DNA from: a virus
Lineage: Duplodnaviria; Caudoviricetes
Reading direction: 5' to 3' (one strand)
IMG/VR virus record: IMGVR_UViG_3300030099_003747
Span: 1 to 50,160 of that record
DNA length: 50,160 bases
The notes beneath the pieces were generated by a model. It saw only the letters and a list, made by a program, of their open reading frames with translations, ran no database searches and was not told where the DNA came from. Position 1 is the first letter of the stretch. Each line of letters begins with the position of its first letter. The translations under genes and the position numbers were made by a program. Below, piece after piece: positions 1-50,160 of this stretch.

Positions 1-123
1 GCACCATCCACAAGCTGACGGACAGACGTGTCAATGCGTTGCTTACGAAGCTTGCGGGCACGCTTTTTGAGTTCTTGCTTTTGTAGCGTCTGATCAACCC
101 TACGAGACCCAAGCCTTTTTTGG
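1..123. repeat. Terminal direct repeat copy 1 (circular assembly overlap)
   Basis: Matches 50038-50160 except at 54/50091 (G/A) and 69/50106 (G/T). Confidence 0.97.
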
Positions 124-3100
124 ATTCCTGTGAGTTGCTCGAATCTATCAGCAACAGAAGCATCCATGTTTCTAATGGAAATGAAATCATCTTTCAGCTT
201 GTCGATCTCATCAACAGACCAGTCCTCCAAACCCAATGCATCAAGCTTCTCATTACGCCATTCTGCCGTTGTTCTGGCCTTCTTTGCAGCCGTATCAACA
301 GGAACGCCAAGAGGATAGTCAGACTCAATCCATCCAACCAAGTCTTGCACAAAGTCCTGAGCATCATCTGGGATCTCATTAAGGTCTTCATAGTTAAACT
401 TGCGGAACAGGGTCTCTTCGATTCGCCGCTTAGCAGCGACCTTCTCTACGAGTATCTTTCTTCCAATGTCATGTGAGTTGAATACAAAGTCTTCTGGCTT
501 TGTAATACCAAGACGGAAGTTTCTGATCTCTTCTAGGGCCGCTTTTGTCTCGACCTTTTTGTCTTCGATTGACGAGCGGAGCCTTCTTTTGAGGAGGCTT
601 CTTTCAGACTTAAAAGAATCTTCTTGTTGAAGTCTGCGTACCGGTCCCGACGACGAATATCTGCCTGGAGCAACTGTTCGATAAGGTCTTGTTCCAAAGG
701 TATCCTCCAACTCATCCAAGATTTTATTGTTTAGAAGCTCTTGTGCTTTGCTTAGAACAAACTGAGCACCGCTTTCCTTTGTCCGTTTCAGAAGCTGATC
801 ATACCTCTTTTTGTCTATCGCACCACTGCTTAGCGCATCTTTGAGGTCTGATATTTGGCCTTCAAACCACCTAATGGTGGGCTGCATTTCAAAGTATGTC
901 TCACTCAAAACCTTTTCATCAAGCTTTTCAAGGTAAAGATGGAGGCCGCTATCAATGGTCAGGTGTCGGAGTCTCTCTTGGTACTTTGTAAGTTCCGGGG
1001 GAACCGTATCAATCCACCCATTTGCTGGTCTTTCAAGCACCCACAATGAACCATCCGGGTTTACGACAATCATCTTCTGCTCATTCAGAGCAATGCCTGC
1101 AACCAAATCCTTGAAGCTAAAGACGCCATGTGTCTTGCTTTCGTGGTGGAAATAGTTTGCAGAGTCAAGAACGTCGTCACCAATGGTTTCGAGGTACTCT
1201 CCAGAGAATATTGATGTGCTGGGGTGGTTGTGTACGGAGACTGCCGTACCCTTTGAAACAAGCTCATCAAGAAAATCTTTATTGATGTTCTTGTGGATGT
1301 TTACGCCATCCTTGGTTCCCTTTGCTGAAGCAACCTGGAGGCCGTTTTCAGCATCATATACAGCACCATATTCTATGGGCTGATTCTTCGATACAGATAC
1401 AAACTCTTCTATGGTCAAATCAGGTGGGACAATGTCTATTTCTGGGTGCTTCTCCCAGCGCCTTGGGTGAGCCCCTCCCTGGTGAATCATCTTCAGGTCA
1501 TCAGCACTAAGAATAGACGGAGAAGAGCCTGCTTGTTCTGCAACCCGCTTGAGGTCACCGCTAACGTCCATTGCAAAGAGCCTAAGTGCCTCTTCTGGCG
1601 TTCCTCCGTATGCTCCTGCGGCATACATCAGAAGCTCATCTGCAATGTCCTCGTCGCCGTCTACGGCCTTCAGAACAGCATTGTAAATAGCTTGGGCCCT
1701 TTCTTCTCCAAAGGGCATCTTCTCATCAATATCAAGCGTTCTATATACAATCTCAGTAAGCTTGTTTGGGTCTAGCTCATTGAGAAGCTCATCCATGCTA
1801 GTAAGCTTGATTTTTCTTGCAGCATTAATGAGTTCAATGTTTGAACGAACTTGCTGTTCTGGCTTTACACCTCGCGTTGTTTGGTCAAGAACCAACATCC
1901 GCCTTGCTGTTGCCGCTGCGGCCTCTTCATTTCCAGAAAAGAACCGAAGCATTGCGACGAGGGCTTGGTCTACTTCATCAGCAGTTTTCCCAGTTGAAGA
2001 AACAATCTCATCTCGAACAGATGCCCACTTTTCAATAGCTGGCTTAAGCCATGGGTTCTCTTGAATCTTGCCTGCACCAGTTTCAACGGCGTGTGCAGCT
2101 TCATTTACAAAGTCAATGACTGTGTAGTCATCAGAAAGAACCTGTTGCCTTTCCTCAAGAACAGATCTCTTGTATCGAAGCTCTCTCTTCATTGCCCTGA
2201 TTTGAGACGGATCTGACGACTTAGAGATGTCTTGGACTAGGGCAGAGATTTCCTGTTCAAGTAGCGGTATTTCTCGTGTTTCAATGGAGTTCTTCCACTC
2301 AGCAAGTGCGCCACCCTTGCCATCTTTACCGCCAGCAAGCTTGTATAGAACGCCTATTTCCCTTCTGGCAAATGTATGAAGTGCGGCGATTTGCTTTGCG
2401 TGATTCTCTACTGAGTTTTGGTAGTTCTCCCAAAGCTCTGGTCGAAGCCTTTGAATGCGCACCAAGTTGCTATTTGTTGCCGACAATCCAACGCTATACG
2501 CACCCTGTGTGCCGTAGTAGCTCATGTTGTCTTTGATGTGCTGAGACGCAAAGTATGGCTGTAGACGACGTGTTCCTAGAATCTTGGCGAAACTATCGTA
2601 GATAAAACGGGGAACTTGCCCAACCGCGTTTCCTGTGTCGTACAACAACTTAAAAAGTTGCTGACCTTCCGAAAGTGCCTCTTTAGAATCAACACCCAAT
2701 GCCCGCGCAGCGTTAAGTGTTGATGAGATTGTAGACGGACTCATGTCATCAGCAAAAGTTTTGATGTCTCCTACTTTTGAAATGATGATGCTATCGTCGC
2801 CCAGAAGCTGGTTGATCTTCTTGCCGACCTGTTCAATCTGAGAGCCAGTACCAAAGGTGTACGTCTGGTCTGAGAAGTTGATTGTTCCAAAGATTGGAAT
2901 CTTACTCTTCTCTACAACGCCAAGTTTCTTGGGGTTTGTAATGCCAACAAGGTCAACAAACTCTCTAAGAGTAGACTCGGCACCCTTGTGTGCTGAAGCC
3001 GTGTTCAAATAATGGGCCTCTTTCGTGGCCAACATCTTGCTAAGCTTAGCTTGGTCTGGAACAGAAGAGAGAAGATCTATGTCTTTCTTTACTGCATTTA

Positions 3101-4505
3101 TAGTGTTTGTAATCTTTGCGTAGTCGGCTTTTGCATGGAACCCAGCAGCCGGGTCAGAGTACTTTTGTGACAACTTTAGAAGCTCTTCGACCTCATCATT
3201 AAGCTGCTTCCTCAAAACTGAAACTGCATCTTGTGCAGATTTGCCAGCATCTACAAGCTTCTTCATGCTTGCAAACTTCTGAGCCTTGTTCTGTGATGCG
3301 ATGGCTTCCATTGCGGCATTGTCTGCCACTTCAAGCATGTCTGCACGAACCTTGATGGCTTCATCAGCGTCACCGATAATCGCTTTTACAACACGCTTTT
3401 GTTGCAGCACACCGCTGCCAGTAACGCCCGAGTACCGCTCAAGAACAGAAGCAGCACGCTGTCCCTTAGATCCAAGGTTGTATGTCTTGTTCCCGACAGA
3501 AACAAGCTGTGTTGCCTTTGCTGGACCAACAAACCAAAGTGGGTCAGCGACAACCTCCATGGCCAAACCAAAGCCAGCCCTAGAGATTGGGTTTGCAAGT
3601 ACATCAACAACGTAAGAAGTTGACGTTGGCTTAAGCTTCCTTGGAGCGTTGTTCTTCAAACGCTTCATGGTGTCGATAGGGAAGGCAATGTTTACTAGAT
3701 CTTCTCCAGTCGCATTACCACCGCTTAGTGGTCCATAATCTGGTCGGTCAATAAAGTAGCCCTTGGTGTCTAGGGCCTTCTTGAGAAGCTTTTCATCAGC
3801 AAAAGCTGAGTAGATGTTCTTTCCAAGATCCTCAAGGTCTTTATAGTACTGGTCTTTTGACTCCTCAGACTCAAACTTTGAACCCTCAAAGATGTCCTTT
3901 ACGAGCCTGTACCCACTCAGTCCCTTTCCGGTCAGGTCAGCGAGGATGTCTCCATAGAATGTTCCTGTATCAGGAAGCTTTGCAGAGCCCTTATATATAT
4001 TAATCCAGGCTTCGCTTCTTGGTACGTCACCATACTCAAGGCCACCCAGCACCATCCCGCCAGCCTTTACGGTCTTATCAATGGTGTAGTCTAGGATGCC
4101 CTGCTCTTTGATTGGTACAAGGCCGCTCTCTTCTTCTACACCCTCAATATCTACAGGCTTTGTGCTGTATGTGTCGGCTGCCAAAACCTGTGCAGCAATG
4201 GGATCCCTAGCCTTCTTTGAATGACGCCAAGCGGTCTTAAACTGCTCTTGTGACGGAAGCTGCCTTGCCCGTTCAAGCTGCTTTTCTACTTCGTTTTCGT
4301 CATCATCATCGAACAATGACCCAAACCAGCTATCGTCATCTTTTGCTGGTTCAGGCTCAGCGCTCAAATCAAGTTCAGGAGTAGGCGGTGGTGCGCTAAC
4401 GGATAGCTCAAAACCACCAAAGTCTACAACGTCTTGTTTTGCAGATGCTTCTGTCGCCGGGGCAGACTCTGTTGAGAGCGCCATTGAGTCAGGTTGTTTG
4501 GCCAT
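1..4505 (-). CDS. Giant internal virion/ejection protein, N-terminal part; continues across the junction to 46611 (2,643 aa total); contains JAB/MPN-like domain
   Basis: Manual translation from ATG 4505 (MAKQPDSMALSTES...) finds no stop down to base 1 and reads in frame into ...RQLVDGAPDF of ORF 46611..50048. Last of three helical proteins after the tail genes. Confidence 0.9.
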   Translation of the reverse strand, partial: MAKQPDSMALSTESAPATEASAKQDVVDFGGFELSVSAPPPTPELDLSAEPEPAKDDDSWFGSLFDDDDENEVEKQLERARQLPSQEQFKTAWRHSKKARDPIAAQVLAADTYSTKPVDIEGVEEESGLVPIKEQGILDYTIDKTVKAGGMVLGGLEYGDVPRSEAWINIYKGSAKLPDTGTFYGDILADLTGKGLSGYRLVKDIFEGSKFESEESKDQYYKDLEDLGKNIYSAFADEKLLKKALDTKGYFIDRPDYGPLSGGNATGEDLVNIAFPIDTMKRLKNNAPRKLKPTSTSYVVDVLANPISRAGFGLAMEVVADPLWFVGPAKATQLVSVGNKTYNLGSKGQRAASVLERYSGVTGSGVLQQKRVVKAIIGDADEAIKVRADMLEVADNAAMEAIASQNKAQKFASMKKLVDAGKSAQDAVSVLRKQLNDEVEELLKLSQKYSDPAAGFHAKADYAKITNTINAVKKDIDLLSSVPDQAKLSKMLATKEAHYLNTASAHKGAESTLREFVDLVGITNPKKLGVVEKSKIPIFGTINFSDQTYTFGTGSQIEQVGKKINQLLGDDSIIISKVGDIKTFADDMSPSTISSTLNAARALGVDSKEALSEGQQLFKLLYDTGNAVGQVPRFIYDSFAKILGTRRLQPYFASQHIKDNMSYYGTQGAYSVGLSATNSNLVRIQRLRPELWENYQNSVENHAKQIAALHTFARREIGVLYKLAGGKDGKGGALAEWKNSIETREIPLLEQEISALVQDISKSSDPSQIRAMKRELRYKRSVLEERQQVLSDDYTVIDFVNEAAHAVETGAGKIQENPWLKPAIEKWASVRDEIVSSTGKTADEVDQALVAMLRFFSGNEEAAAATARRMLVLDQTTRGVKPEQQVRSNIELINAARKIKLTSMDELLNELDPNKLTEIVYRTLDIDEKMPFGEERAQAIYNAVLKAVDGDEDIADELLMYAAGAYGGTPEEALRLFAMDVSGDLKRVAEQAGSSPSILSADDLKMIHQGGAHPRRWEKHPEIDIVPPDLTIEEFVSVSKNQPIEYGAVYDAENGLQVASAKGTKDGVNIHKNINKDFLDELVSKGTAVSVHNHPSTSIFSGEYLETIGDDVLDSANYFHHESKTHGVFSFKDLVAGIALNEQKMIVVNPDGSLWVLERPANGWIDTVPPELTKYQERLRHLTIDSGLHLYLEKLDEKVLSETYFEMQPTIRWFEGQISDLKDALSSGAIDKKRYDQLLKRTKESGAQFVLSKAQELLNNKILDELEDTFGTRPYRTVAPGRYSSSGPVRRLQQEDSFKSERSLLKRRLRSSIEDKKVETKAALEEIRNFRLGITKPEDFVFNSHDIGRKILVEKVAAKRRIEETLFRKFNYEDLNEIPDDAQDFVQDLVGWIESDYPLGVPVDTAAKKARTTAEWRNEKLDALGLEDWSVDEIDKLKDDFISIRNMDASVADRFEQLTGIQKRLGSRRVDQTLQKQELKKRARKLRKQRIDTSVRQLVDG

Positions 4506-4524
4506 CAGTATTTACGCTCTATCC

Positions 4525-6615
4525 CTAGTTACCAATCATGTTTTTAAATCTTTTTGCGGCTGTATCATCGCCTTTATCTGCAATGGCTCGATTTCTAGGG
4601 TCTGGTATTGGCCGTCCTTGCGCATCGTATGTTCCTGGTGGAGAACCTTCAGGAGGTAAACTCATAGAAGGCTTAGGCCCTGGTGTAGTTCTTTGTTGAA
4701 CCACTGTTCGTGCAGGTGGTTGTTGGGCGCTCATAGCGGCAGCATCAGCGGCTTCCCTTTCTCTTCGCGCTTCCTCAAGGTTCCTTTGGTACAAATCTGG
4801 GTCGCCACCAAACCCAATGCCCCTACCGGTAAATCTTTGCGCAGCCGTTGGTGCGGCAACAGGCTCTGGTTCTTCTTCGACGGCAAGCTTTGGTGGGAGT
4901 GGCTCAAACCCAGGAAGAGCGTAGATGCCCTCTTTTTCTTTTTCACCGGGCTTCAGTCGTTCTTCACCAGTAATGCGCTCAAGGTACCTTTCAGCAGCGG
5001 AGATAACCTTTTGCCTGCGCTCCTTTGGAACACTTGCAGCAAAGGTGTCGAATGCTGTTCTTTCCTTCGGAGTAAGGTCTTCGTCAGACTCAACTGCGAT
5101 GCTTTCAATGGCCTCACGATCAGCATCATCAAGAGTTTGCTCAAACTCTCGAACACCAATAGCTCGAAGAGACTCTATTGCATTTTCAAGCTGATCTACG
5201 GTGTTGTTTCCACTGAAGTACCTTGCGGCAGGTGGGCGGTTAATCGCCACACCAAACAGACGCTCTAGTGGTCGTGTAAGGTTTGTTGTTCTAAGAAGAG
5301 AATCTTTTTCTGATGAACCAGCCACTCGAAGACGCTCTTGAATGGCTTGTGGTCTGTCTAGTTGATCGTCTTGACCTGAGTCGTAAAGGCTCTTTACTAG
5401 CTTTACATACTCCATCCGCTCACTTGGATGGTCCATCATGTACCTGACGGCCTTATATGGGCTCTTAAAGCCCATTGCTGCCATGTAGGTATCGAATCGG
5501 GGGATTGCTGCTGCGTATCTTGCAACGGCTTGTGACAAGGGGTCTGTCGGATTGTCTAGCTGCTCAAGCTGGTTTTCAAGACGTTGCTTTGTCATCTGCA
5601 CCGACAACGGTGCTGGCATCTCTTGAAGAGACTTAGCGAACTCTTCTGGACCCTTTGCTGAAAGCTCAGCAGACATGCTTGCGAGTCTAGTGAAGTTTTG
5701 TGCAATCTCTTTTGGTATGCCTACAGACATACCTAGAATCGTTTTTTCCAGTGCTCTTTTTCTGTCTGAGCCTTGTATCCGAATGCGCTCAGCAGCATCT
5801 AGTTCCGCAGAAGTGGTTTCAAAATCTCGATACTCTCTGTCCCTGATTCCATTTAAGGCTGATTGTCCTACAATCCCGGTCTTTAGTGATGGGTCAGAAA
5901 GTCGAGCGCGAAGCTTTTGATCCCAATTACCTGTAGGGTCAAGGCCCCTAATAGCGATATCATATGCATTAGACAGGGCGTCTAGTTGAGCGCCGCGAGC
6001 AAGCTTTTTGGTGTCAACTAGGGTCACAACATCTGCGCCCATTGACTGAAGCTCTCTTAGTTTTGGTCCAACTACATTTGAGTACCCATCCTGCGAGACT
6101 TTAGCCATCTGCTGCTGAATAGCCGCAGCAACTTGGTCAGGAGGAGTTCCTCGTTCCCTTAGCTCATTAATCGTATTGGTTATTGCAGTTACGGCCTGTT
6201 CTTCAAGAGAGAATCCTTGCTGCTTAATGAATGCAGACGACTTGGCTTCATACCTTGGAGAAAACTCATCTATGATGCCTTGCTTTACTCCATTGATTGC
6301 CAGCAATGCTTGACTGACCATTTGATTATTCATCTGCCCAGTACGAGCAAGATTCGCTACTGCTGATACAGCTTGAGCGGCGGCTTGCTGTGCAGACGTA
6401 ATAATATTTGCGTAGCTAGTTACTGACTGAATCGCGAGTTCCTGCTCAAGCTTTGCGATTGCTGCCAGTTGTCTAAGGTACGCTTCCTTGAGCATCTGCT
6501 CAGCTTCTGGAGAAAGACCGGTGCCTTCTGGTGTTCTAAATCCAGCAATGCCAGCACCTAGAATGTTTGCGCCAGTGTATGGCTCACGCCCCTGTGATGG
6601 TCGAATCTCAGCCAT
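4525..6615 (-). CDS. Putative internal virion (ejection) protein, 696 aa
   Basis: Ala/Gln-rich helical composition; middle gene of a small-medium-giant trio as in podovirus ejectosomes. Confidence 0.65.
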   Translation of the reverse strand: MAEIRPSQGREPYTGANILGAGIAGFRTPEGTGLSPEAEQMLKEAYLRQLAAIAKLEQELAIQSVTSYANIITSAQQAAAQAVSAVANLARTGQMNNQMVSQALLAINGVKQGIIDEFSPRYEAKSSAFIKQQGFSLEEQAVTAITNTINELRERGTPPDQVAAAIQQQMAKVSQDGYSNVVGPKLRELQSMGADVVTLVDTKKLARGAQLDALSNAYDIAIRGLDPTGNWDQKLRARLSDPSLKTGIVGQSALNGIRDREYRDFETTSAELDAAERIRIQGSDRKRALEKTILGMSVGIPKEIAQNFTRLASMSAELSAKGPEEFAKSLQEMPAPLSVQMTKQRLENQLEQLDNPTDPLSQAVARYAAAIPRFDTYMAAMGFKSPYKAVRYMMDHPSERMEYVKLVKSLYDSGQDDQLDRPQAIQERLRVAGSSEKDSLLRTTNLTRPLERLFGVAINRPPAARYFSGNNTVDQLENAIESLRAIGVREFEQTLDDADREAIESIAVESDEDLTPKERTAFDTFAASVPKERRQKVISAAERYLERITGEERLKPGEKEKEGIYALPGFEPLPPKLAVEEEPEPVAAPTAAQRFTGRGIGFGGDPDLYQRNLEEARREREAADAAAMSAQQPPARTVVQQRTTPGPKPSMSLPPEGSPPGTYDAQGRPIPDPRNRAIADKGDDTAAKRFKNMIGN

Positions 6616-7223
6616 TATGCGTCTCCCATTACGCCAAGAGTTCCACTCTCTGCGATAGTTGCTGCTTGTTCAATCTCTTTGGTCTTCTTTGGACGCTTAC
6701 GCTTTCCGGCCTCACCAAGCATTTTAATGGTGTCCTCATCTGACAGAATCTTAGATGCATCCTGGATAAGGCCCATGTCGCGGGCAAGTCGGGTTTGGCT
6801 CAACTGTTCCGCAGCCTTAGCGGCACCCTCAGCAATCTGCTTCCTTTGACCAAGGACTCCCGCTTGGCGGGCAGTCAATCGCTGTGCTGTCTTCTTCAAA
6901 GCAAAGTCTCGTGCAGCCTTCATTCGGTCAGCATCAACACCAGACTGACCACCACCTCTTGCTTGCTTGGCCTTTTCTTGGCGCACAATCGCGTCTTCAG
7001 CGGCCTTGGCTTCAGCAAGAGCCTTGTCTGTAAGCACCGGTGCTCGCAATGCAGCACGATCTGCCTCTAAGCGCTTCTGCAAACGCTTGGCTTCACGGTG
7101 TCTTACCAGAGCCTTTAGGCCAGCGAGCGCAGATTGTGTCCCAATCTTTAGTGCAGCGGCAGTCTTTTGACCGCCAGAAAGTACATCTGCTGCCTCTGCT
7201 TTCTTTTTTTCGTCAGCCATCAC
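6615..7223 (-). CDS. Putative small internal virion (ejection) protein, 202 aa
   Basis: Ala/Lys-rich helical protein in the first ejection-gene position. Confidence 0.55.
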   Translation of the reverse strand: MMADEKKKAEAADVLSGGQKTAAALKIGTQSALAGLKALVRHREAKRLQKRLEADRAALRAPVLTDKALAEAKAAEDAIVRQEKAKQARGGGQSGVDADRMKAARDFALKKTAQRLTARQAGVLGQRKQIAEGAAKAAEQLSQTRLARDMGLIQDASKILSDEDTIKMLGEAGKRKRPKKTKEIEQAATIAESGTLGVMGDA

Positions 7224-7228
7224 ATCAC

Positions 7229-8062
7229 CTAAAAAAGTTCAAAGTGTACAAGGTCGTCTGTTTTGACACCATACCACTCGTCGATTCCAAAGTTTTTTTC
7301 TGCTCCAGACTTTATGGCAACAATGTTTAGTCCACCACAAAGAGCAGCAATCTTTCTAGAAAAGTCTGGTTTTGCGCCATGATCTTGAAGCAGAAGATAG
7401 ATCATTACTTCAAAGTTGTGGTAACCACGGCCAACATGTACGACCTTTGTCTTAGAGTGCCACCTGTTTGCGGTTTCTGATGGTTGTGCGTCATCTCTTG
7501 AGGGTGGACATTTTGTTTCTGTCCCCTCTTGGTAAACGCCATCAACGTACAATCGATGATGAGACATGTCGCCAATAAGCTCCCAGTCTTCGCCAAGAGT
7601 GTTTATGTTGTCCTCTTGAAACAAAGTCGGGTCAAAAAATGCGTGGTAATTGATGTATACAACCGCGTCCCAGGGGATAAATAGGTTCGCGCACATTCCA
7701 TACGACTGCGTAAACAGCTTATCTTTTGGCCTGTTTATTAGTCCTCTATTTTGAGGGCTGTATAGGACATCAAAAGAATCTGTATCAACAGTAAACTGTG
7801 CTTCGTTGTAACGCTCTGGAAACGTAAATCCATAGTGGTACCCTCTAGCAAATGTGCCACTGCGAAAATGCTCTGACTTTACTGAGCCAGCTATTGATGA
7901 TGTATTTTCTCCAGTCAGGCCACCATTCAAAGCTTCAAATGTGTGCTCTGTAGCCCCAGTGTCATCAATAAACTTGGTCGGACTATACAGACAAAAATCA
8001 TAGATCTCATCTACGTCTACATCGCTGCTAGAAGGCGTAAATGTTCTTTGAAACCGAGCCAT
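7229..8062 (-). CDS. Putative tail/virion structural protein, 277 aa
   Basis: Beta-rich; located between nozzle and ejection genes; C-terminus resembles that of 9164..10054. Confidence 0.5.
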   Translation of the reverse strand: MARFQRTFTPSSSDVDVDEIYDFCLYSPTKFIDDTGATEHTFEALNGGLTGENTSSIAGSVKSEHFRSGTFARGYHYGFTFPERYNEAQFTVDTDSFDVLYSPQNRGLINRPKDKLFTQSYGMCANLFIPWDAVVYINYHAFFDPTLFQEDNINTLGEDWELIGDMSHHRLYVDGVYQEGTETKCPPSRDDAQPSETANRWHSKTKVVHVGRGYHNFEVMIYLLLQDHGAKPDFSRKIAALCGGLNIVAIKSGAEKNFGIDEWYGVKTDDLVHFELF

Positions 8063-8066
8063 ATTG

Positions 8067-9161
8067 CTACTCTGTAAAGTGGTTGTCTAAGCTTTTGGTA
8101 TCATTCAGCCTATCTTTGAACGCAATGAAGGACGAGTTTCCACCAAAAATCTGGACACGCTGTCCTTTGTTTGGGTGTGGGTCTTCACCAAAGTCAAAGT
8201 TTTCTACATACCTGCTTTCAGGAACAGCTAGTGTTCCGGTTGATAGGGCATCTACACGATCCCATCTATCGATGCCCCCAACCATTCCCCATCCAAACGA
8301 CGAATAGCCGTCAAGCTTCATGTTTCTGGCTGTGTAGTCAATGCCCTGGGCTTTGCACAGCCTTTGGATAAAGATGTCATTGATTGAAACCAAATCAGTG
8401 TAAGAGTGCGTAATGTTTATAGCCCTCTTGGTTTGATTAATCTTGTCTGACTTTACCCGTGCAGATGCACCAAGCATGTGCCCAGGTGACCAGCAGAGGA
8501 CTCTTTTAGAGTTTTTGTTTGGTAGCAAGAAATACACAACGCTTGTCCAAAAGCGACTTCCTGAGTGCCAGGAAACAATGTCGCACTTGTCTGGACTTTT
8601 ATTTGTAGTGCAATGCCCAACAGACACATCAGCACTAAACAAAATATTGTATCCATTGCCATTGTTTGGAATCTTAAAAAGATACTGGCCAAACTTTTTG
8701 TACAAGGCTTCTACGCCTTCTTCGTAGTACTCTCCAGACCCACCCCAATCATATGCGCCAGATGCAGAGATATCAACTTTGTGGGTAACCGCATCACTTG
8801 AGGCCAAAGCAAACTGCTTGCTTGAGCAGCTTTTAATAAGATCCCAGTTTCTTCTGTTTTCTCTGTGCCAAATAGAATCGTGTGACTCAGTTACGCCATC
8901 TGTAGATGCTGGATCTGAACCCCAGTAACCTCCGGGCTTTGTTTCTGGAAAAGGAAGATACTTAGACAGGAACTCACCTTCTACCGTTTCGTTTGTAGAG
9001 CAACTTCTAGAGCAATAAATAATAGAATCATTAATCGTATCGCCAGTAAATGCGCTTCTGCTCAACTGCTTTCTTTCTAGTATTGTTGCAGACTGCACCT
9101 CTGACTGCATTCTAGAAATACTATTTTGAGTTGTTTCCTCTGTTGATTTTGGCTTGTCCAT
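8067..9161 (-). CDS. Putative tail/virion structural protein, 364 aa
   Basis: Long ORF tightly packed in the structural operon. Confidence 0.5.
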   Translation of the reverse strand: MDKPKSTEETTQNSISRMQSEVQSATILERKQLSRSAFTGDTINDSIIYCSRSCSTNETVEGEFLSKYLPFPETKPGGYWGSDPASTDGVTESHDSIWHRENRRNWDLIKSCSSKQFALASSDAVTHKVDISASGAYDWGGSGEYYEEGVEALYKKFGQYLFKIPNNGNGYNILFSADVSVGHCTTNKSPDKCDIVSWHSGSRFWTSVVYFLLPNKNSKRVLCWSPGHMLGASARVKSDKINQTKRAINITHSYTDLVSINDIFIQRLCKAQGIDYTARNMKLDGYSSFGWGMVGGIDRWDRVDALSTGTLAVPESRYVENFDFGEDPHPNKGQRVQIFGGNSSFIAFKDRLNDTKSLDNHFTE

Positions 9162-9163
9162 TA

Positions 9164-10054
9164 CTATGCTCCCAGCATCTTTCCGCGTGGAAAGCGCACC
9201 ACAAATACTCTGGCATTTAAGATGGCGACCCCGTAGTTTGGTGTAGAGTCACCGTAGTCATCCAAGTAGTACTTCATGTCTACACCTTCGTAGTAATCAG
9301 AGTTGCTCGTTTTGCTCGCCGGTCCTTGTCCAGCAACTATAGATACACGATGTGTTCCTGCTCTGAGTATCTGAGTAGACGTACTTGATGTGACGATTCC
9401 TTTCTCTCTTGAGCCTGCACCAACTACGCTTTCTGGGCCATTGGTGGCTACGTTTGTTCCTGGGCCAGAGCCATCGACAACCGCTCCGTCAACCATCATT
9501 CCAATCTGTGTTCTTACATGAACACCTGCTGGAAAATAGAATCCACGGTCCACTCCGTCGTCTCCAAGACCATACGTTACGAACTTTAGGGTCGCGTCTG
9601 GGTCTCTTTCTGAGTAGTACCCAAGGTTGTTGTCTCTTTCGTCTTTTGAAGACAATCTGTACGCCCAACACGAGTACCCAATAAGAACAAGCTCTGGTGT
9701 GTCCGAGGTCCACTCGATAGCAAGGTCTCCGTCCCAGACCTCCTTAAAGCCCCTCATGTAGGGTATTAACCAAGCTGACCCTTCTTTTTTTAGGTTTACT
9801 CCGTCCATATTGTGAACGTCATCAACCATGGATGTTCCAGCACCAGCAAAGCCATACCTTTGTTTTTGGTGTGTGCGAACGCCTGCGCCGTTTTCAGCAA
9901 GGCTTGAATATGTAAGTCCGCTTACAGGATTAGAGTTGAACTGCCACGAACCAGCAGAATCAACGACTTTCTTTGCTTGCTTCCACTCATCAGAAAGTTT
10001 TTCTGGATCGATTACTTCATTTGCGAAGTTCCCAAACGGCTTAAACAAAGGCAT
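9164..10054 (-). CDS. Putative tail/virion structural protein, 296 aa
   Basis: Gly/Ser beta-rich ORF directly after the nozzle gene. Confidence 0.5.
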   Translation of the reverse strand: MPLFKPFGNFANEVIDPEKLSDEWKQAKKVVDSAGSWQFNSNPVSGLTYSSLAENGAGVRTHQKQRYGFAGAGTSMVDDVHNMDGVNLKKEGSAWLIPYMRGFKEVWDGDLAIEWTSDTPELVLIGYSCWAYRLSSKDERDNNLGYYSERDPDATLKFVTYGLGDDGVDRGFYFPAGVHVRTQIGMMVDGAVVDGSGPGTNVATNGPESVVGAGSREKGIVTSSTSTQILRAGTHRVSIVAGQGPASKTSNSDYYEGVDMKYYLDDYGDSTPNYGVAILNARVFVVRFPRGKMLGA

Positions 10055-12373
10055 TTACTTCTCGTATAGTGCTGGTGATCTAGACGCTGCTGCGCTGCTA
10101 ATGGGGCCAAACGCATCAATACTAATGATCGCCATCGGGTCATCAATGCATGAAGCGTTTAGAGACAAACTAAATACAGTGCATGATGGAATATCAATGG
10201 GAAGCCTGTGGGTATACGTTCTGGTGTCCCTATAAAGACTTGTCTCAGAAGTGTATGACCCTTGGACTCCGTTACTTGTCTCAATCTCAGCGGTGCTCAG
10301 TGAACTTCCGTATACAGAGATGTCATCGTTTTCTGGGTGAACTAGAGACACTTCAAGGTCTGAAGCCACTGCATTATCAAAGTTCCAATCAGCAAATGTT
10401 TTTACTGTCGCTATACGAGCAGAGCGTTCTTGCATCGTAAATACAGAGTCCGCTGCACGCTGAGAAAGGTGGAACGATGGTCCGAAGTCAGAAAAGCTCA
10501 TCCAGCCGCTTGTATACGTGCAAGAGAGGTCTGACCCTGGGTCATAGAGTGGAGACCCTCTACGGTACACCCAGACTGTTTTAAGAGACAAGAACCCAGC
10601 GTCCTTGTCTCTTGCTACTGGTCCATCTGCTTTTCGACCTTTCCAAGAACCCGCAATAAGGGTCATGTCGTCGATCTGCTCAGCAGCAACAACCTTAAGG
10701 TCTTTACGCATACGCCAACCCTTGTTGACGTAGTCCCATACAAACTGAAGATCAGGGGTAGTGCTATCTTCAGATGGAAGACAAAAGACCATTTCTTTTG
10801 TTTCCTTGTCTACCCAAGAGCAACCAAACCGAGCGTAGTTGTCATTTACTTCGGACAGCTTTTTACGAATAGTTGCGCCAATATCTAAAACGCCACCATC
10901 TTTAGATGTGTTGAGCATCCAGAACGTTCCGTTTCCATACCAAACGATCTGACCATTAGGAGATGCTTGGCTTAGGCTTGGACCAGAGCAACCAGCAATA
11001 GTGCTTATTGTTCCGAACTTCCAGCCCTCTGTCCCTGGCTCAGCGTAAACGCCACCGACAAAATGAGTCGCGTTTTCCTTAAAAATCAACATTGACTGGC
11101 TTCCGCCAATGCTAATCGGAAGAGCACCAGTGATGGCTCCTGTCTCTGGAAACACGTCTCTCCAGTGCCCAACATGGAAGCTTTCTGGAATCGAACCGTC
11201 TGGCCCTTGCTCGCTCCACCAAACGCGAGAAGGGTAGTCATCTGTACGCAATAAGAACATTGAGCCATTAAAAGGCTTCATGAAGTAGAACCCGACAGGA
11301 ACATTTCGACGACTGTTCCACTCTGAACCAAGCTCTGAGTCTGGAATGTCATCGATGTATTGAGTTGTCAGGTTGTTTGGTATGCGATGCAAAAACCTAA
11401 GATTGCCAACCTCTCCAGGAGGAAGCGATGCAAGGTTCATGGTTCTCAAAAGTATTCGAGCTTTAGTTCCGTCAGGGCCTTTTGGTATGTCGTTCAGGAA
11501 GAACCTTCTGCGAAACTTTTCAACGTCTGCTGGCTCTTTACCTACGTGAAACTGAATGGTTACTCGACTGCTTTTTTGAGATGTCTCTGAATAAGCGCCC
11601 TCTTCATTTTCATAGACAAGGGCATAGTAGTACAAGCCAGCCTCAATACCGCCTGTCGTGACAACGTTGTCTGAGATTACATTTGTCAGGTTGTAGTTCA
11701 GCGTCCCAATACGACCTGGGTCAGAAAAACCAGAGCCGTTTGACCATCCACCCTTTACTCCACTGTTGTCTGGCCTAGGGCCAATCGCGCTGATTGTAGA
11801 TGGTGTAGTTGAGTAACCAAAGCTTTTTACTCGGATTCCGTCCCACACATAAGCGCCACCACCATCACAGAATGTAAAGTAGATCCTGTTTCCAATGGTT
11901 TCCATTTGTGGTGGAAACATTATTTCTGATTGCGGTTTTACCGATACCTTTATGTTTTCTGATGTGTAGTAAAACTGCTCAAGCAGTCCATTTGATGAAT
12001 CATCATCATAAAAACTAGAGCCGTATGACATTCCGCCAGTTCTGTTTGCTGGACTAAACCTAAAGGCCCCATCGCTGGTCAGAAACAAAAGCTCTGGAAC
12101 CTCTCCTTCCCACTCTGCGTACTTCATTCCAAGTACGTTTCTAAGCTCACTAGGCTGTTTTGCTGTGTCGAAAGTACCAGCTTCCGTCTTTTCAGAATCA
12201 GTGTTCCACTCATCAGGAATCAAAGGCAAGATTTTAAACTTGTTCTCAAGGAACCCTGCTTTGGTTCCATGAAAGTTCATAATTTCATAGGCTACACTGC
12301 CATCAGATACGGGCAACTGGCCCATTACCTTAGCAAAACCAATGGTTTTACCTTTGTATTCAGGCCATGACAT
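10055..12373 (-). CDS. Tail nozzle/stabilisation protein (P22 gp10/T7 gp12-like), 772 aa
   Basis: Beta-propeller-like segments (RVWWSE..PESF, LIFKENATH, WDYVNKGW), size, and position after the adaptor. Confidence 0.7.
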   Translation of the reverse strand: MSWPEYKGKTIGFAKVMGQLPVSDGSVAYEIMNFHGTKAGFLENKFKILPLIPDEWNTDSEKTEAGTFDTAKQPSELRNVLGMKYAEWEGEVPELLFLTSDGAFRFSPANRTGGMSYGSSFYDDDSSNGLLEQFYYTSENIKVSVKPQSEIMFPPQMETIGNRIYFTFCDGGGAYVWDGIRVKSFGYSTTPSTISAIGPRPDNSGVKGGWSNGSGFSDPGRIGTLNYNLTNVISDNVVTTGGIEAGLYYYALVYENEEGAYSETSQKSSRVTIQFHVGKEPADVEKFRRRFFLNDIPKGPDGTKARILLRTMNLASLPPGEVGNLRFLHRIPNNLTTQYIDDIPDSELGSEWNSRRNVPVGFYFMKPFNGSMFLLRTDDYPSRVWWSEQGPDGSIPESFHVGHWRDVFPETGAITGALPISIGGSQSMLIFKENATHFVGGVYAEPGTEGWKFGTISTIAGCSGPSLSQASPNGQIVWYGNGTFWMLNTSKDGGVLDIGATIRKKLSEVNDNYARFGCSWVDKETKEMVFCLPSEDSTTPDLQFVWDYVNKGWRMRKDLKVVAAEQIDDMTLIAGSWKGRKADGPVARDKDAGFLSLKTVWVYRRGSPLYDPGSDLSCTYTSGWMSFSDFGPSFHLSQRAADSVFTMQERSARIATVKTFADWNFDNAVASDLEVSLVHPENDDISVYGSSLSTAEIETSNGVQGSYTSETSLYRDTRTYTHRLPIDIPSCTVFSLSLNASCIDDPMAIISIDAFGPISSAAASRSPALYEK

Positions 12374-13914
12374 TAGGTGGTCTCCGTTACGGGGTAGTCT
12401 CCAGTCCTAAAGTAACTAGTTGTTTTGATGCCATTTCCAAAAGTTGGCCTTTCATGACCAGAGAATGTGTACATTCTCTTAAGCTTTTGAAGCTCAATCA
12501 GGTGGGCATCGTAGTACATGCTCTTACGCTTAATGTCCCCGTCTCGATCACCAACAAGGTATGAGCAGGCAAGTTCAATAATGCAGGCATAGCACTCTGG
12601 CGGAAGGTTTGGACTGTCTGTATCGTAGCCAAGCGTTGGTGGCCGCTTGATGCATGACATCAGAATCTGATCCTTGGCCGTTGGCCGCTTATCAAAACGA
12701 ATGTGGTAGTGGCCCATGAAATCTTTCAACTGATACTTACGAGCAACTGGGTCAAAGTCTCCCCGGTCCACAACTTCTTTTGTCGATCCGTCCACTACTT
12801 GCCACAAGTAGTACACACCATCGTCTTCCATTTCACCTTTGTAAAGGCTTCCGCTTCCTTCTGCATCCAGAAGGCTTGTGCTGTGCCGCGCCCGAAAGAT
12901 CCACTTTTCTACACCAGATCTACCAGATGACCTAAGATCTGCATCCTGACCAAACCCATAGATGTAATCAATGTCAGGAGTGACTAGCTTGATTGCAGGC
13001 TCACCCCAGTTGCATGAGACTTTGTCTGATGGCTTTGATGGAGACGAAATATAAAACGGGTACGCAATGTCTGGGCCAAAAGAAGACGCGCCAACAGTAG
13101 AGACGGCTCCATCGATTTGCCCCATTGTTGGTGGAAGCCGTCCCCATACATGGCAAACACGGTAGCTAAACTCTCCAGCAGGACCAAACTCTCTGTTTTC
13201 TGCTCCTGTTGTGCCGTCAAAACCCCACTGATCTTTATCTGCCTGATGGCCGGAAAGTCGTGACGCTTGAGGCTTATAGTGCGGAGCCTCTTGTTGATAA
13301 AAGTCTCCACGAGAGAAGTATTGAATATCGCCTTGAGACTGCCAACCGGTTCCAATCTTGGCTCCAGTCATTTCTGCGCCGATAACAGAAAGCGGCACAT
13401 CTCTAGGATTAGTCTCTGGATTCTTTACAATACGACGGATTGATTGAATGTCTGCGTCATACGGGTACTCATATGTATAGATGTACGCAGTCATTGCAGT
13501 AGATGTGCTGGCGATTTCTGTTGGCACTGGTTCAGTTACCGCGACAACACGCTTTGCATCATCAAGATCAATGAATACCTCTGAGATTCGTCGCTGATAC
13601 CACTTGCCGTTGTACTGCCACTCGAACCAACGACCAGACAAGATCTTCTGGCTAATCTCACTAGTGCTAAATGGCGTCTCACCAGTAGAAACAACAAACG
13701 ATTTCTTATCTGTTGAGTCCAAGACAACCGTAAACTTGCGTGGAGGCTCAAGCTCAAGGCGCTCTTCTGTACGCAACAACACTTCAGGAATCTCTCCCCA
13801 AAGAGTTCGGAGTGATTGATTAATCACGTTGTTTAGGCGTCTAGATCCAGTTTCACCACGCTCGGGGTACCCAGTCTTTACGCGGATGGCTTCTCTAAGG
13901 TCAGACAAGTTCAT
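12373..13914 (-). CDS. Head-tail adaptor protein with inserted domains, 513 aa
   Basis: Adaptor-like N-terminus (MNLSDLREAIR...LNNVIN) and C-terminus (DSPNLPPECYACIIELA); position. Confidence 0.65.
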   Translation of the reverse strand: MNLSDLREAIRVKTGYPERGETGSRRLNNVINQSLRTLWGEIPEVLLRTEERLELEPPRKFTVVLDSTDKKSFVVSTGETPFSTSEISQKILSGRWFEWQYNGKWYQRRISEVFIDLDDAKRVVAVTEPVPTEIASTSTAMTAYIYTYEYPYDADIQSIRRIVKNPETNPRDVPLSVIGAEMTGAKIGTGWQSQGDIQYFSRGDFYQQEAPHYKPQASRLSGHQADKDQWGFDGTTGAENREFGPAGEFSYRVCHVWGRLPPTMGQIDGAVSTVGASSFGPDIAYPFYISSPSKPSDKVSCNWGEPAIKLVTPDIDYIYGFGQDADLRSSGRSGVEKWIFRARHSTSLLDAEGSGSLYKGEMEDDGVYYLWQVVDGSTKEVVDRGDFDPVARKYQLKDFMGHYHIRFDKRPTAKDQILMSCIKRPPTLGYDTDSPNLPPECYACIIELACSYLVGDRDGDIKRKSMYYDAHLIELQKLKRMYTFSGHERPTFGNGIKTTSYFRTGDYPVTETT

Positions 13915-13926
13915 AACAACACCTAT

Positions 13927-13965
13927 AAAAAAGAATCCCCCAAGAGCATACCACTCTTAGGGGAT
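13927..13965 (-). terminator. Rho-independent terminator after the decoration gene
   Basis: Stem (TAAGAG/CTCTTG core extended by a C-run/G-run) followed by TTCTTTTTT on the minus strand. Confidence 0.7.
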
Positions 13966-13986
13966 ATTGGCAGTCTACAAGTAGAC

Positions 13987-14472
13987 TTACATCAAGCCAG
14001 AAAGCCGAATGATTCCGGTAGGCTCAACAGAAATGTCGATAATGTTCGGTCCAACACCGATAACAGCAGCAGCCTTGGCTACTGATGAAATCGCCGGGTC
14101 ATCAACCTTTCCGGCTGACCCAGTAGCTACAAGAGAAGCATTTGCAGCAGTATCAGCAGCCGCTGTTACCTTGCAGTCGCCACCACAACAAACCCAGCCG
14201 AAGCTACCGTTTGGAATAATGTTTTGAGTAACTCCAGCAACAGTATGGCTGGGAGCATCTCCAGCAGAAAGCGCAACGTTTACGCTAGAGCCAGAAGCAA
14301 ATACGACAACAAGATTTGCAGCAATATCAGAACCACTAGTGTTCTTCACCATCCGGTAGTACTGCTTTCCGTATGTTGGGTGGATGTGCTCTCGGATCTC
14401 ACCGGTAACGCCAATGGCGCTAGTGTAAGTATCCGAAGGAGTTGAGAGATAAACCTTATCAGGTACGGGCAT
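13987..14472 (-). CDS. Capsid decoration/cement protein, 161 aa
   Basis: Small Ala/Gly/Val-rich protein right after the capsid gene; YRMVKN...AGV...GSFGWV pattern. Confidence 0.6.
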   Translation of the reverse strand: MPVPDKVYLSTPSDTYTSAIGVTGEIREHIHPTYGKQYYRMVKNTSGSDIAANLVVVFASGSSVNVALSAGDAPSHTVAGVTQNIIPNGSFGWVCCGGDCKVTAAADTAANASLVATGSAGKVDDPAISSVAKAAAVIGVGPNIIDISVEPTGIIRLSGLM

Positions 14473-14483
14473 GATAAACCTCG

Positions 14484-14507
14484 AAAAGAACGCCCCCCGA
14501 AGGGGGC
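14484..14507 (-). terminator. Terminator after the major capsid gene
   Basis: GCCCCC-TTCG-GGGGGC followed by GTTCTTTT. Confidence 0.75.
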
Positions 14508-14513
14508 TATGAT

Positions 14514-15614
14514 TTAAGCAGTAGTTGAACTAACAGCAGAAGCAGCGATTGCGCCGTTTGCCATTGGGTTTGTCACAGCCAACTGAATCTCAAGTATGAT
14601 GTAACCAACGTCAGCATCAACATTTGAAGTCTCAAGGTGATCAGAGAACTTGGTCACCCGGAAGTCGTTGTTTGCGTTGACCCAGTACTGGATGGTGTTG
14701 GGGTTCATCAGGTACACAGGGTTTTGTACCGTTGCTCCACCAGAACCAACAACAGAGTTAGCCGTCATCCAACGGTTAGCGTGGTACTGAACGCCGTTTA
14801 CAATGTGAACAGTTGGGTTTGCCTTACCAGAGGTAATGTCACCAACCGTGTACATAAGCTGAGGACCACTTGTGACACCAGTTGTGCGAACCTCATCGCC
14901 AACCAGAACGTGATCTGCAATACCAAGAACAGCAAGGGAGATTCCCTCTTCGTCCTCTGCGTATGTATCAGCAGTAATCTTGAGTCGCTCAGCGGCTGAC
15001 AGGAAGTCAGTACCCATTGTGCATGTCTCAAACTGGTTGAACCAGTTGTCAACGAAGTTTGTAGTATCTTCGACGCGAGTTTCGTTCAGGTACGTAAGAC
15101 CCTCAGTTGCCTGGGCAAGGGGGCTTTGGAACTGAAGAGCACCGTTGGTGAAACCAGAAGCCGTACCGGAAACGCGAGCACCGTTCAGAGTTGCAAGACC
15201 AAGAAGGTTTGAAACATTACCAAGGTAAATCTGACGAGTGACATCGTTGCGAAGAGCCTGCATTGCTGCGTTTGACTCATCTTGAACGAAACGCTTGACC
15301 TCTTCCTTGCTGCTCATGCGATCACGATCGATGTGCGGAAGGATGATGGGCTTGATGTACTTTGCCCAGTCACCAGTCATGGCGCTAAGAGTCTCGCGCT
15401 TGGCCAGTGGCACAGAGAGGTTGGTCTCGTTGATCTCAACGACATCCGAGTGGCCAGACTTCACGCGAACAACGCGAACTTGAGAACCACCGGAACGCTT
15501 GACCTGCATACGAGACTGAAGGGCCTTGAGCAGCGGATCACGGTTGTAGAAGGAAATCACAGACTTCTTTACGACGTCTGGGACTGTCAGGGTTGCGTAC
15601 TCCAAAAGAGCCAT
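14514..15614 (-). CDS. Major capsid protein (HK97 fold), 366 aa
   Basis: Size; follows the scaffold gene; GLATL and YLMNPNTI segments; downstream terminator. Confidence 0.8.
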   Translation of the reverse strand: MALLEYATLTVPDVVKKSVISFYNRDPLLKALQSRMQVKRSGGSQVRVVRVKSGHSDVVEINETNLSVPLAKRETLSAMTGDWAKYIKPIILPHIDRDRMSSKEEVKRFVQDESNAAMQALRNDVTRQIYLGNVSNLLGLATLNGARVSGTASGFTNGALQFQSPLAQATEGLTYLNETRVEDTTNFVDNWFNQFETCTMGTDFLSAAERLKITADTYAEDEEGISLAVLGIADHVLVGDEVRTTGVTSGPQLMYTVGDITSGKANPTVHIVNGVQYHANRWMTANSVVGSGGATVQNPVYLMNPNTIQYWVNANNDFRVTKFSDHLETSNVDADVGYIILEIQLAVTNPMANGAIAASAVSSTTA

Positions 15615-15635
15615 TTTGTTCTCCTAAGAGAGGGG

Positions 15636-16559
15636 TTATCTGTCCAAAAGGTGTGCGTGTCGGTCTAAAACTTCAGACCAATCAAGTTCGTTGACGCTTC
15701 GAACCGGAGCACTTGTTGCAATCCGTCCGTCAGCGATGAGGGCTTGTTTGCTTGCAGATTCATCTGAAGTCTTCGTTTGTTTAGGTTGTTCATTTTGTTT
15801 AGGTTGAACATTACCATACTTCTGACTCTTCAGGCTGTTTTTGTCAATACCTGTTTTCCACAAAGAATATGAATACGCATCATTCATTCGATCAAGGACA
15901 GTGTTGCCATCGTACTTTTCGTACAAGGACTCAAGCTCCTTGGCGAACAAATCACGAGCATTGTCTGGAATGTTTTCGTATTCAGGATTTGTCGCAGTAA
16001 ACGCCTGCCATGCAGTATCAATCATGTCTGAAGACATTGAGTTGATGAAATCATTTTGCTCATCAATGCGAAGCTGTAGTGGCTTTACTTCGTAGCCAGA
16101 AGACTCCATTGCATCGATGAGGTCAACAAACTCTTTTCGTGCGCTTTCAAAAGACTCTTTCTCTGCCTTCATTGTTGCCACTTCTTGAGCAACAAGACTC
16201 ATGATTGGCTTTACGTATGCTTGAACCTGCTCAGGCATAGAGGCGACATTAATGTCATTAAAGCTATCAAAGCTTACTTGTGGAGTCTCTTGAGATACAT
16301 TCTCATTTGAGCCATGTTGCTCATCTTGAGCATCCGGCGTTCCCTCTTGGGGACTAGTGAGAAGTTCTGGGTCTTGTTCTGCCGACCCAAGTACAGCGTT
16401 TTCAGGCGACTCTTCTGTACCTGTAACCTGGGTTGAGTCTTCGCCAGAGCTACCATCAGAACTAAAGTCCTGGGATTGGGGGGGCTGCTGGTCCAGGGAT
16501 GCTTGGCCCTGCACTTGAGCCTGCTGTTCCGATAGGGATGATTCCGGTTGCAATTCCAT
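15636..16559 (-). CDS. Capsid scaffolding protein, 307 aa
   Basis: Acidic disordered N-terminus, central coiled coil, directly upstream of the capsid gene; GGAG before the ATG. Confidence 0.7.
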   Translation of the reverse strand: MELQPESSLSEQQAQVQGQASLDQQPPQSQDFSSDGSSGEDSTQVTGTEESPENAVLGSAEQDPELLTSPQEGTPDAQDEQHGSNENVSQETPQVSFDSFNDINVASMPEQVQAYVKPIMSLVAQEVATMKAEKESFESARKEFVDLIDAMESSGYEVKPLQLRIDEQNDFINSMSSDMIDTAWQAFTATNPEYENIPDNARDLFAKELESLYEKYDGNTVLDRMNDAYSYSLWKTGIDKNSLKSQKYGNVQPKQNEQPKQTKTSDESASKQALIADGRIATSAPVRSVNELDWSEVLDRHAHLLDR

Positions 16560-16980
16560 TGACGAACTCCATCAAATCTGCGTCATTGTTTAGGTTGTAG
16601 ATTCCGGGTGACTGCATATCAGCCACACCTTGTAGTACCTGAATAAGATCAGGAGACATTTGGTTTGTCGCTCGATCCATCAATCCAGCCTCAACCAAGG
16701 CGGTTGTTGCTGCTTGAATGAGATCAGGGGACAACATATCCAGAGGAACTTCTGGGTCCATCACCGCAGATACCGCAACATCTCCAACCTCTTCTTCCAT
16801 TTCTGTGGCTGGTGCTGGTGCCATCATTGACTCTTCTGAAATGGGAGCAGCGGGAAGCGTTTCTGCCATCCCATCTCCAGCAAGAAGACGCTCAAGATTT
16901 GCTGACTCTTGCATTACAAGCGCTTCAAGATCTTCAAGAGGCATGGCTGCGAGTTGCTCAGATGTGTATTGTGCGGGCAT
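16462..16980 (-). CDS. Acidic hypothetical protein, 172 aa (overlaps scaffold by 98 nt)
   Basis: ATG immediately after the upstream stop; protein-like composition. Confidence 0.65.
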   Translation of the reverse strand: MPAQYTSEQLAAMPLEDLEALVMQESANLERLLAGDGMAETLPAAPISEESMMAPAPATEMEEEVGDVAVSAVMDPEVPLDMLSPDLIQAATTALVEAGLMDRATNQMSPDLIQVLQGVADMQSPGIYNLNNDADLMEFVNGIATGIIPIGTAGSSAGPSIPGPAAPPIPGL

Positions 16981-16985
16981 ATTTC

Positions 16986-17498
16986 CTACTTTGCGGCTGG
17001 CCTAGCAGTCGCTTTTTGTGAGATGTCCACCTTCCCAGATCGTGCATCGTTTTCAGCTTGATCTGATGCGGCTTTCCATTTGTGATATTTAGTTTCTGAC
17101 CAACCGGTTGAATCCAGCATTTCTTTCTTATGAATATGGTTTGCAAGGCCAACGTGGCTTCCCTCGTTGTACGCCTCGCCCATTTCAAACATCTCTTGCT
17201 TGCTTGAATAGATGTAGTCTTTGTGTGCCTGTGAACCCGGCTCAACCCGACTCCACTGGTTCTCATCTTCGATCTTTTTGATGTCCTTGTACGACTTGAC
17301 CTCTTTGCCAAAGGCAACAGAGTAGTCATGCAATCCTTCAAATACTGGACCGACATGAGTAAATCTTTGAACGCCACACTTGTCTGCCGTAGCATCACAA
17401 AAGTGGCAATCAGCTTTAGAAGTATCTGCTCCTGGAGAAAGGAATAGTTCTTCAAACTTGTTTCCGCACGACCTGCACTCGTACATAAACATTGGCAT
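16986..17498 (-). CDS. FmdB-type zinc-ribbon protein, 170 aa
   Basis: MPMFMYECRSCGNKFEEL...CHFC signature; start reassigned to ATG 17498. Confidence 0.75.
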   Translation of the reverse strand: MPMFMYECRSCGNKFEELFLSPGADTSKADCHFCDATADKCGVQRFTHVGPVFEGLHDYSVAFGKEVKSYKDIKKIEDENQWSRVEPGSQAHKDYIYSSKQEMFEMGEAYNEGSHVGLANHIHKKEMLDSTGWSETKYHKWKAASDQAENDARSGKVDISQKATARPAAK

Positions 17499-17499
17499 A

Positions 17500-17895
17500 T
17501 CAGTATTCGCTACGTTCTGATTTTTTTGAATCAGAATCACCGTACATTTCTTTGCACATCTCCATAAGCTTATCGGCCAGCTTCATGTGATGCTTTGAAG
17601 CCTTGTACATTTCTGCTGCCATTTGCTTCATTGTTGCGTGGTGATCGTCTGGATAATCATCTGAAGAGTGCTCGTGCTTTTCTTCATTTTCGTATGCATT
17701 GTATGAGTCCTTAGAGAAGTGGTCCATGCCACCCATCTTTTCTGCCATTGACTCATCGGAAGCAAGCATCTCTGCAAATTCTTCTGGAGACTTTGCCCCC
17801 ATCATTCCGCTTGGAGCCTCAATAATAAGAAGACTCATGGCTTCTTTATCTCCGCCATGCGCTTTCTTGGCCATATCGTGAAAGTTCATCTTCAT
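17500..17895 (-). CDS. Met/His-rich hypothetical protein, 131 aa
   Basis: AGGAG RBS; follows the portal gene. Confidence 0.65.
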   Translation of the reverse strand: MKMNFHDMAKKAHGGDKEAMSLLIIEAPSGMMGAKSPEEFAEMLASDESMAEKMGGMDHFSKDSYNAYENEEKHEHSSDDYPDDHHATMKQMAAEMYKASKHHMKLADKLMEMCKEMYGDSDSKKSERSEY

Positions 17896-17903
17896 TGTGT
17901 CTC

Positions 17904-19673
17904 CTAAGACTCGCCCATTCCAGGCATATTGGGGATTACAGGCATACCTGGCATTGGTGCGCCAATTGCTGCTATATCTTCAATAGCTGACGCAGAGTCA
18001 ACCTCTGCACCTTCTTGTAACGACTCTACTTCTACTGCGTCACCTTTTACAAGCGACGGCCTAAATCCGAAGGAGTCAACAATCTCTCTAACAAGCTCTT
18101 CTTGGTCTATTGCTTCTGACATGGGACCACCAGAAGACAGCGGCATAAGTAGATCGACCAAGTGTGCTCTTCGCGCAATCTTGTCTTCCATGAGTGGACT
18201 GAATGGCAAAAGTCTAAACTTTGGAGACTTTTCTACAATCTCTTGCTTGAATGTAGAAGGCTCTACATCGTACTGAACAAAATCTGAAATACGATCAAAG
18301 TTGATTCCAGATACATCTTCATGAACGATTGCCCACTTCAGTGAATCAAGCGCCTTCCTGAACATAGTTGTCACAACCCGAACAACCTTTCGCGACCGAA
18401 TAGACAAGCGACCCTCGATAGCTGCTCGAATCATGTTTGCTTCAGCAGCGGTGCGAATGTTCCTTACTTGTCCTTGTTGGTAGTCGCCCATGCCAGGAAG
18501 CCAGCGAATAGAATCAACCGACTGTGCCAGATGTTGGTTGAAGTCAAATGTCGTTGGCATTTCTGGGCTAACAAAAATGTGCTGATCAATCGTTCCGTCT
18601 GGTGGGCCTTGGACCAGAGTAGGCTCCCAAGTCTTTGCGTTCTTGAATCGCTCAAACTCATCATCAGACCTAAACAGCTTTGAATCAATCAACATGCGGC
18701 GAGGCAGTCTTGCGACCACTTCTCGTCTCGCACTTACAAGTTCATTGATGTCTCTTTGTACAGGAGCAACCAGACTAACATCAGAGATCCCACGAATGCG
18801 GCCAATCCCAGGATGAAATACCAAGACTTCGTAGGGTCTTCCATAAGGAATCTTAGACTCCATCAAGATTTGGCTTGTGTCTGGGTGAAGGTGGTACAAC
18901 CTATTGTGCTTGAAGTCCCAAAACTCAACAAGTGAAACGTACTCTTTAAGTCCAGCATCACGAAGCTTAATCTCTGCTTCGTCTTTCATTTGGTTGTAGA
19001 CCAAGCTTCTAGGGTACGTGTCGCCTTTGATTGTCTTTTCTGGCTTAGAGTAAATACCCTTTTCAATGCGAGACTTAAGGTCTTCCATGTGAATAACAAA
19101 ACGCTCAAAGCACCACATTGCGTCTTCAGGGCGCTTGGCGTTGGGGTCAAAGTGAACTTCCCATGGAAGCTTTGTGCGCCAGATTGGACGACCAAGGTCG
19201 GAAGACCACATGACCTTGATTACACTCATATCAAAAATGAGTGCGTGCAGAATAAGCTCGCGAAGGCTCTCATCTAGAGAGTCTTCTTCTGCAAAGTAGT
19301 TTAGTGCAGCCGCAATACGCTTTCCGGCAAAAGTCGAATCTTGGGCCCGTGATGGTGTTTTGTACGAGTTTTCCCTTTGATCAATCGCTTCAACTTGCGG
19401 AAGATCCATTGCCAAAGAAGACGCAATCGTATCAACAATCGGAAAGACTTCATTTTGAACCGCCGAGTAATGCCGTGCAGTATCCTGCGCAGTGCCCACT
19501 GAGTAGCCGTCTCCAGACCAAAACTCACCACGGTAGTAAGCTAGGTTGCGAATAAGCTCTTCTGCTCGGTACTTTTTAAAGTTGTCTTCAGTCTGAGAAA
19601 TAAGAGTAGTAAGCTTACGTACCCTCTTTTCTTCTTTAGACATCTGTTTGGTGTCTTCGTAATCGTAGCTCAT
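17904..19673 (-). CDS. Portal protein (P22-like), 589 aa
   Basis: YYRG..W, FDPNA, QRDINELVS and RTAAEAN motifs; follows TerL. Confidence 0.85.
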   Translation of the reverse strand: MSYDYEDTKQMSKEEKRVRKLTTLISQTEDNFKKYRAEELIRNLAYYRGEFWSGDGYSVGTAQDTARHYSAVQNEVFPIVDTIASSLAMDLPQVEAIDQRENSYKTPSRAQDSTFAGKRIAAALNYFAEEDSLDESLRELILHALIFDMSVIKVMWSSDLGRPIWRTKLPWEVHFDPNAKRPEDAMWCFERFVIHMEDLKSRIEKGIYSKPEKTIKGDTYPRSLVYNQMKDEAEIKLRDAGLKEYVSLVEFWDFKHNRLYHLHPDTSQILMESKIPYGRPYEVLVFHPGIGRIRGISDVSLVAPVQRDINELVSARREVVARLPRRMLIDSKLFRSDDEFERFKNAKTWEPTLVQGPPDGTIDQHIFVSPEMPTTFDFNQHLAQSVDSIRWLPGMGDYQQGQVRNIRTAAEANMIRAAIEGRLSIRSRKVVRVVTTMFRKALDSLKWAIVHEDVSGINFDRISDFVQYDVEPSTFKQEIVEKSPKFRLLPFSPLMEDKIARRAHLVDLLMPLSSGGPMSEAIDQEELVREIVDSFGFRPSLVKGDAVEVESLQEGAEVDSASAIEDIAAIGAPMPGMPVIPNMPGMGES

Positions 19674-21289
19674 CTATGGGTACCCCAAGGGCTATTAGAA
19701 GACATTGTAGAGGCTTTGTCGATTTTCCTCATCAATCTTCTCCAGTTTTTATTAGCTATCTCTTTATCTGATAGCTTGCGATTTTCCCACTTAGCACCGA
19801 TTTCAATACGCCATGCCCAAGCTGCCCCAGCCATTGCTGCTGCAAGGTCATAGTGACCGCCCTGACTATCTCTAGAGAGCTTGTCCCATTGACCTCGATA
19901 GTTGATAAGCTGACGGATTCCCCTGACAGAATGCATAGTCAATGAACCATCATCAATAATCTCTTGAAGAAACGAGATTGCTTGTGCTTTGCTTTTTGCT
20001 GTTGAGTACCAACCAGGGACTCTAGAGCTTGAACCTTTATACGATGAGCTTGCCTTCCTATGGTACAAGTGCCGGAAGCCAGCAGCCATCAAGTGTGAAA
20101 TAAGGGCCTCACCAACACCGTTTGCCTCAACATATACACGAGCATTGTTGTATTCAGCCGACCACTTCATAATCATGTCGGACATCTTAAATGCTTCACT
20201 GTGTCCCAGAAACTCTGCAACTTGCTCACAGTTATCAATGTCAATAATCTGAACACCAAACATATCTCTTGAAGACCATGAGCCAGCAGGGTCGCAGAAT
20301 ATTAAATACCTATTGCTGTCTTTAGGCTCAGAAAACTGTACATACGGTTCTGCTTCTACGTTTAAGCCGGTACCTCGATCGACTAGATCCATCATCTCCA
20401 TCAATCTTTTTGTATTAAAGATTGACTCTCCAGCCATGACCCAACAGTCAAGCTCATTGACTGGGTACTCTGCTCGGAACTTATCTAAGTTGTTTCGGCA
20501 CTTTTGAAGTCCTTCTGTTTGCATCCAGAAGGCTTGTGCTGCTGTAAGTCCATTTGCGTCAGCATAATCTCTAATCAGCGCATCCGGCTTCCACATTGGC
20601 GGTGGAGTCACAGAGTACTCATTAATCATGGTCCAAGGAATGAAAACCTTCATCCACTTGCTGTGTGGGTTTTCCGAGTCCATGCATATTTCGTGTAGTT
20701 GGTCGCCGTGGTACCTCGGAGTAGACTCTGCAATAACGAACCCACCATTGCTTGGTACAGCGTTTAGTGCAGATGTCCATGCATCTGGACCAGCTACTTC
20801 AGACCACGCAGAAATCTCAGTGGCCATAAGAACCTGAACAGTTTCACCACGTAGAGGTTCTTCGTCGTTTACTGATGCCACGACCATTCTGCTATCGAGT
20901 TCTGGAAACTCTAGTGTTCTTTTTAGGCCAGTAGTCTTTTTGGGCTTGAGCGTATCAGGCATGTGCCGGTGAAAACGAACAGCCATCTCGGAAAGGTTCT
21001 TGGCCATTTGCTTTTTGTGAGCCAACAATCCAACGCGGCAACCACGTCTGAACATTGCGTGCTGAGTAGCAACACAAGTAAAGAAGGTGCTGCTTCCCTC
21101 CTGTCGCGGCTTTACATGCACCAACCATTTATTGTCCGCGTAGCATTGGTTTACCGCTGCTGCGAGAAGTCTCTGATGGTCCCAAAGCTTAAATGGCACC
21201 AGCGCGCCGCTCTTGGCCCTTACTTTGTTTAAGTGGCAGTACTGTTCTGGATCCCAAAAACCATCTTGGTTTGGCAATAATACGCTCAC
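19670..21289 (-). CDS. terL: Terminase large subunit, 539 aa
   Basis: Walker A KPRQEGSST, Walker B ATEISAW, ESTP motif, nuclease DPAG and VEANGVG, C-terminal YDLAAA. Confidence 0.92.
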   Translation of the reverse strand: MSVLLPNQDGFWDPEQYCHLNKVRAKSGALVPFKLWDHQRLLAAAVNQCYADNKWLVHVKPRQEGSSTFFTCVATQHAMFRRGCRVGLLAHKKQMAKNLSEMAVRFHRHMPDTLKPKKTTGLKRTLEFPELDSRMVVASVNDEEPLRGETVQVLMATEISAWSEVAGPDAWTSALNAVPSNGGFVIAESTPRYHGDQLHEICMDSENPHSKWMKVFIPWTMINEYSVTPPPMWKPDALIRDYADANGLTAAQAFWMQTEGLQKCRNNLDKFRAEYPVNELDCWVMAGESIFNTKRLMEMMDLVDRGTGLNVEAEPYVQFSEPKDSNRYLIFCDPAGSWSSRDMFGVQIIDIDNCEQVAEFLGHSEAFKMSDMIMKWSAEYNNARVYVEANGVGEALISHLMAAGFRHLYHRKASSSYKGSSSRVPGWYSTAKSKAQAISFLQEIIDDGSLTMHSVRGIRQLINYRGQWDKLSRDSQGGHYDLAAAMAGAAWAWRIEIGAKWENRKLSDKEIANKNWRRLMRKIDKASTMSSNSPWGTHR

Positions 21290-21576
21290 TGAACCCCACG
21301 ATTAGTTACAATATTGAAGGGACCGGTAGACGTAAGCATAGTGCTTACATTTTCTACTTCTTCAACAGCAGGGTTCTTTGGCCTATCCCACTTCTTTTTG
21401 TCTGAAAGCGTTTGTCGAGACACAGTCACAATGCTCATCATTGCGCTAACGTCGCCCTTTTCAATGATTCCACTTCGGAAGTTCTTCAAGATGTCTTCGC
21501 ACACATGCAAGATTCCGTCGTAGCTTTGAAGCGAAAACCGTGGATCGATCGTCTTCTTTTCTTCTTCCATCTTCAA
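21286..21576 (-). CDS. Candidate terminase small subunit, 96 aa
   Basis: Small ORF overlapping the TerL start; assignment is positional only. Confidence 0.4.
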   Translation of the reverse strand: MKMEEEKKTIDPRFSLQSYDGILHVCEDILKNFRSGIIEKGDVSAMMSIVTVSRQTLSDKKKWDRPKNPAVEEVENVSTMLTSTGPFNIVTNRGVQ

Positions 21577-21673
21577 CTCCAGTCATCTTGTAACTTACTG
21601 TTACAGCGAGTATAAGTACTACACAAATAAATATCATGGTTTATTTGTTGAATAAAACACACAAGAGGTAGAT

Positions 21674-21985
21674 ATGCCACGTGCAAAAAAGACAGCAACC
21701 GTTTCAGTCAAGGCTGAAGAAGTAAAGGATTCAACACCCGAGAAGGCCGCACCAAAGCCTACTCGTGGTCGCCCCCCTGCCGCAAAAACCTTCGACTTGT
21801 TTATTGCTACTCCTTCTGGAAACGTACAACTACAGTTTAAGAATGAGCGTCAGATTGACCATGCATTCAAGCAACTGACTCTCAAGTGTGCTTCTGGTCG
21901 TCCAGCAAATATTATTTGTGATGGTAAAGAATATGGTTTTTGCAATATCAGCTATGTGATCCGAGATGAACCGGTACAACAATAG
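21674..21985 (+). CDS. Hypothetical basic protein, 103 aa
   Basis: GAGG RBS; AT-hook-like PTRGRPP; first gene of a divergent cassette. Confidence 0.7.
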   Translation: MPRAKKTATVSVKAEEVKDSTPEKAAPKPTRGRPPAAKTFDLFIATPSGNVQLQFKNERQIDHAFKQLTLKCASGRPANIICDGKEYGFCNISYVIRDEPVQQ

Positions 21986-22307
21986 CTCTACGTCCCGACA
22001 AGAGTTCGGTCGCGCAATGTCTGCTCAGGTGCGAAAGCCTGGGCAGGTAGCGCGAATGATTGACAAGAAAAAGAAGGCCGAGGGTAAAGCCAAGGGTTTT
22101 GGTATTTTGTCGGGCGCATTGAAAGCTATTGGCGCTGGTCTTGGCGCAATGGTTGGTGGTCCTGTTGGTGCCGCCGCCGTTAGTGCTGGCACTGGCCTTG
22201 CCAGTGATCTGGCTGCAATGAAGGCAGGTTCAGAAGCTTCTAGGGCTGCTGGCATTGGTACTGCTCTTGCAACACCACCAAATCCTGTAGGTAGAAAAGA
22301 TTACTGA
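21966..22307 (+). CDS. Gly/Ala-zipper hypothetical protein, 113 aa
   Basis: GAGLGAMVGGPVGAAA glycine-zipper pattern. Confidence 0.6.
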   Translation: MNRYNNSSTSRQEFGRAMSAQVRKPGQVARMIDKKKKAEGKAKGFGILSGALKAIGAGLGAMVGGPVGAAAVSAGTGLASDLAAMKAGSEASRAAGIGTALATPPNPVGRKDY

Positions 22308-22621
22308 TGGCTTCAAGTTGTGGAAAAAACTTCTCCAAGAAGGTCGCGTCTCGCGTAAAGGCTGCTGGCGTCAAGGGCGTCAACAAGCCAAAGCGGACAC
22401 CAAACCATCCGAAGAAGAGTCATATTGTCGTCGCCAAGAAGGGTTGCAAAGTAAAAACAATCCGTTTTGGCGAGCAAGGCGCGAAGACGGCTGGCAAGCC
22501 AAAATCCGGCGAATCTGACCGCATGAGGAAGAAGCGTAAGAGCTTCAAGGCGCGTCACCGCAAGAACATTGCCAAGGGCGTGATGAGTGCCGCATACTGG
22601 GCAAACAAGGTAAAATGGTAA
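22307..22621 (+). CDS. Small highly basic phage protein, 104 aa
   Basis: KTIRFG...RKSFKARH...SAAYWA..KW pattern that I recall from other phage genomes. Confidence 0.75.
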   Translation: MASSCGKNFSKKVASRVKAAGVKGVNKPKRTPNHPKKSHIVVAKKGCKVKTIRFGEQGAKTAGKPKSGESDRMRKKRKSFKARHRKNIAKGVMSAAYWANKVKW

Positions 22622-22803
22622 TGGCCGAGAAATCTGAAAGCAAAGTCAACGAAGCTGGCAACTACACAAAGCCCGCGCTCAGGAAGGGCATCTTCAAGCG
22701 TCTTCTTGCTGGCAGTAAGTACGGAAGAAAGGGCAAGTGGTCAGCCCGAAAGGCACAAGCTCTTGCAAGAGAATACAAGGCAAAGGGCGGAGGTTACACA
22801 TGA
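22621..22803 (+). CDS. DUF5872-like basic protein, N-half
   Basis: NYTKPALRK...GKWSARKAQALAREYKAKGGGY. Confidence 0.7.
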   Translation: MAEKSESKVNEAGNYTKPALRKGIFKRLLAGSKYGRKGKWSARKAQALAREYKAKGGGYT

Positions 22804-23036
22804 ACCTTAAAAAAACACAAGAGTCTTTGGTTAAATGGACCAAGGGTAACTGGCGCACTCGATCTGGTAAGCCCAGCACTCAAGGGCCAGACGCTACTGG
22901 CGAGGTTCTCTTGCCTGACGCACAGCACAAAAAGATTAGTTCTGCTCAATACGCGGCAGGCACAGCCAAGAAACGAAAGGGCCTTGAAAAAGGTGAAACA
23001 TCAACCAGCCACGGATTAACGAAAGGTATCGCATGA
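22800..23036 (+). CDS. Basic protein resembling the C-half of DUF5872-containing proteins, 78 aa
   Basis: QESLVKWTKGNWRTRSGKPS...LP motif; ATGA overlap with the previous gene. Confidence 0.65.
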   Translation: MNLKKTQESLVKWTKGNWRTRSGKPSTQGPDATGEVLLPDAQHKKISSAQYAAGTAKKRKGLEKGETSTSHGLTKGIA

Positions 23037-23128
23037 AGTACGGAAGCGACAAAAAGAAGATGACCAAGGGCCTCGCAGACAAGGCGCGCAAGGGTTCATA
23101 CTCAAAGCCTAAGAAGAAGGGCTATTGA
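23033..23128 (+). CDS. 31-aa Lys-rich peptide (not in ORF track)
   Basis: MKYGSDKKKMTKGLADKARKGSYSKPKKKGY; ATGA overlap with the previous gene. Confidence 0.55.
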   Translation: MKYGSDKKKMTKGLADKARKGSYSKPKKKGY

Positions 23129-23129
23129 T

Positions 23130-23273
23130 GTGGCAAAGTCCGACAAGAAAGCATTGTCGATGAAGATTGCCAAGCTGGTCCGTGAGGGTAAGCCCAAGGA
23201 CCAAGCCGTTGCTATTGCTTACTCAATGAAGGAAAAGGGTAAGCTTGGCCCAAAGGGCGGCTACAAAAACTAA
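23130..23273 (+). CDS. 47-aa basic protein with QAVAIAYS motif (not in ORF track)
   Basis: GTG start; MAKSDKKALSMKIAKLVREGKPKDQAVAIAYSMKEKGKLGPKGGYKN. Confidence 0.65.
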   Translation: MAKSDKKALSMKIAKLVREGKPKDQAVAIAYSMKEKGKLGPKGGYKN

Positions 23274-24394
23274 CGATTTGCCTTGTCGGAAGATGTAAGC
23301 TTATCAAACTCTTTGTCGTAAGATTCGACAAGGCGCTTTCTTAGCTCGACACCTTCTCGACCACCACCCATGCGTCCCCCAGAGATTACAGAAGTAAACT
23401 TCTTAGCTTTCTCTGACGACCCACTAGCTCTCTTTCTCATCTCAAAGAGTAGTTGCTCTTTGATGGCTTTAGATTTGGCAAGAGCATCATTTTTGTAGAT
23501 GTTTTCTGGGTCTTTAGAGGACCGCTTAATGATCTTTTCGCCGTTAAGAATCTCACTGTATGCTTTTGCAATAGCGTCATCTGACATTCCTTTGAGGGTA
23601 TCGTCTACTCCAGAAATGCCAAGAAGACCAATGTAGTCGTAGTGATCCATACGTTGTTTATCTGTTGGGATCATATCGATTAGTTTGGTTGCTTCTACAT
23701 TCTTGATTGCAGCTTTTAGCATTCCCGAAGAAACAACTGGCAGTGCTGCGGCAGCGACAGAAACAGCAGCGCCAGAGTAGTCTCCTTCAGCGGCATCCAT
23801 AGCGGCAACACCCAAATCAGCAGCAGCTTGCTGAGGACCAACCATAGACCCAACATTGAGGCCAAAATAGCCGATATCCTTAATGGCTTCCATGTCTCCT
23901 TCTGTGGCGCGGCGAATCAAGTCTTTTACTTGATCTTGTGGGCTGGCGGACTCAATACGCTCACGAAGACGATCTTCTTTTTCAAGAAGGCGGTCATCTA
24001 CACCCTCCTTCCATGCCTTCATCTGCTCATCACTCATGCCAGCAGGGGCACGGAAGCCCTTGTACTCCTCACGACCCATAAACTCCTTTGATGGTCCTGG
24101 CTCTTTAGGAGGAGCAATACCAGGGATTGGGTCGAACCCTTCAGACTCTGAGCGGTCTTTCTTCAACTCGCTCATTGGCTTTGTCTCAAAAGAGTCCTCT
24201 GGACCCTCATAGCCAGTAGGCGTCATACCAGGAATAGGCTCGTAAGAGCTAAACCTGTCTTCCTTCTCAAGAGAACGCTCAGCCTCGCGCTTTGCTTTTT
24301 TCTTCACGTCTTCTGGCAAAGCATCAAGTCCAGCTTGACCCTGGCGCAAAGCCTTAGTGAACTGCTCGTAAGCCTCTTGATCCGGTGTAGCCAT
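23270..24394 (-). CDS. Hypothetical protein with pre-toxin(TG)-like helical hairpin, 374 aa
   Basis: AADLGVAAMDAAEGDYSGAAVSVAAAALPVV segment; GGAGG RBS. Confidence 0.6.
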   Translation of the reverse strand: MATPDQEAYEQFTKALRQGQAGLDALPEDVKKKAKREAERSLEKEDRFSSYEPIPGMTPTGYEGPEDSFETKPMSELKKDRSESEGFDPIPGIAPPKEPGPSKEFMGREEYKGFRAPAGMSDEQMKAWKEGVDDRLLEKEDRLRERIESASPQDQVKDLIRRATEGDMEAIKDIGYFGLNVGSMVGPQQAAADLGVAAMDAAEGDYSGAAVSVAAAALPVVSSGMLKAAIKNVEATKLIDMIPTDKQRMDHYDYIGLLGISGVDDTLKGMSDDAIAKAYSEILNGEKIIKRSSKDPENIYKNDALAKSKAIKEQLLFEMRKRASGSSEKAKKFTSVISGGRMGGGREGVELRKRLVESYDKEFDKLTSSDKANR

Positions 24395-24606
24395 TACATA
24401 CCTCCGTAAGCATCAAAGTCTGTTTTGACCAAGTCACCCTCTGAGTACTCCTGAGCCATCTTCTTAATGTTCTTTGGCACAGCATCAAGTGCCTCTTGGC
24501 CTTTCTTCATTGCAGCCTGCACAGTCTTGTACGCATCTTCAGGCGTCATAGTGTCGTACTGGATGTCTTCTGTAGTAATCGCAATGGCGTCAGAGGTTCC
24601 TGGCAT
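24394..24606 (-). CDS. 70-aa paralog of the N-terminus of 23270..24394
   Basis: Start reassigned to ATG 24606 (purine-rich RBS); clear similarity to the downstream protein. Confidence 0.65.
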   Translation of the reverse strand: MPGTSDAIAITTEDIQYDTMTPEDAYKTVQAAMKKGQEALDAVPKNIKKMAQEYSEGDLVKTDFDAYGGM

Positions 24607-24967
24607 CGGTGTTCCCTTCCTTGAGCTTTGAAGCGAGTGTATCAGCAAAAGCATTACCCGCGCCAGTGGCATCTTTAAGAAGTGTTGCAACACGATTCTG
24701 CTCAAGCACACATGCTGCGAACAGGTGCTCTACATTCATCAACATCAAAGCCGGAGTCTCCATCTTGAACACCCGAGCAACGTGAATCCACTCGTCATCA
24801 AGACTCTCACGATATTGGATCTGCTTGACCCGAGGACTCCAACGGAACCAAACACCGTCAACTTCGTAAGTCGCCTCACAGTAAAAGTTCATCTCGTAGA
24901 AGTACTTCTCAAACAATGAGACTAAACGCAAAGCTTCGCGAGCCTCAAGAGCGTAATCAAGATTCAT
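24590..24967 (-). CDS. Hypothetical protein, 125 aa
   Basis: GGAGG RBS, ATG start. Confidence 0.7.
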   Translation of the reverse strand: MNLDYALEAREALRLVSLFEKYFYEMNFYCEATYEVDGVWFRWSPRVKQIQYRESLDDEWIHVARVFKMETPALMLMNVEHLFAACVLEQNRVATLLKDATGAGNAFADTLASKLKEGNTDARNL

Positions 24968-25019
24968 GGCGGTAACCTCCAGTTACCACACTAACTACTG
25001 GTCACCGAAGCAACAACTC

Positions 25020-25176
25020 TAAATAAGTACTCTAGATTACACTAATCTTAGTACTACTCTAATAAGTACCTATTTATCTTCTCTAATCTATAAGTACTTA
25101 CTAGTACTAACTATACTAATACTAAGTACTATCTATTCCCGACCACCACCCCTAGTGTAATTAAGAGTACTAATTA
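25020..25176. repeat. AT-rich tract with seven AGTAC(T) iteron-like units; candidate origin or protein-binding array
   Basis: AGTAC at 25026, 25050, 25065, 25093, 25103, 25125 and 25166. Confidence 0.55.
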
Positions 25177-25786
25177 GGGCAACCCGGCAAACGAAAAACT
25201 TTTTGTAGATGGGGTACAGGGTCAGATTGGAAATCAGGAAATTTTTTTTCAGGGGGGTATTCTTATAGTAATAGATGCCTACGGGGGGGAGCCCACCCCC
25301 AGGGGGCCACATGCTTGCGCGCACACCCACACATGCGCGATTGCAATCCCACGAGTACAGTCCCCTGGACTGCCATGCTTAGCAATACCCGCTATTGCAA
25401 TCACACATTGCTGAGGAAGTTTGTAATGTCCAAACTGTTTACTCTCTGAGTAAGGACACTATCCCCCTCTCCATCCATCACCCATCTCACAATCCCACTA
25501 TCCACCTTTGGTGAACTGTTTAGCCTAAACTGGCTCAGAATCGCTGCTGTTGCGCGCTACGTGATCGCATAGCCCCTGCATAGCCCTCGCGTCGTCCGAG
25601 CGCTTGTAGGCATCATGCGAGGCATTTTCAACTTTCTGAAGAGTCCCCTACGGGGACTACTTCAAGGGGTCATTTCGACGGTTTTTATTTGCGGTTTTGG
25701 CGGTATCGTGTTCCATTGATTGGGCTGGTCAACGGTTGACCGGCACTCACAAATCAGGCTCCAAAGCGAGTCCACAGGAGGCCCAC

Positions 25787-26638
25787 ATGGCCACAAACAC
25801 ACAAAGCAAGTCCGTCAACGTCGTCACCAACACCATTCACTGTGTGAAAACAGGTATTGCAATTGCGACAATGCCGATGGACCTCAACAAACTCAATGCA
25901 CGTCTGTCCTCTGGACAGTGTGTAGCCGGGGTTGCAATCGGACACGTGAAGTACTCACCGGAGGTGATTGCAGCATTCAAGGCCAAGGTTGGCAATGTAC
26001 CCAACTACCGTTGGGCTGCACGGTCTCGGGACGGCCAATGGAAGCAATACGACGGGTACAGAATCGGCGAGCATAATGCACAGGTTCTGGCTTCGTTCGG
26101 TCTCAATGCTGACCCAGCTACGCTGTCCAAGGGCAAGACCAGCGGTCGTCAGTACGGCACACAATACGAGGCGCCTAAGCCGAAGGCTCCGAAGGCTGCT
26201 CCGGTTAGCGTAGCTATGGAAGACGTAATGGCACTGTTGGGTGATGACGTAGTCATCTCTGACAAGTCGTCTGACGAGTTGTTGCAAGCTGAGCTTGGGC
26301 ACACACAATGTCCCCTGCCTACACAATCGCAAATGCAAGGCAAGGGTGCATACCCCAAGTGGCTTAGCGAAGCTAAGTCAATGGGCTTTGACCGCTCCGA
26401 AGCAAACATTGCATGGAAGGCTGCAAAGCAGGGTATCAGCAAGGCCCCACCCGTGGCTAAGCCGGAGGCTCCTCCGGTGTCTGAGGTGACCATTGCGAAG
26501 CGCAATCCCAAGCTTGCATCCACACCCAACACAATCCAATGCACCCCTGACGCATTGCAAGCTACGCTTGCTGCTCTTGATGGTGCTACCATCGGTGGCT
26601 TCGAGAACGGTCTGTTCACGGTCACCTACGGTGCTTGA
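25787..26638 (+). CDS. Early-region hypothetical protein, 283 aa
   Basis: AGGAGG RBS before ATG 25787. Confidence 0.75.
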   Translation: MATNTQSKSVNVVTNTIHCVKTGIAIATMPMDLNKLNARLSSGQCVAGVAIGHVKYSPEVIAAFKAKVGNVPNYRWAARSRDGQWKQYDGYRIGEHNAQVLASFGLNADPATLSKGKTSGRQYGTQYEAPKPKAPKAAPVSVAMEDVMALLGDDVVISDKSSDELLQAELGHTQCPLPTQSQMQGKGAYPKWLSEAKSMGFDRSEANIAWKAAKQGISKAPPVAKPEAPPVSEVTIAKRNPKLASTPNTIQCTPDALQATLAALDGATIGGFENGLFTVTYGA

Positions 26639-26723
26639 CCTAATCGTAATCACATGGAACATGATTGTGGTGGGTGCATTCATTGTGTTTGCACTCATCA
26701 CAATCTTCCTGGACCTGGAATAG
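26631..26723 (+). CDS. Putative 30-aa single-TM peptide
   Basis: MLDLIVITWNMIVVGAFIVFALITIFLDLE fills the gap between two genes. Confidence 0.35.
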   Translation: MLDLIVITWNMIVVGAFIVFALITIFLDLE

Positions 26724-26746
26724 TGCGCAACAAAGGAGCACGTACA

Positions 26747-27094
26747 ATGTACACAAAGGAAATAATAGCTATTGAGCGTATGCTTGAGAAGCACAATGAG
26801 GAGTGCAAAAAGATGCACGATGAGATTGTGCGACTGCGTAAACAGATTGAAGCGGGCAACAAGCTGGTCGCAATAGAACGCGAAAAGCTATTGGACCTGA
26901 AGGCCAACACGGTCCACAGCAGATTAGGCAAGCTTGCCATGCTACCCCTTGGGGACTTGTTTGCATTGGAGCGCAGGGCATACGAGCAGAGGGCACGCTA
27001 TAGCGATGCCGACGACGAGCAAGGGCGGCAACAATACGACCACTGGTGTCGCGTCTACAATGAGATTGGAGAGGCTATCCGCCACTGCAAGTGA
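26747..27094 (+). CDS. Coiled-coil hypothetical protein, 115 aa
   Basis: AAGGAG RBS before ATG 26747. Confidence 0.7.
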   Translation: MYTKEIIAIERMLEKHNEECKKMHDEIVRLRKQIEAGNKLVAIEREKLLDLKANTVHSRLGKLAMLPLGDLFALERRAYEQRARYSDADDEQGRQQYDHWCRVYNEIGEAIRHCK

Positions 27095-27187
27095 TTGTAT
27101 TGGATTCATACCGGGCATATGTCCGGTGTGTTTCTTGCACAATCAAGTGCAATACAGAGCACAACGATGCTCCAAAGGACAGACGAT

Positions 27188-27556
27188 ATGCGTATCAATG
27201 ACTGCAAAATCATAAGCGAGACAATCTATCCCGAGAAGATGCACTCGGGCCGCGATTACTATGTGGACATAGAGAGCTTGGGCAATGACAATACAAGCGA
27301 GATTGTGGACGCCGTTAGCCGTCGCGTAGAGACAATGCGTAGCATCCAAGCCACACGGGACTCACTACCCACAATGGGCGATGCAATGAGGGATTACACG
27401 CTCTTTGCATGGGTCTCCAGAAACGCATGGACCGGTATCACTTGGTACCTTGAGCTTGGCAATGACGGGCGCTATTACATTGACCCCCACATGTTCAATG
27501 ATGAGGAGCCATGGTGCATACGAGGGCGGGACACTGGGGAAGTGTATTGTGCATAG
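27188..27556 (+). CDS. Hypothetical protein, 122 aa
   Basis: AAGGA upstream of ATG 27188; followed by a terminator. Confidence 0.65.
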   Translation: MRINDCKIISETIYPEKMHSGRDYYVDIESLGNDNTSEIVDAVSRRVETMRSIQATRDSLPTMGDAMRDYTLFAWVSRNAWTGITWYLELGNDGRYYIDPHMFNDEEPWCIRGRDTGEVYCA

Positions 27557-27579
27557 CACAATAAACAGACATTGCAGAT

Positions 27580-27621
27580 AAAAGAAAAGCCCCTTGGGAT
27601 TGCTCCCTCGGGGCTTTTTTT
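27580..27621. terminator. Bidirectional terminator between convergent early operons
   Basis: AAAAGCCCC...GGGGCTTTTTTT with an A-run on the left and a T-run on the right. Confidence 0.8.
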
Positions 27622-27638
27622 GTGTCTGTATTCGCGCG

Positions 27639-27983
27639 CTATTGCTTAGGTATCTCACCCTCTTGCATTAGGCGGACAGCCTCTTTCAATACGCATACGC
27701 GGTACGATAGCGTGTCAGGTCCGCGCCTGCCTGGACCCCGCTTGTAATCGCCCCAACACATATTGCCGAGCCGGTCCCATGCTTCGACACTTAGGCCGCT
27801 CTGATACCTGCCATGGAGTGTATCGTTCAATGCGAAGTCAATATGTTTCCATCCCCGAATGGTATCGATGACCCTCTCATAATCAGGGTCATTGCAAAGC
27901 ATGTCTTTGAACTTCTTACGATGTTCATTGAGTGAATGCTCGTCGAGCTTCTTTCGCCATGGCATTTGGTATGTCTCAGACAT
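27639..27983 (-). CDS. Hypothetical protein, 114 aa
   Basis: AAGGA RBS before ATG 27983. Confidence 0.6.
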   Translation of the reverse strand: MSETYQMPWRKKLDEHSLNEHRKKFKDMLCNDPDYERVIDTIRGWKHIDFALNDTLHGRYQSGLSVEAWDRLGNMCWGDYKRGPGRRGPDTLSYRVCVLKEAVRLMQEGEIPKQ

Positions 27984-28194
27984 TGCTATTCCTTTCGTAT
28001 ACAGGGACACAGGCACCGGACGGCAATACGTGGTCAACACGGCCATTGAAAGCGTAGCCGCGAGACACGTCCCAATCAACAGACTCAACCGCGTCAATCA
28101 ATCCAGAGCGTCCATAGTTAGACCACGAAACATATTCTGGAGGACCGCCAGTGTTTACTTTTAATGTGACAATATATTGTACAACTGTTTTCAT
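27976..28194 (-). CDS. Hypothetical protein, 72 aa
   Basis: ORF coupled to the downstream gene. Confidence 0.45.
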   Translation of the reverse strand: MKTVVQYIVTLKVNTGGPPEYVSWSNYGRSGLIDAVESVDWDVSRGYAFNGRVDHVLPSGACVPVYERNSNV

Positions 28195-28223
28195 TTTATA
28201 AACTAACTTTGTAGTTTGATTAT

Positions 28224-28252
28224 GAAGAGACACCGGCCCCCGAAGGGGCCGG
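28224..28252 (-). terminator. UUCG hairpin/terminator after the DUF932-like gene
   Basis: CCGGCCCC-TTCG-GGGGCCGG followed by TGTCTCTTC. Confidence 0.65.
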
Positions 28253-28263
28253 CATTTGTATGA

Positions 28264-30078
28264 TTATGCTTGTGCAACAAGAGCAGGAACAAGCAAGCCA
28301 GCTTCGCGCTCCAATACATCACGAGCACAATCATCAACGAGGTGCTGATGGGCCATGCGTGTGATTGCATTGATTACATCCTGGACACTATCGCCACCGC
28401 CCTGGTCTGCATATGAATCGAACATCATTTGCACAGCAGCATCACGACCAATGCCGGATGCAACCTTGCCTTCGGCAACGAGCTTCTTGATAAGGACTTG
28501 CGATGCATTGTCACTACCAGTTGCGTAGTCATCGGTGTCCTTCGCACTGATTACATCCATTGATGCAGTCTGTCCGAGGATGCCCCAGTCCTGAGCGAAT
28601 CGCTCCATTGCAGGGCGTGCATCTTGCATACCCTTGCGGATGGCCTCCATCTTCTGTTGCATATTGCCCTTGTGGATTGCACGCATGATCTCATTCTTCT
28701 TGGAATGCAGAATGATCATGTTGAGACACTCGTTCCAGAATGCAATGGCGCTACCGTTGATTGAGCCGCCCCCACGGTCGTTCGCCTTGAACCGGAACCC
28801 AACCTCATACAAGTCACCTGCACTGAAGTCCGTCAGGTCTGCCGGAGCATGCATTGTCAGGTCCATTGTGAAGTTTGTAGTCTCCGAGTTGTATTGAATC
28901 TCTGCCTTGTATGGCATGTCATCAACAGCAAGCTGAATCATGTTTGCAACCTTGTCTGCATCGTACTCTTGGTAGCCAGTACCAACGACGCCGAAGATGC
29001 TACGAGCACCGTCGTTCAATCGAGTGCGGAACTTCATGACCTTGTCGTGACTACAATGACGTCGCATGTGCTCATTGAAAACATATGCTCGGACATCTGG
29101 GTCAAGTGACTTCATTGTATGAAAGCCGCGAGGAAACAATGCATCAGCGGAAGACATGTCCTCACCAACACCAAAGCGTGATGCTGCAAGCAGTTGCTTT
29201 AGACCATGCTCCTCCAATCGGAAGCTACCCTGGCTGGTCAACAGCATTCCATCGTCACGCATTTGCAATCCAGACAGCGGAAGGTCAACGCTCATCCGGT
29301 CTTCGCTTTCAATAATGCTCATGAACTGCCTTGCAGCAGTGTATGCATCAGGCTTCTCATCCCAAACAGCACGAGCAGCAGAAAGGTTATCGTAACCAAG
29401 GTCAACCACAGTAGTGCCGCGCTTGTACCCAGCTTTTGTGATTGAGATGTTCTTGGTAGGACGTGACAGACCAAGGTCTGCAAGCCATGCATCATGCTTT
29501 TGCTGACGCTCGACTGCAACCTCACTGACCTCGATTGCATTAACAGTACGCTTATCGCCATGATTGCTTACGCCGTTAGCACCAGAGCCCCAACCGCCTT
29601 GGAATACTGGAGTATCCTCACGAACTTGAGGGTCTTCAGACATTGCAATCTCAAGACGTGACGTGGTTGCATTAGCAATGTCGATGCTGTTCATGTCTTC
29701 AGATAATGAATCCATTGCATCATTTGTCTGCTCATACTGTGACTCCATGTCATCAACGACTTGCTCTGTAACGGGAGGGTCGTCATTGCATACAGCATCC
29801 ATGAAGTCATCGACTGAACTGGTATCAAGCAATGCATCGATGTCATCCATAGACATTGTGCTTACGTCATCTTGCTTTGGCTCATCCTTTGGAATGTGGA
29901 TGGTCTCACTCTTAGCGACCGCCTCTGTAATACATCCATCTGTGCGCAAGCCTTGCCAAAGGCCAGCCCTGTAATCAGTGAAGAATGCAAGCTGCGCTTG
30001 GTCCCTGGCGTCTTCCTTTGTAACGCCGTTGAAGGTTTGTTGAGTGCCGTCGGGTTGTGTGTAGATGAATGAATGCAT
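28264..30078 (-). CDS. DUF932-like protein with long acidic N-terminal extension, 604 aa
   Basis: GFRFKANDRGGGS...ECLNM...IHKG pattern; start reassigned to ATG 30078. Confidence 0.65.
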   Translation of the reverse strand: MHSFIYTQPDGTQQTFNGVTKEDARDQAQLAFFTDYRAGLWQGLRTDGCITEAVAKSETIHIPKDEPKQDDVSTMSMDDIDALLDTSSVDDFMDAVCNDDPPVTEQVVDDMESQYEQTNDAMDSLSEDMNSIDIANATTSRLEIAMSEDPQVREDTPVFQGGWGSGANGVSNHGDKRTVNAIEVSEVAVERQQKHDAWLADLGLSRPTKNISITKAGYKRGTTVVDLGYDNLSAARAVWDEKPDAYTAARQFMSIIESEDRMSVDLPLSGLQMRDDGMLLTSQGSFRLEEHGLKQLLAASRFGVGEDMSSADALFPRGFHTMKSLDPDVRAYVFNEHMRRHCSHDKVMKFRTRLNDGARSIFGVVGTGYQEYDADKVANMIQLAVDDMPYKAEIQYNSETTNFTMDLTMHAPADLTDFSAGDLYEVGFRFKANDRGGGSINGSAIAFWNECLNMIILHSKKNEIMRAIHKGNMQQKMEAIRKGMQDARPAMERFAQDWGILGQTASMDVISAKDTDDYATGSDNASQVLIKKLVAEGKVASGIGRDAAVQMMFDSYADQGGGDSVQDVINAITRMAHQHLVDDCARDVLEREAGLLVPALVAQA

Positions 30079-30133
30079 CGTACTTTCCTGTTGAATGCCG
30101 AGCTTTGAAGACCGGCTGTTGGGTTGAGGAGGG

Positions 30134-30181
30134 TGGGATGTTCCACCTCCCTTCACTTCGTTCAGGGAGTGGAACACCCCA
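30134..30181 (-). promoter_or_regulatory. Conserved 48-nt hairpin element, copy 1
   Basis: Same architecture and loop as 33200..33247, with compensatory stem changes. Confidence 0.7.
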
Positions 30182-30198
30182 TCTCCCCTGGTTTCGGA

Positions 30199-30555
30199 CT
30201 ACTCCTCATACGTGTTCACGTATTTAGCTGTGATTGTATTCTTCATTTGCCATAGAGGTAGCTCGACAAACGAGCCGTCTGGTCTCACTCTCCTGCCCGT
30301 GTCTTCAAAGAATCCACAATCATCAAGAGCCTGCAATAGACCGGGCGACATGTTGTACCAGTTCACAAAGAACTGATCACCATCAATATCAAGTGACGGA
30401 ATGTTCTTGGACACAACTGAGTACGGGAAGCCATCCTCGCCGTGAAGCATTACAGCAAGGCGATTGTTATCCACATATGTTCCGACAGATATAATCAAGT
30501 TCAAGTCATTGAACTGCATGTGACCAATAGGACGTGGTGAGAATCTACTTTCCAT
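30199..30555 (-). CDS. DUF4313-like protein, 118 aa
   Basis: TYVDNNRLAV...PYSVVSKNI...FEDTG...GSFVELP pattern. Confidence 0.6.
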   Translation of the reverse strand: MESRFSPRPIGHMQFNDLNLIISVGTYVDNNRLAVMLHGEDGFPYSVVSKNIPSLDIDGDQFFVNWYNMSPGLLQALDDCGFFEDTGRRVRPDGSFVELPLWQMKNTITAKYVNTYEE

Positions 30556-30745
30556 CGATAAGCTCCATTGCTTTTTCTATTCTTGTAAGGGCACCATCGA
30601 TGTTGCTCCTCACTTGATACTTACGCCAGTCATCCCATCGTTCAGAGCCACATGTTTTACATGCTTTCTTTGTCACTCTGATTGAGTACTTGATGTCTGA
30701 CAACACTGCTCTTGCCATTTCAAGGTCTTCCATTGTGCTTGGCAT
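30545..30745 (-). CDS. Hypothetical protein with CxxC
   Basis: GGAGGTGAGTGATG junction; CKTC. Confidence 0.65.
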   Translation of the reverse strand: MPSTMEDLEMARAVLSDIKYSIRVTKKACKTCGSERWDDWRKYQVRSNIDGALTRIEKAMELIDGK

Positions 30746-31728
30746 CACTCACCTCCCGTCATGTCGTCTTGCCAAAACTTCAGCAGGCTTACTAAAGCAG
30801 CTTCGCGCGTTGCTTTGTCTGCCCTTGGGTAGTGCATTTCGATTACATCGAGATGCTTGTTGGCGTACTTACGATCTTCAATCTCTCTTTCCTTACGCCA
30901 CCGTTCGATTCGCTCTTCACTCTCACGCTTCAGTTGCTCTTCACGCTCAATCTCTTCTTGTGTTGGTGGCTTCGGCCCGACTGGTTTGCGCTTGGTTCGC
31001 TTGCGTTTGAAGCGTGCTTCTGCAATCCTTCGACAGTGAGGGCACACTTTGTAAGTGCCAACCTCTTCAGGCTGTCCCTGATAGGCGGCATCAATAATCA
31101 TATTCAGATCATTCTCGAAGCCCCCTGACCCATTGCCACAAAGCGATGACCAAAGCTCACATCCACCACTTGTTAGGTGTATGGTTTTTACTTTTGTATT
31201 GGAGCGATGTTCTCCAACCCCGATACCTCCGCCCTCTTCAATGTACTGCTCTAAAACTGGGCATGAAATATGAACTTCTTTCAAGGGATCTCTGCATCCC
31301 AACCAAATATCATCGCCATCTTCATTCTTTCCCCAACAGTACCTAAAATGTATAGATCTATATTGACCCTTTTCTGCTGGCGGATGCTCTTTCTCAAGTC
31401 GGGCACGACAATCCTCAAAATCAGATTCTGTCCAACTCATTCGGCTTTGTCTGTATAGTGCGCTTTCTATGCATTCTTGTCGGAACTTTTGTTGTTTGAC
31501 CAAATCCTCTTCACCATCAGACTCAAGCGAAAACCGTACAGTAGTAGCCATCTTGCCATTTACAGGTATAGGGCAAGGGTTTAGCGACATAAGAGCATCA
31601 ACGTCTTCTTGTTTATCTATGTCCTCTGCCCACAATGGGTTGTGTTTGTCCGGGTCAAATCTCGACGGTACGTGTTTCTCAATGCCAAATGCATCAAGCA
31701 CTTCACTTGCATTCGATTCGTAGGTCAT
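30745..31728 (-). CDS. Hypothetical protein, ~327 aa
   Basis: Coupled junction; H/C ligands (LCG...CPHC). Confidence 0.7.
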   Translation of the reverse strand: MTYESNASEVLDAFGIEKHVPSRFDPDKHNPLWAEDIDKQEDVDALMSLNPCPIPVNGKMATTVRFSLESDGEEDLVKQQKFRQECIESALYRQSRMSWTESDFEDCRARLEKEHPPAEKGQYRSIHFRYCWGKNEDGDDIWLGCRDPLKEVHISCPVLEQYIEEGGGIGVGEHRSNTKVKTIHLTSGGCELWSSLCGNGSGGFENDLNMIIDAAYQGQPEEVGTYKVCPHCRRIAEARFKRKRTKRKPVGPKPPTQEEIEREEQLKRESEERIERWRKEREIEDRKYANKHLDVIEMHYPRADKATREAALVSLLKFWQDDMTGGE

Positions 31729-31943
31729 CACTCACCTTCCCTTTCAAGCCATTCATTGAGGCCAACAGTACAAGCCTCCTCGTGTTCTTTGACTGTGAGT
31801 TCAACAGGACTGTCATTGAATGTGTCGATAGCCCACTCAATATCTACAAAGCCGGCGTCCTTGTCGTAGTACCCACACACATTGATTTCCATCTGCTCAT
31901 CGGTTGAATCAATGTCCCTATAGATTGTGTAATAGAAGGTCAT
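31728..31943 (-). CDS. Small acidic hypothetical protein
   Basis: Coupled junction with strong RBS. Confidence 0.65.
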   Translation of the reverse strand: MTFYYTIYRDIDSTDEQMEINVCGYYDKDAGFVDIEWAIDTFNDSPVELTVKEHEEACTVGLNEWLEREGE

Positions 31944-32236
31944 CACTCACCTCCTTGGGCTTTGGCGATTGCTTTACGGGCACACAGTGCTGCCCACATT
32001 TCGCCGGGTTGCGAACGCTGCTCCAAATATGGGAGCAATGTTTCCAGCGCATCCAATAGGTCGGGTGCCGCCGCAATCAGTCGAGCGTTGGCCTTCACCT
32101 CCTCGACAGCCATGTCCCAATCTTCTTCTGCTCTGGATACTACGACGGAATATCCTCGACTCGGCATGTCAACGTGCCAGATGTCCGAGGGGTAGCCTTC
32201 CGACGCTTCCCAAGGTCCAACTGTATGCTTACTCAT
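31943..32236 (-). CDS. Conserved phage protein (KHT.GPW...ANARLIAAAPDLL family), 97 aa
   Basis: Characteristic motif. Confidence 0.8.
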   Translation of the reverse strand: MSKHTVGPWEASEGYPSDIWHVDMPSRGYSVVVSRAEEDWDMAVEEVKANARLIAAAPDLLDALETLLPYLEQRSQPGEMWAALCARKAIAKAQGGE

Positions 32237-32742
32237 ACCTCACCTCCTTGCTTCCAGTCCCACCATTGCGGTGGGTCTGAGTGTTTCCACGTTGCAAAGT
32301 CACACTTCTCCATGTTGTAGAAGTATCGGTATGACTCAACTACGTTGTCTGTCTTGTACTCGTCTGGCATACAGAGAGGATGCGGAGTCTTTCTAAGGCC
32401 AGTAATGAGACTCGTTGCGTCTAATACTTTCAGGCACTCATTGATAATCGACCTGCACTTGTGGTCTTTCTTCTCTGCATTCTTCTTTTGGAATCGCAGC
32501 AAGTACTCATCGCACAGTGCAATCCCGTGGTCATACAACCAAAGCCAGTTGCCAAGCGTCTCCCCCGTCCAGATAGTACAGGGGTGATGCTTGTGGGTTG
32601 ACTTGTATGGGCCAACGCCACCATTGTTATTGATAGCGGTCGATAGCATTTGTGCTGACTCAAGAGCCATCTTTACGACATGCTGATCACAAAGCATTTG
32701 TGCTGCTTTTCGTGGGTGTTCATCAACGACAAAGATGTTCAT
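32233..32742 (-). CDS. Pyrimidine-dimer DNA glycosylase (DenV)-like family protein
   Basis: MNIF...CDQHVVKMALESAQML...YKSTHKHHPCTIW...YRYFY. Confidence 0.75.
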   Translation of the reverse strand: MNIFVVDEHPRKAAQMLCDQHVVKMALESAQMLSTAINNNGGVGPYKSTHKHHPCTIWTGETLGNWLWLYDHGIALCDEYLLRFQKKNAEKKDHKCRSIINECLKVLDATSLITGLRKTPHPLCMPDEYKTDNVVESYRYFYNMEKCDFATWKHSDPPQWWDWKQGGEV

Positions 32743-33152
32743 CACTCACCTCCCTTTGCAGCATCTTCCTTTGCATATTGAAGGCACCTTTCTGCACGGT
32801 CAGAGATGTGCTCAATGAGACGCTTCTTGTATTGAGCATCAGTGAGGCGGGTTGCATTTGTCCACAAACCAATGTGTGCTTTCACCTCTTCGAGTGTGAT
32901 CCTTCTTGCAACCAGATGCCCCTTCTTTGGGTCAAACATTTGAGCAACAGGCTCACTGGCAAAGCGAGCCATCTCATACCGCACGTATACTTTCTCGTAG
33001 TTCTTTGCGGTGATGTCACTGATACCAATGAACCATGTTCCATTGACAAGTGCTTCAGTAGCCTCTTGCAAACGTCTCTGACCATGCTCATCCTTCTCGG
33101 TCCAGCATGCTGTTTTGTAGTTTTTTACTTTCTCAATGTTCCATCGAAACAT
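32742..33152 (-). CDS. Hypothetical protein, 136 aa
   Basis: First gene after hairpin copy 2. Confidence 0.7.
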   Translation of the reverse strand: MFRWNIEKVKNYKTACWTEKDEHGQRRLQEATEALVNGTWFIGISDITAKNYEKVYVRYEMARFASEPVAQMFDPKKGHLVARRITLEEVKAHIGLWTNATRLTDAQYKKRLIEHISDRAERCLQYAKEDAAKGGE

Positions 33153-33199
33153 TTTGTTTTCCCTTGCCGGACTTTGCCGACGGTTTGGTTTTGACGAAG

Positions 33200-33247
33200 T
33201 GGGTCTCTCTATCCCCCTTCACTTCGTTCAGGGGGTAGAGAGCCCCA
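33200..33247 (-). promoter_or_regulatory. Conserved 48-nt hairpin element, copy 2
   Basis: See copy 1. Confidence 0.7.
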
Positions 33248-33257
33248 AGTCTACGGC

Positions 33258-33914
33258 TCAGCCAGCCTGCCTTTTCCAGCCCGCGTAATCCCACCTGCGT
33301 GTAGGGACCGGCTTGATTCCAAGCTTGATACGCCTACGCCTTACAAACTCAGTAGGAACATTGATATCCATAGCAATAGAGTGGTCGCTATCTACGCCCA
33401 GGCGATCAATCACTGATGCTATTGCAGATATTCTGCGTTTGTGTTCTTGACTTTTGTGAGCTGGAATATTGTATTTCTTGCGAAGCTTAGAGATTGCAGA
33501 TGCAGATATGCCAACTGTTCTTGAAAGCTCAGCATCAGATATCTTGCCTAAGTTGTTCAGTATAAACTTAGAGTCATCATCATCCAGTCGATACAATATC
33601 CCAGAGTTTGGCTTTTCTATTTCAAGCGCTGCTCTGTATTGGCGAACACGCTCTCTGGATATTGAGTACTTGTCTGCAATCAAAGAGTCGCTTTTGTTTC
33701 CAAGCATTTCGTACATGCCTGGATACTTTTTACGAAGCGTTCTTCTGCAATGATCTTTGTTATTGCTTGGGCTGCATCGAGGAATACGCAAACGCCTTCT
33801 GATTCTTTGAATGGTGACTGCGCTTACTCCTGCAATAGACGCAAGCTCAGAGTCGTATATCTGCCCAAGCAATGCATAGTGTTCATCTGATAGAACGATT
33901 TTCTTCCTGCCCAT
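33258..33914 (-). CDS. DNA-binding protein with four tandem HTH-like repeats
   Basis: LG..[SY]D..[LI]A....S...[VI]...R..L.I repeated four times. Confidence 0.75.
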   Translation of the reverse strand: MGRKKIVLSDEHYALLGQIYDSELASIAGVSAVTIQRIRRRLRIPRCSPSNNKDHCRRTLRKKYPGMYEMLGNKSDSLIADKYSISRERVRQYRAALEIEKPNSGILYRLDDDDSKFILNNLGKISDAELSRTVGISASAISKLRKKYNIPAHKSQEHKRRISAIASVIDRLGVDSDHSIAMDINVPTEFVRRRRIKLGIKPVPTRRWDYAGWKRQAG

Positions 33915-33921
33915 AGTACCC

Positions 33922-34842
33922 TCACTCTTCATATGCAAGGTCTACTGTACTGTAAGGATCGCTATTTGTCAACCGATTAAGTGTAATACCTCCTGCGGTT
34001 TCAAACTGTATTCCAGTTTCAAAGGAGTCATTTAGCGTTCTTATGTACTGTGATCGGAACAGCCTTTCGATGTCTCCCACCAACTCCCACCGACATGTAT
34101 AGCCCTGGTTCCACCACTGGGGGCAGAGCCTGGACAACAGAGACACCGACTGCTGATAGATAGCCAGTGCTGCCTCTCTTGAAACAATCGGAACACGCAT
34201 TTCAATCATTGCAGCAAGCTCTATTAGTTGAGCAGCTTTGTTTGCTTGTAATGAAAGAACAAGTGCAGTCACTGTAGCGTGACGTATTGTTATTATCCTT
34301 GGGTACAAAAGATCTTTTGTGTCCCAGTTAGAAGAGACACCTCTTGCAAAAGTCTCTGCGGACACCTCATAGCCAAGGCTTGCCGCGTCCAGTATGCGTT
34401 CTTTTACGAGGGCAAGAACTATCTTTCTATACCTTGTGTTGGATTTCTCTATGACATCCAGTTCATTCTTTGGCGACAACCTATCTATGATTGTGCGAGA
34501 TATTGCATTCGCCCACGGGGTCAGGTCTTCTTCTGATAGCCCAAGGTTTGAAGGTACATTGTGTTCAAGCTTTGCACCATCGTACCTCCACAATCGCCCG
34601 TCTCTTCCAAGGAAGATGTCGCGCCTGCCGATACAAACACCAATATAGTAGTTGCTGATACCTACCTGTACGATTCCTACGTTAAGTATTCTCCATCGCA
34701 CACGCTTCCTTTCACGCTGGTAGTACCAACCAAGCGGAATGCCAAGCTTTCTAAGGTCTGTCCTTCCTGCAATAAGTGCCTTTGTAGGAGACACCTCACC
34801 GTTTTTTTTGTTTGACAACTCCTGCCGCCTCCAGGGTTTCAA
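33922..34842 (-). CDS. Hypothetical protein, ~306 aa (start uncertain)
   Basis: Long ORF filling the gap between two regulators. Confidence 0.6.
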   Translation of the reverse strand: MKPWRRQELSNKKNGEVSPTKALIAGRTDLRKLGIPLGWYYQRERKRVRWRILNVGIVQVGISNYYIGVCIGRRDIFLGRDGRLWRYDGAKLEHNVPSNLGLSEEDLTPWANAISRTIIDRLSPKNELDVIEKSNTRYRKIVLALVKERILDAASLGYEVSAETFARGVSSNWDTKDLLYPRIITIRHATVTALVLSLQANKAAQLIELAAMIEMRVPIVSREAALAIYQQSVSLLSRLCPQWWNQGYTCRWELVGDIERLFRSQYIRTLNDSFETGIQFETAGGITLNRLTNSDPYSTVDLAYEE

Positions 34843-35059
34843 TACAATCCCTTAATGAAAACCCAAGAACACAAATGATTTTGATAAGTACATTTAGTGA
34901 TGGTGTTCTTGATCCAGACTCGTAGTAGCACACAGCCGCTGGTGTCACGCCCAGGTGGCTCGCAAGCGTCCGCTGAGACATGCCTGCGTCACGCCTGCGT
35001 TCCCGGATTTTTCGAGAAACCACAAGGCTAAAGCCTTGTGAGACCTGGTCTTTCGACAT
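34796..35059 (-). CDS. XRE-family HTH transcriptional regulator
   Basis: IRERRRDAGMSQRTLASHLGVTPAAVCYYESGSRTPS; AGGAGG RBS. Confidence 0.88.
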   Translation of the reverse strand: MSKDQVSQGFSLVVSRKIRERRRDAGMSQRTLASHLGVTPAAVCYYESGSRTPSLNVLIKIICVLGFSLRDCIETLEAAGVVKQKKR

Positions 35060-35158
35060 CTTGCTTGCCCTCCTGTTCACCGCGAGTTAACCTGCCCTGG
35101 CCGACAGAGCAAGCGGCGAATCGAAACGAACCGAAACTAAGCAGTTGAATAAGGGCTG

Positions 35159-36565
35159 ATGATGAATGACAACTTAAAACCAATGCAAACCGAAAGGCAG
35201 TTACTTGGTACTCTTTTAGTATCTAATGGTTCTAAATTAGTACTAGTTGATGACATACTTAATACTGAGTGTTTCTCTAGTGAGTACCATAAGAATATAT
35301 TTAAATGGGTACAATCTAGAGTAGCTGAAAATAAGTCAGCAGATATGGTATCACTCATTGAAAGTGTAGGTAGTAATACCATTAAACAGTATGGTGGTGC
35401 TGCTTATGTATGTGGTTTGGGTGATGACACAGTAGCTGTTGATGGCATTCTTCGTAAGTATGCTGAACGCATTGAGTCTCACTCAAGACTTCGTCGATTG
35501 CAGCTTGCTGCCAAGATTATCATTGGCAATCTAGAAGAGCTTAGTATGGAGCCGTCGGACATCATAAGTTCCGCCGAGTCTTCTGTATTGGATATCAGTT
35601 CCGACTCTGGCAAAACAAAAGGCATCCTTTCAATGCAAGAGGCTGCGGCAGAGCGCAAAGCATCTTGGCGTAGGATTATGTCTGGTGAAGAGGTCGAGTA
35701 TGTTCCAACAGGGTTTGGTACATTCGACGAACATTATGTTGGGTGGCCGCGTGGTTACATGACAATCATCGGTGGTCGCCCAGAGATTGGTAAGACAATG
35801 TTCTTGGTGTCTGCTGTTCTGCGTGCAGCAATGTCTGGCATTCCACAAGGTGTTCTCTCTATTGAAATGCCAAGGTGGAAGCTTGTAGACAGGATGGCAT
35901 CTATCGTTGCTGGTGTGTCAATCTCAGCTTTGCATGAAAAGAGTGAGGCAGAGGCAGAGCTTGTATTAGATGCAGCCGAGCAACTTGCAAAGGAGCCTAT
36001 CTATATTGACGACAACTCGAATACTGCTGACTCTGTCGAGTCATCTATTCGCAGGATGGTTCGTCAACATGGGTGCAAAGTAATTTGGGTTGACTACTTG
36101 CAGTTGATAAGACCCCCGTCACATCTACCATCAAATCGTAATCGGTCTTGGGAGGTGGACGAGATTAGCGAGACGCTTCGTCGTTGTGCAAAGCAAGAGA
36201 ACGTAGCGATTGTATCTATGATGCAACTGAACCGGGGCACTGAGGAAGTGTATACAGAGGGTCGCAAAGGTGTCCCCAGTTCCCACCACTTCCGTGGTTC
36301 AGACAAGCCATTGCATGACGCTGCTCTTGCTTTTGGCGTATACAGGCAGTTTCAATACAAGAAGCCGAAGAAGCCGATGGGGGATGAGTACACAAACGAG
36401 GAGCTTGCAGCCAGAATGCAACCCTTTGAACTCATCTCACTGAAGAGCCGAGACCACTCAAAGAAGGACGTGGTCCTCTATTCACAGTTGAACGTGCAGC
36501 GTGTGTTCGATGCCTTCGACGACGGCTTTCAGAAGCCAGACTGGACACCACATTTTAGTGCTTGA
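35159..36565 (+). CDS. dnaB: DnaB-like replicative helicase
   Basis: ERQLLG N-domain, Walker A GRPEIGKT, SIEM, VDYLQL, QLNR, RGS. Confidence 0.93.
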   Translation: MMNDNLKPMQTERQLLGTLLVSNGSKLVLVDDILNTECFSSEYHKNIFKWVQSRVAENKSADMVSLIESVGSNTIKQYGGAAYVCGLGDDTVAVDGILRKYAERIESHSRLRRLQLAAKIIIGNLEELSMEPSDIISSAESSVLDISSDSGKTKGILSMQEAAAERKASWRRIMSGEEVEYVPTGFGTFDEHYVGWPRGYMTIIGGRPEIGKTMFLVSAVLRAAMSGIPQGVLSIEMPRWKLVDRMASIVAGVSISALHEKSEAEAELVLDAAEQLAKEPIYIDDNSNTADSVESSIRRMVRQHGCKVIWVDYLQLIRPPSHLPSNRNRSWEVDEISETLRRCAKQENVAIVSMMQLNRGTEEVYTEGRKGVPSSHHFRGSDKPLHDAALAFGVYRQFQYKKPKKPMGDEYTNEELAARMQPFELISLKSRDHSKKDVVLYSQLNVQRVFDAFDDGFQKPDWTPHFSA

Positions 36566-36588
36566 CTATAGGTAACAGTGGGTTAACT

Positions 36589-36891
36589 ATGGGCAGGCAG
36601 AGAAAGCGAACAGAGCTTGACGGAAAATCACTACTTCACAGGTTGAAGCTAGTAGCGGATGCAAGAGGAAAGACACTTACACAAGTCTGTAGCGAAGCAG
36701 GAATCGTAAAGGCAGACATCTACAACATCATTCGTCGGGGTCACCCCCCAACAAAGGTACTCATAGACAGGCTTGTTCGGCCCCAAAGAGTACCGTCGGC
36801 TGTGTTCCTGGGCAGCTTACAAACCTTAGCAATGTTTCTCAAAAAGGAGATCGACAATGGATTGGAACAAACTCACAAAGCCCTTCGATGA
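36589..36891 (+). CDS. Cro/XRE-like HTH protein
   Basis: GKTLTQVCSEAGIVKADIYNII. Confidence 0.6.
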   Translation: MGRQRKRTELDGKSLLHRLKLVADARGKTLTQVCSEAGIVKADIYNIIRRGHPPTKVLIDRLVRPQRVPSAVFLGSLQTLAMFLKKEIDNGLEQTHKALR

Positions 36892-37657
36892 CAAGGACGT
36901 ATTCTGGAGGATTGACCGCGCCTACAGTAGCTGGGCTCGTGTGCTCTGCTATCTGGATGCCCGTGCTGTAATGGACCGGCTAGACGAGGCCGTAGGCCCA
37001 GAGAACTGGCAAGACAAGTACTTTGAAACCGCAAGCGGCAAGAACATGTGTGAGCTATCAATCAAGATTGATGGCGAGTGGGTCACCAAGAGTGATGGTG
37101 CAGGCAATACAAACATCGAGGGTGACAAGGGCGGCATCTCTGATGCCTTCAAGCGTGCCGCAGTTAAGTGGGGCATTGGTCGTCACTTGTACTCTCTTGG
37201 AGAAACAAAGGTAAACCTTTCTCCAGAGAAGCCTTATGTAGAAAAGCATTACCTTGTAGTGTGCGCCAAGCGTGGACAGACTACAACCTACGGCGTTGCA
37301 CCGTCTCTTCGTAAGCTTCAGCCTCATTTGTATGGTGATGCACCACCAGCAGAGAAGCCAAAGCCAGAGCAACGAAAGACCGTGGAGCTTCCATCACAAC
37401 ATGATTTGTTGTTGGATGTGAAGGAAATCCTGATAATAAACAAGATTGAAAAAGCGTTGGCCAGGGCTGCGATGGCTGCTGCAATGGCAAAGAGAAGCAA
37501 TGGTAAGTGGGTAAGCGGACCCAAACCAGAAGACATAAACCCACGGGAAATGTCTATTGAAGAGCTTGCTTCTATGGTTCAAGCAATGCGTGGCCTTGAT
37601 GAGGCCGGTATGCTCAAGAGCCTTGCCGTGGACTACCTTGTTTGGATTGGTGCTTAG
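36857..37657 (+). CDS. sak: Rad52/Sak-family single-strand annealing protein
   Basis: YLDARAVMDRLDEAVGPENW...KSDG...KGGISDAFKRAAVKWGIGRHLY. Confidence 0.9.
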   Translation: MDWNKLTKPFDDKDVFWRIDRAYSSWARVLCYLDARAVMDRLDEAVGPENWQDKYFETASGKNMCELSIKIDGEWVTKSDGAGNTNIEGDKGGISDAFKRAAVKWGIGRHLYSLGETKVNLSPEKPYVEKHYLVVCAKRGQTTTYGVAPSLRKLQPHLYGDAPPAEKPKPEQRKTVELPSQHDLLLDVKEILIINKIEKALARAAMAAAMAKRSNGKWVSGPKPEDINPREMSIEELASMVQAMRGLDEAGMLKSLAVDYLVWIGA

Positions 37658-37915
37658 GTGGCTGAATGTGCAGTTTGTACTGCTAATATCAAGTGGCCAG
37701 AAAAGCTCATCTACATTGTTGACCTAAACGAAAACTGGTGCAAACAGTGTGCCAGTCACGGCTTCATAGTTGGAGATCAGGAGTTCTGTAGTCCAGCGGA
37801 AATATGTAGCCTTTGCGATGAAAACTATAGCTCTAAAGCCATAGTCAAAAGAGACCTAAACACAGGACAAAGAGTGTGCCTTGCTTGCACAAAGGAGGGG
37901 AAGGATGTCCTTTAA
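37658..37915 (+). CDS. Cys-rich zinc-finger protein, 85 aa
   Basis: Four CxxC pairs. Confidence 0.65.
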   Translation: MAECAVCTANIKWPEKLIYIVDLNENWCKQCASHGFIVGDQEFCSPAEICSLCDENYSSKAIVKRDLNTGQRVCLACTKEGKDVL

Positions 37916-38237
37916 ACATAGATTTCCAACAAGCGTTACTGCTATTGGATACATAGACGGGACTACTCGACTATCTCAGACAAAGAACTCTGGTATGAAA
38001 ATCTCAGCGAGGTTGTTCAATCCAAGCGAACACAATCCTCGATATGATTTACGAGTTCCAATCATGGCTATTGGAAAAGCCGCATCTCTTGTTGATGAGC
38101 TTTCCCGTAGTGGAGACTTGGTAACGGTGGTTGGCAGAATGGCCATGGTGCAGAGTGGGCGAGGTGTAAGCCTTTGTGTCCTTGTTGACTATATAAAATC
38201 TCTTGATGAAGAAGAGGTGTCAGATGCGGTGGACTAA
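37905..38237 (+). CDS. SSB/PriB-like OB-fold protein lacking a long tail
   Basis: VTAIGYI...AIGKAASLVDELSRSGDLVTVVGRM. Confidence 0.6.
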   Translation: MSFKHRFPTSVTAIGYIDGTTRLSQTKNSGMKISARLFNPSEHNPRYDLRVPIMAIGKAASLVDELSRSGDLVTVVGRMAMVQSGRGVSLCVLVDYIKSLDEEEVSDAVD

Positions 38238-39183
38238 TATTGATAAGGACGGGCAACCGCTTTGGATGCCAGACATTGCATCTCTTGTTGCAGATAGACT
38301 TGCAAATCCAAAGAAGCTGATGAATGACCAGCACTCTGCAAAGGGTCTTGGTGATTCTATACTTAGACAATTGTATGAGAAGCGCAGTTCTACTGGATCT
38401 CTCAGGCTTTCTCAAAGCGGTGCTTGTATTCGGCAACTTGCGTATCAGTACCACCATACAGAAGAAGATGGACTTGGAATTGATGCGGCTTCAAAGCTTG
38501 CATTTATTGTAGGAGACATCACGGAAGCAATCCTTGCATCTGCTCTCATCGAGGCCCTTGAGGGAACATCTATTGGCGCTGTCCACCATGCGTTGTCAGA
38601 CCAGGAGGAGGTCTATATGGAGGTGCCTATACGACCAGGACATACCGCAAAGATAGCGGGACACCCTGACGGATACATGGTGATCATGTCCCAGGATAGT
38701 GACCCAATAAATGCAGTGCTTGAAATCAAGTCAATGTCTGAGTTCGGCTTTGGTAAGTTTCGTAAAGAAGGTCTCGGACCAAATGACTCTTACTACAGTC
38801 AGGTGCAGTCTTACATGCATTGTAAGGGGGCAGAGTGGGCGTACCTTATTGCATACAGCAAGTCTGCTGGAGCCAAGGATGCTGAGGTTTACGATGATGG
38901 TAGCTGGCTTCCAGTGTCACCACTGCACGGTCAGTGGATTAAGTACGATCCAGAACACGTACAATCCATCAAAGACAAGTTTAGACGGGTAATACAAAGC
39001 GTTGAACCAGAGGAGATAGAAAGGCCGCATGGGCCTAATAAGAAGGGCATCCTGTCCTTCCCATGCGATTATTGCAGATACTACAAACGGTGCTTCCCGT
39101 TTGCAGAGGAGCATGTACAAGAGTCACGTTGGCTCAAGAAAAACCAAAAAATCAAAGTCAGTGTAGGAGAACACAATGATTAA
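38224..39183 (+). CDS. Cas4-like PD-(D/E)XK exonuclease
   Basis: GACIRQLAY, GHPDG, LEIKS, QVQSYM, CDYCRYYKRC (four Fe-S-type Cys). Confidence 0.85.
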   Translation: MRWTNIDKDGQPLWMPDIASLVADRLANPKKLMNDQHSAKGLGDSILRQLYEKRSSTGSLRLSQSGACIRQLAYQYHHTEEDGLGIDAASKLAFIVGDITEAILASALIEALEGTSIGAVHHALSDQEEVYMEVPIRPGHTAKIAGHPDGYMVIMSQDSDPINAVLEIKSMSEFGFGKFRKEGLGPNDSYYSQVQSYMHCKGAEWAYLIAYSKSAGAKDAEVYDDGSWLPVSPLHGQWIKYDPEHVQSIKDKFRRVIQSVEPEEIERPHGPNKKGILSFPCDYCRYYKRCFPFAEEHVQESRWLKKNQKIKVSVGEHND

Positions 39184-39589
39184 CAAGGTAATGTTGGTAG
39201 GTAAGGTGAAGAGCGACCCACAATCACGGGGGTCTGCAACCACGTTTAGGCTTGGGACATGGAAGATTATCCATGATGGCCGACGATTCGACTCCACTCA
39301 TTCTATTGAGGGCTTTGGACGTACTGGAGAGCTTATGTCCTCAATGAGGGAAGGAGAACTGATTAGTGTTGAAGGAGCTATTAAGCATTCATCGTATGAA
39401 AAAGATGGCAGAAAGGTCTGGTTTACGAGCATTACCGCCTCGTCTGTCTCTCGCCTTGGCGAGGATGTTGAGCAATCGATCGGAAGTGCTCAAGGCCAAG
39501 CGCCTTCCGAGTACCCTCCACGTTCTTCCAAGCCCAATGGTTCAGCACCTTCTAATGGAGCAGGTGGTGAAGAAGACTATGGATTCTAG
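39176..39589 (+). CDS. ssb: Single-stranded DNA-binding protein
   Basis: MINKVMLVG...GELISVEGAI...YEKDG; acidic-aromatic tail EEDYGF. Confidence 0.88.
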   Translation: MINKVMLVGKVKSDPQSRGSATTFRLGTWKIIHDGRRFDSTHSIEGFGRTGELMSSMREGELISVEGAIKHSSYEKDGRKVWFTSITASSVSRLGEDVEQSIGSAQGQAPSEYPPRSSKPNGSAPSNGAGGEEDYGF

Positions 39590-39818
39590 TTTTGATGATA
39601 CAGTCGGGCCTGTTGTTGTAGTTCCACATACTGTAGGTGCAGTCAGGTCAAGCATCTACAGGATTATTGATGACGATAGTACAGTCGTTTCTGTGGATAC
39701 AAAGGGAGAACTAATGAGTGTCATCTTTAATGATGGCGACGGCGGTCTCCTTTGGTATCGGTCAGGCAAACGAAACTCTGACTTCGGCATCACGCAGGAC
39801 GCATTGAGTGCCACGTAA
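39579..39818 (+). CDS. Hypothetical protein, 79 aa
   Basis: ATG overlapping the ssb end. Confidence 0.5.
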   Translation: MDSSFDDTVGPVVVVPHTVGAVRSSIYRIIDDDSTVVSVDTKGELMSVIFNDGDGGLLWYRSGKRNSDFGITQDALSAT

Positions 39819-40197
39819 TAGGAAGCTGCTCAAAGCCAGAGCAAAATCCTGGAAACATAGGAAGCGTCCTCCTACTATTGGGAGGGCGCTCCTTTTATCC
39901 AAGGTGCATAGGACTGGAACGGTCAAGCAATGCATTGAAGACATCCGGGACAAGCATGGCATTGATATAGCGGTGTCTACGTTCTGTTCTTGGCTTGATG
40001 GGTGGAGCGCGCCTTCTGGTGCAATCACCCTATCGGAGTGCGGAACGTATCTGAAGAAATCGACACGCTGTTGTATTAGCGAGTGGGCAGGCATTCAGCA
40101 TGAGTCCTGGTGGTGGAAACTGGTTGGACCCGAATGCATAGTGAGCGAAGATATTGATGACCCATTTGCCGCATTTGACTTGAGGCCACCCAAGTGA
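39808..40197 (+). CDS. Hypothetical (possibly HTH) protein, 129 aa
   Basis: Coupled ORF; IAVSTFCSWLDG..AP. Confidence 0.5.
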   Translation: MPRNRKLLKARAKSWKHRKRPPTIGRALLLSKVHRTGTVKQCIEDIRDKHGIDIAVSTFCSWLDGWSAPSGAITLSECGTYLKKSTRCCISEWAGIQHESWWWKLVGPECIVSEDIDDPFAAFDLRPPK

Positions 40198-40706
40198 AAG
40201 AAGACGTTTATATTGGAATAGACCCAGGAAAAGATGGCGCAATGGTCGCAATAGACTCTTGTGGAAAAGTCATAGCCGCACACCTTACAAAGGAAGACTT
40301 CACCATAGGTGTTGGTAAAGGCTCCAAGCGAGAGTACCTCGCACCAAGGATGTCGTTCGCCATCAACTGCATAGTCAAGTCATATAATGTCCGACTTGCT
40401 GTTCTTGAAAAGCAACACGCAATGCCAGGACAAGGCGTCACATCAATGTTCAGTTGTGGGTATGGGTACGGACTGTGGGTTGGTGTGTTGGCATCACACA
40501 ACATACCCCTTGCAGAAGTCAGGGCATCGGCATGGATAAAGGATGTTCTTGCTGGAGTTCCTGGTGACGGGAAAGGGCGCTCTATCTACGCTGTAATGTC
40601 TCGAATGCCCAGCCTGGACCTGACCCCTGGGCGGCGCCGCAAACCGCACGACGGCCTAGCTGACGCCGCCTGTATGGCAATGTATGCGCACAAACTTAAA
40701 ATGTAG
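40194..40706 (+). CDS. ruvC: RuvC-like Holliday junction resolvase
   Basis: IGIDPG..GA, VLEK, GQGVTSMFSCGYGYG, HDGLADA. Confidence 0.85.
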   Translation: MKEDVYIGIDPGKDGAMVAIDSCGKVIAAHLTKEDFTIGVGKGSKREYLAPRMSFAINCIVKSYNVRLAVLEKQHAMPGQGVTSMFSCGYGYGLWVGVLASHNIPLAEVRASAWIKDVLAGVPGDGKGRSIYAVMSRMPSLDLTPGRRRKPHDGLADAACMAMYAHKLKM

Positions 40707-40714
40707 AGGTAAAC

Positions 40715-41029
40715 ATGAAGAACAAAAGAAACAAAGGCTTTAGAGTTGAGCCCGAAGTAATCGTGAAACGTCGAGCGCCAAGCAAGCTGTCACGAAATAT
40801 CAAGTCAGGCTCAACAGCGTGGCACATATTGAACTACGTTTGCAGTGAACCGGATGAGTGGACAATCAAAGAGATTGCGCAGGACATGCTTGGACGTGAG
40901 AGGACATACATTCAAGAGCGTACTTCATTGAAAAGTTGCGGTTACTTGGTCAATGGAACTCGATCAGGTCAGTCGTACAAGCTTTTGCCAACGCTTGCCG
41001 GTATTTATGCTTTTGAGAGGGCAGACTAA
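40715..41029 (+). CDS. Winged-HTH-like protein, 104 aa
   Basis: ILNYV...WTIKEIAQDM...LKSCGYL; GAGG RBS. Confidence 0.55.
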   Translation: MKNKRNKGFRVEPEVIVKRRAPSKLSRNIKSGSTAWHILNYVCSEPDEWTIKEIAQDMLGRERTYIQERTSLKSCGYLVNGTRSGQSYKLLPTLAGIYAFERAD

Positions 41030-41030
41030 A

Positions 41031-41225
41031 ATGCCAATCTTTGAATGGAAATGTCCATCGTGTGCTGTCGAAAAGCAAACACTACAAAAACACAGCGATC
41101 CCCCGCCACAGTGCGCTCAATGCACCATGGGAATGGTAAAAAAGATTAGCCTTACGTCATTCAGCTTGAGAGGAAATGGTTGGGCAAAAGACAACTATGG
41201 CCTGAAGCGCAGTAAGAGCAACTAA
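41031..41225 (+). CDS. FmdB-type zinc-ribbon protein, 64 aa
   Basis: MPIFEWKCPSC...CAQC...FSLRGNGWAKDNY. Confidence 0.85.
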   Translation: MPIFEWKCPSCAVEKQTLQKHSDPPPQCAQCTMGMVKKISLTSFSLRGNGWAKDNYGLKRSKSN

Positions 41226-41241
41226 GATACAATTATTTTGA

Positions 41242-41315
41242 TGGGGTGAAGCGCCACAGGCAGGTGCATCGGGTTGTTACCCCGACCGTTGTTGGTTCGA
41301 GTCCAACCGCCCCAG
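41242..41315 (+). tRNA. trnN: tRNA-Asn(GTT)
   Basis: Acceptor TGGGGTG/CGCCCCA, D-stem GCGC/GTGC, anticodon arm TCGGG-TTGTTAC-CCCGA, T-arm GTTGG-TTCGAGT-CCAAC, G discriminator. Confidence 0.88.
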
Positions 41316-41422
41316 CATCCCCCCGTCTTCTACAATCACGTTGATGTGTTCCGAACTTGGTCATTCATTGTCACATCATCTCCTACCGATTGTAGGATTC
41401 GGGGCACACTTTGGAGAACGCA

Positions 41423-41611
41423 ATGCCCAGACAAAAGAAGCTTCACAAAATCATTGAGCCAAAGAAGCCTTGCTTCCTGCTCTTTTGGAAGAAGCCAAGA
41501 AAGGTTGAGTCAACCCTTTGCGGTCGATCAATAGAAGATGTCTTCTACACTACAGACAACATGGCTATTACTTGCAGGTCTTGTCGAAAGATAATGAGCA
41601 AGCTAGGATAA
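41423..41611 (+). CDS. Small zinc-binding hypothetical protein, 62 aa
   Basis: GGAG RBS; H...LCG...TCRSC. Confidence 0.6.
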   Translation: MPRQKKLHKIIEPKKPCFLLFWKKPRKVESTLCGRSIEDVFYTTDNMAITCRSCRKIMSKLG

Positions 41612-41643
41612 TCACTCATCATTATGGTGAGTGGGTAATGAAG

Positions 41644-41679
41644 GCCGTCAGGGAACGTGGGGTTCTCTGGCGGTTTTTT
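41644..41679 (+). terminator. Terminator ending the replication operon
   Basis: GCCGTCAGGGAAC/GTTCTCTGGCGGT stem followed by a T-run. Confidence 0.7.
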
Positions 41680-41986
41680 ATTTTAGTCTATCCAAGACTC
41701 GTTCTAGCTTGCTTACAATGTCGTTGTGGACCTTTGTTCTAGCAATAAGAAACTCTTTAGACTGGCTGTCATTGTTGTCTCGATATTCTTGAATGACTCT
41801 ATCGTACCGCTCACGCATTTTGTCTGTACGCTCATCGTAGTCTCTACGAATATCGTCTAGCTGTTCTTGGAAACCTTCTACAAGTTTATCCAATCGCTTT
41901 TGCATCGTCATAAACTGGTAGACCAGGAACGCTGCAAAGATACCGAGGTGACCATCAGCCAGCAGAGAATCAATCAGCGCTTCCAT
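41678..41986 (-). CDS. Putative holin (single TM plus coiled coil, BhlA-like)
   Basis: GHLGIFAAFLVYQF TM; adjacent to the lytic enzyme. Confidence 0.55.
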   Translation of the reverse strand: MEALIDSLLADGHLGIFAAFLVYQFMTMQKRLDKLVEGFQEQLDDIRRDYDERTDKMRERYDRVIQEYRDNNDSQSKEFLIARTKVHNDIVSKLERVLDRLK

Positions 41987-42564
41987 TAGATAGTGCCTTG
42001 ATCAACAAGCGTGTAGCTGAACGAGTCGCCCCAAGCCTCTCGGGCTTTGTAGCAGATGCCCATAAACTCAGCAAAGTCACTGGCGTTCGCAAAGACTTGG
42101 CAACCAGCAGACCATCTGTCTATCTGCGTTGATGCTTTGCCCGCCTTGTGAATGTTGATGCCATAGAAGCCCTCAGTAATAGAGTCCACATCACAATCAA
42201 TGACGTCGTCTTTATTGCTGTCACGATAAACCTTGACCTTACCGTTCCTTTGGCAGAGCGCATCGTACTTCCCTTGATGTCGGTCGATCTTCCATACACC
42301 ACGGTATTGACCGGGTACCAGCACAGCAGTTCCGTTCACATTCGTCGGGTTCTCTAGCCAGTACTTTCCAGGCTCAGTAGTGCAGGGCCAAGACTTCTCT
42401 ACCCATTCGTCGTTCTCATCCTTGTACACACAGTAGATGACGTCATCGAATCGGTTGGCCTCATGCTCAGCAGATCGAACACCGATAATGTTTACGTTGT
42501 ACTGACCCTCTTCAAAAACAGAGTGGCCAAGGTACTCGGCATAATCGAGAATCTTGGGTCGCAT
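41986..42564 (-). CDS. Putative endolysin with L,D-transpeptidase(YkuD)-like catalytic motif
   Basis: TTEPG...GINIH...WSAGCQVF; flanked by membrane-protein genes. Confidence 0.7.
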   Translation of the reverse strand: MRPKILDYAEYLGHSVFEEGQYNVNIIGVRSAEHEANRFDDVIYCVYKDENDEWVEKSWPCTTEPGKYWLENPTNVNGTAVLVPGQYRGVWKIDRHQGKYDALCQRNGKVKVYRDSNKDDVIDCDVDSITEGFYGINIHKAGKASTQIDRWSAGCQVFANASDFAEFMGICYKAREAWGDSFSYTLVDQGTI

Positions 42565-42851
42565 TAGTCACATCCAGCATTAGTGGCAGCGCAAATCTTT
42601 GCCTGATTGATTGCCTGCTTCTGCTGAATCTCAACCATCTTGTTCATCATCTCTTCCATCTTATCGAGGCGCTCTTCAATACCCTCAATCTTGAGGTCAA
42701 CGATCTGTTGATGACCTTCTTTGGATTCGAGATGAGTCACTCGTTTATCAAGCTTCTCATTGTCTTGAGCTACAGACTCAAGAGATGCAAAAGAGATGCC
42801 CGCAGCAAATACAATACTAATCCCCGGTACTGCTGCGTCCTTGAGTTCCAC
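42564..42851 (-). CDS. TM plus coiled-coil lysis-associated protein, 95 aa
   Basis: GTG 42851 with GGAG RBS; N-terminal TM; C-terminal Cys pair. Confidence 0.55.
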   Translation of the reverse strand: MELKDAAVPGISIVFAAGISFASLESVAQDNEKLDKRVTHLESKEGHQQIVDLKIEGIEERLDKMEEMMNKMVEIQQKQAINQAKICAATNAGCD

Positions 42852-42862
42852 GGTAGGCTCCG

Positions 42863-43243
42863 TCAGTCTGTACAACTATATGATTCAAGAAGCCTGTCGG
42901 TCAACTTGGAGGGTTCGCATCGTTGCTTATCTGTTTCACCAGTACGAATACACAATGCCCACATACATTGAAGTGACATAGGGTCTCCGCCTACATCTGT
43001 AATGCAGGGTGGTGGAAGCTCGGTGAGCTTATCTGCAATAGCAGACTCGCGCTTGGCCTCCTCTACAGATACCTGCTGAACCTTATCGACAAGCTGTTGG
43101 TTGCCGTCATTCAGTTCTTTAATGGCCTCTGTTTGCGCTTCAATGGCTTCTGCGCCAGCATCAGGCTTCAGGCCCCAGCCAGCACCAAAGCCTACGCCCA
43201 GTGCGGCAAGAATAGCAACGCTCGTAATAGTTACTGGTTCCAT
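42863..43243 (-). CDS. TM plus coiled-coil protein (i-spanin-like), 126 aa
   Basis: N-terminal TM VAILAALGVGFGAGW, coiled coil, Cys-rich C-terminus. Confidence 0.55.
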   Translation of the reverse strand: MEPVTITSVAILAALGVGFGAGWGLKPDAGAEAIEAQTEAIKELNDGNQQLVDKVQQVSVEEAKRESAIADKLTELPPPCITDVGGDPMSLQCMWALCIRTGETDKQRCEPSKLTDRLLESYSCTD

Positions 43244-43283
43244 ATTCAAAATCTTCATCATATATTTAATATATTAAAATGAC

Positions 43284-43495
43284 GGGACGGTCACCACAAA
43301 ACGAGTGGCCAGGACAGAGGGAGATACCAGCCCATCTAGCAGCAACCGTCCCCGGCTAACAGGGTATCAACTCTTGCATCTGCTCATCGTGGCCTCGGGT
43401 GGTGCAGGAAGCTCAATCATTGATTGTACACCCAATGAAGAGCCAACCGTTGGCCTGGGGGGCAGCATCTGCTTCTACAGTCTGTACTGTTAGCC
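43284..43495 (-). ncRNA. Candidate structured RNA / lysis-operon leader
   Basis: Closing stems 43354-62/43487-95 and 43284-97/43339-52; G-U pairs favour the minus strand. Confidence 0.35.
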
Positions 43496-43508
43496 ACATT
43501 CAATATGT

Positions 43509-43895
43509 TCAAGTACAAAGAATCTTAACTGGAACACTGCTTGCTGGAGGATTGGCTGCATCTGCGTCATCATTGGTCAGAGAGTATGGGCTTAGAACGC
43601 ACCAGAAACCAAGACCGACATCAAACACTACACCAGACCCAATCATGTGAGTCTGCTTAGACAAGGCAGCACACTTGATGACCATGTTTGGTTCTGTTGT
43701 TCCGGGAGTAAGAGAGCCTGCGCTATTAGATAGCTTCAAATAAACAGGCACTGCATTTGCAGTGTTGTCGATTTCTACAGCATAAATAGATGTAGCGGCA
43801 CCAGTAACGTTTGTTTCAGCAGTTGCATCAGCATCTACATCAATGACTAGTTTGGTGCCAAGCGGATCAGCAATGGTGCTAACGGTAACAGCCAT
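43509..43895 (-). CDS. Virion structural protein (beta-sandwich), 128 aa
   Basis: Paralog of 43905..44282. Confidence 0.6.
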   Translation of the reverse strand: MAVTVSTIADPLGTKLVIDVDADATAETNVTGAATSIYAVEIDNTANAVPVYLKLSNSAGSLTPGTTEPNMVIKCAALSKQTHMIGSGVVFDVGLGFWCVLSPYSLTNDDADAANPPASSVPVKILCT

Positions 43896-43904
43896 TTTAA
43901 ACCT

Positions 43905-44282
43905 CTATGAAGTGATGACTGTAACGATACAGCCATTAGTGTTTGGAGCGGTGGTGTCCTTGGCTGCTGCATTTCGAGTAGTCCAAATGTTTAGACCTGT
44001 TGTAAATGGCGCTCCACCAGGAACTTCAAATGTAGTCCTCGTTGTAGCCGGAACATAGAAAACCCAGTGACCAGCAGTTGTGCCAAGTGTTGGCGCAGAT
44101 CCGTCATACATACGAAGATAAACAGCACTTCCAGACTTGTTATCAACTTCTGCTGAATACCATCGCCCGGAGGTTCCAGTAACGTTTTCTTGAATAGCAG
44201 CAGTTGGGCTTTGCTGGTTATCAAAGTTGATAATTTTGTAGTCTAGAGCAGCACTGCTAAATCCAGAAACTTTAATGCTCAT
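43905..44282 (-). CDS. Virion structural protein (beta-sandwich), 125 aa
   Basis: AEVDNKSGSAVYLRMYD...P.LGTT..F.TGL. Confidence 0.6.
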   Translation of the reverse strand: MSIKVSGFSSAALDYKIINFDNQQSPTAAIQENVTGTSGRWYSAEVDNKSGSAVYLRMYDGSAPTLGTTAGHWVFYVPATTRTTFEVPGGAPFTTGLNIWTTRNAAAKDTTAPNTNGCIVTVITS

Positions 44283-44312
44283 GTTTAATCCTTAGTTTTG
44301 TAGAGGTAGGTA

Positions 44313-45173
44313 TTAGCCAGTAACTGGACTGTAGGTTGGGCTGAGTTCAGTCATGGTGATTCGGTACCACGCTTTAAAAGTAGTATCAGTATTAGCATTA
44401 GAGTTGTTGTTGGAACCAACAAAACAAGGCGCAAAAAAGATATAGACCGGGTCTTCACCTTGCGTATCAGCGTTGTACTCAAATGTCTGTGTACCAGAGT
44501 TAAGATTACCAACCAGCTTATCAAACCGATCTATCATCTGTAACGACACAGACCGAGTTTGCGGATTGCCGTCGTCATCTGACCCATCGATCACTGGGCT
44601 CACCGTCAAATATGCTTTACGAAAAGTGGCAGAAGCATTGGACGTGGTGTTGGTATCGCCACCGATTAATGCTCCGGCGGAGGGTTGGTTTGGATCGGCG
44701 TTCGTTGCGTTGTAGTTGTTAAAATATAGACATCCGCCCGCCATAGCTACTTGTGATTCGCCTGTTTCAATCTCCTTATCCGCAAGCCCTATCCAAACAC
44801 CGCTTTTATCAGGCCCTCCAGTATTTGAGCCTACAGCTTCCAGAGATATTAAAATATCAAGAGTAAAGTTGTCTGCCCACGTCAGATCGCCATTCGGCCC
44901 CCTGAGCTTTGCGTAATACCGATCCGCCCTCATTGCCGAATGGTTCCACCTACACTCATTGCTTCCGTTTTTGGTGATGTCTTGCTGTATTCTAATACCA
45001 CTGGCTGAGGTGGTCAGGCTGACCAGGTTTGCCTGCGAGCTTTGGTGAAATGTCCACCCTTGACCAGCGTCAAGTGGGTTGATGGAAATCCAGTCATTGA
45101 CGCCATTCGGAAGCTTGCTGGTTCCTGTAGAAGCTTTGCCAATAGGACCAGGGACTCGATTAGTACGGGACAT
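44313..45173 (-). CDS. Putative receptor-binding/lectin-like tail protein, 286 aa
   Basis: Asn/Thr/Ser/Gly beta-rich; located in the tail-fibre cluster. Confidence 0.5.
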   Translation of the reverse strand: MSRTNRVPGPIGKASTGTSKLPNGVNDWISINPLDAGQGWTFHQSSQANLVSLTTSASGIRIQQDITKNGSNECRWNHSAMRADRYYAKLRGPNGDLTWADNFTLDILISLEAVGSNTGGPDKSGVWIGLADKEIETGESQVAMAGGCLYFNNYNATNADPNQPSAGALIGGDTNTTSNASATFRKAYLTVSPVIDGSDDDGNPQTRSVSLQMIDRFDKLVGNLNSGTQTFEYNADTQGEDPVYIFFAPCFVGSNNNSNANTDTTFKAWYRITMTELSPTYSPVTG

Positions 45174-45175
45174 TA

Positions 45176-45532
45176 TTAGCCCTCGATCTTGTTGACATAG
45201 CCGAAACAGTTCGCTGAGTTAGCGGAACTCCCGCCAATGTCAATCACAAGTGCTGATGCGTTACCCTTAATCGGAATGCCAGGAAGCACCAGGAGGGTTT
45301 CTTGCGGTGGCACAATAACTTTAATCTTGCCATCGTTATTGGAACCATTGAACCGCACCGTCACTTGCTCATTGACACTGCCATTCGCATTGTTGACCCA
45401 CAGCCAGACTTCATGGAAATGGGCCGTGTTCGTTGGGCCTGTATGAACATTTTGAAAGCTGCTGTTGATTGGAACAGCAATCGGTTTGCCATCCACTGAG
45501 TGGCTGAGATGGTCTTTAGAAATAATCGCCAT
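45176..45532 (-). CDS. Tail-fibre-associated structural protein, 118 aa
   Basis: EVWLWVNN...LVLPG...FGYVNKI pattern; follows the fibre gene. Confidence 0.55.
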   Translation of the reverse strand: MAIISKDHLSHSVDGKPIAVPINSSFQNVHTGPTNTAHFHEVWLWVNNANGSVNEQVTVRFNGSNNDGKIKVIVPPQETLLVLPGIPIKGNASALVIDIGGSSANSANCFGYVNKIEG

Positions 45533-45544
45533 GATGTGTGCTCC

Positions 45545-46180
45545 TTACGCGAATACTTGCATGTGAAGGATAAGGTTTTCGTCGTCGGCAGCAACACCAC
45601 CACCACCACCACCGGCAATAGCAGTGCCACTAGTAATCTGGATGTCATCGCCGGCATCGGTCGTAAAATAAAGCTCGTTTGGTGTAGCGGTCTTTACCCA
45701 TAGCTGGCCATATGCAGCAGTGTCTCCCGATGCATTAGCAGCCTCTTTGATCTTCAGACCAGTGCCATCGAACTGGAGGTTCTCTTCTCCGTTCATTGCG
45801 TCTGCGCCAGTTGCAGTAATGATTCGGTTATCTGAACCATTCGTCATGAAGTCTGAGACATCAACGCTAATAGCGTCTGCTGCTACAGCAATACCAGTAC
45901 CGGCACCAACAGCAAGAGTAAGTGCTCCTGAAGAGCCCCCACCGGTGAGACCATCTCCAGCAGTAACCGCTGTGATGTCACCAGCCGAAGCGGCTGCATA
46001 AGCAGCGACATCGGAAGCTGGAATCAGCTTAGTGGTTCCTCCATCGTTAACAATAAAGCCATCAGTATTGGTAATTGTAATGCTAGAGCCAACACTAGTA
46101 TCGCCATCAAGCAGGTTTAGTTCTGCGCTTGTAGCGGTAACGCCGGTAAGGCTGTCGTTATCAAATACTGACCCGCCCAT
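45545..46180 (-). CDS. Short tail fibre protein, 211 aa
   Basis: TATSAELNLLDG, GDITAVTAGDGLTGGG and GEENLQFDG fibre motifs. Confidence 0.7.
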   Translation of the reverse strand: MGGSVFDNDSLTGVTATSAELNLLDGDTSVGSSITITNTDGFIVNDGGTTKLIPASDVAAYAAASAGDITAVTAGDGLTGGGSSGALTLAVGAGTGIAVAADAISVDVSDFMTNGSDNRIITATGADAMNGEENLQFDGTGLKIKEAANASGDTAAYGQLWVKTATPNELYFTTDAGDDIQITSGTAIAGGGGGGVAADDENLILHMQVFA

Positions 46181-46614
46181 TACCCCCTCCAGTTGACGCG
46201 AATGTTTGCAGTAGGTGTGCCAGCATCAACCTTGGCTACCACATAAATCTTTTGTCGACTTGAGTTTGATACCCCAGTGTCCAATGTGTAGTCATTGTCT
46301 ACAATCAATGCAGCTCCACCCTTAGTTGCTGTTGTTGCACCAACAGTAATGCTTTGAGATGCCCCAGATGTGGTTCCTGGAGTAATTGGAACATCTCCTG
46401 CTGAGTCGCGAGCAATGTATGCCGTCACGCTGGACGCGCTCGACTTGGCCGTAAACTCAAACTCAATGGACTGGATATTACAAGTATCCGGGAAAAAGTC
46501 CGAATCTGGTGAGTTTGTGAGGTCTTGAGTTACCTCAAAAACTTGGAAGTTTCCGGTCAGTGACGCACCGTGATGGTACGAAAAGGACGCCTTGCTCCAA
46601 GAACGAATGCTCAT
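46180..46614 (-). CDS. Putative structural protein, 144 aa
   Basis: Thr/Ser beta-rich; ATGA overlap with the giant gene stop. Confidence 0.55.
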   Translation of the reverse strand: MSIRSWSKASFSYHHGASLTGNFQVFEVTQDLTNSPDSDFFPDTCNIQSIEFEFTAKSSASSVTAYIARDSAGDVPITPGTTSGASQSITVGATTATKGGAALIVDNDYTLDTGVSNSSRQKIYVVAKVDAGTPTANIRVNWRG

Positions 46615-49600
46615 TGTTGTTTCCTGATGGTCTGGATTTCAAACTCGCCAGTAATACCTGCCCGCCTAAAGGCTTCTTTGTACCGCTGGTTTATTTCATA
46701 ATCAATACGCGCTTTTCGCGCCTGTGGATTGTCTGCGATGATTCTAATACCGCCCATTGCATCTGCGATTTTAAGCCAACTGGGTATTGGCTCATACTCA
46801 GATGTTGAGTACTGAAGACGCATGTCGGCAGGAAGCCTGTCCAAGTATGTCATATTGTACAGCATTGCGACACCCGCTGCGTCATTCAAAACTCTTGACC
46901 ATGGGTGATTTGATATCAAATAGTTTGCTGTTCCATTGATGTGTACGTCGTCCATGAACATGCCTTTCTTTGCATTCCATGGTTGCGTGACCGTGATTCC
47001 AGCCTCATTTACGATGTAATCAGCAACCCCCTGTCCAATAATGGGCATTCTTCTGACGCCATCAATGACCTCCATTGCTCGTCTACCGTTTGTTGCGTCA
47101 ACTATTGGCATGTCCATGAAGGTGTTGTGCTTGAGGACAGCCAACTCCATAAATGTTTTAAACATATAGTGGGTCTGTCCAAGCATACGAAGATGTTGCT
47201 TTCTGTTGTCGAACCTTTCTTCGCCAATGGGAGAACTGATTGCCTGCTGAATCATGTTCATTTGTTCAAAGAACGCTTCTTGAGGTAGCCCAAGACCTTC
47301 AACATAGTACCCAGGCTTTCCTGGCACCGGGAACCGAATCATGTTCCTGGCGTGTTCGTCTCTCAGGGCCAACTGTTGAGGCGATGAGCCGTACCTTGGC
47401 ACATACGGAATACCAAGGGTTTCAGCGTTGTACTTTTCTACAAGCTCTGGACCCTGATGGATCAACAGACGCTGCATTTGTGAGTAGAAAACAGGGTTCT
47501 CTTGCAGCATCTTTAGCTGCAAAACAACATTCTTCTGAGTCCATGTGAAGAACGGGAAGACGAGCCTCATCCAGTCCTTTTGGAATGGAGTCAGGTCGTC
47601 ATAGTCAAACAAGAACTTGTCTACTTGCTTGGCTGCTGTGTCAAAGCTTCCAGTCTTCTTCGTATTTACAATAAATGTAGCTATTCTGGCTTGGTTCTCG
47701 ATGTTTCTACCGACAACAGAGCCAAGCTTCTTGGGGATGCCAATAGGAAGAACAGAACCAGCGATAAGGTTCGGCACTCCAGTGATGACGGCGTCTTCAA
47801 ACAGGCTACCGAACTTCTTTGCCTTATCAAAAACAGCATTTTGACCAGCAGATGTGTAGATCTCGGACATCGACTGTTCAAAGGTGTTGATGTCAATGTA
47901 TTGCTGCATGCCTCCAGCAATGACACCCCTCTCCTGGAGTACCTTGATTGAATCATCGGCGGTTCTCATTACTCCATCGCCAATGTCGTACATTGAGCCT
48001 GGGCGATCGAGTTGATTGATGATGTCTAGTCCAATCTGCCTCTTCTTGTACTGAAATGCAGACTCTGCTGAGCCACGTCGCATAGACATGACCTTTTTTG
48101 CAGCCTCAATAGACCCATACCTGTCATAAACGTGGGACAAGGTAGCAAGTCGGCCAGCATCAGCGGCGACAGCCGGGCCCATTGACGCAACACCAGAATC
48201 CAACATCATTGAGAACTGGTTTGAGACGTAGTTTCTGACGTGGAATGCAGCAGCAACAATAGTTGTGCGAAGCTTCCAGAAGTTGTTGAATCTTCTCAGT
48301 GCTTGCACAGGAAGGCTCTTGGCGAACTCGCTATTTTGCCACCTTGGAGAGAAAATATCGTCCATTGACTGCTTTACAGTCGCAGGAACGTACAGCTTCC
48401 ACATTTCTGCGCCCTCTGAATAGAACGCCTTCAATGCTGCTGGGTCTTTTACGGTCAGACTGCTTTTCAACTCTGATGAACGAGCATTCATTTCCTTTGC
48501 TACTCGTGACCAAGCGGACAAAGAAAGTTTTTCAGACTCGTTGATGAGCGTGCTTGCAATATCTTCAGGACTCTTGCCTCTCTTAGAGAGCAGCAGTCCC
48601 TTTTTCAGCTTTTCTTCCTGCAAGAAAGCATTGTATGCAGTGACTGGGTCATAAAGCTCACGACCCTTATTGAAATCATCCATCTTGATTTTGCCAAGAA
48701 GAGCAATGATTTCATCTGCTGCCCTGACTGATGGCGTTTCTCGGATGTACTTCGCAAATTGGTCCTCTCTCATCTTTTGAGGGTACGAAGCAATTTCTTC
48801 AAACTGCCTGAGAATGTCTTCATCAATCATGCCAGCCCAATCACTTCGACTGCCGTTGACTATGATGTCGTTACTAAGACTCTTGACTGCCCTATCGAAC
48901 AGCGGGACGTAGCCCATTTCTGCTGCCCTCTCATAGGCTGGAATCATTGGTACGAGATCGTCAGTTACACGCTCAAGAGCAGCATCAAGCGCCTCAAGCT
49001 CACGCTTGCTTGCCTTCTCTCTTACCAAAACATCAAGAGCATTGGGAGGAATGTCCTCTAAAGGAACATCTCCGACGAGATTGTACTTTGTCGCAAGCTT
49101 TTCAAGCATATTGTCGTATACAGGCTTTGAGCTAATCGGCTTCAGCACGCCGCCTGCAATCATCGACAACATAAAGTCCTGACCAGCAATAGACTTTGCT
49201 GCACGACCGTAGTTAATCATCAAGTTTGTGGGGCTAATGCCCATTCTTGTGCTGCCACCAGACGCATTTATCTCTGCTATTGTCCCAGAAATAAGCCTTC
49301 GCTTCTTCTGTGGCATGTCTCTAGATATAGAAGACGCCAGACTCGACAGGTTCCCCATGTACTCTGTAGACAGGGGGCGCTCTCCTGGGCGCATATCTGC
49401 GGGGAGCAGCTTTTTGTGCGGAACATAGTCAATAACGCCCCAGAATCGCATCATTTCTTCGGGGCTCTTGACCAGATTCATGCCGTACTTCTCATACAAG
49501 TCTTCGTAGTGCTTTACTAGTGACTTCAAAGCATCACGAATCGGGCGAAGCTCCTCTGGAATCTCACCCAATCGTTGGCCAATAAGGCTCTTGTACCGCT

Positions 49601-50160
49601 CTTGGATTCCAATGTACTGGTCAGTCATCTTTGGAATCTTTGGAGTGTCTGCAAGGGCACCGTAGGCCACCAGAAACGCATCCTTTTCATCTAGCGTTGA
49701 AAAGACATCCTTGAACTTGTTGTAGACATCGATCTCCCAGTCCTTCAAGGCAACGCCAAGGGCTTCTTTTTTGGGGTCTACATTTGGAATCTTTAGCTTT
49801 GGAATCTCTTCCTTAAGCTGCTTGGACATTTTCTCGAACTCTTCTTCAAGCAATGTCCTGCCACGAACCTTTGCCCTCTCAGCAGCTTCACCCGTCTTGA
49901 TCTTGGTGTTGTAAGAGTTTTTTGTAAACGACTCTGCTAGATCATCCTTGAGCTTTGTGTAGATGTCTCCTGGCGGGAGGTCCATTGCCTCATCCAGCAT
50001 CTCTCGAACACGGCTTTTTGCTGTGTCAAAGTCTGGAGCACCATCCACAAGCTGACGGACAGACGTGTCAATGCGTTGCTTACGAAGCTTACGGGCACGC
50101 TTTTTTAGTTCTTGCTTTTGTAGCGTCTGATCAACCCTACGAGACCCAAGCCTTTTTTGG
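46611..50160 (-). CDS. Giant internal virion/ejection protein, C-terminal part
   Basis: FHVRNYVSN and FLFDYDDLTPFQKDWMRLVFPFFTW motifs typical of large podovirus internal proteins; open at the window edge. Confidence 0.88.
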   Translation of the reverse strand, partial: QKRLGSRRVDQTLQKQELKKRARKLRKQRIDTSVRQLVDGAPDFDTAKSRVREMLDEAMDLPPGDIYTKLKDDLAESFTKNSYNTKIKTGEAAERAKVRGRTLLEEEFEKMSKQLKEEIPKLKIPNVDPKKEALGVALKDWEIDVYNKFKDVFSTLDEKDAFLVAYGALADTPKIPKMTDQYIGIQERYKSLIGQRLGEIPEELRPIRDALKSLVKHYEDLYEKYGMNLVKSPEEMMRFWGVIDYVPHKKLLPADMRPGERPLSTEYMGNLSSLASSISRDMPQKKRRLISGTIAEINASGGSTRMGISPTNLMINYGRAAKSIAGQDFMLSMIAGGVLKPISSKPVYDNMLEKLATKYNLVGDVPLEDIPPNALDVLVREKASKRELEALDAALERVTDDLVPMIPAYERAAEMGYVPLFDRAVKSLSNDIIVNGSRSDWAGMIDEDILRQFEEIASYPQKMREDQFAKYIRETPSVRAADEIIALLGKIKMDDFNKGRELYDPVTAYNAFLQEEKLKKGLLLSKRGKSPEDIASTLINESEKLSLSAWSRVAKEMNARSSELKSSLTVKDPAALKAFYSEGAEMWKLYVPATVKQSMDDIFSPRWQNSEFAKSLPVQALRRFNNFWKLRTTIVAAAFHVRNYVSNQFSMMLDSGVASMGPAVAADAGRLATLSHVYDRYGSIEAAKKVMSMRRGSAESAFQYKKRQIGLDIINQLDRPGSMYDIGDGVMRTADDSIKVLQERGVIAGGMQQYIDINTFEQSMSEIYTSAGQNAVFDKAKKFGSLFEDAVITGVPNLIAGSVLPIGIPKKLGSVVGRNIENQARIATFIVNTKKTGSFDTAAKQVDKFLFDYDDLTPFQKDWMRLVFPFFTWTQKNVVLQLKMLQENPVFYSQMQRLLIHQGPELVEKYNAETLGIPYVPRYGSSPQQLALRDEHARNMIRFPVPGKPGYYVEGLGLPQEAFFEQMNMIQQAISSPIGEERFDNRKQHLRMLGQTHYMFKTFMELAVLKHNTFMDMPIVDATNGRRAMEVIDGVRRMPIIGQGVADYIVNEAGITVTQPWNAKKGMFMDDVHINGTANYLISNHPWSRVLNDAAGVAMLYNMTYLDRLPADMRLQYSTSEYEPIPSWLKIADAMGGIRIIADNPQARKARIDYEINQRYKEAFRRAGITGEFEIQTIRKQQ
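50038..50160. repeat. Terminal direct repeat copy 2
   Basis: 121 of 123 positions identical to 1-123. Confidence 0.97.

What the first reader, a model, noticed from the sequence alone, without database searches (positions are those of the whole stretch)
30134..33247. Duplicated 48-nt hairpin with compensatory changes and invariant GA-AC-GAA-GT-GA apex
Seen on the + strand: copy 1 is TGGG A TGTTCCA C CTCCCT TCACTTCGTTC AGGGAG TGGAACA C CCCA (30134-30181). Copy 2 is TGGG T CTCTCTA T CCCCCT TCACTTCGTTC AGGGGG TAGAGAG C CCCA (33200-33247). Geometry is identical (4 bp, 1x1 mismatch, 7 bp, 1-nt bulge, 6 bp), with five compensatory pair changes and an identical apex. Both are intergenic, ~50 nt upstream of minus-strand starts (30078, 33152), and weaker similarity (TGCCG..CTTTG..GAC) continues toward the RBS. 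On the minus strand the apex reads T-GA-AC-GAA-GT-GA-A. Established: C-GAA-G triloops and tandem sheared G.A pairs are unusually stable in DNA. Inference: an undescribed cis-element acting as ssDNA/cruciform (hairpin promoter, priming or recombination signal) or as a protein-binding RNA leader for the early genes.
Basis: partly seen in the sequence, partly recalled or inferred. Interest (0 to 1): 0.78.

Follow-up and report, generated by a model that had tools for sequence, protein, structure and literature searches.

The report
Widespread capped hairpin in phage early operon
Two intergenic hairpins in a marine phage carry the same 15-base self-folding cap that also tops unrelated hairpins in many other phages, sits beside origin-like repeats inside phage replication genes, and forms the core of a high-copy repeat in bacteria of many phyla, so it looks like a general single-strand signal that has not been described.

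Summary
Both 48-nt hairpins lie exactly where stated, differ by five compensatory pairs and share an identical apex. The window has only these two copies (0.07 expected by chance).

The element is not specific to this phage. The apex, C-TGA-RC-GNA-GY-GAA-G, is a cap made of a 2-bp ministem, a GNA triloop and two G·A pairs. The same cap:
- tops unrelated 12-26-bp stems between genes in many viral contigs;
- lies on the antisense strand of phage replication-initiator genes, next to short tandem repeats and 11-nt iterons (28-29 loci);
- is the core of a 27-nt repeat found in many bacterial phyla, with up to 385 copies in one genome.

Five of nine related loci keep the hairpin upstream of the same gene, with covarying stems and a free middle loop base.

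No Rfam family and no sequence-searched paper describes it.

The cap follows the published rule for extra-stable DNA mini-hairpins. I favour a strand-specific single-stranded-DNA signal for priming or replication (about 0.35) over an RNA leader or punctuation hairpin (about 0.3). No available data separate the two.

The parts
30134..30181 (-). Capped hairpin, copy 1 (about 17 pairs plus the cap)
   Evidence: Orthologues in L274, L275, L278, L279 and L282.
30151..30165 (-). Cap of copy 1: CTGAACGAAGTGAAG (closing C-G, U-A, two G·A, ministem A-T and C-G, GAA triloop)
   Evidence: Cap rules come from variants.
30097..30116 (-). Small second hairpin (GCCGG...CAAAG...TCGGC) in the leader of the 604-aa gene, preceded by a C/A-rich, G-poor tract (30117-30133)
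   Evidence: Alignments A1 and A2. Folds of relatives. Kept even in L276/L277, which lack the large hairpin.
33200..33247 (-). Capped hairpin, copy 2
   Evidence: Orthologue in L274 at 4341.
33217..33231 (-). Cap of copy 2, identical to copy 1
33166..33181 (-). Small second hairpin of the copy-2 leader (GTCGG-CAAAGT-CCGGC), after a C/A-rich tract (33182-33199)
28264..30078 (-). 604-aa gene headed by copy 1. Matches phrog_1362 (unknown function). DUF932 is a lead only.
   Evidence: Homologues at 47-77% identity in 9 loci. A phrog_1362/DUF932 gene also follows a capped hairpin in the unrelated L033, and a DUF932 gene in L067.
32742..33152 (-). 136-aa gene headed by copy 2. In related marine phages it is replaced by other sequence while the hairpin and leader stay.
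   Evidence: joints 32750->33150 and 32750->33154 with 237-239 other letters. In L274 the hairpin directly precedes the next gene family, phrog_624.
30199..30555 (-). Gene that ends 18 nt before copy 1
33258..33938 (-). 226-aa helix-turn-helix protein gene that ends 11 nt before copy 2

Best explanation
What it is (shown): the two hairpins are paralogous copies of a widespread 'capped hairpin'. A variable stem carries a fixed 15-nt cap, C-TGA-RC-GNA-GY-GAA-G. The cap folds on itself into a 2-bp ministem with a three-base loop, stacked on two G·A pairs. The conserved unit is the cap plus about 4 bp. The long lower stem differs between genomes.

How it most likely works (inferred, about 0.35): the cap is a self-folding DNA mini-hairpin. 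Whenever the minus strand (the strand with the sense of the early genes) is single-stranded, the cap nucleates the hairpin and keeps it free of single-strand-binding protein. That could happen on a displaced strand, on a lagging-strand template, or after supercoil-driven extrusion. The hairpin then serves as a fixed, orientation-specific landmark where synthesis of a primer or short transcript begins, or where the replication machinery assembles. This would make it a single-strand initiation or origin-type signal. The same module sits beside iterons inside replication-initiator genes of other phages.

In this window the two copies occupy the only two non-coding gaps of the leftward early operon, 2-5 kb from the DnaB, Erf and SSB genes.

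Not shown: any priming, any replication start, or which polymer (DNA or RNA) is read.
For: 1. The cap obeys the DNA mini-hairpin rule.
- C-GNA-G is closed by C-G. G and A are fixed and N is free: A or T in relatives, and A, C, G or T in bacterial copies.
- The ministem covaries, AC/GT to GC/GC.
- The review PMC13037366 (passages read) gives GCGNAGC as extraordinarily stable in DNA. It reports that a related mini-hairpin sequence (of the GCGNNAGC type) binds SSB poorly. It places mini-hairpins at the primase start of G4, St-1 and alpha3, in RSF1010 ssiA, and in N4 early promoters.

2. Origin-like context in other phages.
- 28 of 63 distinct viral hairpins lie inside long antisense ORFs. 19 loci have a DUF1376-type initiator and 6 a second family.
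- The polarity is fixed. 26 of 29 have tandem arrays within 250 nt on the 3' side of the cap: 5-8-nt periods starting 2-21 nt away, and in many of them 11-nt-period arrays starting about 20-70 nt away. Only 9 of 29 have arrays on the 5' side.
- The short stems covary inside coding sequence.

3. Stems are almost purely Watson-Crick. In 30 intergenic hairpins with 575 pairs there are only 5 G/U juxtapositions, all in the window's own family. There are 7 purine-purine against 1 pyrimidine-pyrimidine mismatch on the cap strand.

4. Low copy number. There is 1 copy in each of 5 of 5 other phage records examined whole, two of them at least 98% complete, and 2 in this window.

5. Position near replication or recombination genes: here, in L067/L063/L046, and in L010 in a 540-nt gap of the replication module.

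6. As DNA, the minus strand folds better than the plus strand: -18.9 and -16.4 against -15.8 and -13.9 kcal/mol.
Against: - No iterons or tandem arrays lie next to the window's copies.
- In the intergenic class the cap strand is nearly always the sense strand, just upstream of a start codon. 30 of 35 have a same-strand ORF starting within 130 nt, against 19 of 35 for the opposite-strand control. In some (L028, L065, L076) the 3' arm holds the Shine-Dalgarno sequence or the start codon. That fits an RNA leader at least as well.
- Some phages carry 3-7 copies, one per gene or small gene block (L034, L065, L039, L099). That looks more like gene-expression punctuation than origins.
- Some copies lie in structural or packaging regions (L020, L006, L099, L110).
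- The conserved C/A-rich tract, small hairpin and ribosome-binding site downstream of the window's copies look like an mRNA leader.
- The lagging-strand argument assumes that replication runs in the same direction as transcription. This was not tested.
- No RNA or replication data exist for any carrier.
Confidence: 0.35

Rival explanations
1. RNA-level punctuation of the early operon. The hairpin folds in the polycistronic transcript just after the upstream stop codon. There it acts as a processing site, a 3'-end protection site, or a pause or factor-dependent termination (nut/rut-like) site. It also sets up the downstream leader (C/A-rich tract, small hairpin, ribosome-binding site). The cap would be a fast-folding nucleus or the binding site of a conserved RNA-binding factor.
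For: - Sense orientation and position between a stop and the next start.
- These are the only two non-coding gaps in a roughly 7-kb operon whose other genes abut or overlap.
- The Shine-Dalgarno sequence or start codon is sequestered in the 3' arm in L028, L065 and L076.
- The downstream leader is conserved, and the hairpin plus leader are kept when the downstream gene is swapped.
- There are 3-7 copies, one per gene block, in some phages.
- The G-poor, C-rich tract after the hairpin resembles Rho-binding sequence (direct reading; the resemblance is recalled).
- Precedents: PeSL terminator/promoter cassettes in T4-like phages (PMC4122927, abstract and passages read).
Against: - The cap is antisense in 28 replication-gene copies.
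- Unpaired bacterial copies show no sense bias: the upstream gene has the same sense in 17 and the opposite sense in 16.
- There is almost no G·U in 575 stem pairs.
- A 2-bp ministem with a GNA triloop and free N matches the rule reported for DNA in the passages read. I know of no such rule for RNA (recalled).
- No U-tract follows, and no terminator-like site was called at either hairpin.
- No promoter-like site lies nearby.
- One copy per genome in 5 of 5 records is odd for a general terminator or processing signal.
Confidence: 0.3
2. A selfish or REP/MITE-like mobile hairpin. The cap is the recognition core of a repeat that spreads within and between genomes. The phage copies are insertions, perhaps later domesticated, with no dedicated function for the phage.
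For: - The bacterial 27-nt repeat GTCAYY-cap-RRTCTC occurs in 114 of 136 instances from a wide range of phyla.
- Copy numbers are 363, 385 and 49 in three genomes, against 0 for the reversed-pattern control.
- Inverted pairs have a fixed polarity: 41 against 6.
- Close relatives of the window phage differ in presence or absence: L276/L277 lack it, and one relative keeps only one copy.
- Copies within a genome resemble each other more than copies between genomes.
- 3 of 12 small GIY-YIG nuclease genes have the repeat within 50 nt upstream. This includes the only copy in a 0.7-Mb genome.
Against: - Orthologous position and compensatory stem changes are kept across relatives whose neighbouring protein is only 65-77% identical. 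That implies selection in place.
- Stems are unrelated between phage families while only the cap is shared. A simple transposed unit would not produce this.
- No autonomous element was found. Three roughly 3.5-kb intervals between cap copies in one genome are unrelated to each other.
- There is no link to Y1/RAYT transposases: 0 of 5.
Confidence: 0.15
3. An N4-type or Frpo-type single-stranded-DNA promoter. An extruded hairpin would be recognised by an injected or host RNA polymerase to start early transcription.
For: - N4 early promoters are mini-hairpins with GGA or GAA loops (review passages).
- Frpo hairpins drive early genes and primer synthesis in plasmid leading regions (PMC11541004, passages read).
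- Capped hairpins stand directly or shortly upstream of ArdC-type anti-restriction genes (L034, L028, L065) and DUF932 genes (L033, L067).
- A 2,684-aa ORF follows the structural genes in the window, in the position that the virion polymerase gene holds in an N4-like phage.
Against: - The GNA loop is on the coding strand, whereas N4 reads the hairpin on the template strand (recalled from the N4 literature).
- The middle loop base is free here, whereas the review says the N4 polymerase contacts it.
- phrog_2206 did not match the window's giant ORF pieces, and an N4-like polymerase domain used as query found nothing in the window.
- phrog_2206 rang in 0 of 10 other carrier records (no positive control rang).
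- No T7-like polymerase in 0 of 5 records (again nothing rang anywhere).
- No RNA-polymerase motif was seen in the giant ORF by simple patterns.
- The stems hold no -35/-10 pair (and direct reading).
Confidence: 0.07

Closest known systems
DNA mini-hairpins (GCGNAGC type) at single-strand initiation sites: G4/St-1/alpha3 complementary-strand origins and RSF1010 ssiA
   Same: A C-GNA-G loop closed by C-G with a free middle base. Location in replication-initiation regions. Orientation-specific action in single-stranded DNA. A related mini-hairpin sequence binds SSB poorly (review PMC13037366, passages read).
   Different: Here the ministem is only 2 bp (A-T/C-G, or G-C/C-G in variants). It is extended by two G·A pairs into a fixed 13-15-nt cap. 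The carriers are double-stranded tailed phages and bacterial chromosomes. No primase dependence has been shown.
Phage N4 virion-RNA-polymerase hairpin promoters
   Same: A small hairpin with a GGA or GAA loop upstream of early genes.
   Different: In N4 the hairpin is read on the template strand and its central base is contacted. Here the GNA is on the coding strand and its central base is free. No N4-type polymerase was detected.
Iteron origins lying inside the initiator gene (lambda ori in gene O; recalled)
   Same: In 28-29 loci the cap sits in the inter-domain linker of an initiator gene, beside short repeats and, in many, 11-nt iterons, in a fixed order. Lambda's origin also has a palindrome beside its AT-rich region (recalled).
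   Different: The window's copies are intergenic and have no iterons. The initiator families (DUF1376 and one other) differ from lambda O.
REP/BIME-type intergenic palindromic repeats
   Same: The bacterial 27-mer is intergenic and often occurs in inverted pairs, with up to hundreds of copies per genome.
   Different: No RAYT (Y1) gene is flanked by it: 0 of 5. The same core is shared across many phyla, whereas REP sequences are lineage-specific (recalled). The phage copies keep only the cap.
PeSL composite terminator/promoter cassettes of T4-like phages
   Same: Repeated intergenic stem-loops upstream of variable early genes. Gene cassettes are exchanged next to them (PMC4122927; here).
   Different: PeSLs carry a sigma-70 promoter and conserve the stem, not the loop. 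No promoter-like site lies next to the window's hairpins. The cassette joints in relatives fall mostly at a different repeat, the gene-junction motif.
Frpo/ssi single-stranded-DNA promoters of plasmid leading regions
   Same: A hairpin in single-stranded DNA used both for early genes and for primer RNA (PMC11541004 passages and its reference title).
   Different: Frpo mimics -35 and -10 boxes in a long stem on the template strand. The present stems are 12-26 bp, hold no such boxes, and the cap is on the coding strand.

Membership tests
Any Rfam family | Match at or above the family's gathering score | tested here: not met
   The window gives only a tRNA. Twelve bacterial loci carrying the repeat give only a tRNA. 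An E-value search of 30000-30300 gives only far sub-threshold microRNA and snoRNA noise.
Intrinsic (Rho-independent) terminator | GC-rich hairpin followed directly by a U-tract on the transcribed strand | tested here: not met
   The scan calls no terminator-like site at either hairpin on either strand. The hairpins are followed by CCCTCCTCAACC and CTTCGTCAAAAC. The operon's own end has a separate UUCG hairpin at 28233-28252.
DNA mini-hairpin motif (GCGNAGC) | GNA loop closed by C-G, with G and A fixed and N free | tested here: met
   GAA here. GTA in L274, L275 and L279. One exception, AAA, in L278. GAA, GCA, GGA and GTA in bacterial copies.
DNA mini-hairpin motif (GCGNAGC) | Second pair G-C | tested here: not met
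   The window has A-T. The G-C form occurs in L099 and in many bacterial copies, changed on both sides.
DNA mini-hairpin motif (GCGNAGC) | Unusually high thermal stability and nuclease or SSB resistance as DNA | not testable with these tools
   The nearest-neighbour model treats the cap as an open loop. Melting experiments are needed.
N4-type hairpin promoter | Hairpin with the purine-centred loop on the template strand, upstream of the start | tested here: not met
   The GNA loop is on the coding strand of the flanking genes. The template-strand rule is recalled.
N4-type hairpin promoter | A virion RNA polymerase is encoded | tested here: inconclusive
   phrog_2206 did not match the window's giant ORF pieces, and an N4-like polymerase domain used as query found nothing in the window. 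The family rang in none of 10 carrier records, but no positive control rang either. The 2,684-aa ORF has unknown function.
Iteron-type replication origin | Array of direct repeats (iterons) next to the element | tested here: not met
   No tandem array lies near 30134 or 33200. The feature is met in the related class inside initiator genes: 26 of 29.
Lambda-type nut site | boxA-like conserved sequence a few bases upstream of a short boxB hairpin, once per operon | tested here: not met
   The two copies share no motif upstream of the hairpin (alignment A1). There are two copies in one operon. The boxA consensus is recalled.
REP/REPIN elements | A RAYT (Y1 transposase) gene flanked by the repeat | tested here: not met
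   0 of 5 Y1 transposase loci in three repeat-rich genomes have the cap within about 1.5 kb.
PeSL cassette | Stem-loop followed by a sigma-70-type early promoter | tested here: not met
   Only 2 promoter-like sites were called in 27500-35500, and neither is at a hairpin.
Frpo single-stranded-DNA promoter | -35 and -10 boxes formed within the stem | tested here: not met
   The stems are 16-17 pairs and hold no such hexamers.
RNase III processing site (T7 early type) | Cleavage by RNase III in a stem of about 20 bp or more | not testable with these tools
   The stem length would allow it. No RNA data exist.

The most novel reading that the evidence does not exclude
The 15-nt cap is a universal, physically determined 'hairpin nucleator' for single-stranded DNA. 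Phages use it as the start or assembly landmark of their replication origins and of early-region signals. Bacteria of many phyla carry it as the core of a high-copy repeat. That would be one undescribed class of DNA-level cis-element shared across phages and bacteria. It would be defined by its fold (C-GNA-G on Y-GA-R) rather than by a protein-specific sequence. Snap-back priming from the cap might even create the long unrelated stems found beneath it.
Probability: 0.25. Interest if true: 0.85.

Novelty: new variant of a known kind. Interest (0 to 1): 0.72.

Why it matters
If the cap is a general single-strand signal, it gives three things:
- A sequence tag for locating replication origins or priming sites in uncultured phages and prophages. 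At present these are almost never annotated.
- A link between phage origins, early-gene cassettes and a very abundant, unnamed bacterial repeat family that probably generates many spurious 'hypothetical proteins' in metagenome-assembled genomes.
- A natural test case for whether extra-stable DNA mini-hairpins, known mostly from a few model replicons, are used widely in nature.

If it instead acts in RNA, it would be a new, very widespread hairpin cap with a conserved partner still to be found.

Tried and rejected
- Near-identity search of 28000-34000 against named phages: no match.
- The 48-nt hairpin against named phages: only 7 marginal hits. One lies in the N4-like Agrobacterium phage OLIVR1, where a cap variant on a 3-bp stem occurs once. 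This is too weak to use.
- Six named phages with DUF1376 initiators: none has the cap.
- DNA search of one initiator-gene locus against named phages: no match.
- A full bacterial repeat unit against plasmids: 1 of 72,556 records.
- Public sequencing runs: no RNA holder listed, so nothing can be said about expression.
- Contigs of four marine runs were laid on the stretch. Relatives cover both hairpin regions, but only the best-supported differences were printed, so conservation inside the hairpins could not be scored.
- Strand asymmetry of whole-arm folds: noisy and mixed. I replaced it with the helix-restricted count.
- An autonomous element behind the bacterial repeat: three roughly 3.5-kb intervals between cap copies are unrelated.
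- RAYT link: none.
- Annotation of the 604-aa, 306-aa, 226-aa and 328-aa proteins: no PDB, Pfam or NCBIfam match of use. The protein atlas gives only a DUF932 lead, carried by 24% of members of the third-ranked cluster.
- Earlier findings of this scan were not open to the session.
- Supplements of the papers were not consulted. Supplementary Table 2 of PMC11541004 (Frpo sequences) might bear on the Frpo comparison.

Full report
**1. The observation**

The window is a whole, about 99% complete viral record of 50,160 bp from marine metagenomes. The two hairpins are at 30134-30181 and 33200-33247, as described.

On the minus strand, the strand of the flanking genes, each hairpin reads from the loop outwards as follows:
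- a 13-nt loop, TGAACGAAGTGAA;
- 5 bp;
- a one-base bulge on the 3' arm;
- 7 bp;
- a single non-Watson-Crick juxtaposition (G/T in copy 1, G/A in copy 2);
- 4 bp.

Five pairs differ on both sides between the copies. The loop 13-mer occurs only at these two places, against 0.07 expected.

Both hairpins lie between a stop codon (18 and 11 nt upstream) and the next start (56 and 48 nt downstream). They fill the only two non-coding gaps of a leftward operon. The operon runs from a Cro/CI-type regulator gene (start at 35080) to a terminator-like hairpin at 28233-28252. Its other genes abut or overlap.

Similarity between the two copies continues for about 50 nt beyond the hairpin. It covers a C/A-rich, G-poor tract and a small second hairpin just before the ribosome-binding site.

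**2. Related phages**

The 604-aa protein downstream of copy 1 has relatives in nine viral loci at 47-77% identity.
- Five loci (L274, L275, L278, L279, L282) have a capped hairpin at the same place. L274 also has the orthologue of copy 2.
- Four loci (L276, L277, L280, L281) have none.
- The loop's middle base changes (GAA to GTA), and once the first base changes (AAA in L278). The stems change by compensation.
- Over 8 sequences, 9 of 20 pairs change on both sides. 96.9% of cells pair, against 46-59% in slid controls.
- The small downstream hairpin is kept even where the large one is missing.

Contigs of four other marine runs cover both hairpin regions. They show that neighbouring genes are swapped as cassettes. 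The gene after copy 2 is replaced, from about its start codon, by other sequence.

**3. The cap is not private to this phage**

Of 117 distinct contexts, 69 have at least 3 further contiguous pairs flanking the 15-mer. By my own arithmetic, (6/16) cubed, about 5% would do so by chance. The stems are unrelated between contigs and reach 26 bp.

Variants fix the rule C-TGA-RC-GNA-GY-GAA-G:
- GTA loops in L039 and L119;
- a ministem changed on both sides (AC/GT to GC/GC) in L099.

In 1.15 Mb of fetched sequence, near-matches (1-3 mismatches) with stems of at least 5 bp numbered 17. The reversed core gave 1.

Two contexts stand out.

*Intergenic long hairpins, as in the window.*
- They have 12-26 pairs and lie mostly on the sense strand just upstream of a start. 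30 of 35 have a same-strand ORF within 130 nt, against 19 of 35 for the opposite-strand control. The ORF test is crude.
- Copy number is 1 per genome in 5 of 5 records examined whole. It is 2-3 in some and 5-7 in L039 and L099.
- Downstream genes are mostly unknown early genes. There are four exceptions. ArdC-type anti-restriction genes follow in L034, L028 and L065. DUF932 genes follow shortly downstream in L033 and L067. The phrog_1221 family of the L067 gene is also present in L063 and L046. The window's own phrog_1362 gene also follows a hairpin.
- Some copies lie near replication genes (L067 family, L010). Others lie near structural or packaging genes (L020, L006, L099, L110).

*Short-stem copies inside replication-initiator genes.*
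- 28 of 63 distinct hairpins fall in this class. The cap is always on the antisense strand.
- It lies in the linker between the domains of a DUF1376-type protein (19 loci; PF07120 in L030) or of a second family (6 loci).
- The reading frame is constant, yet the flanking 4-7 bp covary.
- On the 3' side of the cap, 26 of 29 have tandem arrays. A 5-8-nt period starts 2-21 nt away. In many loci an 11-nt period with 2.5-6.5 copies starts about 20-70 nt away. Only 9 of 29 have weak arrays on the 5' side.
- By analogy with lambda (recalled), this is the layout of an iteron origin lying inside its initiator gene.

**4. Bacteria**

- 114 of 136 instances lie in a fixed 27-nt context, GTCAYY-cap-RRTCTC.
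- They often occur as an inverted pair with a fixed order: the partner is downstream in 41 and upstream in 6.
- Five genomes hold 1, 5, 49, 363 and 385 copies. The reversed pattern gives 0. All four loop bases occur in the middle position.
- Unpaired copies are intergenic and show no sense bias. The flanking-gene arrangements count 8, 12, 9 and 4.
- Small GIY-YIG nuclease genes have the repeat within 50 nt upstream in 3 of 12 cases. One of these is the sole copy of a 0.7-Mb genome.
- Y1 transposase genes have it in 0 of 5 cases.
- I found no autonomous element.

**5. Is it known?**

No Rfam family matches. Full-text searches for the cap, the repeat and peptides it would encode found only unrelated primers, or nothing. 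Papers outside the searched library could still describe it.

**6. Mechanism**

What is shown:
- a conserved, covarying hairpin whose invariant part is a self-pairing cap;
- a fixed polarity relative to neighbouring repeats or genes;
- occurrence in origin-like settings, in early-gene leaders and in a bacterial repeat.

What is inferred, for DNA:
- The cap's fixed and free positions match the published rule for extra-stable DNA mini-hairpins. The review states that these occur at the primase start of G4-type phages, in RSF1010 ssiA and in N4 early promoters. It also states that one such sequence binds SSB poorly.
- The Y-GA-R context for sheared G·A pairs in DNA is recalled, not tested.
- Stems are almost free of G·U: 5 in 575 pairs, all from one family.
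- Bacterial copies ignore gene orientation.
- 28 copies are antisense inside a gene.

These points favour a DNA-level, single-strand reading. I take the hairpin as a landmark for priming or replisome assembly on the strand that would be displaced, or would be the lagging-strand template, if forks run with transcription. That direction is an untested assumption.

Against this:
- The window's copies have no iterons.
- They sit exactly where an mRNA punctuation element would sit.
- They are followed by a conserved leader.
- Some phages carry one copy per gene block.

I therefore give the single-stranded-DNA signal about 0.35, an RNA-level punctuation or leader element about 0.30, a selfish REP-like hairpin about 0.15, and an N4- or Frpo-type promoter about 0.07. 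Polarity and the lack of a detectable polymerase count against the promoter reading.

**7. Verdict**

The apex is a widespread cap that I could not find described. The function in this phage is unresolved between DNA and RNA. The experiments that would decide it are simple: melting and extrusion, an ssi assay, and transcript-end and origin mapping.

Noticed in passing
window 1-4505 and 46611-50160, minus strand: The two open-ended ORFs join in frame across the ends of the record into one 2,684-aa ORF without a stop. The record is therefore probably a circularly permuted complete genome. The ORF follows the structural genes, in the position the virion RNA polymerase gene holds in an N4-like phage. 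It has no family match and no simple polymerase motif. It contains an internal repeat at residues 1468 and 1509.
   Followed up: partly
window 30742-30759, 31725-31742, 31940-31957, 32233-32250, 32739-32756: An 18-nt gene-junction repeat (ribosome-binding site plus overlapping stop/start, minus-strand GGAGGTGAGTGATGA) marks five gene boundaries. In related marine phages whole genes are skipped or replaced at or beside these copies (joints 30742/31726, 31937/32737, 31939/32233). This suggests cassette exchange by recombination at the junction motif.
   Followed up: partly
genome loci L127-L245; genomes G003, G005, G004: A 27-nt repeat, GTCAYY-CTGARCGNAGYGAAG-RRTCTC, occurs in bacteria of many phyla, often as inverted pairs 10-70 nt apart. 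There are 363, 385 and 49 copies in three genomes. I found no name for it.
   Followed up: partly
L253 (G001), L256 (G002), L251 (G004): Small GIY-YIG nuclease genes start 2-30 nt after a copy of the 27-nt repeat in 3 of 12 cases. In a 0.7-Mb genome this is the only copy. This is a possible link between the repeat and a nuclease.
   Followed up: partly
L030:5228-6163 (minus) and 27-28 similar loci: DUF1376-type and a second type of phage replication initiator carry, in their inter-domain linker, a fixed series on the antisense strand: capped hairpin, then 5-8-nt tandem repeats and, in many, 11-nt iterons. These are likely origins lying inside the gene.
   Followed up: partly
L033:1877-2962, L067:2068-3222, window 28264-30078; L034:546-1460: Genes with a DUF932 domain follow capped hairpins in L033 and L067, which have unrelated stems. 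The window's 604-aa gene shares the phrog_1362 family with the L033 gene. ArdC-type anti-restriction genes follow hairpins in a further family.
   Followed up: partly
window 35080-35159: The 78-nt divergent region between the Cro/CI-type gene and the DnaB gene holds a 10-nt direct repeat (CGAACCGAAA, 2.1 copies, 35117-35137). It may be an operator.
   Followed up: no
window 41242-41315, plus strand: A tRNA gene, the only Rfam match in the window.
   Followed up: no
L039 (record G016): This 9.75-kb record is an inverted duplication of itself (classed as inverted terminal repeats). Its five capped hairpins therefore appear on both strands. This is probably an assembly artefact.
   Followed up: no
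L165, L190, L042, L059: In some bacterial and viral loci the cap is flanked by runs of CTGACC on the 5' side and GGGAAG on the 3' side. Paired, these would form helices with repeated G·A pairs. In L190 this lies between ribosomal protein genes.
   Followed up: no
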